In this document: positions 1 to 64,000 of the stretch, one piece after another
Position numbering within the stretch: the first letter of the stretch is position 1
Layout of the letters: every line of letters begins with the position of its first letter
Assembly: GCA_043228905.1 (NCBI GenBank)
Contig: JBHGNT010000001.1
Span: forward strand, 19,282,001-19,346,000
Length of the DNA stretch: 64,000 nt
Source of the DNA: Azolla caroliniana
Lineage: Eukaryota > Plantae > Polypodiophyta
Reading direction: 5' to 3'
Position numbers and translations under genes: made by a program
The notes under the pieces: generated by a model
What the model was told of the DNA's origin: nothing
The model's input: the letters and a program-made list of their open reading frames with translations, nothing else
Databases searched by the model: none

Positions 1-922
1 TCATCTTGCCGCATACCGAGCTTTCCGATGAAGTCCTTCATCCATAATATTTCCTTGCCAGCTTCCACAGCCGCCATGTACTCCGCCTCCGTGGTTGACA
101 AGGCAGCCGTCTTCTGCAGCCTCGACTGCCACGAAACAGCTCCCCCTGCATATGTCATTACATACCTGGATGTAGACCAGCTGGTATCCACATCAGCCGA
201 CATGTCCGAATCGGTAAAACCGTCAAGTTGAGGTTTTCCGGAGCCGAATCAGAGACACATATTTGAAGTGCCCTTCAAATACCGGAGTATCCATTTGACC
301 GCGTTCCAGTGCTCCTTGCCGGGATTGCTCATGAACCGGCTCACCACTCCGACTGCGTATCCTATATCCGGTCGGGTACACACCATTGCGTACATCAAGC
401 TCCCGACGGCAGAGGCATATGGAATCTTCATCATATCCGCCTTCTCTGCTTTCGTCTTCAGGCTTTGCTTACCGGATAGCCTGCAGTTTGCCGGAAATGT
501 CGATCCGACTGGTTTCGCTTCTGACATGTTGAACCGGTGAAGCACCTTTGTCACATACTTCTCCTGTGACAACCATAATTGCTTCTTTGACCGGTCCCAA
601 ATGATGTGCATCCCCAGCATCTGTCTTGACGGACCCAAGTCTTTCATTGAGAAGGTTCGGTTGAGAGCCTTCTTCAACATCCGTATTTTGACTTGGTCAC
701 GTCCGACGATCAACATATCATCCACGTACAGAAGGAGTATCAGGAAGTCGCCTCCTTCGAACTTCTTCACAAACACGCAGTGATCGGCCTGCGTCTTGTG
801 GTACCCTTGATCGGTCATGAAGGAATCGAACTTCCGGTACCATTGTCGGGGAGCCTACTTTAGTCCGTACAAGCTCTTCTTCAGCCGGCATACCAGGTGC
901 TCCTTCCCTTTCTCCACAAATC
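1..922 (-). pseudogene. Ty1/Copia pol fragment (RT C-terminal half to RNase H), same family as element E; runs off the left edge
   Basis: ORF 249..818(-) has LLLYVDDMLI, MKDLG, YASAVGSLMYAMVCTRPDI and is nearly identical in protein to E (8090-8660). It has internal stops and ends abruptly at about 922. Confidence 0.92.
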
Positions 923-948
923 CCGGCCCTAAGAGTTAACACAGTTTT

Positions 949-959
949 TGGCGACCACG
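949..959 (+). promoter_or_regulatory. Primer-binding site of element A (TGGCGACCACG; probably tRNA-Arg(UCG))
   Basis: TGG-starting motif 7 nt after the LTR end TAACA and just before gag. The tRNA identity is recalled from plant tRNA-Arg 3' ends, not searched. Confidence 0.65.
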
Positions 960-994
960 ATTCCTGTTTTTGAAGTGAACGACGACATGAATGG

Positions 995-1706
995 ATGACT
1001 AGATCAACGCACGACCTGGTTACAGATCGAACTCGACACCTTGCCGAAAGTCAAAGAAGACGTGAGGCTTTCCAGCAAGCGGTGCAGGAAATTACAGCGG
1101 ATCGCTTGTTTTCCAACATAATCCGGAGAGTAGCGGAGGAGTCCCTCCGGTTACAGCAAACATTGCACCCGGACGACGGCAGCAGCCTAATAAGCCTCCG
1201 GGAAACCGAATCCCTTCTCCAGGCGTTGGCAAGCGGAGAAGGCAAAGCATAAGCCTTTTCAGTGTATGAATTGGATTCCGAAGGGGGATACAACGTGCAC
1301 ACGAACTACCGTAGCAGCAACGACACCCTGGGCGGACCAGAGGACGAAGGATCGGACACCTTACCGACCCCGGAAACGAAAGTGCTAAGGCTGCAACCTC
1401 CGGAACCAGAAGCAGTGGAAGAGCGACCTCCGACACCGGAAGTCGAGGAGGAGAGGCCTCCATCACCAAAAGAAGAGGAAAGACCACCGACGCCGGAGAC
1501 AAATAAGGAACGACCACTGACACTGGAGGAAAACCAGGAACAACCACCAATACCACCAACCCGCGCACCGATACCGGACGACGACATGCCGTTCCAGTAC
1601 TCCAAGTATAGAGATGATCCGGACGCGGAAGCTCATGTTCACGCCTTTGAACAGACATGGGAAGCAAACCATGTGTCCCAGCGATTGACCCCGGAGGAAG
1701 AGGAAC
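995..1706 (+). pseudogene. Element A gag, 5' part (Pro/Glu-rich ERPPTPE repeats), interrupted by element B
   Basis: ORFs 995..1252 and 1262.. are in the same frame, separated by one TAA. Gag-like DPDAEAHVHAFEQTWEAN motif. Resumes at 12808 after the GGAAC TSD. Confidence 0.75.
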
Positions 1707-1969
1707 TGTCAGGAATAGTACTAAAGCAGAGATGGAATTAGTACTAAGAAGAGTAGTACTATTAGTACTAAGAGGACGGGACTGCGTAAGATTCCCGAGA
1801 GAGAGGAAGTGAGAAGAGGAGAGAGAGAGAAATAGGATGATGACAGCAGCTCTTATATTATATGAAAGATAAGTACAAATCGGCTAAGAGGCTTAAGACT
1901 GGTATTGAACCAATTTGGTTCAAAACAATGCCTTGTGCCTCCTTTTATAGTGTTTTTAGGAATAATCCT

Positions 1970-2002
1970 GAAGCTTCTAGAATGTTCCAGAGAGATCTGG
2001 AA
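1970..2002. promoter_or_regulatory. Heat-shock-element array in B LTR (second copy at 12640-12672)
   Basis: GAAgcTTCtaGAAtgTTCcaGAGagATCtgGAA: alternating nGAAn units with 5-bp periodicity, about 20 bp upstream of the minus-strand TATAAAA (1943-1949). Confidence 0.7.
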
Positions 2003-2063
2003 TATACATCAATTTTCTATGATAAAGCATAAATGAAAATAATATCCTACAAAATACAATTCA

Positions 2064-2120
2064 TAGTCTAATGGTAAGAGCTCGACCCATGTAGCATAAG
2101 GTCATGGGTTCGAGTCTTGC
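2064..2120 (+). promoter_or_regulatory. tRNA-like Pol III internal promoter module in B LTR (second copy at 12734-12790)
   Basis: A box TAGTCTAATGG (2064-2074) and B box GGTTCGAGTC (2107-2116) at tRNA spacing; no intact acceptor stem. Confidence 0.7.
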
Positions 2121-2143
2121 CATATCATGACACTATCTCCCCC

Positions 2144-4408
2144 TTAAAGACGACGAGTGGAACGAGTCGGCGCTAATTGCGGACCGGGTTTGTCCGGATA
2201 CTTTCGGTGGAAATCAGCAAGAAGATCTTGTGCATTGGCAACATGCTCGACGGGTTCCGAAGTACGTTCGCTTGGACTATAACCGAGCCAATCGACCAAG
2301 TAATAAAGTTTGTTGCGAACAAGTTTGGAATCGAGGATGGCAGCAACTTCATACTCCGGGCCGGCGTCCAACTCCAGCGGGGGCGGCGGTGGTGTCACAT
2401 GATCGGGAATGGTGTTTGCTTTATAAGGCTCAAGAAGAGAACAATGGAAAACCGGATGTATCTGAAGCTGCGGAGGGAGATCAAGGCGGAAGGTGGCATC
2501 ATTAATCTTCCCCGTAATACGGAAAGGACCGAGTCGTCGATAATCCAACTTGTCGTACGGTCGAGTAGTCTTGATGTGACGACGTAAGAGCCATACTCGA
2601 TCTGCGATGGCAAAAGAGGAGGGAATCCGATGACGATCTGCATAAGTCTTCTGTATGTGTTGAGCATGACGAAGGTGAGTAGAGAGATCCATCTGGATCT
2701 TGCGTAGCCTCTCCAAATGATCCTCGGCACGAGGGTTGGTAGGTAGCTCCGGAGTGTCGATCACCGACCAGCAAGGATGGAAACCGGTATAAGCGAAAAA
2801 TGGGGAGACCCGAGTTGAGGAGTGAATAGCATTATTATACGCAAACTCCGCAAAGTGGAGAATCTCGGCCCAATCGTCCTGTTGATAACTCAGGAAACAC
2901 TGGAGATATTGCTCCAGCGTTTGGTTTGTTCGTTCCACCTGTTCGTCGGTCTAAGGATGGTAGCCGGAGGAGAGGTTGCAGGAGACCTTGAGCATCTTGA
3001 AGAGATGTTGCCAAAATTTGGAGACAAATTGCAGACCTCGGTCACTGATAATACTGTCTGGGAGGCCATGATGCCGAAATACCTCACACATAACAAGAGC
3101 GATGGTTTCCTCGCTAGTGATGGCTTTAGTACATGGCAGAAAATGTGCCATCTTCGTATATCGATCGACGACGGTTAGGATAGCATCGAACCCCTTCGAG
3201 ACCGGCAGATCTGTGATAAAATGAAGACAAATAGGCTGCCATGGCTTACTTGGAATCGGTAAAGGTTCTAACAAGCCATATGGATGGTGTCGTGGCATCT
3301 TTGCTCGACAGCAAGCATCACAGGTCCGAACGTAGTCGTCAACAAAACGGCACATGAGGGGCCACCAAAAAGATCGCTGCACTAGCTCTAACGTCTTAGT
3401 ACTACCGAAATGTCCCGCCATATGGGTGTCGTGACAATGTTGGACGATTTGAAGGTGACAGGAGCAATCAGGGACATATACGCGCTTTTTAAAGAATAAC
3501 AAACCATCATGATATTCGAATTGTCGGTAGTCAATACTTGGTTGTTGAGACTGAGAACAGGATGCCCGAGAAGTATCAATGTGCGCCAGGATGTCTTGAA
3601 CAAAACTATCCGTCTTCAAGGTTGCACGTATGTCATCAGTAATCTGTGAATCCATCAGGGTGTGAAAAATCCGCATCGTGTGCAATTGTGTTGGTCCCAA
3701 GATTACTTGCTTTTGATTATCAAATGTTGCGTCACCAGGACGAGGTGCAAGATATGAACGCCGTGATAGTGCATCTGCTTTTCCTTGCTGCTTCCCCGGT
3801 CGATATGTGATTTTGAAGTCAAAACGCGTGAGGAATTGCGCCCACCGAGCTTGTCGTCGATTTAGTACGCGAGCATTCTGAAAATAAGCAAGATTTTTAT
3901 GATCGCTAAAGACAATGACCTGATGTGGAGAGCCCTCTAAGAAATGCCACCATTGTACAAATGAATCCACGATGGCTAATAACTCCTTGTCATGTATTTC
4001 GTAGTTGATTTCTGCGACATCGAATTTGCACGAATGGAAAGCCACCGGATGCAACTCTTCTTTCTCGCCTTGTTGAGAAAGGATGCTACCAAGGGCGAAA
4101 TATGATGCGTCGGCCTCCATGATGAATGGTTTGCTTGTATCCACATGAGCTAGAATCGGTGCTGATGTAAAGGTTTTCTTAAGATGCCGAAAAGCCATAT
4201 CTGCTTCTATGGACCAAAGAAATGCTTGGCCCTTCTTCGTAAGTTGTGTGAGAGGTAAAATAATCTTCGAGTAATCCTGTATAAACTTACGGTAGAAGTT
4301 AGCAAAACCTAGAAAACATTGTACATCTCGTACCGACCGTGGAATTTGCCACTGTAGTACAGTTTGGATTTTAGCTGGATCCATGGTGATGCCCTTTGAG
4401 GAGATGAC
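2144..4408 (-). pseudogene. Element B pol 3' part: RT end, RNase H, integrase, chromodomain
   Basis: NYEIHDKELLAIV (RH), H-H-C-C zinc finger, IISDRG core, and C-terminal EYEVAAILDSK...YYLVDWLGY chromodomain. One internal stop at about 2951. Confidence 0.93.
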
Positions 4409-5079
4409 TGTTGGGATTTCGGTCCCTCCGGATGGGATGTCCGGAGATGAATGACGGCAAGCCCGGAGGCTGTTACGGAACCGGGTGATGAAGAGTACCC
4501 GGCATGAAGCCGGATGAAGAGTACCCGGCTACGGATCCGGATGATGAAGACCCCGGTTACGGAGCCGGATGCTGAAGACCCCGGTTACGGAGCCAGATGA
4601 CGTATGTACCCGGAGAGAGATCCGGATGCGGGGACATATTTGTGAATATGTTTGCCAAGGGCCCTTGAGGCTATATTTGTAAATAGCCCGAAAGTCATAT
4701 GTGTATAAATATGACTTAGGGCAAACAGTTTGTTGTTGTTGCTCATTTTCTGTTTTCACTGAGAGAGAGAGTGAAGAGAGCAGCAGAGAGGGAGAGAGAG
4801 AGAGAGAAAGACGAAGAGGTCGTTGCCTCTGTGTATTACCGCCGCCTGTGGCAAAGACAGTGAGCTCAAGGTTGTTGCCTTGTAGCTTCACCATTGTACA
4901 TCTCTGTGTATAGTGATAGTTGGAGTTTGAGGACTCCCGTGGTTTTTCCCTATTTAGGGTTTTCCACGTAAAACATCCTGTATACTCTTCTCTCTATTGT
5001 CTTCGTGCATTTCTTGTATTTCCCGTTTTCTGTGAATCGATCCTATTCCTCGGTTGTGGCCGAGCTCTGTGGTTCAACA
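4409..5079 (+). repeat. 5' LTR of element E (U3 has short CCGG-rich tandem repeats; TATA at about 4704)
   Basis: Direct repeat of 9166-9836; contains GATGAAGAGTACCCGGC x2 and TGAAGACCCCGGTTACGGAGCC x2. Confidence 0.97.
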
Positions 5080-5109
5080 AGTGGTATCAGAGCGACGGTA
5101 ACACAGAAA

Positions 5110-8100
5110 ATGGAAGGCGGCGGTAGTGGGCCTCCGGGCATGATGGTGTTGAACTCACAGAACTACGCCGACTGGAAGATAAAGATGGAAGACCTTCTCA
5201 TCGTCCGAGACCTGTATGAACCGATCGACAATGCCGAGATACCCAAGGGGGTAATAGAGTCGGAGTGGAAGCTCCTGAACCGGAAAGCCGTAGCGACGAT
5301 CCGGCAATATGTCGATGTAAGCGTCCTACAACATGTGGCGAACGACACCAACGCATATGAGATGTGGAAGAAGCTGTCGGGCCTCTACGAGAGGAAGAAT
5401 GCGTTGAACCGGACCTCCCTGATGAGGAAGATAGTGAACCTCAAGTACCGGGACGACGAGAATATGGTGGAACACGTGAGCACGTTCATGGGATTCGTGA
5501 ACCAGCTTGCGGCGATCAAGTTCCCGTTGGAGGATGCAATGCAAGCCATCATTCTGATGTGTACATTGCCGGAAAGCTGGGAGAACTTGGTGGTGACTCT
5601 CAGCACCTCCTGCACCGAAGATAACTTGTCTCTACAAACGGTAAAGACAAGCATTTTGAACGAAGAAGCGCGTCGGAGAGATAAAGAACCGGTTTCCGAT
5701 CCGAAGATGCTGCTTACCGAATCGGATCGGGGAAGACAATGGAACCGGAGTCCGCAAAGACGGGAGAAGTCGGGGACCCGGTCGCAGTCAAGAGGAAGGC
5801 CCACATGCTTCCACTGTGGGAAGCCGGGGCACTTCCGGAAGAATTGTCGGCATTACCGAAAGGACAACGGAGCCGTCGACACCGATTCGAAGAAGTCACC
5901 GGAGAGAAACGGTGCATACCGAGGAGCCACGGACCGGAGAGGTCCGGATCGGCGAGGGCAGGACCGGAAAGGAACGACGGCACTCGCGGCAAGTGAAGAA
6001 GAGATAATGCTCATTACCGAAGAAAGGGAGCTGAACCTTGCCGGTGAAGAGATGACCTGGGTGGTCGATTCCGGAGCGTCGTTCCACCTGACCCCGGAGA
6101 AGAAATACTTCTCATCCTACACAGCCGGTGAGCATGGCTATGTCCGGATGGGAAATGAAGGTACATGCCGGATTGCCGGCATAGGAGACGTGTGGCTGAT
6201 GACATCAACCGGATACAAGATGCTGCTGAAGGATGTTCGACACGTTTCGGAGGTTCGATTGAACCTGATTTCGGCCGGGAGGCTAGACGATGAAGGCTAC
6301 ACGGGTAGCATCCGCAACGGTGTCATGAAGTTCAGCAAAGGGAGCCTGATAGTGGCTCGGGCCCGGAAGGTCAACACACTGTACCTGATGAATTCCCGGC
6401 TATGTCCGGAGGAGCTGAACGTGGCAGCTGACCCTGCTGGTGAGCTATGGCACAAGAGACTGTGCCACATGAGCGAGAAGGGGATGAAGAGGCTTGCAGA
6501 AGACAACCTTATTCCAGTGAAGCATGTGCACCTGGAGAAGTGCACCGATTGCCTGGCCGGTAAGCAGAACCGAACCTCCTTCCACTCAAGGCCACCGACG
6601 AGACGTAGTGTACCATTGGAGTTGGTGCACACTGATGTGTGTCAGGTAGAAACGAAGTCACATGGCGGAGCCCAATATTTCGTAACATTCATAGATGACC
6701 ATAGCCGGAAGCTGTGGACGGCACCGTTGAAGACAAAGGACCAAGTATTGTCCGTCTTCAAAGAACTCCACGCGAGAGTGGAAAGGGAATCCGGCAAGAA
6801 GCTGAAAGCGATAAGAGCGGATAACGGAGGGGAATACCGGGGGCAGTTCGCGGAGTACTGTCGCTCGAAGGGAATCCGGCTCGAGTTTACTGTGCCGAAG
6901 ACGCCGGAACTGAACGGGCTGGCCGAGAGGATGAACCGGACCATAATGGAGAGGGTCCGGAGTATGCTGGCGCATGCGAAATTACCCAAGGGGTTTTGGG
7001 CTGAGGCAATGTCGACGGCGACATACGTGATAAACAGATCACCCTCAGCACCTTTGGACGGAGACACGCCGCAGAGAGTGTGGTCCGGTAGGGAAGTATC
7101 CTACCGGCATCTGAAGGTGTTCGGGTGTCTCGCATACGTGCATGTGGCAAAGGAACGGAGAGGAAAGCTAGATCCAAAGACCCGGCCATGCATATTCCTC
7201 GGTTACGGCGATGACGAGTTCGGCTACCGAGTATGGGACCCGGTCGACAAGAAGATATTCAGGAGTCGAGATATCATCTTCATGGAGGACAAGACACTCG
7301 CCGACTGGGAGTCGGAGAAGAAGATGAAGAGCTCCAAGTCGACCGGTGAGGATCAACTCTACGAGGAGCAGTCCCGACCGGCAAGGGACCGGTTAGCACT
7401 CGAGGATCCGGCCGAAGACGGTGAAGAAACAGAACCGGCCGAGGAAGATGAAACTGATACCGGAACCGGCCCCGATCCCGAAATGGATTCGGATGAAGAG
7501 GAAACGGAGGAGCCGGTTACCGAAGCTCCGGAACGGAGATATCCTCTAAGAGAGAGAAGGGCCCCCCGGAGATTTCCGGAACCAGAGCACGTGCTGATAA
7601 CCGACGAGGGGGAGCCGGAGAGTTTTGAAGAAGCAAAGCTTGACACCCATAGCCGCAGGTGGTTAAGTGCCATGCAGGAGGAGATGGATTCCCTGCATGA
7701 GAACCACACATATGAACTTGTGGAGTTGCCGAAAGGAAAGCGGGCACTTCGAAACAAGTGGGTGTTCAAGCTGAAACCGGGAGATGCCGGAAACTCCCCG
7801 AGATACAAAGCCAGGATCGTGGTGAAGGGGTTCCAGCAGAAGAAGGGCGTCGACTTCGACGAGATATTTGCCCCGGTAGTGAAGATGACCTCCATCCGGA
7901 CCTCGAGGTAGAACAGATGGACGTGAAGACGGCATTCCTTCACGGTGACCTCGAAGAAGAGATCTACATGCAGCAACCGGAAGGATTCGAGAAGAAAGGG
8001 AAGGAGCACCTGGTATGCCGGTTGAAGAAGAGCCTTTACGGACTGAAGCAGGCTCCCCGGCAATGGTATCAGAAGTTCGACTCCTTCATGAACGACGAAG

Positions 8101-9155
8101 GGTACCACAAAACGCAGTCCGATCATTGCGTGTTTGTGAAGAAGTTCGGAGGAGGAGACTTCCTAATACTCCTCCTGTACGTGGACGACATGTTGATCGT
8201 CAGACGGGACCAGGTCAAGATACAGATGCTGAAGAAAGCACTTCACCGAACCTTCTCAATGAAGGACCTGGGTCCGGCGAGGCAAATACTAGGGATGCAC
8301 ATCATCCGGGACCGGAAGAAGAAGCAGTTGTGGCTGTCACAGGAGAAGTACGTGACAAAGGTGCTTCAACGGTTCAACATGTCGGAAGCAAGACCGGTCG
8401 GATCGACCCTCCCGGTAAACTGCAAGTTATCCGGCAAGCAAAGTCCCAAGACAAAGGTTGAAAAGGAGGATATGATGAAGATACCATATGCCTCTGCCGT
8501 AGGAAGCTTGATGTACGCAATGGTGTGTACAAGACCAGACATAGGATATGCAGTCGGAGTGGTGAGCCGGTACATGAGCAATCCCGGCAAAGAGCACTGG
8601 AACGCGGTCAAGTGGATACTCCGATACCTGAAGGGCACGGCAAACGTGTGCCTCCGATTCGGCTCCGGTAAGCCCGAACTTGATGGATTTACCGATTCGG
8701 ACATGTCGGCTGATGTGGATACCAGCCGGTCTACATCAGGGTACGTAATGACATATGCAGGGGGAGCCGTTTCGTGGCAGTCGAGGTTGCAGAAGACGGT
8801 TGCGTTGTCAACCACGGAGGCGGAGTACATGGCGGCTGTTGAAGCCGGCAAGGAAGTAATATGGATGAAGGACTTCATTAGAGAGCTCGGTATCCGGCAG
8901 GAGGAGTACCGACTCTACTGCGATAGTCAGAGTGCCATCCACCTTGCGAAGAACGCGGCCTACCATTCCCGGACGAAACACATCCAGCGTAGATACCACT
9001 GGATCCGGGAAAGGATAGAAGACAAGGAGTTCGTGCTGACGAAGATCCACACGGACGAGAACGGGTCGGATATGCTGACCAAGGTGCTCACACCCGACAA
9101 GCTGGAAGCATGCCGGAAGAGGATCGGGTTGGAGAGACATCCCATGCCGAAGTGA
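5110..9155 (+). pseudogene. Element E gag-pol (gag, CCHC knuckle, PR, IN, RT, RNase H) with a single frameshift at about 7902
   Basis: CFHCGKPGHFRKNC, WVVDSGAS, LWHKRLCH, DNGGEY, MDVKTAFLHG, YVDDML, RTKHI. The frame switches between ORFs 5005..7911 and 7758..9155. Confidence 0.95.
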
Positions 9156-9165
9156 AGGGGGAGTT

Positions 9166-9836
9166 TGTTGGGATTTCGGTCCCTCCGGATGGGATGTCCG
9201 GAGATGAATGACGGCAAGCCCGGAGGCTGTTACGGAACCGGGTGATGAAGAGTACCCGGCATGAAGCCGGATGAAGAGTACCCGGCTACGGATCCGGATG
9301 ATGAAGACCCCGGTTACGGAGCCGGATGCTGAAGACCCCGGTTACGGAGCCAGATGACGTATGTACCCGGAGAGAGATCCGGATGCGGGGACATATTTGT
9401 GAATATGTTTGCCAAGGGCCCTTGAGGCTATATTTGTAAATAGCCCGAAAGTCATATGTGTATAAATATGACTTAGGGCAAATAGTTTGTTGTTGTTGCT
9501 CATTTTCTGTTTTCACTGAGAGAGAGAGTGAAGAGAGCAGCAGAGAGGGAGAGAGAGAGAGAGAAAGACGAAGAGGTCGTTGCCTCTGTGTATTACCGCT
9601 GCCTGTGGCGAAGACAGTGAGCTCAAGGTTGTTGCCTTGTAGCTTCACCATTGTACATCTCTGTGTATAGTGATAGTTGGAGTTTGAGGACTCCCGTGGT
9701 TTTTCCCTATTTAGGGTTTTCCACGTAAAACATCCTGTATACTCTTCTCTCTATTGTCTTCGTGCATTTCTTGTATTTCCCGTTTTCTGTGAATCGATCC
9801 TATTCCTCGGTTGTGGCCGAGCTCTGTGGTTCAACA
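9166..9836 (+). repeat. 3' LTR of element E
   Basis: Direct repeat of 4409-5079, preceded by the PPT. Confidence 0.97.
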
Positions 9837-9841
9837 ATGAC

Positions 9842-11146
9842 GTAGCCTAGAAATTCCACTTGCTTGCAGTCAAAGCTACATTTTTCTAGCTTGGCATAAA
9901 GACCATTCTCGCGGAGTCGCTTTAGTACTAATAGTACATGAGAATCGTGCTCTTCCTGGGTCTTCGAATAAATCTACAGATCATCCAGATAAATGATCAA
10001 ACAGATATCCAAGAGGTCTCTGAATATATCATTTGCCATGTGTTGGAAGACTGCGGGTGCATTGGTTAGGCCAAACGGCATAACAGTATACTCGAAATGC
10101 CCATACCGCGTGCGAAAGGCGGTCTTCCACTCATCTCCTGGTCGGATCCGCACGAGATTATACGCTCCTCGTAGGTCGATTTTAGTAAAAAACTTGGCAC
10201 CATTAACTCGCTCTAAAAGACTTGATATAAGAGGAAGTGCATACCTATTCCGGATGGTGACTTTATTCAATCCATGGTAATCAACGACAAGACGAAGTGA
10301 GCCATCTTTCTTCTTGACAAAGAAGATGGGTGCACCGGCCGGAGATTTCGAATGGCAGATGAACCTGCTTGCCAAGTTCTCCTCTATGTAGGCTCGAAGG
10401 ACTTCTAACTCGGTGGGTGACAAGTTGTAAATTGGTCCCCATGGTGGCTCGGTTCCTAGTTGTAAATTGATGGGACAGTCATAGGGACGGTGATGAGGAA
10501 GGGTACCGGCTTTTACCTTTTCAAATACATCGGCATAAGGATGATATTTTGCTGGAAGTTGTACTGAGGAGTCCTTCTTAATAGTGCTGGAAGGATGTAC
10601 TGATATTGCAAATAGGAACATTGCCTCCTTGGGTCCTTCGCGTAGTTGATGGAGTGAAATGGTCAAAACTTGGTGAGTTGATTCTTGGGGTGGTCGATAT
10701 CAGACTTCTCTTGTTCTCCAATCTATGGCTGGAATATGTAATTCAAACCAAGGTAATCCTAGGACAATGGGATGCTCTGGACTACTAATTATATTAAATG
10801 ATATTACACACACAAAACTACCTAGGACAACTTGAATGGGTTCTGATTCTTCTATAATATTCCCGGAAGCAATGGGACGACCATCAATGACAACTATAGA
10901 TGCGGGACAAGGAAGTTTTCTTAAGGATATCTGAGAAGCTTGGGCAAAATTTCGATCCATGAAACAGGAATTAGCTCCGGAATCTAAAAGTGCTAGGACG
11001 GGTATTGGGGGAGTACTTTTAGTACTAACAATGACTTGGGCTAGGAACACATTGCTAACTTGCTTGGAAGGAATGGAACCACTAATGGGCTGTACAGATC
11101 TAGGGCTGCTGTCCAACCAAACAACTCCTATTTTGGCTGGACTCAA
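9842..11146 (-). pseudogene. Element B pol 5' part: aspartic protease and reverse transcriptase
   Basis: ALLDSGANSCF (PR); [38 protein letters not shown] (RT); internal stops. Confidence 0.93.
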
Positions 11147-12300
11147 TTGGTTAACTCTTCATCTAATTGACTAAGGATTTCAAATTTATTTGAGATACTT
11201 GGGCTATTAGTACTATGAATACTATCAAACATTCTATTAGTACTATTAATACTATCAGACACTCCTAAGGGAAGAATTGACTCAGGTTTAGTACAGGCTA
11301 CAATTTGATTTACCTGTCTTCTTGGCCTATGGGGACAATTGATTGCGATATGCCCTGGTCCACCGCAATAAAGACATAATCGATTTGCACGTCGTCGTTG
11401 CTTTTCTTCTTCCGATAACGGGCCGCGTCGACGCATGGTATCGATCTCCATCGGTGTCGAAGTATTTGCTTGAGGAATGTCTCGTGCAAATGGTCTAGCC
11501 GCGACTGCGGCGTAAGTGGGCTCCGGCCTAGCACGTGGTATCTGTAATTGACGTTCCGAACGCCGTTCGAAGAGGCGGTTGTCACATCGGACCGCTCGAC
11601 TGATTGCCTCCGTAAGAGACTTTGGTTCTTCGGGGAAGGTTAGAAGTAGATCTTTGACATCATTTCGCAGGCCATAGCGAAATTGCTCCATTAGTGGTTG
11701 ATCATCCCAGGGTATGTCGGAAGCGGGTAGGCGGAAATCCGCCGCATAGGCAGAGGCTGGACGATCGCCTTGACGCAATCGCCGGATCTTGTTGATCGCC
11801 GTCCTGATGCTATCGGTGTCTCCAAATCAAGCTTTGAACTCACTAATAAAATCTTCAAAGTTATTAAGCAAGGGCAATTGTTTTTCTAGAAGCGGAGTGA
11901 ACCATGCTAAGGCTGAGCCGCTAAGCAACGTGCCTATTAAGCCGACTCGGGATGCATCAGTGGGGTATTGGGAAGGATGCATTTGGAGGACTAATCGTAC
12001 CTGATTAAGGAATCCCCTGAATTGCGATCGCGTTCCATCAAATTTCACAGGAAGTCCAATCTTCGGCTCTTTATGAAATCCTTGGGGACTTGATCCTTGT
12101 TGTTGCAATGCCGCTTCGAGTTGTTGCACCCGTAACGCTAACTCCCCATGTTGTTGCTGCGTTTGTTGTTTTTCTAGAGCGATTTGTTGCAGATCCCTTA
12201 TCAGCCGTTGGTTTTCTTGTTCGAGGGCAACAAACTTTTCTTTTAGGCACTGTAACTTGGAGAAAACGGATTGATATTCTTGGGCGCTAACAGTAGCCAT
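11143..12300 (-). pseudogene. Element B gag (PEG10/sushi-like capsid plus CCHC knuckle)
   Basis: PVKFDGTRSQFRGFLNQ, LLSGSALAWF, PMEID, CLYCGGPGHIAINC; one internal stop at about 11827. Confidence 0.9.
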
Positions 12301-12362
12301 AGTAGGGGGAAAAGGATAGGAGGATGAGGGAGAACGACAAGTAGGCTGGAGGAAAGAGGAAT

Positions 12363-12374
12363 AAATTGGTTCAA
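12363..12374 (-). promoter_or_regulatory. Non-tRNA (self-priming type) PBS of element B: TTGAACCAATTT
   Basis: 2 nt downstream of the 5' LTR, lacks TGG, and is perfectly complementary to minus-strand AAATTGGTTCAA at 12586-12575, which starts about 33 nt downstream of the TATA box. Confidence 0.8.
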
Positions 12375-12376
12375 AC

Positions 12377-12802
12377 TGTCAGGAATAGTACTAAAGCAGA
12401 GATGGAATTAGTACTAAGAAGAGTAGTACTATTAGTACTAAGAGGATGGGACTGCGTAAGATTCCCGAGAGAGAGGAAGTGAGAAGAGGAGAGAGAGAGA
12501 AATAGGATGATGACAGCAGCTCTTATATTATATGAAAGATAAGTACAAATCGGCTAAGAGGCTTAAGACTGGTGTTGAACCAATTTGGTTCAAAACAATG
12601 GCTTGTGCCTCCTTTTATAGTGTTTTTAGGAATAATCCCGAAGCTTCTAGAATGTTCCAGAGAGATCTGGAATATACATCAATTTTCTATGATAAAGCAT
12701 AAATGAAAATAATATCCTACAAAATACAATTCATAGTCTAATGGTAAGAGCTTGACCCATGTAGCATAAGGTCATGGGTTCGAGTCTTGCCATATCATGA
12801 CA
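12377..12802 (-). repeat. 5' LTR of element B
   Basis: Direct repeat of 1707-2132. Confidence 0.96.
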
Positions 12803-12807
12803 GGAAC

Positions 12808-15800
12808 GCTCTAAGATGGCGGAATTTGGTGTCACATTGGAGGGACCGACAACAAGATGGCGCCGAACACATTGGAGGGACCGACAACAAGATGGCGCCG
12901 AACGCAGGACCCGTCACCATCACCACCTTCGCAGATTTAAAAGCTAAATTCTTGCATTTTTTCCAAAAGGAGGTGGATCAGACAGTAATGGTGGGCTTGT
13001 TTTATACCATCCGACAGGAGGCAGGGGAGAGCATTCCCCAGTTTGTCATCCGGTTTCAATGAATGCATAGTCAGCTTGCCTGCGCACCCCCGGAGGAGGA
13101 ATTACGGACTATATTCCTGAATGCGCTCCGGGAACCCCTACGCACGGTTTGCACGGTAATTGACTTCCGCACAAGTACCATCGACCAGGTCATTGACCGA
13201 GTGAGAGAGATGGAAAAGACAAGCTCCTGGCTCACACTGGGAGCACTCCAACGGGCATTATTGTCCGATGAAGACCTCCGGTTTCGGCAAGCAATACAGT
13301 GCACAACCTGCTTGAATTCCGGACACTCGGCACTAGAATGCACTATGAGGACGCAATGTGTAATCTGTCAATCCAAGGGCCATACGACGGATAGGTGCGA
13401 GTATAATCTATTGAACCGGCAAGCACCGCCCGTCCGACAAATAGAGCCACACAGTAGTCGGGATGAAGAAGAGGAACACTGGCGGCGAATGGATCACGAC
13501 CGACCGACACAGGATGTCCGGTATGGCGATCGACGGGAGAATGATGTCCGGTACGGTGATCGACGGGATAACTACGACCGGTATGATAGATATGATCGGT
13601 ACCGGGATTACAATAGACGATATGAACATTACGACCGGGAGCACTCCCCCGAGTATCGTCAGCAATGGGAGGAATACGACAGATATAACGACCAACCTCG
13701 TCAAGAGTACCGCAATAAGAAGAACTATAACAAAAAACGGCATTTCAAAAAAGGCGGCCACCCATGGGATCCGGAACAAGGAGCTTCAAGCAGCCAACCG
13801 GCCCAAAACCCCGCGCTTACCACGGGACCTACCTCGGGTACAACAGACAATGCCGAATCCAGCAATACCCGGAAAGCCTACTGCTACTACTACCAACATG
13901 AAGGCCATTATAGTAATCAATGCCCGACGAAGAGCTATGACAAACGATCGCCAGTAAATATGGTAGTCCCTGAAGTGGCAGATCTGCAGCAGGTGAACAC
14001 AAGGTTGAAGGGCATGGCCAAGGAATGGGAGACGCAGGAGACCATCCGGAAGCAAGCGATGGAATGAGTGAAGAAAGCAAACGAACAAAACTTAACAGAC
14101 TTACAGCGGCAAAAGGAGAACACCGTAGGGCTTGTTGGTGGCAGTCACTCCGAGAACGAGACATGGCAGGCGTTGCAAGAATGCCATATTACGCTGCCAC
14201 TAGGAAGACTCCTACAGCTCGTGCCGAGATTCACGGAAGGACTAAAGACAACCATGACGGAAGGAGAATCATCATCGGCACCGGTACTCTTCTCGAATCC
14301 AGAGGAGGGACCAACGGTGGTGGACACCAATAGTCCGGTAATTACTGCCATTGTAAAAGGGAAAGAACTCCCCAGCATAGTAATAGACGGAGGCTCCGGG
14401 GTGAATGTAATAAGCCTTCAGACGTGTGATGCCCTGGGAATCCACGAGTGGGAGCTGTGTCCGTTCTGGTTACGGATGGCCGATACAAGCTCTGTGCGGC
14501 CGACAGGATTAATACGAAAATTAGAAGTCACCGTTGGCGGTCATACATTTCACATCTCGGCATTAGTGCTACAATTACAGGCACAAGGCGCATACCCACT
14601 ATTGCTGGGGCGGCCGTGGTTGAAAATGGCACATATCAAACAGAATTGGAGGAAAAATATAATTACCTTCCGGCGAGGAAAAGCCAAGGTACGTGTACCA
14701 ACACAGCCAAGGACGAGCACTGGCAAGGAATGTACACCATTGTATGCAGAGTGCGTCAACATGCTAGAAGGGTTAGCTGACGAAGAAGAAGCTCAGTACT
14801 TGCAGGAAAACTCGAAGATCGTACCCCTCTTCGAAATTGACATTGCCGAAGCAGTAGCACCATACTTACCGCAGCCGGAAGAGACTGAAGTAGAACCGGA
14901 TAAGGACGCAATTTGAGAGTTACGGCAAGCGCAGGAAGCGTTGGAACGGGAAATGGCCGTTTCACAGCGCGTAAAAGCGTCGCAACTTGAAGAGGTGAAC
15001 CTAGGGACCACGGACGAAGCAAAACCGGTGCACATCGCCAAGGAGATGAAGTCCGAAGACAAAACGGCGATGATCAGCGCGTAAAAGCGTCGCAACTTGA
15101 AGAGGTGAACCTAGGGACCACGGACGAAGCAAAACCGGTGCACATCGCCAAGGAGATGAAGTCCGAAGACAAAACGACGATGATCACACTTCTCACGGAA
15201 TTTCGCGACGTGTGTGCCTGGTCATACGAAGTCATGCGAAGGCTCGACCATCAGTTATACCATCATCAGATTCACTTGAGCAAGGACGCAAAACCAGTGG
15301 CACAAAGACGGTACCAGATGAATCCCAATTATGCCGCCAAAGTCAAGCACGAAATCGACAAACTGCTAAGAGTTGGCTTTATCCGTTCGGTAAAGAAAGC
15401 GACATGGCTGAGCCCGATCGTAGTCGTACCGAAGAAGAATGGAAAAATTCGAGTTTGTGTGGACTACCAGAAACTCAATGCGGCTACGGTAACAGATGCG
15501 TTTCCACTTCCGTTCACAGATGGAGTGTTGGATGTCGTCGCCGGCCATGAGGTCTATAGCTTTCTAGACGGATTCAGCGGGTATAATCAGATCCGGGTGC
15601 ACCCCGACGACCAAGAGAAAACGGCTTTCGTCACCGAATGGGGGGTGTTTGTGGCCGTGGTGAAGATGTTCGGACTCAAAACGGCACCGGCAACATTCCA
15701 ACGAATCATCATGGAAATCTTTGGTGAATATATCCCGGCATTTATGCAAGTTTTCCTTGACGATTTCGCCGTCTATAGCCAGGAAGAGGATCATTTGCAG

Positions 15801-15963
15801 CACCTCCGTCTTTGTCTAGAAAAGTGTAGAGCGTACCGGCTAAGCTTGAATCCGGCGAAGTGTGTATTTGGCGTGTCCAATGGAACCCTATTAGGACATA
15901 TTGTGAGCCAGGAAGGCATTGCAGTCGACCCAGAGAAAGTGAAAGCCATATTAGAAGCACCGG
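12808..15963 (+). pseudogene. Element A gag (3 Zn knuckles), protease and RT; interrupted by element C
   Basis: CTTCLNSGHSALEC and CVICQSKGHTTDRC knuckles; VIDGGSGVN (PR); DAFPLPFTD..., SFLDGFSGYNQI, VFLDDF (Athila-like RT). Several stops and tandem duplications. Confidence 0.92.
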
Positions 15964-17003
15964 TGTCGTGAAGATTCGTCACTACGCGCGGATCGTGAGG
16001 CGAAACCGCCGGGGTTCTGGACCGGAAGGATTCAAAGTCAATACAAGCTTTGGCGAGAAAGTACTTAAGATAGATTGGGAAAGAGAGAAGTTGAGATTAA
16101 AAGATTGAGAAAGATTGATTGAAGTTTTATCTTTGGATTTAAGAAACAAGTTACACCATCAATTTGATAACGAATTTCTTCTTCTTAATTTCATAATAAA
16201 AAAAAACCGTGTTTTCTCTCCTCCCCCTTCCTTCTTTTATAGATGCTCTCATGCATATGATGCATGTGAGGGTACAAGACATGCATAAATTGCATGTTTG
16301 CCATTTGGCGCTTATGTATTACATGTGGTGCATGATAACCATGTCACTCATTTTAGCTCTCATGTATAAGAATTTACATGTAAAAGTACAATGATATACT
16401 TTCAACTAAATAGCATGGCTTAATGGTAAGTCAATTGATTCCTAACTTGGAGGTGCAAGGTTCGAATCCTTGCCCTCCTTGTATATGTATATATGTATAT
16501 ATATTTATTTATCTAGTTGCCGGACGCCGGTTCGTCGGATGCCGTCGCTAAATACCGATGCCGCCGTCACCGGATTGCCGTCAGATGTCGCCGATTCACC
16601 GGCTCCATTGTCGGTCCGGTTTTGGTTGGCCAAAACCCTTTACGAGTAGCTAGCCCACCTCCACTCTTAGTTCAACTTACCTTGAACTCTCTATGCTCCA
16701 CACATAGAAACAAAGATAATATCTTTTGCTCCACCTTATATATTATGAGAGCCGTATTTGTCGTGCCTATGTGGGATATCTCACAATTTTCTCTTTTCCT
16801 TTCACAAACTTTATACCCTCATATCTTGACATTTAGTTGTCCGTTTCTCGTGTAATAAAGTGCATTCGAAAACTCCATCATTTTGTACTTAGATATTAAA
16901 TTTATTTAAAATTTTATCTTCAGAATTATTGTATTATGTGATTTATACTCGACTTTGTACGTTTTATGGGATTTTCACACTATTGCCGAAAATCTTCACG
17001 ACA
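15964..17003 (-). repeat. 3' LTR of element C
   Basis: Direct repeat of 22825-23847 with substitutions and several indels. Confidence 0.95.
16416..16474 (+). promoter_or_regulatory. tRNA-like module in C LTR (second copy at 23283-23340)
   Basis: A box TGGCTTAATGG, D-arm-like hairpin, loop TTCCTAA, variable region GAGGT, and a perfect T arm GCAAGG-TTCGAAT-CCTTGC. Confidence 0.78.
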
Positions 17004-17075
17004 TCCACCCCCACCAAACCGCACGTCCTTCGGTACGTGCCAAGAAGAGAGAAAGTGAGATTTCGGCTACGATGA

Positions 17076-20000
17076 TCAATTAGATTCCTCCATGTCTTCA
17101 TTTTCATCCGCCCTGTTATGTTCATCATCGAGGTAATCGAGGTCAGGATCCTTGTCTTGTCTTTTCTTGAAAATCTTTACTCTTTTTCCCGCAATGGGTA
17201 CGGCTAACCTTGATCTGTCTAATTCCGCAAGGTGGTATGTCGCATTATCGTTGGCACTTGTCACCACATACGGCCCGAACCATCTTCTTGCAAACTTTCT
17301 TGTTGTACTGTGTTGATTGTCAAGGGTGCTGTCGTAAACCAAAACCCAATCCCCTTCTTCAATCTTCTTGGGACGAAGTCGATGCGTGTTGTCGAACCGA
17401 ACTTTGTTCTTTACTCGGGCTGCCTTCATCATCTTTCGTGCTTTTTCTAAATCTTCAGGTCTTCTTTCAAGTTGCCTTATCCGCGCCGCCAATAACTCTT
17501 CTCGGCTCATCTCGTTCTCCCACGGTATCGCTACCCATGAGGCGATCGTCCTTTCGATGGGCATAATCGGCTTTTGTCCATACATAAGCTCCGTCGGCAT
17601 ATACCCTGTCACCGGGCTATGTGTCGTTCTATCGGCCCAGAAGGCATAGGGTAATAGTCGTGGCCAATTCCCGACTCGACCGTTGCATGCCTGTACGATG
17701 GCTTTAACGATAGGTCCATGCCCTCGCTCGATCTTCCCATTTGCTTCTGGATTGTAGGCAGTCGTGAGGGAGAGCTTCACGCCTAGTCTTTCGAAGAGCT
17801 CCGTCGCTTCGTGCACGTCCAACTCCCCTCGGTCGGCCACTATCTTCCCTACACATCCATATCGGCAAACAACATCTTCAAGTAAAAATTTACAAACGGT
17901 TGAAGTCGTCTTATTTGTCAAGGCTCATCCTTCCACTTGATTTGTCAAGTCTTCCCTTGCCAGCGCTAAGTACTTCATTTGTCCCACTCCCATTGGCATC
18001 GAGACCAGATCCACCATCCATTTGAAGTAAATGGTGAGTGGGTATGTCGGCTTTAACTCATCATGATGATGTATATTTGAATATATTTGGCAAGTTTCAC
18101 ATGTGGACACGAAATGGAGTACATCTTTGTACATGCTTGGCCACCAATACTTCTCCTTCAACTTTTCGAACGTCGCCCATGTTCCTCTATGACCTGCCCA
18201 AGCACTCTCCTGGAATTCGGTCATCAGCGTCTCTTGCTCTTCTTTCTTTACCACCACTTGACGTGGTATTCCTGTCCTTCTTTTTGGATGTCGCCAAAGG
18301 AATCCTCCCTTCAAGAAGTATCGGTAAGCTTTCTTTCGGATTCGTAGGGCCTCCTCCTTTGTAAACGAAGCATCTGTCGTCAATGTTCTTAGGAATCTAC
18401 CGATGAGTAACCACTCTCCTTCGTACTCGTTCTCATTGAAGGCGTGGAGGGTTTACGTGTCCTGGTCTTCCGCCGACAATCGAGCCATCTTGAAGAAGTC
18501 GAGGGTGACATCTTCATCTTCTGAAACCATGTTACTTCCATTTGAAAATCTTGCCCTCGACAGCATGTCAGCCATGGCGTTCTTCTTCCCTGCAATGTGA
18601 CGGATCTCTAGGTTTAAAGACTTGATGTAGGCGATCCACCTTAGCATAGCAAGATCTGGGGTCGCACATCCCGAGACCATTCCGACAATTGGGAGACAAT
18701 CTATCTCTATTATCACTTCTAACCCGATCAGGTAATCTTTGTCCGTCTTCACTGCCGACACAATACCCCAAAGTTCCCGCTTGACTTGGGCATATCTTTG
18801 TTGTCGTTTGCTGAGAACCTTTGCTCCGAACCGGACGGCATATCGCGCATTATCTTGACCTTCTTGATTGATGACCCACCCGATTCCGGTTGGGCTAGTA
18901 TCTACGGTCACGTAAATTGGTTTCCCTTCGGCATAGTCGGCCTTCCTTAGTGCCGGAGCTTCAAGAAGCAGTTTCTTTAATCTTCGCATCGCCTCTGTGT
19001 GCTCGTCTCGCCATTCGAACTTTATTCTTTTCTTTAGTAGTCCATATAACGGTTCGGCGACATGAGCGTAGTGAGGAATCCATATATGATAAAACGTGCA
19101 CGCTCCAAGGAACCTTCGAACCTCCGTTTGGTTTTCGCATTCTTCTTTCATGTCTTGGATTGCGTTCACTTTGGATGGCGAGGGCTTCTGGCCGTATGCT
19201 CCACACAAGTGACCTACCACCAAGATCTCTGATTGCCCGAATGCGGATTTTTCTCCCGAAAATGTCAAATTCGCATCTTCGAGCCTTTGAAGCACCTTCT
19301 CGCAATCTTTCATATGATCCGCAACGAACTTTCTACAACCTTCCTTATCTTTCGATTCATCTTTCTCCTCATCCGAACATCCTTTTATCGGAATATCATC
19401 CAAGAATGGCATCGTGATGTCCGGAATGCAATCCTTCAAGACTTTATTCATGGCATTCACCATATGAGCCACCGAGTTCGTTGCGCCTTGGGGTAAGGTA
19501 CACATCCGCACAAGCCCGATCGGAGTCCTCATGGTTGTAATGTCCCGACTGTCGATTGCCAATTGGAATTGGTCATATCCGGAGTAGAGATTGCCAATGG
19601 AGTAGATGGACCGGCCTGCAAACGCTTCGGCAAATTCGTCCACGCTCAGACCGATTTCGGCATTTCGAATTGTCACCTTGTTGATGGGTTGAAGATCTTG
19701 GATGAATCGCAATGATCCATTCTTCTTCGGCACCGTGAACCACCTATTGGAATAAGGAGCATTCGACGGATCTAGAATTCCCATACTCACCTTCTCCTTT
19801 AAGAGCTCGATCAACTTCGGAAGGTGTGCTCTCGGAACGGGTATCGGTTTTAAATTCCAAGGCACATGAGGCACCGTGAAGATCACCATCGGCTCTATAA
19901 CCTTTGGGTCGGCGCATCCGATTTCTCGTGGGAAGCATGCGAAAGCCTTCCCATGTCTCTCAAGCATATCGCGAAACATTCGCTCCTCTTCAGGGAGAAG

Positions 20001-20560
20001 GAAATCCTCCTTTCCAACTCGTAGCTTCCCCTTCGTCTCTTTGGTAAAGACATGACCTATCTTCTTCGGATCTCTGAAGCTTGGATCGTTAGCAACTTCC
20101 TTTATCTTTTGCCAGCTATCTTCCGGTAGCGAAACCGCAACTGGCTTGATCTTCTTATCCACCGTTTTATATTTCGTGTTGATATCAGCTTCCTTCATCG
20201 AGATGCCACGACGGTATTCATCGATGATAGCGTACATGTTGACGGAGTTAACCAAAATCATGCATTGGTTGTGAAGATAGCTCAAGTCCACAACGTCCTC
20301 GATTTCGCCGATGGTGTCGTTAAATGAGGCTTCTTCCATAATATGGGTCACGAACTCTCCTTCTTCTATTATGTTCTCTTCTTTTAGCATCTTCTCGAAT
20401 TCTTGTATCTGGCGCTTGTGCTTCTTGTCGGGTAGTACTAGTTTACATGCGCCACTAGGTGTGACACATGTTGCTTCTCCTTGCTATCCACGCACTCTTC
20501 TTTCTTGTGGGGTCTTGTGATTGCTCGGACTATTTGTGCCCCATGCTTCAATAGTCCGCT
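17076..20560 (-). pseudogene. Element C pol (RT, RNase H, integrase)
   Basis: WFTVPKKNGSLRFIQDLQP, LPQGATNS, PFLDDIPIKG; VTVDTSPTGIG, RYAQVKRELWG; IVADRGE, YNPEANGKIERGH, WFGPY. Contains frameshifts and stops. Confidence 0.92.
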
Positions 20561-22757
20561 CTAAAAATCCGAGGATTCGCCTCCGAGACTATCTCGATTC
20601 CTCATGATTGGCTCGCACCGTTAGGAATTGGACCGATCTTTGGTTGTCAAGACTCTTTATTCGTGTGAAGGCTGCTCCATTATCGAATACTTTGGTCTCC
20701 ATCCGAGATGATGTGATATAAGGTTGCCCTAGGATGACAGGATGCGACGTCGATTCTTGTACGAAGAAGTGTTGATCCATCTCCACATCCCTGATCATGA
20801 CTTTGACATTGGGACAAGCTCCGTACAAATCCTCCGTAGACTTTGTTGCCGCGCGAATCTTCCATCCGTGGTTTGTATTGATTGGCCATCTTCCTTTTTT
20901 GTAGAAGTCGGTTGACATGAGGTTGATCTCCGAGCTGTGGTCGATCAAGGCTACCACGGTCTCTTTCTTCTCCCCGATCTTCACCGGCGTCTCCGTTGTC
21001 GCTCGTGCCCAATGAGGTCGAGTGTAGTGGCTGTCCACCATATCTTCATCGATTTCGTCTCTTGCCATCGTTATGGCATTCGTTTTTGCTTTTTGCGGCT
21101 TCTCTTCTTCCTCATCCGATTGTTGTCTCTTTCTCTTTACAAGGTCCACGATCATGTCATGGAACTCCTTCTTCGTAATGCCAAGCAATTCCCTCAAGGA
21201 CAAAGTTACGTGGCTATCAAGAACTCGTTCTTCGAGAATCTTCTTTAGGTCCGTCGTCTGCTCTATGTCCGACCTTAGCTTATAGGTAGGTATAGTCCTT
21301 GTCCTCCGAGCGGGGTCTTCAACACCAACCTTCACGGGCCGAACCGTTTCTTCAACTCGTATGCTCGGCTCCCCTTTCCGGCTTGATTCTCGTTCCTCCG
21401 TTTGTAAAGGTCGACTCGTCTCCGCATCGTCCTTCTTTTTCGTGTTCCTTGTTTCATGTCTTTTTGATGGCCCTTGCTCTTCTATTCTCTTTCTCTTTTC
21501 TTCGATGAACACCTCGTGGTTCTCACACATCACCTCTGCGAGTATGGTGTTGTCATCCACCGGATCTGACCACCCAGTTATGCTTTTCATGCTTCGGTCC
21601 GCAAGCTCTACCTCGTTCGACGTGACTTTTCCCTTCTTCTCATATTCGAGAACGGAAGTCCAAAACTTTGCTCCCGCTCTAGCAGCTTCAGTCTTGTCTT
21701 TTCCGACTCTTATTCCGGCCGACGCAGCATAGTGCATCGCATCCACATGAGTCGCATCGGCATCCTCCATAGATTTCTTCATTCCTCTTCTTCCGAAATT
21801 CACCCGTAGGGGTCTTCTAGTCTCGCTTGAGCAAATCATGTTGTCCTCTATGTATACGATATTTTGTTGAATCGCCTCTCGAAGGCTTGCACAATCCCTT
21901 CTCATGTGGTCCATGCTGTTGCACCACACGCATCTAAAGGGTTCTTTTCCTTTAGGGCCCCGACGATTCATGTTGGCTAGCGTGATCTTCTCGAACTTCT
22001 TCGCTAGCTCTTCAATGATGTCGTCATCAATCTTCTTTTCTTCCACGTTACTTTGTCTTGGCGGCTCAGCTACTTTCGGTGGTCTTGCTTTCTCCGTGGT
22101 AGTCGGTCCCGTCAAGTCGGTGTCATCAACCCATTGGCGACGCTTGTCGAGCCTATTGCATGCCCGCTTCACCGCTATCCAGTCCGCTACGAGCCCATTT
22201 GCTTGGGTATCATCTTCGAGAAGAGTCCCCAACTCCCGTCTATCCTTTATGTCCACGACCTTCAAGAAGTACAAAGTCTTGTCCTCTTCAAGCAACACTT
22301 GGTCCATATTGGGGAGACGACTAAACATCTGGTCGAATTCGTCGTACACCCTCGAGACGCTCATCTTCTTATTCTTCTTCTCTATCCACTTCATCAGGGC
22401 ATGTCGAGTCATCCTCGTTGAGTCTTCAGTCACGAACTCCGCTAGTATCATTTTCTCGAACTCGGACCATGTTGTCTTACCTTCTTGAAGCTCGATGACG
22501 CGTCTTTGGATGTTGTTGGTGACAACTCTCTTGAAGCTTGCGATTTGACGTGCCTCGGACAAGTCCCTCTGATTCATCTCCCTTCTATATGCATCAAGGA
22601 ACTTCGTAACGTTCCTTCCATCGAATTAGCCCTCGAGCTCTACGACATGATCGACAGCCTTCTCCACGCTCATGTCGTTGTCCCGAGATCTCATCATTTG
22701 CTCGACGATTAGCATCATCCTTTCGAGCTCTCCCGCTTGGTTGCTTGAGGACGCCAT
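20561..22757 (-). pseudogene. Element C gag-protease
   Basis: FDGRNVTKFL, CVWCNSMDHMRRDC knuckle, ALIDHSSEIN protease site, ILGQPY; one internal stop near 22628. Confidence 0.85.
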
Positions 22758-22800
22758 CTCCAAGTATTAATCTCGACTTGATCCTTCCTACCGCCTCTTT

Positions 22801-22816
22801 CACGTCGGGTTCACCA
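22801..22816 (-). promoter_or_regulatory. PBS of element C, TGGTGAACCCGACGTG (tRNA-Trp)
   Basis: Lies 8 nt inside the 5' LTR boundary and matches the recalled plant tRNA-Trp 3' end CACGTCGGGTTCA-CCA. Confidence 0.8.
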
Positions 22817-22824
22817 CTTGCTTA

Positions 22825-23847
22825 TGTCGTGAAGATCCGTCACTACGCGCGGATCGTGAGGCGGAACCGCCGGGGTTCTGGACCGGAAGGATTCAAAGTC
22901 GATACAAGCTTTGGCGAGAAAGTACTTAAGATAGATTGGGAAAGAGAGAAGTTGAGATTAAAAGATTGAGAAAGATTGATTGAAGTTTTATCTTTGGATT
23001 TAAGAAACAAGTTACACCATCAATTTGATAACGAATTTCTTCTTCTTAATTTCATAATAAAAAAAAACTGTGTTTTTTCTCCTCCCCCTTCCTTCTTTTA
23101 TAGATGCTCTCATGCATATGATGCATGTGAGGGTACAAGACATGCATAAATTGCATGTTTGCCATTTGGCGCTTATGTATTACATGTGGTGCATGATGAC
23201 CATGTCACTCATTTTAGCTCTCATGTATAAGAATTTACATGTAAAAGTACAATGATAGAAATATACTTTCAACTAAATAGCATAGCTTAATGGTAAGCTA
23301 ATTGATTCCTAACTTGGAGGTGCAAGGTTCGAATCCTTACTTGCCCTCCTTGTATATGTATATATGTATATATATTTATTTATCTAGTTGCCGGATGTCG
23401 CCGGATGCCGTCGGTTACCGGTGCCGGATTGCCGCCGGATCACCGGCTCCATCGTGGGTCTGGTTTTGGTTGGCCAAAACCCTTTACGAGTAGCTAGCCC
23501 ACCTCCACTCTTAGTTCAAGTTACCTTGAACTCTCTATGCTCCACACATATACACAAAGATAATATCTTTTGCTCCACCTTATATATGATGAGAGTCGTA
23601 TTTGTCGTGCCTATGTGGGATATCTCACAATTTTCTCTTTTCCTTTCACAAACTTTATACCCTCATATCTTGACATTTAGTTGTCCGTTTCTCGTCTAAT
23701 AAAGTGCATTCGAAACCTCCATCATTTTGTACTTAGATATTAAATTTATTTAAAATGTTATCTTCACAATTATTGTATTATGTGATTTATACTCGACTTT
23801 GTACGTTTTATGGGATTTTCACACTATTGCCAAAAATCTTCACGACA
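22825..23847 (-). repeat. 5' LTR of element C
   Basis: Direct repeat of 15964-17003. Confidence 0.95.
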
Positions 23848-23851
23848 CCGG

Positions 23852-25977
23852 CGCAGGTAACGGCAAAGGCATTGAGCCGGTTCTTAGGCTAGATCCGATG
23901 GCACAACTAGATGCTCTGATACTTGGCCGACCTGGCTACACCGTTGCATGCCGCGGTACATCGAACAACATTCCAATGGATGGACATCGAGGATAGGGCA
24001 TATATGGCCCTCAAGGTACTATTGTCGCAAGCACCGGTAGTGCAGCCTCCGGATTGGAGTAAAGAATTTCATGTGTTCGTGGACGCCTCCGACATCGCAA
24101 TCGGAAGCGCACTGATGCAGCTTACGGAGCCAAAGTGGTACCGGCCAGTGTACTATGCCAGCCGAAAGCTATCCCAAGCGGAATGGAACTACTCTACCAC
24201 GGAACGGGAAGCCCTAGGGATGATCTGTAGTGTGACAAAGTTTCGGCATTATTTATTGGGAAGGAAGTTTTCCTTCCATGTAGATCATTCGGCACTCCTC
24301 TACCTAGTGTCCAAGGCGTCACTCACTAGTAAGTTGGCCCGGTGGACCTTACTGTTACAAGAATTCGAGTTCGAAATATTTCACCGACCCGGTATACAGC
24401 ATGCCATAGCGGATTATTTAAGCTGATTAGAGTTCGGAGAGACGGGCGACAGAGTAGTGGACGAGTTTCTAGATGCGGAGCTATTTCGAGTCACTACGGA
24501 AACGGCAGCAGATGAGACGGTGGCACAGGAAGACAAGTGGCTCACAAATATGCACCAGTTTCTGAGCACAGGACTGCCTCCGGAGGAGATGAACCGGGAC
24601 GAAAGGAAACACCTAACGGTGCAAAGCCGACATTTCTGCTTATTGCGAGACACACTTTACCACAAGGGTGCGGACGGCATATGGAGACGGGTTGTGCGCA
24701 GCGATGAAAAGGACCTCATACTGAGGGAAGCCCAATGCGAAGTTGCCGGAGGTCACTATGCCGGAGATGCGACAGCCAGGAAAATATGGCAAAGTGGCCT
24801 ATGGTGGCCAACTACATTAAGAGATGTTGTACGGTACGCAAAAGAATGTGACCTATGCCAGCAAATGGGCCAGCCAACGGAGCAAGCTCGGATGCCACAC
24901 CAGCCTATACTACCACTCGAACCATTCCAGAAGTGGGGGCTGGACTTTGTTGGACCGTTCAAACCACCGGCAATGAGAACAGGTAATCGGTACGTCATCG
25001 TCGCGACGGATTACTGCACGAAATGGGTGGAGGTCAAAGCCTTAAGAGACAACACCGCTGCGTCAACGACAAAATTTCTATACGAATACATCTGGTGCCG
25101 TTACGGATGCCCAATCGAATTAATAAGTGACCAAGGGGGGCACTTTCTCGACCAAGTAGTTGAAAGCCTGACGACATTCTATGCCGTTGTCCATAAACGG
25201 AGCACACCGTACTATCTGCAAGCAAACGGGTTAGCTGAGTTGACGAACAAAACGCTCCAGAATATCCTCCGGAAGATCGTCAATGAAAACCGAATGGATT
25301 GGGATACCAAGCTACATAGCGCGCTTTGGGCATACCGAACAACATACAAAACGAGCATCCGAACAACACCATTCCGGTTAGCGTTCGGACTACAGGCGGT
25401 CATGCCGGTGGAATTCCAAGTACTAAGCTTATGGATCCAGCTACAAGAACGGCTGAACGAGAAGGAGTTGGAGGCAATACGGTTAACAGAGCTGTGTGAA
25501 CTCGAGGAACAACGGCTGGCAAGCATCCTGCACTTAGAATTGGAACATCGGCGACAGAAAGCATTTGTCGACCGGCACAGGAAAGGAAATGAAAAAAAAT
25601 TCGAAATCGGCAAGCCGGTGTTAGTATTTCAGACCCGGATGGGCAAGATGCCGGGTAAACTACGGTTTAGATGGACCGGCCCGTATTGGCTGACACGGGA
25701 GTATAATGGGTCCTACCGGTTAGGGACACTTGCCGGCGAAGTGCTAGGCAAATGGGTCAACGGATTCAGATTGAAGCCATATAGAGGACTAATGCCCAAG
25801 AACCCATTTGAGCAAAGGACCGACACCGGATCGGGAACCGGTGCGGAAACGGCAACCTGTGAGGGAAACGGCAACCACCAAGACGGAGGAGACGGCAAGC
25901 TAGTAACAGGGGAGAATGAGGTGACGACAAACCGTAATGAGGCCGGTAAGGGTCCGATAGGACCAATGGACAAGTAA
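23852..25977 (+). pseudogene. Element A RNase H and integrase
   Basis: FVDASDIAIG, NYSTTEREALG, WGLDFVGP, LISDQGGHF, WTGPY; no chromodomain. Confidence 0.93.
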
Positions 25978-27104
25978 CCTCACCCTACATTAAAAATGAA
26001 TAAATAAATAAATAAATAAAAAGCGAAGTAATCATGCAAAAGCGAGGTATGAATGGACAAGAGAGCGAGGAGCGAAAAGGTACGTAGTGGGCATTTAAGC
26101 GCCGCCACAGGACATAATACTATTTTAGTACACGACGTGCACACGCTCGAAAAGGCGCTAGAATGCACAGAGAAAAACCACTGCGCATGGAGACCCTCTA
26201 CTTTCACGAACCCAGGAGCACAGAAGCACCAAGGCGTTGGAAGATCATCAGATGAGAACCTACACATAGAGAACCCCCGCTTTCTGAACTCTCTCTCTCT
26301 CTCTCTCTCACTCTCATCACCATCCAACATCGCCACCACAATCCGACCTCGACACAGACATGGACCCGCAAACGCTGTCGGGATTCTTGACGATTATGGA
26401 GGCGCCGCCACACAAAGAAGCCAACAAGGTGATCAAAGCAATTGACACAGAGGTCATAACGGAGGAGGCGATTCGTGCGTTAACAGGCCTTCCGGAGGGA
26501 GGCATATTCACGATCGACAATCTGGCCTCGGAGCAACTCATCAAGTATTTTGGTGAGTACTCCCTTGCCAGCAAGGGCTACCGGACACAGGGCGGCGGAG
26601 ATATGCTGTTCCGCGAGATTTCCTGTTAAGAGTCTATTACTAATCAATAGACCAAATCAAGTAAAAAGGAAGAAAATAGATTGGATAGAAGAACCCGTTC
26701 CACCCGACCACCTCCGAGCTATGATCTAGACATAGCCAACCTACCACCGACGTCCCATACCGCCGGATATTAGGATGACTAATACCTTGGAAGAGATAAA
26801 CACGATCGTCGAGACGAAAGCCTAGCCCGCACCACCGGTGTCTACGACAGCAGCCTTCCGACGTGATGATCTCTATGAGGGTAGCTAAGCCTCATATTTA
26901 TACCTTTTCCTAGGCCCCTTGAATAGATGTGCCTTTCTAAAAGGCTCTCTATTCATTGGTTGTCTAAATCATGATAGTGCATGCACATATCATTCATTCT
27001 ATCCAATCATTAGTCCCCTTTTTAATAATAGTGAACATACCCTTCACTAATGTAAATATTAGTGACCTACCCTCACCAACGTTATGTGTACATAACATAC
27101 TCCC

Positions 27105-30100
27105 CTACTTCAAAAGATTGCACTCTTGCAATATAAAGTGAGGAAATTGTGCCTTAAGCGAATGCTCGCGTTCCCATGTGGCATCATCAATAGGTTTATC
27201 CATCCATTTGATCTTGAATAGCCGAATCTCTTTAGAACGTAAACGTTTAGTACGAGAATCAAGAATTCGTTCAGGAACATGAGGTTTGTAAGAAAAATCC
27301 TCTAATGTTACAAGATCTTGGATTGTGATGGTGTTATCACCAGAGCCTAAAAATGGTTTTAGACGACTGACGTGAAAAACAGGATGAATACCCACGTTAC
27401 GAGGTAAGGCAAGGTGATAAGCAGATGACCCAACTCGCTTAAGGATTTCAAATGGGCCACAATATCGTGGGGCTAACTTAGCGCACTTGCCCGTAGATAA
27501 TGACGTAGAATCAGTCGGGACACGCAAAAAAACTTTTTGACCAATAGTAAATGCACGAGGACGTCTATCCTGATCAGCATAAAATCGAGCACGATCTTGA
27601 GCTGTCTTGACATTTTCTTTGGCAATATGCAACATTTGGTTCATGTCTTGCAAAAAATTGCGTGTACTGTCTAATGTATCACGATGAATCGTGACATCAA
27701 CTGGGGCACGTGGCTGAAAACCATACATCAACATAAAAGGACTATATCCAGTGGATGTATGTTTAGAGCTATTATAGGCAAATTCTAAGATAGGAAGGTA
27801 TTGCTCCCACTTAGAAGGGGTTTTTGCTACATAAGCTCGAAGCATGTCCTCAATAATTTGATTAACTCGTTCAGTTTGTCCATCAGACTGAGGATGATCT
27901 GCGGAACTCATGCTCAACGTAGTTTCTAGTTTCTTAAAGACCTGAGTCCAAAAGTCACTAGTAAACTTGGAATCTCGATCACTAACAATATCCATCGGTA
28001 ATTCATAAAAACGAAATAACTCATCAACAAATTGATAAGCCAACTGTTGAGCGGTTACCGTGGTTTTTGTAGGAATAAATCTAGCTAATTTTGTTAGCCT
28101 GTCAACGACAACCCATATGGCATCATGACCCCTTTGTGTACGAGGTAAACTAACAATAAAATCCATTGAGATACTTTCCCATTTATTGTTGGGAATATCT
28201 AAGGGATGTAAAAGACCAGCAGCTTTAAGTCGTTCCGACTTATTAATCTGACATTGTAAGCATTGAGTTACGTATTTATGCACGTCAGAGCGCATCTTAG
28301 GCCAGAAAAAAGTACACGAGATGAGAACGAGTGTGCGTTGTATTCCAGGATGACCAGCAGATGGTGCATCATGACATTCATGAAAATTTTTTTGTTTAAC
28401 ATTTGGTAAATCTGGAACACAGACCTTTCCACTACGGTAGAGCAAACCGTTTGTAATGTGAAAGGTCGCCTTCGAGGGTAGGGTGCTAGTATCGGCATCT
28501 AAACCAGATTCGGCTTTCGTCCAGTATTTTGAGAAATAACTGTCATCAAGGTATTTCCCTCGAAGGTGATCTAAAAGATCAGATTTTATTTCCGTGAAGC
28601 TAAGCATGTTAACTTCTTTAATGCGACTAAGAGCATCAGCAACGGTGTTCATAGAACCCTTGCGATATCGTATGGAAAAATCAAAATCTTGCATAAGGTC
28701 AGCCCAACGGCCTTTACGACCAACAAGATCGGGCTGGTCACAAAAATACTTTAATGATTGATGGTCTGTTGTAACCACAAATTTATTTCCATAGAGATAG
28801 TGCCTCCATGTTTTAAGTGCGTGTATCACCGCAAACAACTCTTTCTCTTGAACCGAATACCGAGATTGAGCAGCATCAAGCTTCTTACTTTCAAAAGCAA
28901 TAGGGTGACCACCTTGATAAAGAACGGCACCAATAGCATAATCACTAGCATCGGTTTCAATTGAGAAAGGCTTAGAAGGGTCTGGTAATAGAAGAGTGGG
29001 AGCCTGACACACATGCTCCTTGAGTGTCTCAAATGATTTGTCAAGTTGTTCATTCCATGAAATTGGTTTGACAGACTTACGTGGATGACCTTTTAAAAGA
29101 TCAGTTAATGGCGTAGTCAATTTGGAATAGTTACGAATTGTTTTTCGTAAAAATCCAACAAACCCTAAGAATGATCTAAGTTCACGAATATTACGAGGAA
29201 TGGGCCAAAGTTTAACCTTTTCAATACGAGAAGGTTCAATTTCAACGCCATTTTCTGTAATTAAATGACCTAGGTACACAATAGATTTTTGGAAGAAGTC
29301 ACATTTTGAATGTTTTGCATAGAAAGAGTTGTCACGCAACTTTCGCAAAACAAATCGAACATGTTGAACATGATCTTGCAAGGTACGGCTATATATCAAA
29401 ATATCATCCAAGAAGACGACAACAAAATCACCGAGTTGATCTCGGAAAACATCATTCATCGCTTGTTGGAATGTGGCTGGAGCATTAGTCAACCCAAACG
29501 GCATGACTAAAAACTCATAATGGCCATAGCGCGTACGAAAAGCGGTTTTAGGAATATCATCCTCGGCGATGCGAATCTGATGATAACCAGTTCGTAAGTC
29601 AATTTTCGTAAAATATCGAGCCCCGTGCAAACGATCAATCAAATCATCGGCACGAGGTAATGGATATGCATTCTTAATTGTCATTTTATTCAAACGGCGA
29701 TAATTGATACACATTCGCCACGAACCTTCCTTCTTCTTGACTAATAGAACTGGCGCACCCCAAGGTGATTTACTATACCTAATGTGGCCCATACTCAAGT
29801 ATTCCTTAAGTTGTTTAGCGATCTCATCCTCTTCTAATCGACTAAGTCGGTAAGGTGGAATGCTCACAGGAGCAGCCCCAGGGATGAGTTCAATTTGATG
29901 GTCCACATTACGTTTAGGTGGTAAAGTAAGCGGTAATTCAGTAGGAAACACATCTTGAAAATCCTCTAAAATAGAGTCGAGTAATCGTTGCTCAAAATGT
30001 GGTAATTGTGTGGCGTCAATATTAAAATAATAAAATTGAACCGCCGGATCAATTACACACGAATAAATTAATGAACTAGAATACTCACTTAAAGATTTAG

Positions 30101-31361
30101 AAGACACAAGTGAATGAGAAGGAAGTTTGGAACATTGAATAAAATGTTTACAATTATTAAGTTCAAATGTGATTGAGTGATTAACCCAATCAATGGACAA
30201 AGAAGGGTTTTTATTAAAAAACCAAGGATATCCTAAAATGACATCTGCGGATTGTAATTTCATAACATGAAAGTCAAGCTTCTCCAAATAAGTATCTATT
30301 TGAATTGGCAGTTGACAAACAATGCCACTGATGTATTGAACGTTTCCATTTGCCATGTGAACTTGATAGATATGATCACTTGCGTTTATGTGGAGCTCCA
30401 TTTGTTGCACAAAGTGATCATTAAGAAAATTGTGAGAACTACCGGAATCAAACAAGAAATGTGCTTGTGTTCCATTGATATATTCGACTGCTCGGAGTAA
30501 ATCATTAGGTCCAAGTAAATGTGAAGGAAAAGTGCATTCACATAAACTTAAGTGATTGGTATGAACTTCAACAATATCAAAAGACTCACCTGTGTGACTC
30601 GTAGATTTGTCTTGAGGAGGGGTGTTCATTGACTTCCTCTCAAGACGACGACAGGTATCCTTTGTGTGGTACCGCTTCTTGCAATATGCACAGAAGAGGT
30701 TCGGTTTCTTTGAGTCGCGGTCAAGAGTGTCACTGGATTGCTTACGTTTCCCAATGAACTTGACATTCGGAGTTTTGGCGAACTCAGGTTTATTGTGGTC
30801 TTTCTTGGAAGTCCTATGGTATCGCAGCACAATGTTGACGGCTTCCTCGAAAGTTGTGGGGTCCTTGTCATGGACAATCCAATGATAATCCCCATTGGGA
30901 ATACCATTCAAAAAACAAGCGACAAACCATTTCTCACCCGTAAGTCCCGATTTTTGGATCTGGATCCGAGCGTGATGCACATAATCCTCGAGAGAGGTAA
31001 ATGGCTTACTAGACAATGTGAGCAAGTGTTGCGCTTGTTCGGTTTGAGAAGGTGGCTGCAAGAATTGTTTCTTAAAAACATCAACGAAACCTTCCCAAGT
31101 TGTGGGTAAGTTTTTTGCGGTCCTTAGGCCACGCCACCAAGCAGCAGCTCGGCCACCTAACTCACGACCGACATAACCAATTTTTACTGCATCGGGCTTG
31201 GGATGAAGCTCAAAGTGAGACTCCCAACGACCAAGCCAAGTGCTAATAGCCTCCTCGGTTCTTTCTTTCTTATCTCCCTTGAAAGGCGTGACTACGAAGG
31301 AAGGTTCACCTTCTTTCTTGGACTCAATAGTTAATTCTTGGAATTTCTTTTCCAATGCCAT
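27105..31361 (-). CDS. Element F gag-pol polyprotein (gag, CCHC, PR, RT, RNase H, IN, chromodomain), 1418 aa
   Basis: Uninterrupted ORF: [63 protein letters not shown], and ERILDSR...IKW...ATWE chromodomain. Confidence 0.95.
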
Positions 31362-32492
31362 ATTGGCCTATCTCATTTCGGCCAATTGATTCAAGGTAGT
31401 AGTGAGCAATTGCTCAATAGTGATCTCAGCTTGTGTGCGAGATGCGGATTGGGGTTGAGAGGTCTCATTTGGAGAGATCGTTCCAACTGCGTTCAAAACT
31501 TGTTCCATGATGCACGCTGTGGGTATGCAATAAAATAAGGAGGTTCAGAAAATACACAAGCAAAATGAATGCTTGAAATTTTGATTGAAAGAACTTTATC
31601 CAAGAAAGTATCTCATGTCTTTACCCCTCTAGACATATGAGATGTGATTCGAGATCCGATAACTATGGTAACACTATGGTGTTTTAAAAACCATGGGGGA
31701 AAACATAGCTAAGATGTATTTCTCGGATCTCTATCTTGAGTAATCATGGCGGCTCCCTGAGGCTCAACCATGGTTCTTACATCAATGAAATTTCCTAGAT
31801 AGCCTTATATTAATGCCAAGCCATCATGTATTATATGGTCGAGAAAGTGTATTACGTGAAAAAACAAGTGCACTCACAAGTAATATTCTAGTCTTGCGAG
31901 CAATAAGCAAACGTGATGATAAAATGATAAAATAAGGCACTACTCATAAGAGTTAAGTAGTGACGAAAACAAGGGTAAAAAAAAGAACCCATGTGTTACC
32001 TACGAAAAAAACAATGTCACAAATAAATGGGAAGTGCAAGGTATGCACATATACATCCCAATATGATTGTTATAACTTGCACAATTGTGACATAAGCCAC
32101 AAATTGATACAAGTGATGACGGTGTTGTGCGCAAAGATGTAATACTCAAATCCATGAGTAAAACATCAATAAGGGAACTCATAAGGTTTTACTCGTTTTC
32201 TAAGGCTTGATGATAAGAGTTAAACCTAGATGACCCGTTGAAAAAAAAATCGTTCAACAAGCCACTCCATAGGAAAAAAATAGTCTACACGTAAAGGTTA
32301 CATTAAAAATAAACGATGTAAATACTTTATACATGAAAAGGAAGTGGAAAAAGGAGAGTTAATTGTGGGCGGGTAAATAATAATTACTAGAAAATCATAT
32401 AAGTGAAACAATACTTATGAAATTAAAATTTAATTAGAATAATCAACAATTAGGTGTATGGAATCAAACATGCCCTAAGATACGAAACCCTA

Positions 32493-32826
32493 GGGTAGTT
32501 GACATGCACCTCCTCAAGACCACCACATATCCCTAGAATCGGCCAAGTAATGGCTAATTAAAGAGGAAAGTGGCATAGGTAAGTGACATATACCTCGTCA
32601 AGGCCACATCATCCCTTAGAATCGGCCAATTGATGGCTAATTAAAAAGGAAAGTGGCATATGTAAGCTACATATACCTTGTCAAGGCCACAACATCCCAT
32701 AGAATCGGCCAATTGATGGCTTAATAGAGAGTAGAGTGGCATAGGTAGGCAACATACACCTCGTCAAGGCCACATCATCCCTTAGAATCGGCCAAGTGAT
32801 GGCTCAATAGAGGGGAAGAGTGGTAT
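32493..32826. repeat. 83-bp tandem repeat x4 in the leader of element F
   Basis: AGAATCGGCC recurs at 32535, 32618, 32701 and 32784. Confidence 0.9.
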
Positions 32827-35800
32827 ACTCAACATCATATGCAAAACGGCCATGAGATAAGCGTGTGCGATTAGAGCAAACACGCTCGACCCAATGCACA
32901 AGAATAATTATTATCGTAAGAGTTCAAGAGAGGAGAGAGTGGGATATATATCGCAATATGCAAAAGGCCATGAGTTGAGCGTGTGCGATTAGTGCAAACA
33001 CGCTCGGCCCGATGCATAATAATAAGTAAAATCGTAGCGTAGTAGGAGGTAGAAAGAAAGAGAATAAAACGTAATACCAATTTGATTCGACCATAAAGAA
33101 CGCATAATAGAAAAAGAGAAGAGATAAAAAAAGAAGAATACCGGGTTTAGAGTGTTGTTTTGATCCTGAGAAGAGCATGACGAGCCTTGTTAGATCCCCC
33201 TCGCTCACACGCAAAAAACATCAAAACAACAAAAAAATTGTTAGTAAAAGCTCTGATACCACTGTTAAGAGTCTATTACTAATCAATAGACCAAATCAAG
33301 TAAAAAGGAAGAAAATAGATTGGATAGAAGAACCCGTTCCACCCGACCACCTCCGAGCTATGATCTAGACATAGCCAACCTACCACCGACGTCCCATACC
33401 GCCGGATATTAGGATGACTAATACCTTGGAAGAGATAAACACGATCGTCGAGACGAAAGCCTAGCCCGCACCACCGGTGTCTACGACAGCAGCCTTCCGA
33501 CGTGATGATCTCTATGAGGGTAGCTAAGCCTCATATTTATACCTTTTCCTAGGCCCCTTGAATAGATGTGCCTTTCTAAAAGGCTCTCTATTCATTGGTT
33601 GTCTAAATCATGATAGTGCATGCACATATCATTCATTCTATCCAATCATTAGTCCCCTTTTTAATAATAGTGAACATACCCTTCACTAATGTAAATATTA
33701 GTGACCTACCCTCACCAACGTTATGTGTACATAACATTTCCTGTGTGCTCCACGAATACGGCCATGTGTACCCTAGACCCCCTGTCATGCCGCAGAACCG
33801 GGCAAGGATGATCATTGCCACCTATGAAGGGATCAAGGTGGATTGGCCGGTATTGATCGCAGACGGTTTGTGTGCGGCGATCGAGATTGTCAGAGGAAAA
33901 GACGGCAAAGAAGGCCGACATGGATGGAAGATATGGCACGAAGTAATGCAGTGGCTCACCTTGCTTGTGCCACTCGTCCAGCCCGTCCAAGAAGTGGGGA
34001 AGAGTGGCGGACAACACCCAAAGGACTGCTTCCAAAAGACAACAGCTATTGGCCTTTAAGGCCACTAAGGGGAAGGCGGCGGACGCAGAACAGAAAAGGA
34101 GAGCGCCAGCCGGAAGCGGCCAACAGATGCGCAGGAGGAACCATCGGTACGGCCCGTAAAGAGTACACTCCGCTGACCGGTGAATAGAGAAGCGGATCCC
34201 GTGGCGGCGAAAATCAATGCCGAGACTCAGGAAGAGGAAATAGAGGAGGAGCCCACGGAGCACCTCCAGCGACGGTCATCGGCAAGGACCGTTGAGGCAG
34301 CCGGGAAACGTTCGGATCCTCAGACGGAGGGAACACCGGCTCCCCATACTGAGACTCCCATGCCAAGGAAGGAACTGGAATCGGTGCGCATGGAACCGGA
34401 ATCAGAAGCCCCTGCACCACTGGCAGCACCGGCAAGTCCCGTACCGCCAGAGCCGGAAAGGTCAATGCAGCCTCCCTCGGCCAACCAAGAAGAAGCGCAC
34501 GGGGAACCAGGACAACAGGGTGGTCCACGGGCAGAAACGGAATTGCAACTCGGCGCAATCAAGCGGCACCACCCACCCACAAGCGAGCCCATCCGTCAAA
34601 CCTCCATGCAAGCGCAACAAAAATGCACCGGTAGCCTATGGCTCCGGTGGATAGGCGAACAGATTGCCTGAGCAGTAGGGTATATTGAGGCGGAAGAAAG
34701 AGCGCAAAGTGAACAGTTGCTCGTCACAACCGAACAACTAGAGACGGCCCGATCCAGAATCCGGTGCCTTGAAAAAGACTTGGATCAGGTCACGACAGAA
34801 ATGGCCAAAATGGCCTTAACGGCAACACAGATCCAAGCACCGGTGACTCCGGTAAGTGTACACAATAAAGAAACAGGCCAACCTATACATATTAATAAGA
34901 CCTTGGCAACAGAAACCGTTCCAGAGAGAGATGCGGCGCAAGCCCAGGAGCTTGCGGAATTGAGAGATGAACTTGCCGCACAAGAAGCACTAAGGAGCCG
35001 TGAACGGGAATTGAAGACAGCGGTCGAAGCCAAATTAAAGAAGACTGATGAGAACCTCCGCCGGGCAGAGGAGAGCCTCCGGAAAGGCCATCAAGAGTAC
35101 GACCGGCTAAGGGAGGAAAAAGACAAAGTGCTACAGGAAAAGGACAAGCTGCGGAAGACGGCGGAAATGGAAATTGAACGGCTAAAGGAGGAGCTCCGAC
35201 AGTAGAAGGACCGCGAGGACCGGGCTCGTCGACAGATCAACGTACAGCTCAAGCAAAAGACAAATGATTTGGAGCACCTGCATCGGGACTACAAACGGCT
35301 GGAAACGGAGCATAAGGAACGGATGGCTGAGCTCCGACAGGAAGTTGATCAGGCCGCGATGGCGCTCGCCGACGAACGAGCGGAAAATACAAGACGGTTG
35401 GACGAGGCGGAGAAGGTCCGGATGGAGCTCCAGAGGCAGCAATAGGAAGAAAGGGAGAGAGCGTCAACGGTATTGCAAAAATTACAAAGCACATATCCAG
35501 GGCAATTGATGCATTACAAGGAGCAGGTAGAAGACAACATCATAATCATCAAGCAATTTAAGGAGGAACGACAAGCGGTGGAGATCAAATCACAGATGGG
35601 AACGGGCCGGATTCAGTGCATCCTCCGGGCATGGCTGAATTAGACAAAACGCTTGATTGATGAAAGCTCCGTAAGATGGTGGACAAAGTGGGCACAAAAT
35701 ACGGCGGAACTCCAATGACGTGGAAAACCGGCGGAAGGAAGGAGATGATTGTTACACGTTGACTTCCGAGGACTTCACCGCCATACGGGACGAGCTGGCC

Positions 35801-36208
35801 GAAGACTTCCAAGTCCTGGCAGATGAACAACTGGTGTAGGTCTAGCAACTTGTAGCTCAGCTAGACGATGATAGGCTGGACGCTCAAATCCAGTTTGAGA
35901 GCTACGAGCGGTCCCGGGTTCGGGAAGAAAAAGCACGAGAAGCGACAACGGTTAACCTTAGTGATGAGGAACCGTCGCCGAACGAGGGCCAGGCCGGAAC
36001 CGGTCAACCGGAGACCACTACGACGGAGGCAGCAACGACGGAAACACCGATGTCAGAGCAACAAACGGAGGCGCAGCAGCAGCAACCACAACAACAACAA
36101 CAACAACCAATTCCAGATGAACCATTGGAGACTCTCGAACAAAGCATTCTGGATATTTTGGACGAAGAATAGCAAGGGTCGGATGGTGGATTCGACGTAC
36201 AAGGTACT

Positions 36209-36225
36209 GTCCCACGGGCGTGCCA
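36209..36225 (+). promoter_or_regulatory. tRNA-Arg(UCU) 3'-end-like sequence (a PBS when read on the minus strand) at the PPT position of element A
   Basis: GTCCCACGGGCGTGCCA ends 2 nt before the LTR start TGTTA; no purine tract is present. Confidence 0.7.
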
Positions 36226-36227
36226 TG

Positions 36228-36645
36228 TGTTACCGGCCTGCAAAGGAGTCCAGAGTGTGAAACGAAGGAGTTATTTAATTATTAAGGGATGGTTGTAAGT
36301 AAGCTATTAGTGTGGACGGACGGACCGGAATCGGTATGCCGTTCCGGATCCGGACCGATCCCGAACAGGTGCGGATGGCACCGGAAACCTATTTAAAGGC
36401 CCGGATACAATGTAATGGGCAACGGATAATTAATGAAGCTTAGTGTTTCTATCTCTCTGTGTTAATTGCCGTTCTGCATTCATTGTTATATCTTACGCGT
36501 GTGATTATTAAGGACGATCTTGCTAAGTAACCTAATTAAGTCGGATTAATCGTTGAGCCTAATCCTCTTGCCGTAACATCCCTTTGGTGAAGTGTCTTCC
36601 GTAGACACCCTGTGTTAGGCCATTGTCCGGCCCTAAGAGTTAACA
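36228..36645 (+). repeat. 3' LTR of element A (418 bp)
   Basis: TGTTA...TAACA termini; CTATTTAAAG TATA-like box at about 36389 on +; end identical to 923-941. Confidence 0.85.
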
Positions 36646-37763
36646 GTAAGAAAATGATCACTTTGTCTGGTGTGAGGATAGCTTGATCTCTCGCGGACAA
36701 CCTCCCGAATCGACTTTCGAATGCCGAAAACACATTGAAGACCTTCAGCCCCTTGTCCGGCATTTCCACCCAATCTTCGAATCCCCTCTGCATTGCCTTG
36801 GAAGAGTCCTCGATAGTGAACGTGACCTTCAACGCTTCTTCAAATGCTTCCCACATCGGATTTTGTTGTCCTATACCGTGGATACTCCCTTGAAGCCCGT
36901 CCGTAGCCACCCGATTGAAGGATGTAACTTGCAATCTTCCGATATGCCGCATTGTAGCATTTCCGCCTTGTAGTCCCGCAAATAACGTGACACATCCTTC
37001 CCATTGAATTGCCCGTTCCGTTGCATGAGCCACTCTACTGCCACCGCAATCTCCGACATTGCGCGTTGTTCTTGTAGCATCCGCTCGAACATTGTCATCA
37101 TATTGTTAGCCTCTTGTTGTTTTTCCATCTCCTTACCACCCGTTTTCACATTGGGTTCACCAAATGTGTCGTGCCTTTCGGCGCCGAATCATTGCATGAG
37201 TTGGTGGGAACCGCTGGGGTTTTGGAATAGGATGAGAAAGAATTTGAGATGTTATCAATATGAATAGATTATAGGAAAGAAAGATATGAAACTCTTGAAT
37301 CCCATGAATATAATATATTAATCAACCCTTATATAAAAAAATCAACACCCCCCCCCCCCCCCCCCCCCCACAATGTATATCTTTCTCTCTTCCTTATATA
37401 GTGATGGAAGAGTCTAAGTTTACCACATCCAAGCATCATGCCTTTTCTAACTTTAGTTTTCATGCACACTACATGTGCAGGATTAGCTTTCTATCACATC
37501 TTTTCATTTAACTCGAGTGTGTATGCATGAATAACTTTTTCTATCATGCTTATCTAGAATATTTACATGGGATAAAGTAATATTAAAACTCATAATATGC
37601 TAGTACAATGGTAAGTCTTAAAATTGCTAACATGGAGGTATAGGGTTCAAATCCGCCCTATGCATGTAACATAATTATTGTAGTATTTTCTCTTATTTCT
37701 TTATACTTCGTCAATTGGGTACTCCACACACATTTTATGTATTGTACAAAGTACACTACGACA
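36646..37763 (-). mobile_element. Element D remnant (relative of C): 5' LTR 37167-37763, tRNA-Trp PBS 37147-37162, gag start; truncated where A begins
   Basis: TGTCGT...ACGACA LTR ends. Gag GQFNGKDVSRYL resembles C gag. tRNA-like module at 37601-37654. Confidence 0.8.
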
Positions 37764-38043
37764 ACACTAGGTTCCAATCTAGAAGCACATGTATGAACTC
37801 TTGTTTACTCAATCGATGACATTATCAAAAGCGTAGGTGGTAGCGGCGCCGGACAACGACTACACACAACAGCGATGGCGGCCAAGAACTGACGACAACG
37901 GTGAAGATGACGGTGGCAAACGTCAGACGACGGCGATGACAATGTCGACAGACGACAAACAGGGATGACGACCGTCTGTAGAGGACAACGGCGGCGGCGA
38001 CAACAGTAGACGACGATGGCAACGACAGAAAGAGCCATCCATT

Positions 38044-38112
<69 letters not shown>

Positions 38113-38184
38113 GAGATACAAGAAGTTGTGTGAGTTGTAACCGCTGGTTGGTGAAGATATAGAGCTCGAGATCATTGCCCCTGA

Positions 38185-38987
38185 GTCACACATAGAAAGG
38201 TAAGTTCATGCATATTTTCTAGTATAAAACTTTAGTAAAAGAAAACGCTTTATAGAAAAAAGCTACACATGCACATCTAGTGTGCATGAACACTATAGTT
38301 GATAAAGAAAACGCATGAGGTTAGGAAAACCATGTTAGTGTTGAAAAAATAGATGTCACACATAGAAAGGTAAGTTCACGCATATTTTCTAGGATAAAAC
38401 TTTAGTAAAAGAAAATGCTTTATAGAAAAAAGTTACACATGCACATCTAGTGTGCATGAACACTATAGTTGATAAAGAAAACGCATAAGGTTAGGAAAAC
38501 CATGTTAGAGAAAGCATATAGTCTATAGTTAGAGAAAAAGCATGGATTGTGAAGACTGTCTCATCACTATATAAGGATGGTAGCACAATATAATGAGAGG
38601 AGAGAAAATTATGGATGAAAAATAATTAGGGTTAAAAAATAATGATTAATAAAATAAACTATGCTTCTGAGATTCACAAGTTTTCTATATCTCTATCTTC
38701 CAGTCTATTCTAATTTATTATTAAGGTTTTCAATATTAATAAAATAAATAAACTATACCCGTGGGATTCACGAGGTTTCTATATCCTTCTCTTTCAAACT
38801 AAATTCATATTCTTATCTAAATATTGGTTAATAAAATACATTATACGTGTGGGATTCACAAGTTTCCTATCTCTCTTTCCTATAATCTATTCATAACTAG
38901 ACTCATCTCAAATTCTTCCTCCTAGTCCAAAACCCCAACGGTACCCACCCGACTCACACAAACGATCCTGCACCAAAAGGCATGACA
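38185..38987 (+). repeat. 5'-truncated LTR of the D family in opposite orientation, with a 170-bp tandem duplication
   Basis: 38930-38987 is the reverse complement of the start of 37167-37220; GTCACACATAGAAAGG occurs at 38185 and 38355. Confidence 0.7.
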
Positions 38988-38989
38988 AC

Positions 38990-40650
38990 AAGCCACCTAA
39001 AAACAGTTCGAAAAGAATGGTCATAACTCCTTAGTTTGAATTGAGTTGATGTTGTTCTGCTCTAACTTTGTCTCTCTCTCGTGTAAAGTTTCCATTAAAC
39101 TTGTGTCTATATTCTGTTGCCATCCGGCTAAGCCGATTTTTCCTTAGGTTTCGCATATTTACTTTTTCATGGTATCAGAGTGTGAGGGTTAAGAACCTCT
39201 CCAGCCAACAAGTGCTTTTCAAAGACAAACCCTAATATCCGGTAGAGAACAGAAATCAAGAAGGTTAAAATGGACCTAGGAATGGCTAGCTCGCTTCTGG
39301 CGGAGAAGCTCGATAGATCCAACTATGCATCTTGGTCGTACAAGATGTACTAGTACCTGCTCGAGCACGGTTATTGGAGTTATGTCGACGGAGCTAATGA
39401 CACAGCATCTGATGCAGCACGGAGGGTCTTCCCGGCTTGGGAACAAGCGGCAAGCAGGGAAATGTACTGCTTCACATCCAGTGTTGGTGATCAGCTGCTT
39501 AGCCATATACAGGATGCAAAGATGTCAAAGGAAGCATGGGTAAACCTGAAGAAGGTCTTCGCCACGAGCACCAGGCCCGGAAGCTACAACTCCACAAGAG
39601 TTAAGCAATGTCCGACAAAAGGATATGTCGGTGGACGACTACACGACCCGAATAAAAGACATATGCATATTAACATGACCATTGAAGAAGATGAGATGGT
39701 GCACGTCTGTGTCAGGGGCCTGGTGTCAAAGTTCGGTGCATTCCGGAAAACAATCTGTACAAGGGAGAATACTCCCTCGTTTTTCGACTTACAGTCAATG
39801 CTCCTTGTAGAGGAGAACCACGTGGGTGCGTGGACGAGCACACACACCAATCACGAGATGCTAAACATGGAGACGGATCGGCCCCGTAGTCGTGGCGGAC
39901 GAGGTGGATCGACACGTGGTGGAAGCAGATGACAAGAGCTAAACCGAAGGCACAAGGATGGTGCCAACAATAGTTCTGGACCCTCCGGAAGCAGGGGGAG
40001 TCAAAGCGGCGCTAGAAACTGACAAGGGAAGACCGCAACGGAATGTTGGTACTATGGCCGTAAGGACCACAAGGAGAGCAAGTGTTGGAAAAAGTGTGTT
40101 GATTTGGACAAGTCTGGATCCGGGAAAGCCTGACGAGAAAGTCAGCAAAGCTCGCACTATGCGGAAGGACCGGAAGGATCCGGTTCCGAAGATGGATCGG
40201 GCCCAACCTTCGTGATGAAACACAAGCCTAATTCAGTGAAGACAAGCACCTCGAAACTGAATGAGGTATGGTATGTTGATTCTAGAGTGGTTTGCTTATC
40301 TAGAAAAACCGGAACAATCAGGGGTGGTCGAAACTGGAGACAACACCTCGCATACCATCGAGCACATCGGTGAGGTTCCTCTCAGCCATGTCGGGCAGAA
40401 GCGAAAGCTAATGAACGTCCTACACGTTCCGACAATCACGAAGAATCTCATGCCAGTCGGACAAATTGTCGATCAAGGGATGCAGGTTCGGTTCACGGAC
40501 CTCCGATGCTTCATCGAAGAATAGGCAAAGTCATTGTGCAAGGGTGCCGAGATAGGAGAATGTTTATCCTCGAAACAAATGATGTCGGCACCGTTATGTT
40601 CGCGAAAGGGCAAACGGTCGAGTCGAACATCGACCTGTGGCATAAGCGGA
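38990..40650 (+). mobile_element. Decayed Ty1/Copia 5' remnant (LTR end, iMet PBS at about 39170, gag, knuckle, PR, GAG-pre-integrase)
   Basis: TGGTATCAGAG PBS; KLDRSNYASWSYKM, VLHVPTITKNL, DLWHKR; multiple frameshifts. Confidence 0.8.
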
Positions 40651-40690
40651 TCCCTAAACTTAATACGGTCGTTACATATGGTACGGATAT

Positions 40691-43600
40691 TGATGATGAG
40701 AGAAAGAAAAAAGATAGAGAAGAAAAGAGGAAGAGAAAAGAATACTTCAATATACTATTAGGAAAACAATACAATCCTCTTGGACTCCAAAAGTAACACC
40801 CCAAATAACTACTTCAATATACTATTAGCTAAAATCGTCTTTCCTTCTTCTCTCTTTCTTCAACTAATCTTCTTCTCACTTCTTCTAGTCTTCTTATTAT
40901 TGCTCACTTCTTGTAGATATTGTATTCCCCCTTTTGTCTCTCCCAATTGCTAAGATCAATATACTATTAGCTAAAATAGTCTTTCCTTCTTCTCTCTTTC
41001 TTCAACTAATCTTCTTCTCACTTCTTCTAATCTTCTTATTATTGCTTACTTCTTGTAGATATTGTATTCCCCCTTTTGTCTCTCCCAATTGCTAAGAATA
41101 CCCTCATATTTATAGGTTTTTAGTTGCGTTATTATTGCATTTTTCTTTCCTTTTCTTTCTACATATCCTCGAGTTTGTGTGATGCATTTTTCATATCATT
41201 ATTTCTAGTTTTTCATCCACATTTTTCATACAAGAAAGCTATCTTTGTCAACTTTCTTTGAAATATTTTCTTTTGAAATTTGGATATGAGATGAAGAAGT
41301 TCTGAACATTTTTCTTTGCCTTTTTTATGCTGTTTTTTTCTTTTTTCCTGCTTTTCCTAATTTTGGAAATTGCCTCTAACTTCATATCCCTTCAGTTTCC
41401 TTCGTCTTTTAACTCTTGAACCTTTCATATTGTGCTTTATTCATATACACCTTAGCATCCGCTGTATTTGCCATGCTCTTTTCTTACGAGCAAAAGTTGA
41501 CTTCACATTTAGCCCCCCTCCTTGCTTGTTGAGCAAACCATTTATGGTGAGCCTAAAAAAAAGAAAATGAAAAAACTCCTTCGCCTTCTGGTAGGCTATA
41601 GACAAAGGAGTATAAATACTAAAATTGTAACAAATTATTGTATGAGAAAAAAACCCCATTAAGCGGTGGAAAAAAGAACTCACAGTCCTAGACACACCCA
41701 CACCCACACATTGACAATCTCCATCACCATCTTCCTCCTTGTCAACACGGAGAAAGAGGTTACCACAATTATTATGTTTTCGTCAACTCTCCAAAAACAA
41801 GTAGGGCCATGCGATACATAACTCTTGATTGAAGTAAGCATGTCAACATATGAATAAACCTTTCAAGTGAACGAACTTTTTGTACAAATACCTTCAAAGT
41901 TTTGAGACTTGTTGGAGTTGTCACCTTTTGAATTACTTTGATCTTTGCTTCATCAACATGACTTCCTTCTTGGTACACCACATTCTCCACATTACCTTGT
42001 CTTGTGCGTACAACTATTTCATCTAGAATTACATCTCAAAAAGGAAGTGAAAAATGATCTCGTGTGGTGGAATCATTCAAGAGTTTGAAGTCGATGTCAT
42101 TGTTCTTTGGAACCACAAGAATAGGTGACAAAAAATTCAAATCCTCCACATGATAAGTGAAACTCACTTGAAACAATGTTTTGAACTCCTTTATAAGTTT
42201 TTCCTTTTTCACAACCCCCAATCGTCGAAGCTTTTGGGCAATTGGTACACTTTCCTTCAACTTGATGTGGTCCTTGATGCCTTCTCTTATCTGTGAATAG
42301 TCATTTATGAATAACTTTGGAAACTTAGAAAAAAGAGAAATAAAACTTAGATCCTCTTTTCCTTGGACTTTGTTCAAAATCATCATCTTTTTTCCCTTTA
42401 AGGTTATAATACCTTCTTCAATTACTTCGCCTTCATCCTTAGACACCGTGTGGAACCATTTCTTTTCCCTATCCCATGAAGTTCTATCACTTGGTATGCT
42501 TTCCTCTTCTTGCTTGCCATTGTCGATAGATGTTTCCTTCTCCTTCATACATTTGATTACTTGTTGTAGATACAAGTCATAGAAGATGTTAAACCCCTTC
42601 GACGTTGATGATATCATCATACTCCAATCATGTATTACGTGTAATTCTTGCATCCAAGGTCTTACTAATATTAAGGAACAAGATGGCCCTTTAAGAAGTA
42701 TCACATGCAAATCCATTGAAATGGATATGCCAAAACACTCAATAACAACATCCTCTATAACTCCAAAATGAGAGGCCAAACATCCGTCAACTATGTCTAC
42801 CTTGGTAGAGGACTTTTGATAGATAGGATTTCCAATCTTACTCACTAGGACATTAGATGTAGGAGCAATTCTAATACCACTATCTACTAAAGCATTCTTA
42901 GTTAAAAGACCTTTAATGGTTACCAAAATAGTGGGTCGAATATCCTTTTGAACTTTCAGTTGCACAATCTTCGTACAATGTAATGTCTTTATACTTTGTT
43001 GTATACTCGATACACGTCCCCACTCCTTTTCTGGTGATGGAGAAAGTTGAAGAAGTTGTGGCCAAGTTAAACGAGGTCCACTAGAGATTAGCTCTTGGTT
43101 GAGATCGAATGGTTCCACACCTTCCCCCATAAGCATATCATCAATTTTAATCTTTCTTCGTGGATGTTTCTTTCTAAGTTCATCCTCCAAGTTAGTCTCC
43201 TTAGGATTCTTCTTTTGTTGAGAGTTAATAGACTCTCCTTCCAACTCTTTATTTTTATGTGATGCAGTAGATGTCTTAATGTGTGCAACATCACAATCTT
43301 GAGCTATATCATACACAAAGTCAATAAGATTTACCTTAGGAGGAATTGTTGGAATTTGCACTAAAGTATTTTCCCCTCCTACCACATGGTTGTTGAGTTG
43401 GTGAAAGTTGTTACTAGTGTTGTTTTGATTACTCTGAAATTGATTCATGCCTTGACCCCCAATCACCTTGTCTTCGTGAAGGACATCGTGTAGATATATG
43501 TCCCTCAACACCACATGTGTAGCACACGATCACTCTCCTTCGCTTTGGAGCATCTCGAGTTTGACTAAAATTTTCTTGCATGCTTTGGATTTGTCGAGTA

Positions 43601-45050
43601 ATTTCATCAAGACATTGATTAACTTGCTCCGAAAGACTTCCTTCCACCTTAGTTTGAGTTGTTTCTTGCATCACCAGAATATTAGGTTGATATGTCGTAA
43701 AAACATTAGGGAATCCATGCATAATTGATGATTGTTGAAGAATAGGAGATTTAAATGTTACAATTGTTGAATCCACTCTCGCTTGTAGAACTTGGATTTG
43801 TCTATTGTAAGCTTGACAAGTTTGGACAAGCGCTTGGAAAGTTGTAGGATCCTTTAGATTTGCTTCCAACACAAAGTGTGGACTTAATCTTGCTTTGAAA
43901 TGGTCCATCTAAAACCATTCATCCTCCATTCCACCATGTAGTCCAATCCACGTAGTCCAAGGGTCAATAAATTCCCTCTCATAATCGATATACTCAATTT
44001 GATGACATTCGTAAACGAAAGAGTTCCTCTCACACTTCCATTGCATTTCGACATTGAATATACGGAGCTTTAAATTGTTTTACCAATAGTTGTAATTCAA
44101 TTGTTGGTCTAGTAGCAAGGACTGATATCAATCCCTTGCTTGTCCATAAAAAGTAGCCACCAATAGAGGAAGCTTCTCAAAATCCTTCATCTTCCCTATT
44201 GATATTGCATGATGTTCGAAGGCGGCCAAGAATGCTCCCGCATCTTGAACCCCATCACCTGCAAAAGCAAATTGAAAAGCCATATTTTCTACAAAGAAAA
44301 CATGCCTTGTCTCTGATATGGAAAGAATCGATCCTCCTTGGAGCGCTAAAATGATGATGAGAGAAAGAAAAAAGATAGAGAAGAGAAGAGGAGATGAGAG
44401 AATACTTCAATATACTATTAGCCAAAATAGTCTTTCCTTCTTCTCTCTATCTTCAACTAATCTTCTTCTCACTTCTTCTTGTAGATATTGTATTCCCCCT
44501 TTTGTCTCTCCCAATTGCTAGGAATACCCTCATATTTATAGGTTTTTAGTTGCTTTTTTCTTGCTTTTTTCTTTTCTTTTCTTTCTACATATGCTCGAGT
44601 TTGTGAGGTGCGTTTTTCATATCATTATTTATAGTTTTTCATACAAGAAAGCTCTCTTTGTCAACTTTCTTACAAATCTTTTCTTTTGAAATTTGGATAT
44701 GAGATGAAGAAGTTATGAGCTTTTTTCTTTGCCTTTTTTATGCGTTTTTTTCTTTTTTCTTTCTTCCTGCTTTTTCTACTTTTGGAAAATGCCTCTAAAT
44801 TTTATCCCTTCAGTTTCCTTCGTCTTTTAACTCTTGATATGAGCTTTTTTCTCTACCTTTTTTATGCGTTTTTTTTCTTTTTTCTTTCTTCCTGCTTTTT
44901 CTACTTTTGGAAAATGCCTCTAAATTTTATCCCTTCAGTTTCCTTCGTCTTTTAACTCTTGAACCTTTCATATTGTGGGTTATTCTTATACACCTTAGCA
45001 TCCGATGTATTTGCCATGCTCTTTTCTTACGAGCAAAAATTGACTTCACA
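40691..45050 (-). mobile_element. Element H: old, internally deleted Gypsy-type LTR element (gag, PR, partial RT; no integrase)
   Basis: Related LTRs at 40691-41507 and 44352-45050; TSD GATAT/GATAC; PPT at 41508-41525; CYTCGVEGHISTRC knuckle, ALVDSG, SPILVVPK and RDHFSLPF motifs. Confidence 0.82.
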
Positions 45051-45711
45051 GATACCATACGTATATAACGTATTAATACATGTATAGTACCTCCCAATTT
45101 AAAGGTACGTTAAATACGTTTTTTAGTATGTTAAATACTTATAAAATACGTAAAATACGTATAGTACGTAAAATACTTCTAGAATTTGAAAATTATTTAC
45201 CTTTCTAAAAATATTTGTAATATTGTAAAAATCATCTATGTTTACTCAATTTTGTGATGTACATTATAGTTCTACATCCTAAAATGCATATAAGACATTT
45301 GAACATTTCACATCCTAAAATACTTCTAATATGGATGTCGACATTCACTTCTTCTACAAATCAGTGTAAGTGTGTATCATGATGTTCTATTTCAAATTGC
45401 AATTATTTACGATTATGCCTTCATAGATCGAGGAATCGTCTACGATTATCACACTCAGGATCGGTTTCTATCTTCTTTTCTCTCTTCTTCATCATCTACT
45501 TCTATCTTCTATGATTATCACAGTCAGGGTCACGATAGGTTTTTGTCTTCTTTTCTCTCTTTTTCTTCTTTTTCTTCTTCCTCTTCTTCTTCTTCTTCGT
45601 CCTCATCTCTTCTGTTCTTCTGTTCTTCCTTCTTTTTGCTTCTTTTTCACTAAAATATTTTTTTTCTTTTGCTCTTTGTTGGGGTTTTACTTACAGTTTT
45701 TTATAAATAAG

Positions 45712-45983
45712 TACTTGAAGAGAATAGCGCGGAATACTACTCCGAGTAATGAAACACTTCATTTAAGGATTAAACACAGAAATGGGAATAGAGATGAATA
45801 CTCGAACACACACGAACAATAGAGACTACACAGGATGTTTACATGGAAAACCCTAGTAGGGAAAAACCACGGGAGCCCACAGGCTCCGAACCATCAATAT
45901 ATTATGAGAGAGGTACAATCAGAGACTCGGAGGCAATGACCTCGAGCTCTATTTCTTTGCCAAGCGGCGGTTACGGCAGAAAC

Positions 45984-46024
<41 letters not shown>

Positions 46025-47010
46025 CAGTTACGCACATACAACAATACGGCTACAACACACAACAACCACATAAAGTGATTGCCCTAAGTCATATTTATAC
46101 TTATATGAACTTAAGGATATTTAGAAATATAGCCTCAATAGGTTTATTGAAAAAAACATATTTACATATATTTCTCTCTTCTGATTCTCACTGGGTCTCT
46201 TCCGGTTTCCCGATCTCTTCTGATTTTCACTGGGTCCTCTTCATTCATCATCGGATCCCATCCGGAGGAACCGATTTCCCAACAATCTCCCCCTTCACTC
46301 CGGCATGGGATGTCTCGTCAGCCCGATCCACTTTCGGCACGCGTTCAGCTTGTCGGTTGTCAACGCCTTAGTCAACATGTCCGACCTGTTCTCCTCCGTG
46401 TGAATTTTCGTCACCACGAACTCTTGATCTTCTACTCCCTCCCGGATCCAGTGCTACCTCTGTTCGATATGTTTCGTTCGGGAATGGTAGGCCACGTTCT
46501 TTGCAAGATGGATGACACTTTGACTGTCGCAGTAGAGCCGGTATTCCTCATGTTGGATCCCTAGCTATCCGATGAAGTCCTTCATCCAAGTTATCTCCTT
46601 GCCGGCTTCCACAACTGCCATGTACTCCGCCTTCGTGGTTGACAACACAACCATCTTTTGCAGCCTCGACTACCATGAAACAACTTCCCCTACATAAGTC
46701 ATGACATATCTGGATGTAGATTGGCTGGTATCCGCATCAGCCAACATGTCGAAATCCGTGAATCCGTCAAGTTGGGGATTACCGGAGCCAAACCGGAGGC
46801 ACATACTTGAGGTTCCTTTCAAATATTGGAGTATCCACTTGACCGCGTTCCAATGCTCTCTTCCGGGATTGCTCATGAACCGGCTCACCACTCCGACTGC
46901 ATATCCGATATTCGGTCGGGTACATAGTATCACATACATCAAGCTTCTGATGGCAGAGGCATATGGTATCTTCGTCATATCCGTCTTCTCCGCCTTTGTC
47001 CTCGGACTTT
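45712..47010 (-). mobile_element. Copia (E-related) 3' remnant: RT end/RNase H, PPT, 3' LTR (about 45712-46284)
   Basis: IPYASAIRSLMY...EHWNAVKWIL; PPT adjacent to the LTR start TGTTGGGAAATCGG (minus), which resembles E's TGTTGGGATTTCGG. Confidence 0.85.
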
Positions 47011-47690
47011 GTAAGTTTTTGACATCACTACGAAGGCCTGAACGGAATTGCTCCATTAGGGCTTGTTCATCCCAAGGAATATCTCTTGCGATGAGACAGA
47101 AATTGGCAGCATATGTCGAAGCTGGTTGATCACCTTGACGAAGTGTACGAATCTTGTTGATAGTTGTTCTCACCCCATCAATATCTCTGAAACAAGCCTT
47201 AAATTCCTTGATAAATTCCTCGAAATGATTCAATAGAGGAGAATTGGTCTCTAGCAATGGAGCAAACCACGACAACGCTATGCCAGTCAATAAGGTGCCC
47301 ACTAGCCCGACTCGTGATGCATCTGTTGGATAACGTGCGGGATGCATTTGAATCACCAACCGTACTTGATTCAAGAAACCTCGTAAATGCACCCTCGACC
47401 CATCAAATTTAGTTGGGAGGCTAATTTTGGGCTCCTTGATAAGTCCTTGACCTTCAACCCTTTGTTGTTGTAACACTACGATTGTCGACTCTAATTATTG
47501 CACTCGTCGCGTGAACTCCTCTTGTTGTTGTTGCTTCTCTATAGTAACCTTTTGTAGATCCCCAAGTAGACGTTGATTCTCTACTTCAAGAGATGCGAAC
47601 TTGGATTTAAGGTTCTCCATTTCTGCAACAAGGGTGAGATATTCTTCAGAGTTAATGGCAACCATGGTTTCAGGATGGTTACAAAGGAGG

Positions 47691-47730
<40 letters not shown>

Positions 47731-48183
47731 GAATCAAACTGTCAGAACCAAGGATAAAAGATAGAGTGATGGAAGAAGGATATTAGAGAACACGAGAAGA
47801 AAGGAACGAAATACTAAGAGAAGAATGGATGTATAAGATAGAGAAAGAAAGAGAATGGATACAAGATATGTAATGAGAGCTAAAGACTGGTGTTGATTCG
47901 AATTGATTTGAGAATACATGTATGCCCTTATTTATAGGCTCCTATAGAATAGCTTAGAGATTTCTAGAATGTTCTAGAATGTTCTAGACCTAGAATGCTC
48001 TAGGACATTCTAGAACATTTTAGAATAATCTAGAGGTTTTACAATAATCAATGTAATACAAGAAGTAGCTTTTATTGTTTCATATAACAATAAGCTATCT
48101 TAATGGTTGAGGTTTTCAAGTATGGATTACAAGGTTCGAGGTTCAAGTCCGGGTGACGCCATAATGGTCATGTGTTCATGACA
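47011..48183 (-). mobile_element. Element B' (B-related chromovirus) 5' remnant: LTR 47740-48183, self-priming PBS 47726-47737, gag
   Basis: Gag EPKISLPTKFDGSR...YPTDASRVGLVGTLL closely resembles B gag; TGTCA...TGACA LTR ends; HSE array at 47962-48030; tRNA-like module at 48096-48161. Confidence 0.88.
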
Positions 48184-49413
48184 ATCGGCCACACAACCGA
48201 AATCTGAACAACCAGACCCCAGGACCACCACACCAATGCAATCACAAACACAACAAAAATCGACACTTGTCGTAATTGAACAGCCGACACAACGGCTGCG
48301 AAGGATGAAACAAAGGTCCCAACGATTTCCTCAGACTCAGCAAGAGGAGCCTGCGCAAAAGAAACAAGGAACCGACGACCAAGCCACACAGAGCACACAA
48401 ATACCCCGGGTCAATCCTAATGACACAACCAAAGTTCAAAAAGGGCAGTCATCAATAACAACGGTGCGAGAAGTAGTAGGCTTTGCCGACATTCCTCTAG
48501 TGGCACATGAACTGGTAGCTATTCGACAATTCGAAACATCGTATGAGCTAGTAGAATGGTTAGCACAAAGATTACATGAGGTGTCGGAAAGAATGGCATA
48601 GGAGCACCAAGATCAGATAATGATCCAAAGGTCATTGAGTGGAGCTGTCAACCCGGAAGAGCAACACAAATTGGATCAAATCGGCCGACAGCGTAGTGCG
48701 CGAAACAAGGGCGAGGCTATCCGGATGCCACTGTTACATGACGCTCTGGTAGAAGTACATAGAGAATATGAAAAGGCCAGCCGAGCAGCCAAAGATATGG
48801 CTGATTTATACAAAAAATCATCAGTGGCGTCGGAAGTGCTAAACGCACAATGTACAAACATGAAAGCCGAAAACCAGCAGTTGACGGAACAACTCCAACA
48901 AGTAGAAGAGCAACTGTAGAAAACAAGGGAGGAATGTCCCACCAGGCGTGCCAAAATTATACTGTGTTGTTCGGTCGACAATGAATATTGTCGACATAGT
49001 ATAAGTCGAACGTTGCTCACCGAATGTTTTACCAATGAATTGTGGTTAAACAAATAGATCCTAAAGTGGCTGTAAACTTATCGATGTTAAACAAACATCG
49101 AGATCATTATTTATGTAATAATGTTCTGACAGAGCGTTTAGAACACAGAGATTTCCTAAACTAACTTTATATTACTAAATAAAAACGATATATCTTTACA
49201 CTGCCTTCGGTTCCATTTATAGGCAACCGGAAGGACTTTCTCATCAAGAAAACATATTGCCAAAAATGGCAAGAACAACAAAATCTCTGACTAACTATAA
49301 TTTCGGTTTTAATTTAATTCAGCAAAATGCTGACTCATTGATCCTCTATACTGATCCAACTCCGAACCTTCTAGATTTCCGACTCCGACACTTCCCCACT
49401 TGTTCGGGTAACA
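48184..49413. mobile_element. LTR-element remnant: coiled-coil ORF fragment (+), tRNA-Arg PBS-like site 48936-48953, probable LTR about 48965-49413
   Basis: ORFs 48236..48601 and 48620..48919 are in frame; GTCCCACCAGGCGTGCCA; TGTT...AACA ends; CTATAAAT on minus at 49215-49222. Confidence 0.55.
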
Positions 49414-49535
49414 AACAATAAGAACATGACATAGTAGTCCAAATCAAGAACAACGCACTTCTTGGACATGTCATTTCCAAGCCTCAACAAGTGCAGGATT
49501 CATACCTCAGCTCTTGGATGAACACTGGAGAAAAC

Positions 49536-49593
49536 AAGAAGAAGAAGAAGAAGAAGAAGAAGAAGAAGAAGAAGAACAACAACAACAACAACA
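49536..49593. repeat. (AAG)n-(AAC)n microsatellite followed by a ~170-bp degenerate duplication (about 49625-49920)
   Basis: Direct reading. Confidence 0.85.
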
Positions 49594-50469
49594 ATAGATA
49601 GAGCAAGAGCAAGAACATCACCAAAAATACTCAACAAGAACATTTTGAGGAACATAACATATACATAGGACCATATCATCATAACACCCCTTTCCATAGA
49701 TGAACATGTACTAGACTCAACCATATACATGTTACAAGACTCTCAAATGAACACATTTGAAAAACAAGACGACAAATATACTCAACAAGAACACGTTGAA
49801 GAAGATAACATATAAATAACATCATATCATCATAACGCCCCCTTACCATATGTGAACATGTACACCACTCAAGCATATTTCTATACAAGACTCTCAAATG
49901 AACACTTTTGAAAAACAAGACAACTTGTGGTAGAGTTACAAGTTATTTGGTAGACTCTCAATGAGTATGTGGTAGAGTTACAAGTTATTTTCCAACAACT
50001 TGTTGTAGATCATGCAACAAAACCTACAATAGGAGGAGACATAGATGTTGTGTTGCATGTTTGTTGTAGAGGGGTCATAACAAGGACATCGAGTAGAGAT
50101 GGTATGAACACAACGAGTAGCGGGGACAGAGTGAGCAAAGAATGCATGATACACCATAGAGGGGTCACAATAATAACCAAGAGAAGAGAATGCATGTTCG
50201 CTGCAAATGGCTCACAACAACAATAAAGAGCAAAGAACTCTTGTTCGCTCTGGATGATGTGACACAACAAGCACCAACGAGAAAAGATGGTGGGGACATA
50301 GTGAGCAAAGGGAACAAAGTGAGCACAAAGCACCTTGAGGTTGCGGTAGAGTCAAAGAGAACACAGAACGTGGTTTCCTGGAGGTGCAGACGATCTGAAG
50401 CATCACCACAACTTGAGCACCTGTGAATGTCAGGAGAAGCAAAGAGAGATCTAAGAGAGAGGGAGATCT

Positions 50470-50473
<4 letters not shown>

Positions 50474-50542
<69 letters not shown>

Positions 50543-50695
50543 TTTGAGAAAGAGATACAGAGACAAAGAGATTGAGAGAGAGAGAGAGAGAGACAGAAAG
50601 AGAGTAACTTCAACATCCAGAGGAGAGACAGACAGACAGACAGAGATAGAGAGAGAGACACACACACACACACAAAGACTCACTCACTCACTCAC
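50474..50695. repeat. Compound (GA)n/(GACA)n/(CA)n/(CTCA)n microsatellite
   Basis: Direct reading. Confidence 0.95.
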
Positions 50696-51139
50696 CTTCA
50701 ACAATTAAAGATTTTGTATAAGTTTACCTCGACATATGCACCTTCAACCTCAACTGGAATTTATTAAACAAGGGACACTTGGACAGAGACGTAACACTAG
50801 AAGGATGTGTGGGTTTATTGTTCTTTTAAATTTTGAACCCATTGAATATGACTTTTATTTTTTTAATAGGTGATGATAAACTTTTTAGTCACATTTATTG
50901 TATTTATTATAAATTATAGTGTTAATTCTCTTAATCGAAATAGTACTAAAATTTTGGCCAAAAGTTGGTACACCATATAGCTTGCTCACTAATTTTGCGT
51001 ACAATATTCCTATTTACTGTACTAGGAATATAGTTTATTAACGGCCTACTCGAGTCCCGCACCACATGGCTTTCAGTTCTCGGTCCACACAGCCGATTTC
51101 AGTCTCCCCGATTGGTCTTCAACCGATTCAGTTCTTGGC

Positions 51140-53210
51140 TTCTTCAGCCGATCGACCCGAGTTGAGCTTGTTCGCTCAACAAAAATGACCACCGTGAGGA
51201 CGGTAATTGCACTTGTAGAAGCAAAAGGGTGGCACTTGCATCAAATGGATGTGAAGAACGCATTCCTCTAAGGTGAACTTGAGGAGGAAGTTTACATGAT
51301 GCAACCACCTGGCTTTGAATCAAGCAACCATCCATATGTAATTTGTCGATTGAAGAAGCCGCTCTATGGACTGACGCAAGCCCCAAGAGCATGACATTCA
51401 AAGATCACATCATATCTTCACGACATTGGCTTCCGAATGTCAAAATCTTATAACTTGTTGTATATCTGGAACAATCCCAAAACCCTCGTCGTCTTAATCT
51501 TGTATGTCGATGACCTTGTCATCAATGGAGAAAGCCTCACTGAGACACAAAAGATTAAAAAGCTACTTTTAGAGAAGTTCGTGATGAAGGATATGAATGA
51601 CTTACATTATTTTCTCGACATCGAGGTCATTCAAACTCCAGAAGGGTTCGTACTCTCACAATGACACTATGTGTTGAACTTGCTCTACAAGTTCGGAATG
51701 ATTGAGTCTAAGTCCATCTCGACACCCCTTGATCGAAATATGAAGCTAACTACAAATTTTGCAAATTCTATGAGCCGACATGGTATCGCTAAATAATCAG
51801 GAGTCTTATCTACTTAACTATCCCCCGACCATACCGCAACTATCCCCCACGACACTCACATGGATTGTGCTAAGCGATTGTTACGTTATGTTGGTGGAAC
51901 AGTTAATTATGGTATCTTCTATAAGCGTGGAGTACCACTTCAACTCGAAGGCTTCACAAATGTTGATTGGGCGGGCAATGCATCTAATAGGCGATCCACT
52001 TCGGGATTTACGTTTTCACTCAATAGTGGAGCAATCTCTTGGAGCAACAAGAAACAACGAACAATCACTCTTTCGAGCACGAAGGCAGCGTATAGGGCTG
52101 CAACGGTAGCTGCTTGTGAAGCTGTATGGCTTAAAAGATTGTTGAAAGACTTCAACGAATTGGTGAACAAGCCAATACTAATCCACTGCGATAATCTTAG
52201 CAGCATCCATCTCGCAAAGAATCTGGTGTTTCACGCCCGGACTAAGCACATCGAGGTGTACTATCATTACATCTGTGAGCGCATATTGGCCGGCGACATT
52301 GACCTCAAATACGTTGGCACCAACGTGCAAGTGGCCGATATTTTCACTAAGGCGCTAGGTCTTGACAAGCTATGACAATTCCCAATGAATCTAGGCCTTA
52401 AAACACTCGATATGCTGAGCTTGGGGGAGAGTAGAAGTACAAAGACGAAGGAAAACATTGAGAATCAGCACCATACAAGAGGAAGACTGAGACCGGCATC
52501 GGCAAAGTAAGGCCGACACATTTAATCTGACTTGACTTGGCAAGTTAGAGGAAGACTTTCCAAAGCCCAGAATTTTTGAAGTTTGAGATAAACCCGACCC
52601 TGTCGGCACCCTTGACAAGCTTGAAATTTTGGATCAACAAGATCGACATTGCTAGATCATGATTGAGTACATAGGAACAATAGGAAAACCACGGTCTAGT
52701 AATCCGACCAACTACAATCGAGTCTTCCATTACACCAAGACAACCAAGCTTAAGAGGACACACAATTGAACTTGAGGGGGCGTGTTGAGAATCAAGCTCA
52801 ACTTGTGTGAACATGTGCTTATGAAGAAAAGGACGATGTGTGAAAAAGTGTGTGAGCACACTTTATTGTAATCTGTGTAGTTGTTGAGTGTTAATATGGT
52901 CAAAGAATATTAGTTATTCTTATGACAAACTCATACTCAAGTGGATATCTTGGTTAGATTCCTCAAACACATTTTGTATGGTAGTCCCCTGAGGACTTGT
53001 ATATAAACCCCTTTGCCCATTCTATTTTGTTGATGATCTTTAGTTAATTAATAGAGCTCTCTTCAGTGCATAAGCTATCATCCCCCTATTCTGTATTTTC
53101 TTATTCTTTTCTAGTTATTCTCTCTGATTTTCTTCTCTTGCTTATACACCCACTCTCTCACACACACGCTACGCTTCTGAATACTCAACTCTAATAGAGT
53201 TAGATTCTTT
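51140..53210 (+). mobile_element. Decayed Ty1/Copia 3' remnant (RT, RNase H, PPT, LTR starting at 52783)
   Basis: HQMDVKNAFL, LYVDDLVI, WAGNASNRRSTSG, HARTKHIEV, ADIFTKAL; GAGGGGG PPT followed by TGTTGAGAATC. Confidence 0.85.
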
Positions 53211-53224
53211 ATAGTTGGTGTAGT

Positions 53225-53796
53225 CGGTCACCGTCATATCCCTTTGGTGGATATTGTTGAGCTCCTACCGAAGCTGCATCTTTCGGGTCGTAGTACTTGC
53301 GGCAAAAATCGTTTTCAGATTTTCCCAGGCCTCCTTTGTTGTCTTCGCGTCTCTGATGTAGCCCATCATCTAGTCGTGCACACAAGATGTAAGGCAGTAG
53401 AGCACTCTGCTAGCTACCTGCTCCCAAGTCGAAAAGTCCTTGTGTGCCGGCTCTATTGCTACCTCGTTTGCGCCATCGACGTAACTCTAGTACCCGTGCC
53501 CAAGTAGGTACTGGTGCATCTTGTACTCCCACGATGCGTAGTTATTTCTATCCAACTTGTCTATTGGTAGAGTGCCTCTCATGCCTCTGTCCATGTTGCT
53601 GTCTGTTTTTGTTTGGAAGTGAGTTGCTTGGTCTTTGTCAACAATGTTGGCTGCAGAGGATCTGTCCTAACCCTTGCACTTTGATATCACGTAAAGAAAA
53701 TTTGTGGAAGCTAGAGAGACACAATCGACTGAGCTGAATACACCATATGCAACAGTTAGACAGTTAGATAAACACAGAGATGGAGATGGAGATACA

Positions 53797-53837
<41 letters not shown>

Positions 53838-54135
53838 ACACAGACAACAGAGGACTATATTTCAAAAATTGTCGAATTACATACAATGTGCTAACAGAGC
53901 ACTTTTTATACAAAGCCTCTATCAGTAGGTTGGCAACCTTCAATGAACTCATTCAAGAGTTTTGACATCTACTTAGACCTATAATATTCCTATGATCTAG
54001 GTCCTATTTGGCCCTACAACCCTACATCCTAACAACTTATAGCCGATTCGGCCTTTTCGGCCCTTTTGGCTTCTAGCCGATCCGTTTTTCGTCCTTTAGC
54101 TGATCTGGCTTTCGGTTGAGCTTGACTTCTCAACA
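53225..54135 (-). mobile_element. Decayed Ty1/Copia 5' remnant (LTR about 53691-54135, degenerate iMet PBS at about 53680, gag start)
   Basis: Minus strand reads KLDRNNYASWEYKMHQYLLGHG, homologous to 39300-39400; LTR terminus TGTTGAGAAGTCAAGCTCAAC matches 52783. Confidence 0.75.
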
Positions 54136-54979
54136 CACTCTTTCCTCTCACTCTCCTTAATCTTTGTTAGCTCTAAGGAGCTTGTAATAAAACCTTCTTG
54201 TAAGCATCGGCAAGTATTAATGTGAATTAATTATTGATTTGGCTTGATATATGTTCTCCCCACCAAGTTTTGGGTCCGTTTCGAGACCGCCGTGTTTTAG
54301 GTTCATTACGCCAACTCTCAATGGTATTGGTAGTCCTAACCCAAGGGTGGTGCCCCTTTTTGGGAATTGGGACTTAGATTAGGACTAGGACCGGTTCCCT
54401 TCTAGGTTCCCAACATAGATTGGGACTCATGGTTGCATGGTTGTCCCAACCAAACCAAACCTTTGCTTGGGTTAGGCCCTTGCCAACTCCCTTTTGGGAC
54501 TTGTTGGATAAGTCCCCGACTCACTTCGAGACCATGTTCCGGGGGTTGGGGTTGGGGGTGTTGTTTAGGAGGACCAGAGTGCCAACAACTCGTTTTGGGG
54601 CTCCTCGGTTCCCTCGTCCCTCGTTTTGGGTTGGCACTCTTAAGGGACATTGTCCCACCACATACAATACATACATACATACATAACATACAATACAATA
54701 CAATACATATAATACATACATAGGTGGATAGGTGAGAGAGGTGAGAGAGGTGGTGACGATGACGATGACGATGACGATATCCATTATTGACCTCTTAGGC
54801 ACTCCACAAAATTCTAATGAATGACGAGAGCAGAACAGCTCCATCTCCATCTCCATCTCCATCTCCATCTCCATCTCCGTCTTTCTCTTTCTCTTTTCTC
54901 GCGCGAGAACAGGACAAAATAAACGTAAGTAATGTGAAGAAGCCAGAAAATTAGAGAAAACGCAGATTTCGCCAACTTC

Positions 54980-57900
54980 ATGGATAGCTCTTCATCAGAT
55001 GTTGTTCCATCTTCTGGCTATAACCTTCCCATCATAGCTGCGTTTTTCAGTTTCATCATCGCTCAATCCCTTAAGGTGCTCATAACATGGTACATTTTCT
55101 CTCATCAATCTGCTCTGCACTGATTCCAGTTAAAAACTTTTGTGGATTGCTAAGATTAGTTTATATTCTCTATGACGGACGAAAATTTAATTGCTATTCA
55201 TTTTGACATGCTAAGATTTCTTGATTTGTTTTTTCTTTTCTGTTAATGATCAATTATGTTGAAGCCCTTCGTGAATGCTGACAGTAGTTGGCTTTCTGTA
55301 TGGAATGCTTGGATTACTCATCCATGTTATTGTGCTTGAGAATTCCAGATTAGTTGAAATTGTCTTCCGAAATTAATTAACATTAGCTCATAATCCTTAG
55401 GTGGTGAATTCTGAAATAGTCGGCGTTGTTTCTGGAATACTAGATTCGATGACTTTCTGGAATTAGTCGACTTTGTTAATCTTCCTTTTTAAGTGATTGC
55501 TAGATTGATTGATCTTTCTTCTGAAGTACATAATAGTCAATGAAATTTGCAAATGCTACATTGTGGTTCTTTTCGTGAATTGTAGAATAGTCAAGCTTCT
55601 TTGTGAATGCCTGATTTTTTTATTCTGTTTTTAGATCACTTATTAATCTTTATGAATGCTTGATATAAGATTGTTTTTAATTGCTGAATGATAGATTTTT
55701 CCATGTTCTCCGTTAATGCCAGTTGAGTTGAGGCTCTCTGTGGATTCTAGAGTAATCAATGCTCTTTGTGAATCCCATATTAATTTATTATCATCGTGAA
55801 TACCAGGCTTGTTGATGTCATTCCCCTTTGAAGAAACTCTTACTTGGGGTTTAAAATATGTTAAAATCATCGGTATTTTGATATCACTCCCATTTGACTA
55901 GAAATATGCCCGCACATTTCTTGACTTTTAGGATGCACAAAAGAATAAATTGGGGTTTCTTCCCAGTTAGAATCAAAATTATGATATTTAAAATCATCCA
56001 TTTTTGGAGTTTTTCCTTTTTGAGAGAAAACTACCATAATTCTTCATCTACAAGATGTAGAAGGTTACCCAACTTAACAGATTCATCTGAAATTCTTTGG
56101 GAATTCCAGATGATTTTCCTGTTGGAATAAACAACATTTTTGAGCTCTATGATATCTGATGTCATCAGGTTTTATTGTTTGATGGAAAAGTACCACATTA
56201 TTCTTTGATATTTAAGGTGTATAATAACATCATCTCGAATCCTTGTTTACCACATTCTTGAACATTATCATCAATTTGATATTTTTCCTTCTCACCAGAA
56301 ATTTGTTGACATATTTCCTGTGTGTTGAAATGTATAAGAACTTCAGACCTATCAATATACACTGGCTTTATTTGAAATTCGTTGCTGATGCTAGTATGTT
56401 TCACTGATTATGGGAAACATCCTCTTGAGTGTGAAGAAGTATAATATTATTACTTCCTTGATACTTTCCTTGTTTGACAGAAATGTACTACCTTAGTTCT
56501 GGAACTTCAAGATGAAATAAGTTATGTGTAATACCACGATGTATTTATTGAACATTCAAATGTATAGCTTCGCCAGGCAATCATGGTCATGTCTTCCAGA
56601 AATGTGTCACCACAATTCGTGGACTATAAGATTTGCAATATCATTATTCTAAGAGCAGGAATTTCGTTTATAAGGCATACTAAAAATCCATTACTGGATA
56701 ATGTGCTGAAAAATTTCTGGGGCCGAAGCTTTTATTCATTTTCTTCTTTGAATTGTTTTCCTATTTGGATTGAAGATAAAATGTCACATCTCTTGTTTTA
56801 ATACAGTTTTGGAATTTTCGTAGCTCAATTTATTTATATTGAAGATAACCATAATATACCTATTGATCTCAATCTTCAATTTCATAATGCACTTTGCATT
56901 TAGAAAGTTGATTTATTTGTTAGCTTCTGTTTTAGGTATAAAGACAGAAGATGGGAAGCAAAGAAGGCTCTTAGTTCTGCTGGAATGCCATCTTCTCACT
57001 CTGCCACAGTCATGAGCCTTGCAGCTGCCATTGGATTAAAAGATGGCTGTGGGGGTTCGACTTTTGCTATAGCAATAGTTGTCGCTTGTGTAGTAAGTCC
57101 AATCTTAAATAGAAAAAAATAGCTGTATACCCTGGAGTTTTCTTTTTTACACCAAATGTGTCTGAATTTTTGTTATGGAAAGAGCAGCTATATGTGCTGT
57201 TTGAGGAATTATATGATCAATTCATCTCCTTCTCAGGTATATGTGCCATTTGAGCAAATCTATGGTCAATCCATCCCCTTTTTCTCGCATTTGGGTAACT
57301 AAGAAAAAGTCAGGGGTAATTCAGAGCTTGTCTACCTACTTTCAATGTATGTTTTGTTTACGCAATTATGCTTGGAAATATATAGGTTATGTACGATGCA
57401 ACTGGAGTAAGACTACAAGCTGGTAGGCAAGCGCAGGTGCTAAATCAAATTGTCTTTGACCTTCCACCTGAGCATCCACTATCCGAAACAAGACCTCTTC
57501 AAGAGCCACTCGGTCATACACCTCCACAGGTGAGACAAGTTTTCTTTTCTGTTTCCTGTGTAGGGAAATTTGAAGGAAGTATTTTAGTGATTGTATTGAG
57601 AATTCTATTGAGGTGCTTCTGAGGGCTTGTGGAAAGTGTTGATAATTCCCGTATTTTCATTTCTGGCCAAAAGAGAAAGTAAAAGCTACTTTCTAAAGCC
57701 CTTATGTAGACCAGGGATATATTTGAGTTTCTCTACATAGAACTTGATTTTAATGCAATCAATAAACATGAAGACTTACGTAGAGGCGCTTGTCAGGGTT
57801 CAAGGAAATTATGTAAATAAAAATATTCATGAAAATCGTGTTTTATGTTAGGGAAAAACTTGGCCTTATCCACGTTCTTTTTTATTTTCCTAAATGATTT

Positions 57901-58334
57901 TACTGCAATTTTATGTACTAGTTGAGCAATAATGATCAATAATCCCTGTTTCCTCTGTGTTGGCGAAGAACCAATGGTACAATGAAAAAGTAGGGGCATT
58001 TTAGGAAACAAAGGAAAACTCAGGCATGTTTCAGTGTGTCCCCCTAAATTTCACAGCTTTAGGTAAATGCAATGATTTGTAGTGCTAGTTGTTCCTACAT
58101 TTAGCCAGTACAAATACACTACATTCTATCTGGCTGAAATGTCTAGTTAAGCTGAAATAAAGCATAAGCAATATGTTTTGCTTGAATGCTGAGAAATTAG
58201 ATCAGAGCAACACCCTTGATAACACCAAAGGTTAATCATAAAGTTTCTCTGCCTTACAGGTAGGGGCAGGTGCATTTCTTGGTTGCATAGTAGCATTGTT
58301 AGTTCATGTTGCATCAAGGCCAGGTATTTCTTGA
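54980..58334 (+). CDS. Host gene: DUF212 / divergent PAP2 (acid phosphatase/vanadium-dependent haloperoxidase-related, YuiD-like) membrane protein, 161 aa; exons 54980-55089, 56936-57092, 57386-57529, 58260-58334
   Basis: GT-AG introns join in frame to give ...IIAQSLKVLITWYKDRRWE...SAGMPSSHSATV...VMYDATGVRLQAGRQAQVLN...LGHTPPQVGAGAFLG..., the signature motifs of this family. Confidence 0.93.
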
Positions 58335-59743
58335 TTGATGATGAAGATACACATTCGAGCGTTTTGGAATCATATTTGCCCGATGATGAGCATGTTACTA
58401 ATGTACATCATTCCTCGTTTTTCCTCATGAATTTGCAATGTTCTTATATCGCAAAAAAGCATGTGATGATTGCTTTCCTTTTTCTCTTAGTTGATGGAGA
58501 TAATACAGTTACTTCTATTCTATTACCTTTCCTTTCGAGTTAAACCTCACAGCAGAAACAATTGCAATATGCTATTCTGAAAAATAAAACAAAATAAATT
58601 GGAATCTATATTTTTGTACCTATTGTCTCTATAACATGGATGCTAAAATTTACTGTAATTATTTTCCCTAATGAACATTCCTATGTTAAGTTCAAATGAT
58701 AATCAAGATAAATTGACTGAAGATGGCTTTCTAAAGCCAATATCTTTGACACGTCTTTGAAGCAGTAAATCAACCATAGTCATGGCCTTTCATAATTAAT
58801 TTAATCAAGAGTATCACAGTTTTGGCCGTTGATTAAAAGACAACCGCTAAGATAACAAATTTCAACCAATGGTCAATAATAGATTGCATTGAGAGAAATA
58901 TCATGTTTCAATACTTAATGAACACTTTGATAGAAGAGATACGATCAAAGAGTCTCTATTTAATACTATTGCACGTTACGCATGTCTTGAGTAATGGGCT
59001 TGATGCTAAGTTCATAATAGAAACTCTTCATGGTGTACTTTTTGATGTTATGAGTGTACGTGTGTGTGTGTGTGCTTGCGTGCATATATAATTGTGGATG
59101 TGCACACATCTAAACTCTCTACTCCATATAACATGCCTTGAATATTTCACATTATTTATACTTACAAAATAATAGGTGGAAAACGCATAATATTTTATGC
59201 TATGCTTACCAAATGCTTCCAATATAGAAAGCCTTCGTATCAATAAGAACTTTTTCATGTATGGCTATTGTGGTGTTAAGTGTTTCCCAATGTTGATGAA
59301 CTATATGAATCACTAATGTTATATGGAAACCATGTTTTGATGTGATCAAACATTTAGGAGTCAAGTAGGGTATGACGTTCACACTCAAGGAAGGGACGAG
59401 TGCATAATGTGCATAGCCGATAAGACTCATCATTGTGGCTTAATGTTATTCCTCAAATTGAAGAGAATGAGAACGAAGTTGAATGGAATAGATGATTTTG
59501 TAATGCCCCTAGTTAATGGGGGTCTTGATAAGCACACAAAACATGATTGGGACACAGAAATTTGGGACACATGTTGTTCCCCTAGATTATGGCGGTCTTG
59601 AAACCCACTGAAACATGATTCCAAAAACGAGAGAAGTGGGACAAAAAGATGATCTTTACTATATGAAAGAGTTACAGGTTTACAACCATCCCAATATTGG
59701 GACCAACCAAAAGAAAAAAAGGGTTTGGGGTATGTACCCTATT

Positions 59744-59784
<41 letters not shown>

Positions 59785-59787
<3 letters not shown>

Positions 59788-61198
59788 AGAATTTTTATCG
59801 TCCATAAAGAGGCCAGTTTTGACCTATGGGACCAAAGTATACGTGTGTTCTTGATATGTGTCTCCTTCCTAAGAAGGGGTATTCATACATTGAAGCACAA
59901 AGTCTCTATGCGTGAATAAAGCATACACATAATGAGCTCAACTTCCAGGTGATGTCTTTAGTATGTCACTTAAGTTATCACTCCCTCTTAGTATGTCACC
60001 ATATCTTTAACGGACTGCACTATATGTCGAACATGTGAAGAGAAAGTGACATTCATCCTCTACCATGCCTTGATTGCATACTTTACATGTGTTCAAATTC
60101 GTTACATTTTGATACCATGATGCAACTTCAATACCTAACTTGTGAGATCGAGTGCGAAGTAGTGTCAGGGCTCTATGAGCATTACTACTAATATTGGTAA
60201 TGAGATAAGGTTGGATACGTTCAATAGGCATTCTTGCTTTATATTGAGACCAACATTTAGGGTTGACATTTGCAATGTAGTATCTAAATTTGTCCTCTTA
60301 GCATCTTCCCACTTCATCCTTAATGATTCCACCAACCTTTCCTCAATCATTACATAATGCATATCATTGCTCGAAAGCTCTAAAAGATCATCGACACTCC
60401 ATCATCTAAACCATTTCCTTATGTCAACAACCCAACCGAATGATAGAATCTTACTCTTATGATTCTTTTGTAGCTTACATCCAACATTCCAAGCAAGATG
60501 TGGTAATTGATGATTCAACATATTCTTGACTTTTGTAATGTATTTATATACTCTTTGGAGTGCTAATATTTCTATGGGTGGAACACCTGTTTCCAAGAGC
60601 ATAACTTGGTACAAGGTAGTGCATTTAACTCCTAATTGCCTCCTTAAAAACATCTTTTGATTTTTCTCAATCTCATTCCATGCATTAAGAGAGATGGTGC
60701 TACCTCATACTTCTACTCCATAAATCAATACTTGAGTTACCATGACATTGAACAACATTAGTTTTACTTCCCATCCACAAGTATCATTTTGGTTGCATTG
60801 GTTCTCCAAATGGTAATACTATTTCCAACTGGCTTGGAGACCAAAATCAAAGCATGCACTCCATTTATTTGTGGCGGGTACATCAATACCAAGATATTTA
60901 AAGCTTTGAACAAATTGTATATGTTCATCTCTATATGTGAGCATAGGGTAATGATGAGGTTGGATGGTTTGCACTACCATCATTTTTGTTTTCTCCACAT
61001 TCACTGCTAGTCCACTACTATAGCAAAATTCTTTTAATGTCCCAAGTAAATGTTGCATACTATCAACCTCATATGAGAAGAGTACGACATCATATGCATA
61101 TAGAAGCAATAAGATAACATGTTGCATCAATTTGGGGGCATTCAATACTTCTTCTCTTGCAACCTTACCACTTCTTCTAATTTATCAATACATAAGTG
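59785..61198 (-). mobile_element. 5'-truncated, decayed LINE (RTE/RTEX-like ORF2: RT end and C-terminal CCHC domain, 3' UTR)
   Basis: LLYAYDVVL (YADD-like), GLAVNVEKTKMM, FKYLGI, LRTRSHKLGIE...CKVCNQGMVEDECHFLFTC; abuts (GA)n at both ends. Confidence 0.85.
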
Positions 61199-62084
61199 AA
61201 AGAGAGAGAGAGAGAGAGAATAAAACTCAAAACTAGCGAATGAATCCAAATGAGGAGAAGCTCCTCCATATATAAGCCCTCGAGTGGTTGTTGGGCTACC
61301 CAAGTGGCTATTGGGCTACCTCAACTGTTATGCCTCATTTTGGGGCTCATTGGTTCTATCCCAACTCACTTTGGGACCATGTTCTAGTTGGGATTGTTTA
61401 GGAGCACCACACATATGAGGATTTACATTATATCCAAGAGCAAGCTTACAATACTACCAAATTGGGACAAACTAGAAACAGGGTTGGGACTAGTTGGGAC
61501 AGCCCAAGTAGACCACATTCACCCGTATCCCATGGATCTTGAGTCCCATCAAGCTCACAAGATATTTATTACCAAGCACTTCCGCAACTTGGCTTTCCAC
61601 CACGACTCTAAGACGTACTCAATCTTCTTCTTGGTTTTTGTTCAAAGGATTCCATTGTCTCCGCTCCTTGTTCAGCCTCTTTGTTTATCGCCTTTCAAGG
61701 GTTTTCCCCATTTACTTCGGGTTCCACTGTCTTGATTGAGCTCACTTTTGTTGATCTGTTCTTGATCCTTAGCTCAACCTTGGTTTATGGTAATCCCTTA
61801 GACTCCACCTCGTGTACCTCGAGCTCTTGCTTTGGGGACTCTTCCACCTTGACTTCTAGCTCAATCTCTTCAGTTTGTTCTTCCTTGGTCTTACTCTGAC
61901 ATTCGGTCTTGAGCTCTACTTCTTCCATCTTTCCTTCTTGTTCAACCTCCTCCGTTTGGTCTTCGTTGATCTCCATCTCGAACTTGATTTCCATCTTGGT
62001 TTCGATCTTGGTTTCGATCTTGGTATCGATCTCGTCCTTCTCAAACTTTCAGTTAAGATCGTAATCGGCCAAAACCGGTTTCTC

Positions 62085-63355
62085 ATATATGTATTGGGGT
62101 GCAAAGAACAAGTCGATAGTACGCAAACACAAAACAAGAAACGAAAACAGAGGCAGAAGATATTTAACGTGGAAACCCCAAACGGGAAAAACCACTTGTG
62201 TCAGGCCTTTCGCTCCGGATCATTGCATGAGTCGGGTGGGAACCGTTGAGGTTTTGGACTAGGAGAAAGAAGAATATGAGATAAGGTTTGTTACGAATAG
62301 ATTGCAAGATGAAGATATGAAACTCGTGAATCTCACGAGTATAGTGTATTAATTGATATTTAGATTGTAAGAGAGAAATAGATGGCAAAATCATGAATCC
62401 CACGAATATTTTTTATTAATCAACCCTTATAAAAAATCAACAACCATATACATCTTTCTCTCTTCCTTATATAATGATGGAAGAGGCTAATTATAGCATC
62501 ATGCTTTTTCCTGAAGTGTTCGTGCACATTAAATGTGCACGAGTTGCCTTTTTCAACCATGATTTTTTATTTCCTAAATATAGTGCTCATGCACGCTAGA
62601 TGTGCATGAGTAATTGCCTTGTGTTTTTCTTCCAAATAAAGTTTTCACGTATTCTAAAAGTGCATGATTTACTTTTTTTGTAAAAATAGGCATAAATATA
62701 AGTCTTATATTTATTAAATCTATATTTAGATCACTTATGATAAGTTAGTACAATGGTAAAGTTTGGGTTTGTTTATATGGAGGTATACGGTTTGAATCTT
62801 GCCCTGTGCATGTAACAATGTTTTTAATCTTTTCTTTTATTTATTTATGCGTACTTAAATCGGATATATTTTTTACATATGTCACGTAGTGTGTGAATAC
62901 ACTACGACAACGTGGAGTTCACAAACTCTAAAATAGAATCACAATTTTGGGAGAAGTACAATGAGAAGCTAAAAGGCAACAACCTTCTGCTCTCCTTTGT
63001 TAGACGGACGGCTATAGAGTTACTCACATGCTAACTCTCATTCTCTCTCTTATTCTCAATTACTAAGGCAACAACTCACTGTAACTTGTTATAACTATAT
63101 ATCATCATTAAACTACTTACCCTAAGTATATTTATATTGATATACGATATGGGCTATTTACAGATATAGCCCACATGGGGCACATTTAGACTATTTACAA
63201 ATATAGTCTCTCAAATCGGTTATATAACCGATTTTTAGTTTTTGGACTCGGCTGAATTACCCGCATACTCCACCCGATTCGGTTTCTCCTCTTTTTCCCA
63301 TTCGGAGGGACCTGTTTTCCCTACACTTTCATTTATGCTTCATGGTTCCTTGGGA
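62085..63355 (-). repeat. Copia-type LTR (E-like U5 motif) interrupted by a solo LTR
   Basis: ACGTGGAAACCCC-AAACGGGAAAAACCAC|GTGGAGTTCACAAACTC parallels the reverse complement of E LTR 4920-4970; boundaries are approximate. Confidence 0.55.
62199..62909 (-). repeat. Solo LTR of the D family
   Basis: Colinear with 37167-37763 (TGTC...CACTACGACA); flanks ACTTG/ACGTG; tRNA-like module at 62746-62800. Confidence 0.8.
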
Positions 63356-63361
63356 GTGTTT

Positions 63362-64000
63362 TGTTAGGAAATATTGAGAATCAGACTCAACCTCCTTAGT
63401 GTGGGAACACACCTTTGGAATATCCAAGTGTGTGAACATCCCACGGTTGTCCGCCATAAGAGGCCAAAAGTAAATAATGCATAATAAAGAAGCGTATTAA
63501 TTATAATAGAAGCGTTGAAGTAATGCGTGTAACGATTCACGCAGGAAGCATAACTGACTAGGCCCGATTTATATAAAGGGCATATGAACATTGTAAAGGG
63601 TTAGCGCATTTTGGAGCACAGTCTTTTAATATAGTTTCTGTCTTCTTTGATTCCTGTCTCTTGTCTCTTGCCTTTTATCTCTGTGCGTGACTGTGTACAA
63701 GTAGTGTAAGGCGAAGTACGCGTGCGTAATTACGCACATTAGGAGCTCGGTTGTAGCCGTCTCCCATTACGCCTTTTTTATACACTCTACTACATAAGTC
63801 CCTACGTCCTACGCGCTATGCCAACCTCCTCTCCCTTGTACCACGATCACCTTGATACCTACCCTGAAGCACTGAGGGTAAGACCGTGTTCCTAACCGAT
63901 AACACTTTTGGCACGCTTGGTGATCTGTGAATCCTCACAACCGAGCAGCAAGGAATGGATGTCTAGCTACCGACATATCAGAGAACCTACTCAACAAGAT
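63362..64000 (+). mobile_element. 5' end of another LTR retrotransposon: LTR 63362-63904, tRNA-Arg-type PBS at 63909
   Basis: TGTTA...TAACA ends, TATATAAA at about 63570, then CTTT-TGGCACGCTTGGTG; runs off the right edge. Confidence 0.7.

Follow-up and report, generated by a model that had tools for sequence, protein, structure and literature searches.

tRNA-type A-box/B-box modules lie antisense in the U3 of two very different Ty3/gypsy retrotransposon lineages

We analysed a 64-kb stretch of DNA, here called the window, which is a nest of plant LTR retrotransposons. The elements and features that concern us are listed in Table 1. Element D (~930-36645, with its 3′ LTR at 36208-36645) is a non-chromovirus Gypsy element with B, C and E nested inside it, and the 45 bases before its 3′ LTR, as located, hold no purine tract. 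The LTRs of element H (40690-45050, minus strand), a short element, are CT-rich with internal repeats, and of its coding part only gag, RT and protease-like remnants are left. At 38835-38992, the U5 end of a G-type LTR stands as an inverted copy adjoining a Copia element.

Assigned by features alone, element B fits Tcn1 (chromodomain, self-priming, 5-bp TSD, 5.5-9.4 kb size) and element C fits Phygy (4-bp NCGN TSD, 7.7-10 kb, tRNA PBS, no chromodomain). In the parts of Neumann et al. 2019 drawn on here, Tcn1 was found in mosses and club-mosses alone and Phygy is reported from Physcomitrella, and for neither lineage, as listed there, does the text or the supplement table give a tRNA-like LTR module (PMC6317226). 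From this distribution, a moss is the probable host. The self-priming of B and B′ is supported by 12 nt of the PBS region that match a site lying 32-33 nt behind the start of the TATA. The arrangement of this match is the same in B and B′ and its sequences are different; the two LTRs share no alignable stretch longer than 18 nt. Our domain search gave no Chromo match in element C, whose primer binding site we take to be of the tRNA-Trp type. Over 143 residues, the RTs of elements B and C share 29% identity. The original prediction had described B as self-priming with a chromodomain, C as tRNA-primed without one, and their RTs as very different, which the features above support.

Table 1 Positions of the elements, LTRs and modules in the window
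Feature	Position	Strand	Details
Element B	1707-12802	minus	TSD GGAAC; 5663 bp without its nested Copia; gag-pol domains
B 3′ LTR	1707-2132	minus	426 bp; Pol II TATA 1942-1949; heat-shock-element-like repeats ~1970-1987
AT-rich block, B 3′ LTR	2017-2056	plus	80% AT; -40 to -1 of the inferred Pol III start; predicted TFIIIB site
B 3′ LTR module	2064-2116	plus	A box 2064-2075, variable-loop motif 2099-2103, B box 2108-2116; 16/16
B integrase C-terminus and chromodomain	2147-2950	minus	
B 5′ LTR	12377-12802	minus	self-priming site 12575-12586, complementary to PBS region 12363-12374
B 5′ LTR module	12734-12786	plus	points into flank (element D); 16/16
Element C, Phygy-like	15964-23847	minus	7884 bp; 4-bp TSD CCGG; tRNA PBS 22799-22816; gag-pol domains
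C LTRs	15964-17003 (3′), 22825-23847 (5′)	minus	
C 3′ LTR module	16416-16468	plus	16/16; paired T-arm hairpin; TATA 174 bp away, module upstream
C 5′ LTR module	23283-23335	plus	16/16
G 5′ LTR	37165-37763	minus-strand element	truncated Phygy-like element G; gag 32% identical to C
G 5′ LTR module	37601-37653	plus	16/16
B′ 5′ LTR	47740-48183	minus	self-primed; gag ~60% identical to B
B′ module	48096-48149	plus	14/16; one extra D-loop base
G2 solo LTR	62197-62909	minus-strand element	Phygy-like
G2 solo-LTR module	62746-62798	plus	15/16; B box with one decayed base

A strict A-box/B-box pattern, run over both strands of the window, gave seven matches, all on the plus strand with a spacing of 43-44 bp. 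All of them lie within LTRs whose elements are on the minus strand (two in B, two in C and one each in B′, G and G2), antisense to the element and in U3. The boxes quoted by the original prediction at 2064/2107, 12734/12777 and 48096/48140 are present there in the B and B′ LTRs, while the G (37601) and G2 (62746) copies go beyond it. Its central claim, the same tRNA-type architecture antisense in U3 of two very different Ty3/gypsy lineages, is thus borne out by the seven window copies.

Sixteen positions are textbook invariants of tRNAs, and on this set the modules scored 14 (B′), 15 (G2) and 16 (both B, both C, and G). A check by shuffling the LTRs had been set beforehand as a possible refutation. 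In 200 shuffles of each LTR, no module score was reached except that of B′ (p = 0.035), and none of 20 block-shuffled windows contained a score of 16. A chance origin of the box pairs is excluded. The LTRs of A, D and E and the other LTR-bearing stretches of the window scored only 11-13, and element H gave no module, as had been stated for A, E and H. There is also none in the 1 kb adjacent to the inverted U5 copy at 38835-38992. A profile made solely from nine Tcn1 modules ranked the four Phygy copies right behind B and B′, at 20-34 bits, with the next site at 11. A second 15/16 site in the B LTRs (1871/12541) overlaps the self-priming palindrome of B and was set aside as chance.

The modules are 16-34 bp from the LTR end in B and B′, 110 bp in G and G2, and more than 500 bp in C. 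The proposed place at the outer edge of U3 therefore stands for B and B′ and fails for G, G2 and C. The element TATA lies 114-272 bp from the module in 10 of 14 copies, and wherever a TATA was found the module is upstream of it and points away. Counted from the A-box start, the TATA is 114 bp off in B and 159 bp in B′, in agreement with the earlier figure of about 115-160 bp. Between module and TATA, the B-type LTRs contain GAA/TTC arrays that resemble heat-shock elements (1970-1987, 12640-12657 and ~47965-47990, and in the relatives L001, L002 and L026 from outside the window); none of C, G, A or E has the three-unit form.

We compared the parts of the module among 14 family representatives. 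These are related to one another and do not give independent counts; their mean majority fraction was highest in the variable loop (positions 44-48; 0.91), followed by the B box (0.87) and the A box (0.79), and lay at 0.45-0.55 in the acceptor strands, anticodon arm and upstream flank. Tcn1 and Phygy copies had an identity of 0.70-0.81 across the A box, variable loop and B box; for the acceptor and T-stem strands, the anticodon arm and the upstream flank it was 0.25-0.39. In the 14 copies the AT content reached 0.82 at -40 to -1 of the inferred start, compared with 0.59-0.67 further up. Neither the variable loop nor the AT block played a part in picking the copies. The G18-G53 distance was 35-36 nt in 16 of the 17 copies that were numbered (2 of 19 were not numberable). 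A CAA motif near the start was present in only 2 of 14 copies; in the consulted part of PMC13578239, this motif of plant tRNA genes is described as weak outside flowering plants.

Variation within families showed a similar picture. In C-family contigs from four runs, positions varying by at least 10% numbered 0 of 18 in the core and 19 of 55 in the spacer and flank (Fisher p = 0.004); the core set was picked with knowledge of the box-numbering result, and contigs break off at a masked repeat close to the B box. Three A-box positions do vary in this family, all of them degenerate in tRNAs, and the B-box CpG is not variable at 10%. Among 40 listed of 87 B variants, none falls in the boxes, which is a weak sign by itself. 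One contig, from a run that we guess is of RNA, spans the C module at low depth and says nothing on strand or expression. The suggestion that the architecture hints at a function is supported by this pattern of conservation.

The module did not behave like a tRNA. Cloverleaf pairing was found in 53.1% of cells compared with 54.5% in shuffles, 400 of 500 shuffles being as high, and there were no consensus base pairs across the module copies. ARAGORN reported no tRNA in the window, nor in 60 scanned loci of the 84 relatives described below. The Rfam tRNA model found none window-wide and none on B or B′; its best score, on C (12.7 bits, E = 3.2), was not significant. With ARAGORN and Rfam negative and without cloverleaf covariation, we rejected the module as a functional tRNA. 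The B′ LTR had also been said to close like a tRNA 3′ end. The sequence GGGTGACGCCA is present at 48151-48161, but its CCA occupies tRNA positions 71-73 instead of 74-76 and the acceptor stem is unpaired, so this likeness is not upheld.

When folded on the Pol III strand, 4 of 15 copies (B, L001, L006 and the C 3′ LTR) had z < -2, and the C 3′ copy shows D-like and T-arm hairpins. In the B subfamily, a near-perfect inverted repeat (2072-2127) begins where the A box closes, stops shortly after the B box and makes one long hairpin (z -6.5). It also folds on the element strand (z -5), where it sits right behind the PPT in the genomic RNA. The first T4 after the B box was 12 to 1369 nt away, with no common terminator, indicating that the RNA product is not conserved.

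Searching with an integrase alignment, we collected 79 metagenome loci (7 of 64 parts of the metagenome collection) and 5 viral-collection loci, 84 altogether. Seven with less than 85 nt downstream were left out and 77 were scored; L042 ends inside the integrase. Eleven of the 77 scored above all 826 background windows (maximum 15.0), and in each the module was antisense and less than 85 nt from the integrase end. Of these, seven had served to train the profile, L001 and L003 closely resemble such copies, and L029 and L026 were held out. One extra site each in L003 (inside coding sequence) and L017 was set aside as chance. All 11 high scorers come from one assembly series. Among the 15 loci of this series with a readable LTR, worn remains are seen in three more: L045 keeps a strong B block, and L025 and L038 score below background. 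L021 shows none. In Tcn1-like loci from other sources, where the LTR start was located automatically, the module was found in 0 of 31.

On the Phygy side, four loci were found in genome contigs, and none of the three with downstream sequence, which are 55-65% identical to C, has the module; viral contigs gave no Phygy-like loci. The metagenome search was aimed at the Tcn1 side, and the Phygy evidence beyond the window consists of contig variants. The Phygy-like plant retrotransposon contigs L085-L088 are filed under bacterial genome assemblies, probably as contamination.

In an integrase tree of 34 rows, B belongs to a clade (95/92) in which all ten members with a readable LTR carry the module, nine of them complete and L029 with a worn A box. 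Most B-family members might have turned out to be without it, and this was not the case. The worn copies fall in a second clade, whose sister group is without the module. When all Tcn1 carriers were forced into a single clade, the AU test gave p = 0.089. A single origin was thus not rejected, and within Tcn1 one gain followed by losses and two gains are both possible. In a module-less Tcn1 clade (L010, L017, L019, L035, L046), short tandem repeats fill the same part of U3 and may have overwritten the module.

Pol III promoters in LTRs are known from tiny non-coding elements, where the element RNA is their product. Of what has been described, the TRIMp3 group (Cassandra, Ajax and Helenus) comes closest. 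According to the sections of Kojima 2024 used here, Helenus elements have tRNA-derived LTR sequence that is conserved around boxes A and B and is mostly not a functional tRNA, with Pol III activity inferred; only elements below 1000 bp were analysed, and autonomous partners are expected to use Pol II and to share no long LTR sequence (PMC10886601). Like Helenus and TRIMp3, B and C have tRNA-derived boxes in both LTRs. Unlike the non-coding Helenus (311-1263 bp), B and C are 5663 and 7884 bp long, and both have gag-pol and a Pol II TATA. In the Helenus entries that we examined by eye, including Helenus-1_SMo, the boxes are sense and in the 3′ half of the LTR, while ours are antisense in U3. We therefore rejected a membership of Helenus, the elements here being coding and their boxes antisense. 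The Cassandra and Ajax TRIMs, as presented in the same excerpts, likewise have the internal Pol III promoter of a small-RNA gene inside plant or animal LTRs, but theirs is 5S-derived, the elements are non-autonomous, and the promoter drives the element's own RNA (PMC10886601). Since the elements studied here encode proteins, have a Pol II promoter of their own and hold the boxes in reverse, the element-RNA explanation cannot hold and another function is needed. Searches of the open-licence literature turned up no coding LTR element of plants reported to have antisense Pol III boxes in its U3.

What could this function be? The A box, the B box and an upstream AT block are what TFIIIC and TFIIIB read, by the passages of PMC13578239 and PMC3082873 that we draw on. 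These three parts are kept, the RNA product is lost, and the position is averted from the TATA, which we read as a selected Pol III assembly site. From its sequence, the module is very probably a selected, DNA-level Pol III-type (TFIIIC) promoter site rather than a tRNA. By analogy, its main role may be that of a boundary which keeps the LTR Pol II promoter open, a reading that we rank first but hold as plausible rather than probable. TFIIIC would bind the two boxes, with TFIIIB placed on the AT-rich block that separates them from the Pol II enhancer. The outward-pointing orientation would be the tolerated one because a sense copy would drive Pol III across the element's TATA. The bound complex would block the spread of heterochromatin and read-in from the flank, as yeast tDNAs do, and the LTR Pol II promoter would stay open inside nests of silenced transposons. 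Any Pol III RNA would arise as a side product whose length varies.

In yeast, tDNAs and TFIIIC sites serve as barriers, insulators and roadblocks that stop heterochromatin and Pol II read-through, and Pol II promoters close to a tDNA can also be repressed by it (both from the part of PMC4228148 used here). The module resembles the yeast tDNA/ETC sites in being a putative TFIIIC site beside a Pol II promoter and is likely to work similarly, but those are host loci and not LTRs of mobile elements, and their effect is known from yeast (PMC4228148). The chromodomain element RLG1 is located in heterochromatic islands of Physcomitrium, as the consulted section of PMC7466625 has it. Several observations speak against the boundary, among them the repression that tDNAs can exert on Pol II promoters and the scarcity of the CAA motif. 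A complex in the 3′ LTR would obstruct the element's own full-length Pol II transcript, many relatives are without the module (0 of 31 Tcn1-like and 0 of 3 Phygy-like loci), and a barrier would not obviously require a variable-loop motif or a fixed spacing. The four of 15 copies that fold well tell against a purely DNA-level role, an RNA role being possible. The strongly kept variable-loop motif is accounted for by none of the readings, including those that follow.

The main rival is a working Pol III promoter with a meaningful product, which from the 3′ LTR would give either an antisense RNA over the PPT and integrase or a head-on collision with the genomic transcript. The effect would be to limit the element's own copying or to feed small RNAs. 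We think this unlikely, though the orientation suits it, being antisense in 7 of 7 window copies and in 11 of 11 high-scoring loci. The first plus-strand T4 of B comes 1369 nt past the B box, giving a terminator-free run into the integrase. All 8 carriers had fewer A4 runs in the last 1.3 kb of the coding strand than a synonymous-codon null predicts (25 vs 39.1), and 11 elements without the module had 71 vs 73.4. This comparison is confounded by host and kinship and uses frames unchecked for shifts, and the module of L025, one of the eight, is no more than a worn one. Against such a product, C, G and G2 reach a T4 still inside the LTR (22-151 nt on) and five Tcn1 loci within 12-52 nt, so that an antisense integrase RNA is not expected there. 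It is quite improbable that the module is a neutral relic, a tRNA copy or tRNA-derived SINE in U3 of the founders that was inherited or recombined between lineages and has no function. Kojima derives Helenus from a SINE insertion into LTRs and notes tRNA-like pieces in many Repbase LTRs (PMC10886601, in the parts cited), and the decay in one Tcn1 subclade (L021 with none, L025 and L038 below background) would suit a relic. However, the boxes persist while the sequence between and beside them has drifted towards randomness, across families 54-91% identical in integrase. The lack of anything alignable over 18 nt between the B and B′ LTRs and the invariance at 10% of the B-box CpG in the C family also argue against it. 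Of the body and tail that a SINE insertion might have left, a comparison among the module copies showed no common sequence 3′ of the B box (identity 0.25-0.39).

The module might instead be an annealing site for a tRNA in the genomic RNA, where the complement of the D-, variable and T-loops in U3 would let a tRNA bridge the ends for strand transfer. We consider this very unlikely, even if it would account for the antisense orientation and the U3 place, and the conserved positions are those of tRNA loops. A tRNA-Lys3-like sequence has reportedly been claimed in the U3-R of HIV-1. In Ty3, whose PBS is bipartite, the T and D arms of the primer pair with U3, so that an autonomous LTR element has tRNA-complementary sequence there as here; in Ty3, by the portion of PMC5371799 seen, the pairing is with the element's own primer, whereas our modules have no primer match and the self-primed lineage B lacks a tRNA primer. 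B and B′ need no tRNA, being self-primed. The modules of C, G and G2 match the primer read from the C PBS at only 4-8 of 18 positions with a wrong T-stem, on which count we rejected a match to C's own primer. The AT-rich upstream block is also left unexplained by annealing. A mobile landing pad, on which bound Pol III factors draw the integrases of tRNA-gene-targeting elements, seems far-fetched to us. Phygy-in-Tcn1 nesting is common in Physcomitrella, going by the part of PMC6911290 cited here, but among the insertions listed none is upstream of the boxes in the seven window copies, and the nested elements lie in coding regions.

Coming back to the boundary, such a module would be a cis-acting escape from silencing and would bear on the continued expression of elements that land in heterochromatin. 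A wider form of this reading is that, in one group of mosses, at least two deep lineages of autonomous LTR elements captured tRNA promoters independently and kept them backwards in U3 as self-carried insulators. By analogy this is conceivable, and we regard it as rather doubtful. If true, every newly inserted copy would bring in TFIIIC and protect its promoter against silencing, and the genome would be seeded with very many mobile sites for Pol III factors.

In tRNA numbering, the C copies have an anticodon-shaped loop reading CCT and the G copy one reading GCT, and the Tcn1 copies are without such a loop. Outside the boxes and the variable loop, the Tcn1 and Phygy modules are 25-39% alike. 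The blocks that they share are common to many tRNAs, and so convergence and an old exchange both fit as the origin of the modules. The B and C families are abundant, with 2257-4204 and 291-1238 matching contigs per DNA run, respectively, and at this abundance they could also shape host chromatin and the supply of Pol III factors.

What the first reader, a model, noticed from the sequence alone, without database searches (positions are those of the whole stretch)
16416..16474. tRNA-like Pol III modules built into the LTRs of the C/D Gypsy lineage, always antisense and upstream of the TATA box
Seen: four LTR copies carry an A box and B box at tRNA spacing (44 nt from T8 to G53): 16416/16459 (TGGCTTAATGG..GGTTCGAATCC), 23283/23326, 37601/37644 (TAGTACAATGG..GGTTCAAATCC) and 62746/62789. 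The C copies keep a D-arm hairpin, an anticodon-loop-like TTCCTAA, a GAGGT variable region and, at 16455-16473, a perfect 6-bp T stem, but no acceptor stem. C and D LTRs are otherwise poorly alignable, so the module is preferentially conserved. It lies in U3, about 175-280 bp upstream of the Pol II TATA, on the opposite strand. Established: Cassandra TRIMs carry a 5S rRNA Pol III promoter in their LTRs, and tRNA genes/TFIIIC sites act as heterochromatin barriers in yeasts. Inference: autonomous Gypsy elements here may carry a domesticated tDNA mimic as a portable insulator, nucleosome-free region or antisense Pol III promoter. I know of no description of this arrangement.
Basis: partly seen in the sequence, partly recalled or inferred. 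Interest (0 to 1): 0.85.

Follow-up and report, generated by a model that had tools for sequence, protein, structure and literature searches.

The report
tRNA-gene promoters inside moss retrotransposon LTRs
Two distantly related families of protein-coding jumping genes, likely from a moss, carry in their end repeats a tRNA-gene-style promoter that has lost the tRNA shape but kept the letters predicted to bind the RNA polymerase III factor TFIIIC, and it likely helps keep the element's own promoter open in silenced chromatin.

Summary
Observation confirmed and larger than reported. The four A/B-box pairs are at the stated places; three more lie in LTRs of two Tcn1-type chromoviruses (2064, 12734, 48096). 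All 7 are antisense in U3; shuffles give about 0.01. C/D fit Phygy. Of 32 related elements with U3 held, 13 carry the module, 2 a decayed one, 17 none. Across 10 homologous pairs, promoter-invariant letters differ at 4 of 100 sites, against 62 of 200 in the spacer (detection bias alone predicts 17). tRNA stems pair at chance level and spacing stays 43-44 nt. So selection acts on DNA promoter letters, not on a tRNA fold, and no free SINE copy was seen. 'Always antisense' fails: 6 of 30 modules are sense. C's nearest pol relatives lack it. Best reading: a TFIIIC/TFIIIB site that opens or shields the LTR's Pol II promoter; binding and function are untested. Closest known: Helenus/Cassandra TRIMs (non-autonomous, sense). 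My searches found no description in autonomous elements; this scan noted similar LTR modules in fungal-like genomes.

The parts
16416..16469 (+). Module in the 3' LTR of element C: A box 16416-16426, AGGT (tRNA 44-47) 16451-16454, B box 16459-16469
   Evidence: 35.1 bits
23283..23336 (+). Module in the 5' LTR of element C
   Evidence: 36.9 bits
37601..37654 (+). Module in LTR D1
   Evidence: 32.8 bits
62746..62799 (+). Module in LTR D2, B box decayed (C56>T)
   Evidence: 19.9 bits
2064..2117 (+).
   Evidence: 40.1 bits
12734..12787 (+).
   Evidence: 40.1 bits
48096..48150 (+).
   Evidence: 35.9 bits
15964..23847 (-). Element C, Phygy-type Gypsy, 7884 bp; LTRs 15964-17003 and 22825-23847; TSD CCGG; gag (DUF4100) and pol with stops; no chromodomain found
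16235..16241 (-). TATA-like box of the C 3' LTR downstream of CATGCA repeats (a second TATA-like box lies near 16742); which one is used is inferred, not shown
22800..22817 (-). Primer-binding site of C (tRNA-Trp type; the tRNA label is recalled and agrees with the Phygy row of PMC6317226)
37167..37763 (-). LTR D1 (5' LTR; PBS-like sequence and gag start follow at lower coordinates); TATA-like box near 37393-37400
62199..62909 (-). LTR D2, outer flank ACGT; TATA-like box near 62466-62473
1707..12802 (-). Chromovirus A (Tcn1 type, self-primed, chromodomain), LTRs 1707-2132 and 12377-12802 (98.8% identical), TSD GGAAC, interrupted by a copia element; TATA-like box 114 nt from the A box
47740..48183 (-). 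5' LTR of chromovirus fragment B (self-priming leader; gag 71% identical to A over 95 aa); TATA-like box 159 nt from the A box

Best explanation
The module is a tRNA-derived A/B-box promoter kept in the LTR DNA of protein-coding Gypsy elements, where it likely binds TFIIIC and loads TFIIIB about one nucleosome length from the LTR's own TATA box and so would keep that Pol II promoter open or shielded in TE-dense heterochromatin. Shown here: the sequence, position and orientation; conservation of the promoter letters and of 43-44 nt spacing; loss of tRNA pairing; presence in two Gypsy lineages whose RTs are 27% identical; patchy presence, duplication, and a mosaic C LTR. Inferred from yeast work: TFIIIC binding (B box plus positions 44-47) and TFIIIB loading (needs the A box). 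Inferred only: that the benefit is a nucleosome-free or barrier patch. Short antisense Pol III RNA would be a by-product. The cassette is optional: many relatives have lost it or swapped U3.
For: 10 disjoint homologous pairs: invariant promoter positions differ at 4 of 100 sites, degenerate box positions at 34 of 100, spacer at 62 of 200, positions 44-47 at 1 of 40. Neutral decay with the same detection cut-off predicts 17.1 differences; 1 of 100,000 simulated sets reached 4 or fewer. G19, G46, G53, T55, A58, C61 are 30 of 30. Stems are at chance: T-stem outer pairs 45 of 90 against 41 shuffled (335 of 2000 shuffles reach it), acceptor 2.7 of 7 against 6.85 in 53 real tRNAs, anticodon 2.13 against 2.14 shuffled. 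With spacing free from 25 to 95 nt, 29 of 37 box pairs fall at 43 or 44. PMC11724288 (passages): yeast TFIIIC contacts a base at +47 upstream of the B box, changes at +44 to +47 alter transcription, a 32-bp A/B gap (the modules' gap) is the commonest in yeast tRNA genes, and the A box is needed for TFIIIB binding, not for TFIIIC binding. PMC12409998 (passages): tRNA genes and ETC sites act as TFIIIC-dependent heterochromatin barriers. Both orientations, tandem copies (L045, L046, L086) and modules on both sides of the TATA fit a DNA element; 26 of 30 point away from the TATA. No enrichment of T4 terminators (16 of 30, shuffled 16.8). The window is a nest of retrotransposons.
Against: No binding, chromatin, methylation or transcription data were seen. 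17 of 32 relatives with U3 held have no module, among them C's six nearest pol relatives (84-91% identical), so it is not needed to transpose. Chromovirus F in this window (identical LTRs, intact 1420-aa ORF) lacks it (best 0.9 bits). TFIIIC tolerates 31-93 bp gaps (PMC11724288), so the fixed spacing is tighter than binding alone requires; L044 keeps both boxes with an 11-nt shorter spacer. A kept A box and a 4:1 antisense bias fit real Pol III transcription equally well. An A-box G10>A variant has 2-20% of contig depth in the A family. Modules were found by their boxes, pairs were chosen by eye, and the invariant set follows the recalled consensus but was fixed after I had seen. The loci are collapsed metagenome contigs, most from few assemblies, and may be chimeric. 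Barrier precedents are from yeast and mammals, not plants.
Confidence: 0.5

Rival explanations
1. The module is a working Pol III promoter whose short antisense RNA is the selected product. It would damp or tune the element by pairing with U3/PPT of the genomic RNA or by feeding small-RNA silencing.
For: The A box, needed for TFIIIB loading (PMC11724288), is conserved; 24 of 30 modules are antisense; the A copy folds into a long hairpin (z -6.4). A tRNA-like A/B unit is transcribed in Leishmania (PMC4950102, abstract).
Against: No RNA sequence or fold is conserved between the boxes; T4 runs are not enriched (16 of 30 against 16.8); 6 sense copies exist; hairpin strength varies from z -6.4 to +1.3 among the 7 window copies.
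Confidence: 0.22
2. The modules are relics of tRNA genes or tRNA-SINE heads that landed in LTRs and hitch-hike with U3 without function.
For: Patchy presence (13 of 32); decayed copies (D2, L020, L030); the same 43-nt, AGGT-bearing layout is in Helenus-1_SMo (supplement, by eye), so the spacing could be inherited; the mosaic C LTR shows U3 blocks move as a whole.
Against: Same-age letters decay at different rates: 4% at promoter positions against 31% in the spacer; stems have fallen to chance while boxes stay; no free copy with tail and TSD among 30 modules (one, L085 at 1428, has an uncertain context).
Confidence: 0.1
3. The element acts as RNA: the reverse complement of the module in the 3' U3 of the genomic RNA pairs with a tRNA to help priming or strand transfer, as recalled for the Ty3 bipartite PBS and the tRNA-like tract in HIV-1 U3/R (recalled, not read).
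For: Antisense bias in U3 and exact tRNA spacing; C/D use a tRNA primer.
Against: A and B are self-primed (leader complementary to the LTR's own start) yet carry the strongest modules; 6 sense copies; G>A changes that G-U pairing would allow are nearly absent at G18, G19, G46, G53 (1 of 120); positions 59-65 do not match the primer end read from the PBS; the spacer is unconstrained.
Confidence: 0.07
4. The module is a landing pad or decoy for retrotransposons that integrate upstream of Pol III genes.
For: Lead from an earlier scan note in a fungus-like genome (e1-10420520, unchecked).
Against: No insertion sits just upstream of any of the 7 window modules; the one junction near a module in the loci (L046, about 510) has no LTR end at the junction and looks like recombination or misassembly.
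Confidence: 0.04

Closest known systems
Helenus TRIMs / TRIMp3 (Kojima 2024, PMC10886601; main text parts 1-5 of 6 and supplement passages read)
   Same: tRNA-like sequence in LTRs, conserved around boxes A and B, not a functional tRNA; the Selaginella family has the same 43-nt layout with AGGT before the B box (by eye).
   Different: Helenus is non-coding, 311-1263 bp, the module is on the sense strand in the consensus I saw and is proposed to make the genomic RNA. Here the elements encode gag-pol (6-8 kb), keep a TATA box, and the module is mostly antisense. The paper notes that 'not a few' Repbase LTRs hold tRNA-like sequence but analysed only TRIMs, lists no moss family, and argues autonomous elements must use Pol II.
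Cassandra and Ajax TRIMs (as described in PMC10886601)
   Same: [quoted passage not shown]
   Different: 5S rRNA type 1 promoter, non-autonomous; Cassandra's drives its own sense transcript.
tDNA and ETC chromatin barriers (review PMC12409998, passages read)
   Same: TFIIIC-type B box beside a Pol II promoter or heterochromatin edge.
   Different: Host loci of yeast and mammals, not carried by a mobile LTR; ETC sites lack TFIIIB, whereas these modules keep the A box. Barrier activity is untested here.
tRNA-like A/B boxes upstream of the Leishmania U2 snRNA gene (PMC4950102, abstract read)
   Same: Non-decoding tRNA-like sequence whose boxes A and B serve a neighbouring promoter.
   Different: The neighbour is a Pol III gene, not a Pol II LTR promoter.
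Phygy and Tcn1 Gypsy clades (Neumann 2019, PMC6317226; Novikova 2010, PMC2864245; passages and one supplement each)
   Same: C/D: 4-bp NCGN TSD, tRNA-Trp-type PBS, size, no chromodomain. A/B: chromodomain, self-priming leader, RT close to SM-Tcn1 by eye.
   Different: The passages read report no tRNA-like LTR module; by eye the SM-Tcn1 LTR and the first 400 nt of the P. patens RLG1 transcript, which include U3 and a TATA box, show none.

Membership tests
Phygy (REXdb non-chromovirus), elements C/D | 4-bp TSD with NCGN preference | tested here: met
   C is flanked by CCGG on both sides; 14 of 16 outer LTR flanks checked are NCGN (definition)
Phygy (REXdb non-chromovirus), elements C/D | tRNA-Trp PBS | tested here: inconclusive
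   One PBS is shared by C, D1 and the loci; its Trp label is recalled, no eukaryotic tRNA set was at hand
Phygy (REXdb non-chromovirus), elements C/D | Size 7656-9968 bp, no chromodomain | tested here: met
   C is 7884 bp; no Chromo hit in its four ORFs
Phygy (REXdb non-chromovirus), elements C/D | RT/RH/INT tree placement with REXdb Phygy | not testable with these tools
   No REXdb sequences; named relatives are Riccia proteins at 62-66%
Tcn1 chromovirus, elements A/B | Chromodomain on integrase | tested here: met
   PF00385 at E 1.7e-10 in A; B's pol is not in the window
Tcn1 chromovirus, elements A/B | No tRNA PBS; self-priming complementarity | tested here: met
   Leaders of A and B are complementary to LTR sequence about 30 nt downstream of the TATA
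Helenus / TRIMp3 | tRNA-like A/B boxes inside LTRs | tested here: met
Helenus / TRIMp3 | Non-autonomous TRIM, about 1 kb or less, no coding region | tested here: not met
   gag-pol domains in A and C; pol in all 80 loci
Helenus / TRIMp3 | Pol III promoter oriented to make the genomic RNA | tested here: not met
   24 of 30 modules antisense
tRNA gene | Cloverleaf with acceptor, D, anticodon and T stems | tested here: not met
   ARAGORN 0; Rfam 12.7 of 29 bits; stems at chance
tRNA-derived SINE | Free-standing copies with body, tail and TSD | tested here: not met
   29 of 30 modules in LTRs or LTR fragments, 1 uncertain; only 64 kb plus 449 kb of element-centred loci were seen, no whole genome
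TFIIIC-dependent barrier / type 2 Pol III promoter | A box, B box and spacing within the known range | tested here: met
   range from PMC11724288
TFIIIC-dependent barrier / type 2 Pol III promoter | TFIIIC/TFIIIB occupancy and barrier or promoter activity | not testable with these tools
   needs ChIP, accessibility and reporter data

The most novel reading that the evidence does not exclude
Autonomous moss Gypsy elements of two distant lineages have domesticated a tRNA-gene promoter as a portable TFIIIC/TFIIIB boundary, trade it between families as a U3 cassette, and in some LTRs bracket their Pol II TATA box with outward-facing copies, so that each insertion brings its own anti-silencing barrier and scatters many TFIIIC sites through heterochromatin.
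Probability: 0.4. Interest if true: 0.82.

Novelty: new variant of a known kind. Interest (0 to 1): 0.63.

Why it matters
Pol III promoters in LTRs were described for tiny non-autonomous elements, where they make the genomic RNA. Here they are under purifying selection in full-size elements, mostly pointing away from the element's own promoter, so they likely do something else. If they recruit TFIIIC, retrotransposons that pile into heterochromatin carry their own chromatin barrier, and high-copy families would reshape the genome-wide map of TFIIIC sites. Near-identical families with and without the module give a ready natural comparison, and mosses allow targeted reporter tests. It would also give a direct test of tDNA barrier activity in plants.

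Tried and rejected
No whole genome is held, so there are no genome-wide copy counts and no genome-wide SINE search. No RNA holder listed for element C; run X20 is flagged as probably DNA; neither bears on expression. Laid contigs list only 40 of 86 and 40 of 88 variable places, so the lack of listed changes at 16416-16426, 16451-16469 and 2095-2123 is weak support only. Rfam found no tRNA in the window or in 8 module-bearing loci. A DNA pattern in viral contigs gave 6 loci, at least 5 of them on ARAGORN-called phage tRNA genes; these loci served as an independent training and control set. Protein scans of viral contigs for A and for the C lineage found no relative. 53 distant chromovirus loci (31-59% identity, 308 kb; LTR completeness not checked) hold no 43-44 nt module and one 49-nt hit at 21.8 bits. 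My index-based control for anticodon and D stems in real tRNAs scored low (3.15 of 5, 2.64 of 4) because of loop-length variation, so I rely on acceptor, T stem and shuffles. Global alignment identities between unrelated LTRs were inflated by gaps and are not used. The tree is the quick search only, one distant chromovirus as outgroup, 42 rows (38 loci with scored LTRs or close duplicates replaced by state labels, C, 4 Riccia proteins, F); it was used for a qualitative picture, no ancestral-state test. Derivation from the primer tRNA's 3' end was rejected by sequence. bioRxiv 10.1101/827881 (passages) held nothing relevant. Three look-ups of earlier findings by sequence or place gave nothing on this module in this genome.

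Full report
Setting. The window is a nest of LTR retrotransposons with one host gene near 54980-58340. No whole genome is held. The host is likely a bryophyte, most likely a moss: this is inferred from the element clades and from Riccia being the only named organism among the 120 listed relatives of C's pol. Element C (15964-23847, minus strand, 7884 bp) has a CCGG target duplication, a tRNA-type PBS and no chromodomain. This matches the Phygy row of Neumann 2019 (4-bp NCGN TSD, tRNA-Trp PBS, 7656-9968 bp; PMC6317226 supplement). D1 and D2 are LTRs of the same lineage.

The observation. A scan for an A box and a B box 38-60 nt apart with at most one mismatch gives 7 hits, all on the + strand; 200 shuffles give mean 0.01. 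A matrix trained only on phage tRNA genes returns the same 7 at 19.9-40.1 bits. The three extra hits are in the two LTRs of chromovirus A (2064, 12734) and the LTR of fragment B (48096). A has a chromodomain; A and B have self-priming leaders, as described for Tcn1 (PMC6317226). The RTs of A and C are 27% identical over 161 aa. All 7 modules are antisense to their element, in U3, with the A box 114-273 nt from a TATA-like box. Chromovirus F, element E and the copia LTR tested have none (best 0.9 bits). The modules are not tRNA genes.

Relatives. An alignment of 27 C-like pol proteins fetched the best 80 of 256 metagenome loci (449,484 bp). I judged by eye that 32 of the 80 hold U3 up to or near the TATA. 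Of these, 13 carry a module of 19 bits or more, 2 a decayed one (L020, L030) and 17 none. On a quick tree carriers lie on most deep branches, and non-carriers form several groups, including C's six nearest relatives (84-91% identical). The C LTR is a mosaic: its first part matches module-less L007/L009/L011, its module-to-TATA part matches L017, L044, L046 and L048. So U3 blocks are lost or swapped, and the module is optional. Caveat: these are collapsed contigs, mostly from few assemblies, and can be chimeric. A-family LTR pieces are abundant in four runs with four organism labels (2618-4460 contigs laid per run); loose ends there show diverged flanks that still read as A boxes. 53 distant chromovirus loci have no 43-44 nt module, and by eye neither do SM-Tcn1 nor the first 400 nt of P. 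patens RLG1 (the cell is cut there).

Orientation. Of 30 modules compiled with duplicates removed, 23 are antisense in U3 (four of these, L015, L073, L026 at 12069 and L085 at 1428, are in LTRs or LTR-like pieces whose pol I did not see), 3 are sense in U3 (L019, L021, L028), 3 are sense downstream of the TATA (L045, L046, L086) and 1 weak one is antisense downstream (L049). So 'always antisense' is wrong, but 26 of 30 point away from the TATA. L045 and L086 have two antisense modules upstream and one sense module downstream.

What is conserved. In 14 pairwise alignments of homologous LTR parts, identity is 0.74 upstream, 0.80 in the A box, 0.69 in the spacer, 0.98 at positions 44-47, 0.85 in the B box and 0.71 downstream. 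In 10 disjoint pairs, the ten canonical invariant promoter positions differ at 4 of 100 sites, the ten degenerate box positions at 34 of 100, the spacer at 62 of 200 and positions 44-47 at 1 of 40. Because modules were found by their boxes, I simulated neutral decay with the same cut-off: 17.1 differences expected, 4 or fewer in 1 of 100,000 sets. The invariant set is the recalled consensus but was fixed; pairs were picked by eye. With spacing free, 29 of 37 box pairs are 43 or 44 nt apart; L044 keeps both boxes at 32. RNA structure is not kept: T-stem outer pairs, anticodon stem and acceptor stem are at chance. T4 terminators are not enriched (16 of 30 against 16.8).

Mechanism. The conserved letters are those that TFIIIC reads on DNA. 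In yeast the B box is bound with base contacts that reach +47, changes at +44 to +47 alter transcription, and the A box is needed to position the complex for TFIIIB (PMC11724288, passages). I therefore infer TFIIIC binding (about 0.8) and TFIIIB loading on the TATA-facing side. What the element gains is inferred. A barrier or nucleosome-free patch (0.5) fits both orientations, tandem copies, bracketing of the TATA, lack of any conserved RNA product, and known TFIIIC barriers (PMC12409998, passages); moss chromoviruses are thought to target heterochromatic TE islands (PMC7466625, passages). A functional antisense RNA (0.22) fits the kept A box and the strand bias. A passenger relic (0.1) is hard to square with the rate contrast. 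Pairing with a primer tRNA (0.07; precedents recalled) fails for the self-primed A and B. A landing pad (0.04) has no support here. Against the best reading: no functional data, many active-looking relatives without the module, and spacing tighter than TFIIIC needs.

Novelty. Helenus (PMC10886601, parts 1-5 of 6 and supplement passages) is the closest described case: tRNA-like LTR sequence conserved at the boxes. It is non-autonomous and sense-oriented in the consensus seen. That paper also says many Repbase LTRs hold tRNA-like pieces, so such sequence has been seen but was not analysed in autonomous elements. Ten library searches (listings only unless cited above) showed no description of this arrangement in Phygy, Tcn1 or other autonomous plant elements. 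Repbase entries, subscription journals and five .doc supplements of PMC2864245 could not be seen. Earlier notes of this scan report LTR-borne tRNA-like boxes in fungus-like genomes, one judged a passenger and two landing pads; they are unchecked. Verdict: real, under selection, a new variant of a known kind; function likely chromatin-related but untested. Interest 0.63.

Noticed in passing
window 16250-16380; 37440-37570; 62520-62670; L017, L044, L046, L048: Clusters of CATGCA/TGCATG (recalled as the RY motif of B3/ABI3-type factors) lie between module and TATA in Phygy LTRs: 4-5 per LTR in C/D against 0.5 per kb in C's internal region. P. patens RLG2 is ABA-induced (PMC7466625), but its clade was not checked.
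   Followed up: partly
window 16742 and 16241; L007, L009, L011, L013, L024: C and its module-less relatives have two TATA-like boxes per LTR; the C LTR is a mosaic of two LTR types.
   Followed up: partly
window 2071-2123 and 12741-12793: The A module forms a long inverted repeat (z -6.4 and -5.1) right next to the PPT in the 3' LTR.
   Followed up: no
L015 3850-4116; L073 1672-1856: An LTR family starting TGTCATAACC, with non-NCGN flanks, has the module about 25 nt from its end like Tcn1 A/B but the CATGCA cassette of Phygy LTRs: possible U3 exchange between lineages.
   Followed up: no
L044 about 1068-1110: Both boxes intact (36 bits) with the spacer shortened by 11 nt, about one helical turn.
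   Followed up: no
window 26624-33737: Chromovirus F: identical LTRs, intact 1420-aa gag-pol, Met-type PBS (label recalled), TSD TTTCC, no module; likely very recent.
   Followed up: partly
window about 925-36645: Gypsy element E (plus strand; PBS near 950, 3' LTR about 36229-36645, extra coiled-coil-like region 33740-36170) hosts A, C and F and is itself inserted in D1's gag; no clear purine tract is evident before its 3' LTR, which may relate to the PPT-less families noted elsewhere in this genome.
   Followed up: no
window 54980-58340: Four-exon host gene that resembles a DUF212 acid phosphatase/haloperoxidase-related protein (label recalled, not searched).
   Followed up: no
L087-L122: 36 contigs in prokaryote genome records encode eukaryotic chromovirus pol, likely binning contamination.
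   Followed up: no

Follow-up and report, generated by a model that had tools for sequence, protein, structure and literature searches.

Results

Structure of element A

The window, i.e. the whole 64,000-nucleotide stretch of Azolla caroliniana DNA that was analysed, is a nest of plant LTR retrotransposons. One of them, element A, is a nested Ty3/gypsy non-chromovirus of about 10 kb on the + strand. Its features, together with those of two related elements in the window, are listed below; loci used for comparison carry the prefix L.

923-941, + strand: remnant of the 5' LTR of A, 19 nt, an exact match to 36627-36645
949-959, + strand: conventional primer-binding site (PBS) of A, TGGCGACCACG, 7 nt after the LTR end
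992-1717, 12910-15965 and 23836-25977, + strand: gag-PR-RT-RH-INT of A in three pieces, identified with Pfam and collinear with the L005 polyprotein (68-86% identity)
26117-36172, + strand: extra ORF of A, 3' of pol, identified by tblastn with the L006 extra ORF; stop codon at 36170-36172
36186-36195, + strand: copy of the 5' strand of a tRNA T-stem and of the T-loop, GTGGATTCGA, 9/10 identical to the tRNA-Arg of L123
36196-36208, + strand: 13-nt insert with a 4-bp hairpin, GTAC-AAG-GTAC; the stem sequence varies by subfamily and the pairing is kept
36209-36225, + strand: inverted PBS of A, a sense copy of a tRNA-Arg 3' end with CCA, GTCCCACGGGCGTGCCA; 11 nt perfect, a 1-nt gap, 6 nt perfect
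36226-36227, + strand: spacer between CCA and the LTR edge, TG (GG or AG in other subfamilies), 2 nt long in 14/14 junctions listed
36228-36645, + strand: 3' LTR of A, TGTTA...TAACA, 418 bp
48936-48953, + strand: tRNA-Arg 3' end in sense orientation, within a deleted sister-subfamily fragment; 17/18 nt, no gap, no upstream hairpin
63362-63920, + strand: 5' LTR of another clade member with a conventional PBS, TGGCACGC, at 63909; LTR end and leader 73-77% identical to L022, L026, L028 and L063

The gag-pol region of A is split by the nested elements C (which contains B) and D, and its extra ORF by the nested chromovirus E (26624-33736). The target site duplications (TSDs) of these insertions, GGAAC for C, CCGG for D and TTTCC for E, and the collinearity of A with the L005 polyprotein and the L006 extra ORF assign both TGG sites, at 949 and at the 3' junction, to one element. 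The remainder of the 5' LTR has been lost beside a Copia fragment. The LTR at 36228 was examined as possibly belonging to another element and proved to be that of the A family itself; a TATA-like sequence, CTATTTAAAG, lies inside it at 36389. None of 80 contigs had both whole LTRs with flanks that could show a TSD, and the left flank of A is lost.

The domain order gag-PR-RT-RH-INT between direct TG...CA LTRs is that of Ty3/gypsy elements. The chromodomain that follows the integrase in chromoviruses had no Pfam match in the integrase of A or in four intact polyproteins. These four polyproteins contained RT_RNaseH families only, with the integrase directly after and no archaeal-type RNase H; the pieces of A likewise showed no archaeal-type RNase H. 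The RNase H acidic residues of the clade look intact. The extra ORF, which is about 950-1200 aa long in intact relatives and lies on the same strand as pol, matched no Pfam family over the cut-off. It is open in several subfamilies (L006:3319-6330, L022:6958-9888, L039:7515-11099 and L027:1542-4406).

The normal + strand PBS reported at 949 in the preliminary description was confirmed. The same site follows a homologous LTR in L005, L006, L008, L013 and L070, and a TGG PBS was found 3' of the 5' LTR in 14 relatives besides A. We take the PBS of A to be that for tRNA-Arg(CCG).

Several other features of the nest were recorded. A is inserted in a distant relative of the gag of D (36646-37105, 28% identity). 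Short tandem duplications are present in its gag-pol region at 12836-12905 (35 bp) and 14965-15186 (110 bp), the former resembling an LTR end plus PBS, yet lying within coding sequence. In three contigs of run X4 the LTR end (36645) is joined to the LTR start (36243) through a few intervening bases, as would be seen at a two-LTR circle junction or in a tandem insertion. The nested Gypsy element C (1707-12802, - strand) has no TGG PBS by its 5' LTR and is a self-priming candidate; the nested Gypsy element D (15964-23847, - strand), with its 4-bp TSD and LTRs of about 1 kb, has no obvious TGG PBS by its 5' LTR. Within a further repeat at 39354-45050, partial direct repeats occupy 40691-41507 and 44352-45050, and an RT-like frame of the - strand spans 42036-43529.

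A tRNA-like block at the position of the polypurine tract

Of the 15 nt directly upstream of the 3' LTR of A, 8 are purines, and purine runs in the 40 nt before this LTR reach at most 4, in agreement with the earlier observation that a purine run is missing here. At the same place the nested elements B, C, D and E, used as controls, have 10-12 purines in 15 nt and runs of 6-10. In the junctions of the A clade (n=14), 8-9 of the 15 nt are purines and the runs measure 3-4, and none of the 14 contains a purine run of at least 6 within 40 nt of the LTR. A polypurine tract (PPT) directly 5' of the 3' LTR is therefore absent from A and its clade. A hidden PPT further upstream was considered and rejected, as the last 300 nt contained no conserved purine tract.

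The tRNA-end motif, TG and LTR described at 36209-36232 are present as read, except that the 17-mer is one base short of the tRNA end; the tRNA likeness also reaches 23 nt further upstream than had been noted. Read from the 3' end against the tRNA-Arg(TCT) of L123, a prokaryotic proxy, A has 11 identical nucleotides, a 1-nt gap, 6 identical nucleotides, the 13-nt insert and 9/10 nucleotides of the T-stem and T-loop. At 36190 many copies have G, as the tRNA does, and A>G was found at 29-75% of the depth in four runs. The probability of a 10-nt match to a tRNA end arising here by chance is about 1.5e-6 per position, or about 5e-4 when about 60 tRNA ends and 6 spacer lengths are allowed for, the 6-nt and 9/10-nt blocks being left uncounted.

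Which tRNA the block copies

ARAGORN found a tRNA-Arg(TCT) in L001 whose 3' end matches the site of A. A pattern made to match such tRNA ends retrieved 128 loci, and 104 tRNA calls contained the pattern. Twelve of the 104 end in CCGGGCGTG, and all 12 are arginine tRNAs (11 TCG and 1 TCT) from prokaryotes, i.e. proxies chosen by the pattern. The motif had been assigned to the 3' end of tRNA-Arg(UCU); the match to real tRNA-Arg 3' ends (prokaryotic proxies L001 and L123) and to the 5' PBS of sister subfamilies supports arginine, whereas the anticodon is not fixed by such proxies, since they are prokaryotic and 11 Arg-TCG and 1 Arg-TCT share the end. An indirect pointer to the host tRNA is the conventional PBS of the sister subfamilies (L039, L040 and L046), which matches the same tRNA-Arg end over 13 nt. 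The 3' tail of A is presumably the end of the plant tRNA-Arg(UCU).

The CCA end is not encoded in eukaryotic tRNA genes. Since the block contains both CCA and a T-arm, it was likely captured from a mature tRNA. ARAGORN found no tRNA gene in the window, and Rfam gave 0 matches in 36000-36700 at E values up to 5. Scans for plant tRNA genes in the prokaryote and viral collections returned prokaryotic-type tRNAs only. The pattern scan of the viral contigs gave 4 loci, namely one tRNA-Arg(TCT) gene and three without a tRNA call.

The arginine motif also occurs elsewhere in the window. The one at 48936-48953 is in a sister-subfamily fragment (48200-48970, + strand) whose extra ORF is 57% identical to that of L042; TGTTG stands 11 nt past the site, with no clear LTR after it. 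The one at 63909, described earlier as a conventional PBS, is indeed located as such behind another LTR.

Conservation across the clade

The search by integrase alignment yielded 80 metagenome contigs, the best 80 of 340. LTR starts were searched for in these contigs independently of the motif, with the LTR starts of nine motif-bearing junctions as queries, and 16 were found; the other contigs stop short of any LTR start. Thirteen of the 16 are downstream of the integrase, and 12 of these 13 are preceded by the tRNA-like block. The exception, L051, has low coverage, a long branch and about 700 unrelated bases before the LTR, and has no PPT. In L070 the LTR lies downstream of the end of an extra ORF, and the block is present with CTA for CCA. 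The remaining two LTR starts, in L039 and L063, are those of 5' LTRs preceded by unrelated flank, and the contigs L008 and L010 terminate inside the block. The 5' and 3' LTRs of L039 start at the same base, exactly 2 nt past CCA, which identifies this edge as the true LTR start. In six contigs (L006, L013, L026, L028, L046 and L070) both sites are present, one on either side of a single LTR.

In an integrase tree of A, 21 of the 80 loci and 11 proteins, without labelled REXdb references, the block-bearing contigs fall into five supported subfamilies with 67-88% integrase identity to A. Subfamilies were taken as the counting unit, since the contigs represent collapsed assemblies and come from a narrow range of samples. 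The other copies and subfamilies, searched for a normal PPT, have the same site and no PPT. Among seven subfamily representatives the last 17 nt have a mean identity of 96% and the last 8 one of 100%, compared to 26% upstream of the block and 41% inside the LTR. The last 8 nt of the tail are identical in 13 of the 14 junctions. Within the last 11 nt, the subfamily-level changes are G>A (L022, L024, L026, L027, L028 and L029); they keep a G.T wobble between the tRNA G and the minus strand, but this argument is weak, since decay in these copies also produces G>A more often than any other change. The perfect tail match of 11 nt compares with the 11-13 nt of the clade's own 5' PBSs.

Read depth over the stretch peaks at the block in public runs of four organisms, at least 10-fold over its flanks, and loose contig ends on both sides of the block indicate that diverged subfamilies share it. 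No substitution of at least 1% was listed for 36200-36238 in these runs, in which short contigs and high depth can hide variants. The integrase of A had no match in the viral contigs. A weak 17-mer match in the extra ORF region of L047, which is not LTR-adjacent, was set aside as due to chance.

The inverted site had been predicted to covary with the tRNA isotype among subfamilies. This was not seen; the site does not differ among the five. A's subfamily has exchanged its 5' PBS for a different sequence with no change in the 3' tail, so that, to judge from this comparison, the tail appears to be held fixed by something outside the element.

The hairpin insert

The stems of the insert are GTAC/GTAC, GTGC/GCAC, GCGC/GCGC or GGAC/GTCC, depending on the subfamily, and GGG/CCC in a shifted register. 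Among 13 aligned junctions, 3 of 11 pairs are changed on both sides. In these junctions 85% of the cells pair (91% in the inner helix), compared to 36-52% when the partners are slid. The covariation score was reached by 0 of 500 shuffles and the count of doubly changed pairs by 88 of 500, in a test that is biased in favour of the structure because the structure was drawn from the same sequences. Folding energies were no better than those of shuffles in 6 of 7 RNA and 6 of 6 DNA folds, L008 being the exception. The T-stem of the tRNA itself forms the outer stem (GTGGG with CCCAC), and the last 10-11 nt of the tail are left unpaired on either strand in most fold predictions.

The T-arm block carries changes with which the tRNA could not pair (L022, L026, L027 and L030), and in L008 and L010 the first base of the 17-mer is changed together with its hairpin partner. 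The T-arm part and the L008 and L010 sites therefore look selected for their own fold and not for pairing with a tRNA.

Comparison with known systems

The PPT-less, tRNA-tail feature defines a clade, whose nearest named proteins are from a fern and liverworts (about 44-58% identity). Its build is that of Athila within OTA: a one-frame gag-PR-RT-RH-INT with neither chromodomain nor archaeal RNase H, as given in REXdb (PMC6317226), a length of about 10 kb, an extra ORF after pol, and a short T-rich spacer between LTR and PBS, of 4-7 nt here and 3-6 bp in Athila according to the ATHILAfinder preprint (10.64898/2026.03.20.713144). However, the same two sources give Athila PBSs as mainly those for tRNA-Asp/Asn (PMC6317226) and report a conserved PPT junction in 97% of Brassicaceae Athila copies (10.64898/2026.03.20.713144), whereas A's clade has Arg-type PBSs and no PPT. 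The clade is thus Athila-like in build, a placement by architecture and not by phylogeny, and departs from Athila in PBS type and in the missing PPT.

The tRNA-Arg PBS is shared with the Tat subclades Ogre, Retand and TatIII, in which, according to PMC6317226, archaeal RNase H occurs in 92-98% of elements; this archaeal-type domain, which marks Tat within OTA (Ogre, Retand, TatI-III), was not found in the four intact polyproteins here. Phygy and Selgy, described in that source as short, without an extra ORF and with a tRNA-Trp or tRNA-Ala PBS, differ from A's clade in these respects.

A's clade has in common with canonical priming in Ty3, Ty1 and retroviruses a tRNA-primed minus strand, a short PBS and a site for the second primer directly upstream of U3. 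The canonical second primer is a purine tract that is encoded by the element and resistant to RNase H, whereas the site found here copies the 3' end of a tRNA, and 8 of 15 nt are purines. PPT priming only is described in the accessible parts of a review of Ty3 (PMC5371799) and a review of plus-strand synthesis (PMC3185511), and the portions available of 10.1101/2022.12.06.519325, PMC7472051, PMC4408406 and PMC2864245 mention no exception to it. The bipartite PBS of Ty3 also includes a tRNA-related sequence near the 3' end of the genomic RNA. In Ty3, however, this part is complementary to the tRNA, serves minus-strand priming and coexists with a PPT, whereas the block of A is identical to the tRNA end and stands in place of the PPT. 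A precedent for a tRNA site at the PPT position was not found in the accessible portions of the open literature, most subscription journals being outside this scope.

Proposed priming of the plus strand

The tail lies where a PPT primer would and shares its polarity, since CCA stands 2 nt before the LTR in 14/14 junctions and this edge is the true LTR start in L039. The idea of the preliminary description that a second tRNA primes the plus strand fits this geometry and is the best reading, one that is drawn indirectly and has a competitor in a tRNA mimic encoded by the element itself. We give a probability of roughly 0.55 to the reading that plus-strand synthesis in this PPT-less clade starts from a host tRNA-Arg annealed to the minus-strand cDNA. 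A successful non-seed-plant clade would thus have dropped the PPT and would use host tRNAs to prime both strands, two different ones in A's subfamily, the second docking on a hairpin-capped site of the minus-strand cDNA that was captured from mature tRNA-Arg.

From the anatomy, the conservation, the missing PPT, the fixed 2-nt spacing and the compensated hairpin, all observed directly, we infer every mechanistic step of the following course. A tRNA bound at the usual 5' PBS would prime the minus strand. RNase H would remove the genomic RNA from the 3' site, and the exposed minus-strand DNA would fold into the hairpin and present 10-11 unpaired bases, to which the acceptor end of tRNA-Arg would bind, as part of either the whole molecule or an 18-nt 3' fragment. 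Reverse transcriptase would extend the CCA-OH over the 2-nt spacer into U3 to give plus-strand strong-stop DNA, and removal of the tRNA by RNase H would leave the usual 2-nt overhang for integrase. Integrase normally trims two extra bases at the LTR ends.

A tRNA acting in trans is favoured because the exact tail is kept across subfamilies, because G>A is tolerated as a wobble and because the tail stays when the 5' PBS switches. The same conservation is difficult to explain if the block is a mimic in cis, i.e. a stretch of element RNA that is spared by RNase H and cut after CCA as a non-purine PPT, through the reverse transcriptase's existing specificity for tRNA ends: any primer sequence would pair with the cDNA made from it, yet the tRNA-Arg tail is exact across subfamilies and is kept even in the one with a different 5' primer. 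Moreover, the site is half pyrimidine and the RNA hairpin could not form in an RNA/DNA hybrid. A mimic would nevertheless account for the PPT-like position and polarity, for the compensatory hairpin changes (three pairs on both sides, 91% of inner-helix cells paired) and for L008 and L010, which preserve the fold and sacrifice tRNA identity, and PPT sequences differ widely among elements according to PMC3185511. Since decay most often takes the form of G>A, and since the T-arm part and L008/L010 look fold-selected, the mimic is a serious rival and the foremost one, although we consider it less likely than the tRNA in trans. It is improbable that the block has a structural role in the genomic RNA, either bridging the ends as in Ty3, by pairing with the 5' strands of the minus-strand primer tRNA once these are free, or acting in packaging, and that the plus strand starts in another way. 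In favour of such a role, the 5' acceptor strand and T-stem of the same tRNA are complementary to the sense copy, and one part of the bipartite Ty3 PBS lies near the 3' end (PMC5371799), but such a role needs neither the GCCA end nor the fixed 2-nt spacing, both of which are conserved; the block is unchanged in A's subfamily with its different 5' PBS, and the last 300 nt offer no other conserved purine tract.

The two ends of the element look alike, each with an LTR end, a spacer beginning with C and then TGG, as expected if the inverted site were the PBS of an antisense transcript. However, gag-pol, the extra ORF and the TATA-like box, like all coding frames, are on the + strand, which leaves the earlier suggestion that the element replicates from either strand unsupported; with no PPT at either end, such a course would, in addition, still call for a second primer other than a PPT, and we regard this explanation as very unlikely. 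Self-priming by pairing of the 3' tail with the element's own 5' PBS would be good in L039/L046 (-24.9 kcal/mol) and L022/L026 (-18.8), but is poor in A and L006 (-8.9); it is disfavoured since the 5' PBS changes between subfamilies and the tail stays, and, being largely refuted by A's subfamily, it is hardly credible. Least credible of all is a rearrangement or chimera unique to this copy. The left LTR survives as 19 bp only and the 80 contigs include no copy with both whole LTRs and a TSD, but the same junction recurs in five subfamilies and four organisms and six contigs have one LTR flanked by both sites, a conservation that refutes it.

LTR retrotransposons and retroviruses are generally taken to divide the work between a tRNA, for the minus strand, and a PPT, for the plus strand. 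Judged by the literature searched, either leading mechanism, the trans-acting tRNA or the cis-acting mimic, would be novel. For annotation, methods based on the PPT would misjudge such elements, and their near-symmetric ends carry the risk that the orientation is misread. A high-copy clade without a PPT indicates that the priming rule can be broken and provides a direct test of how reverse transcriptase chooses and removes its second primer.
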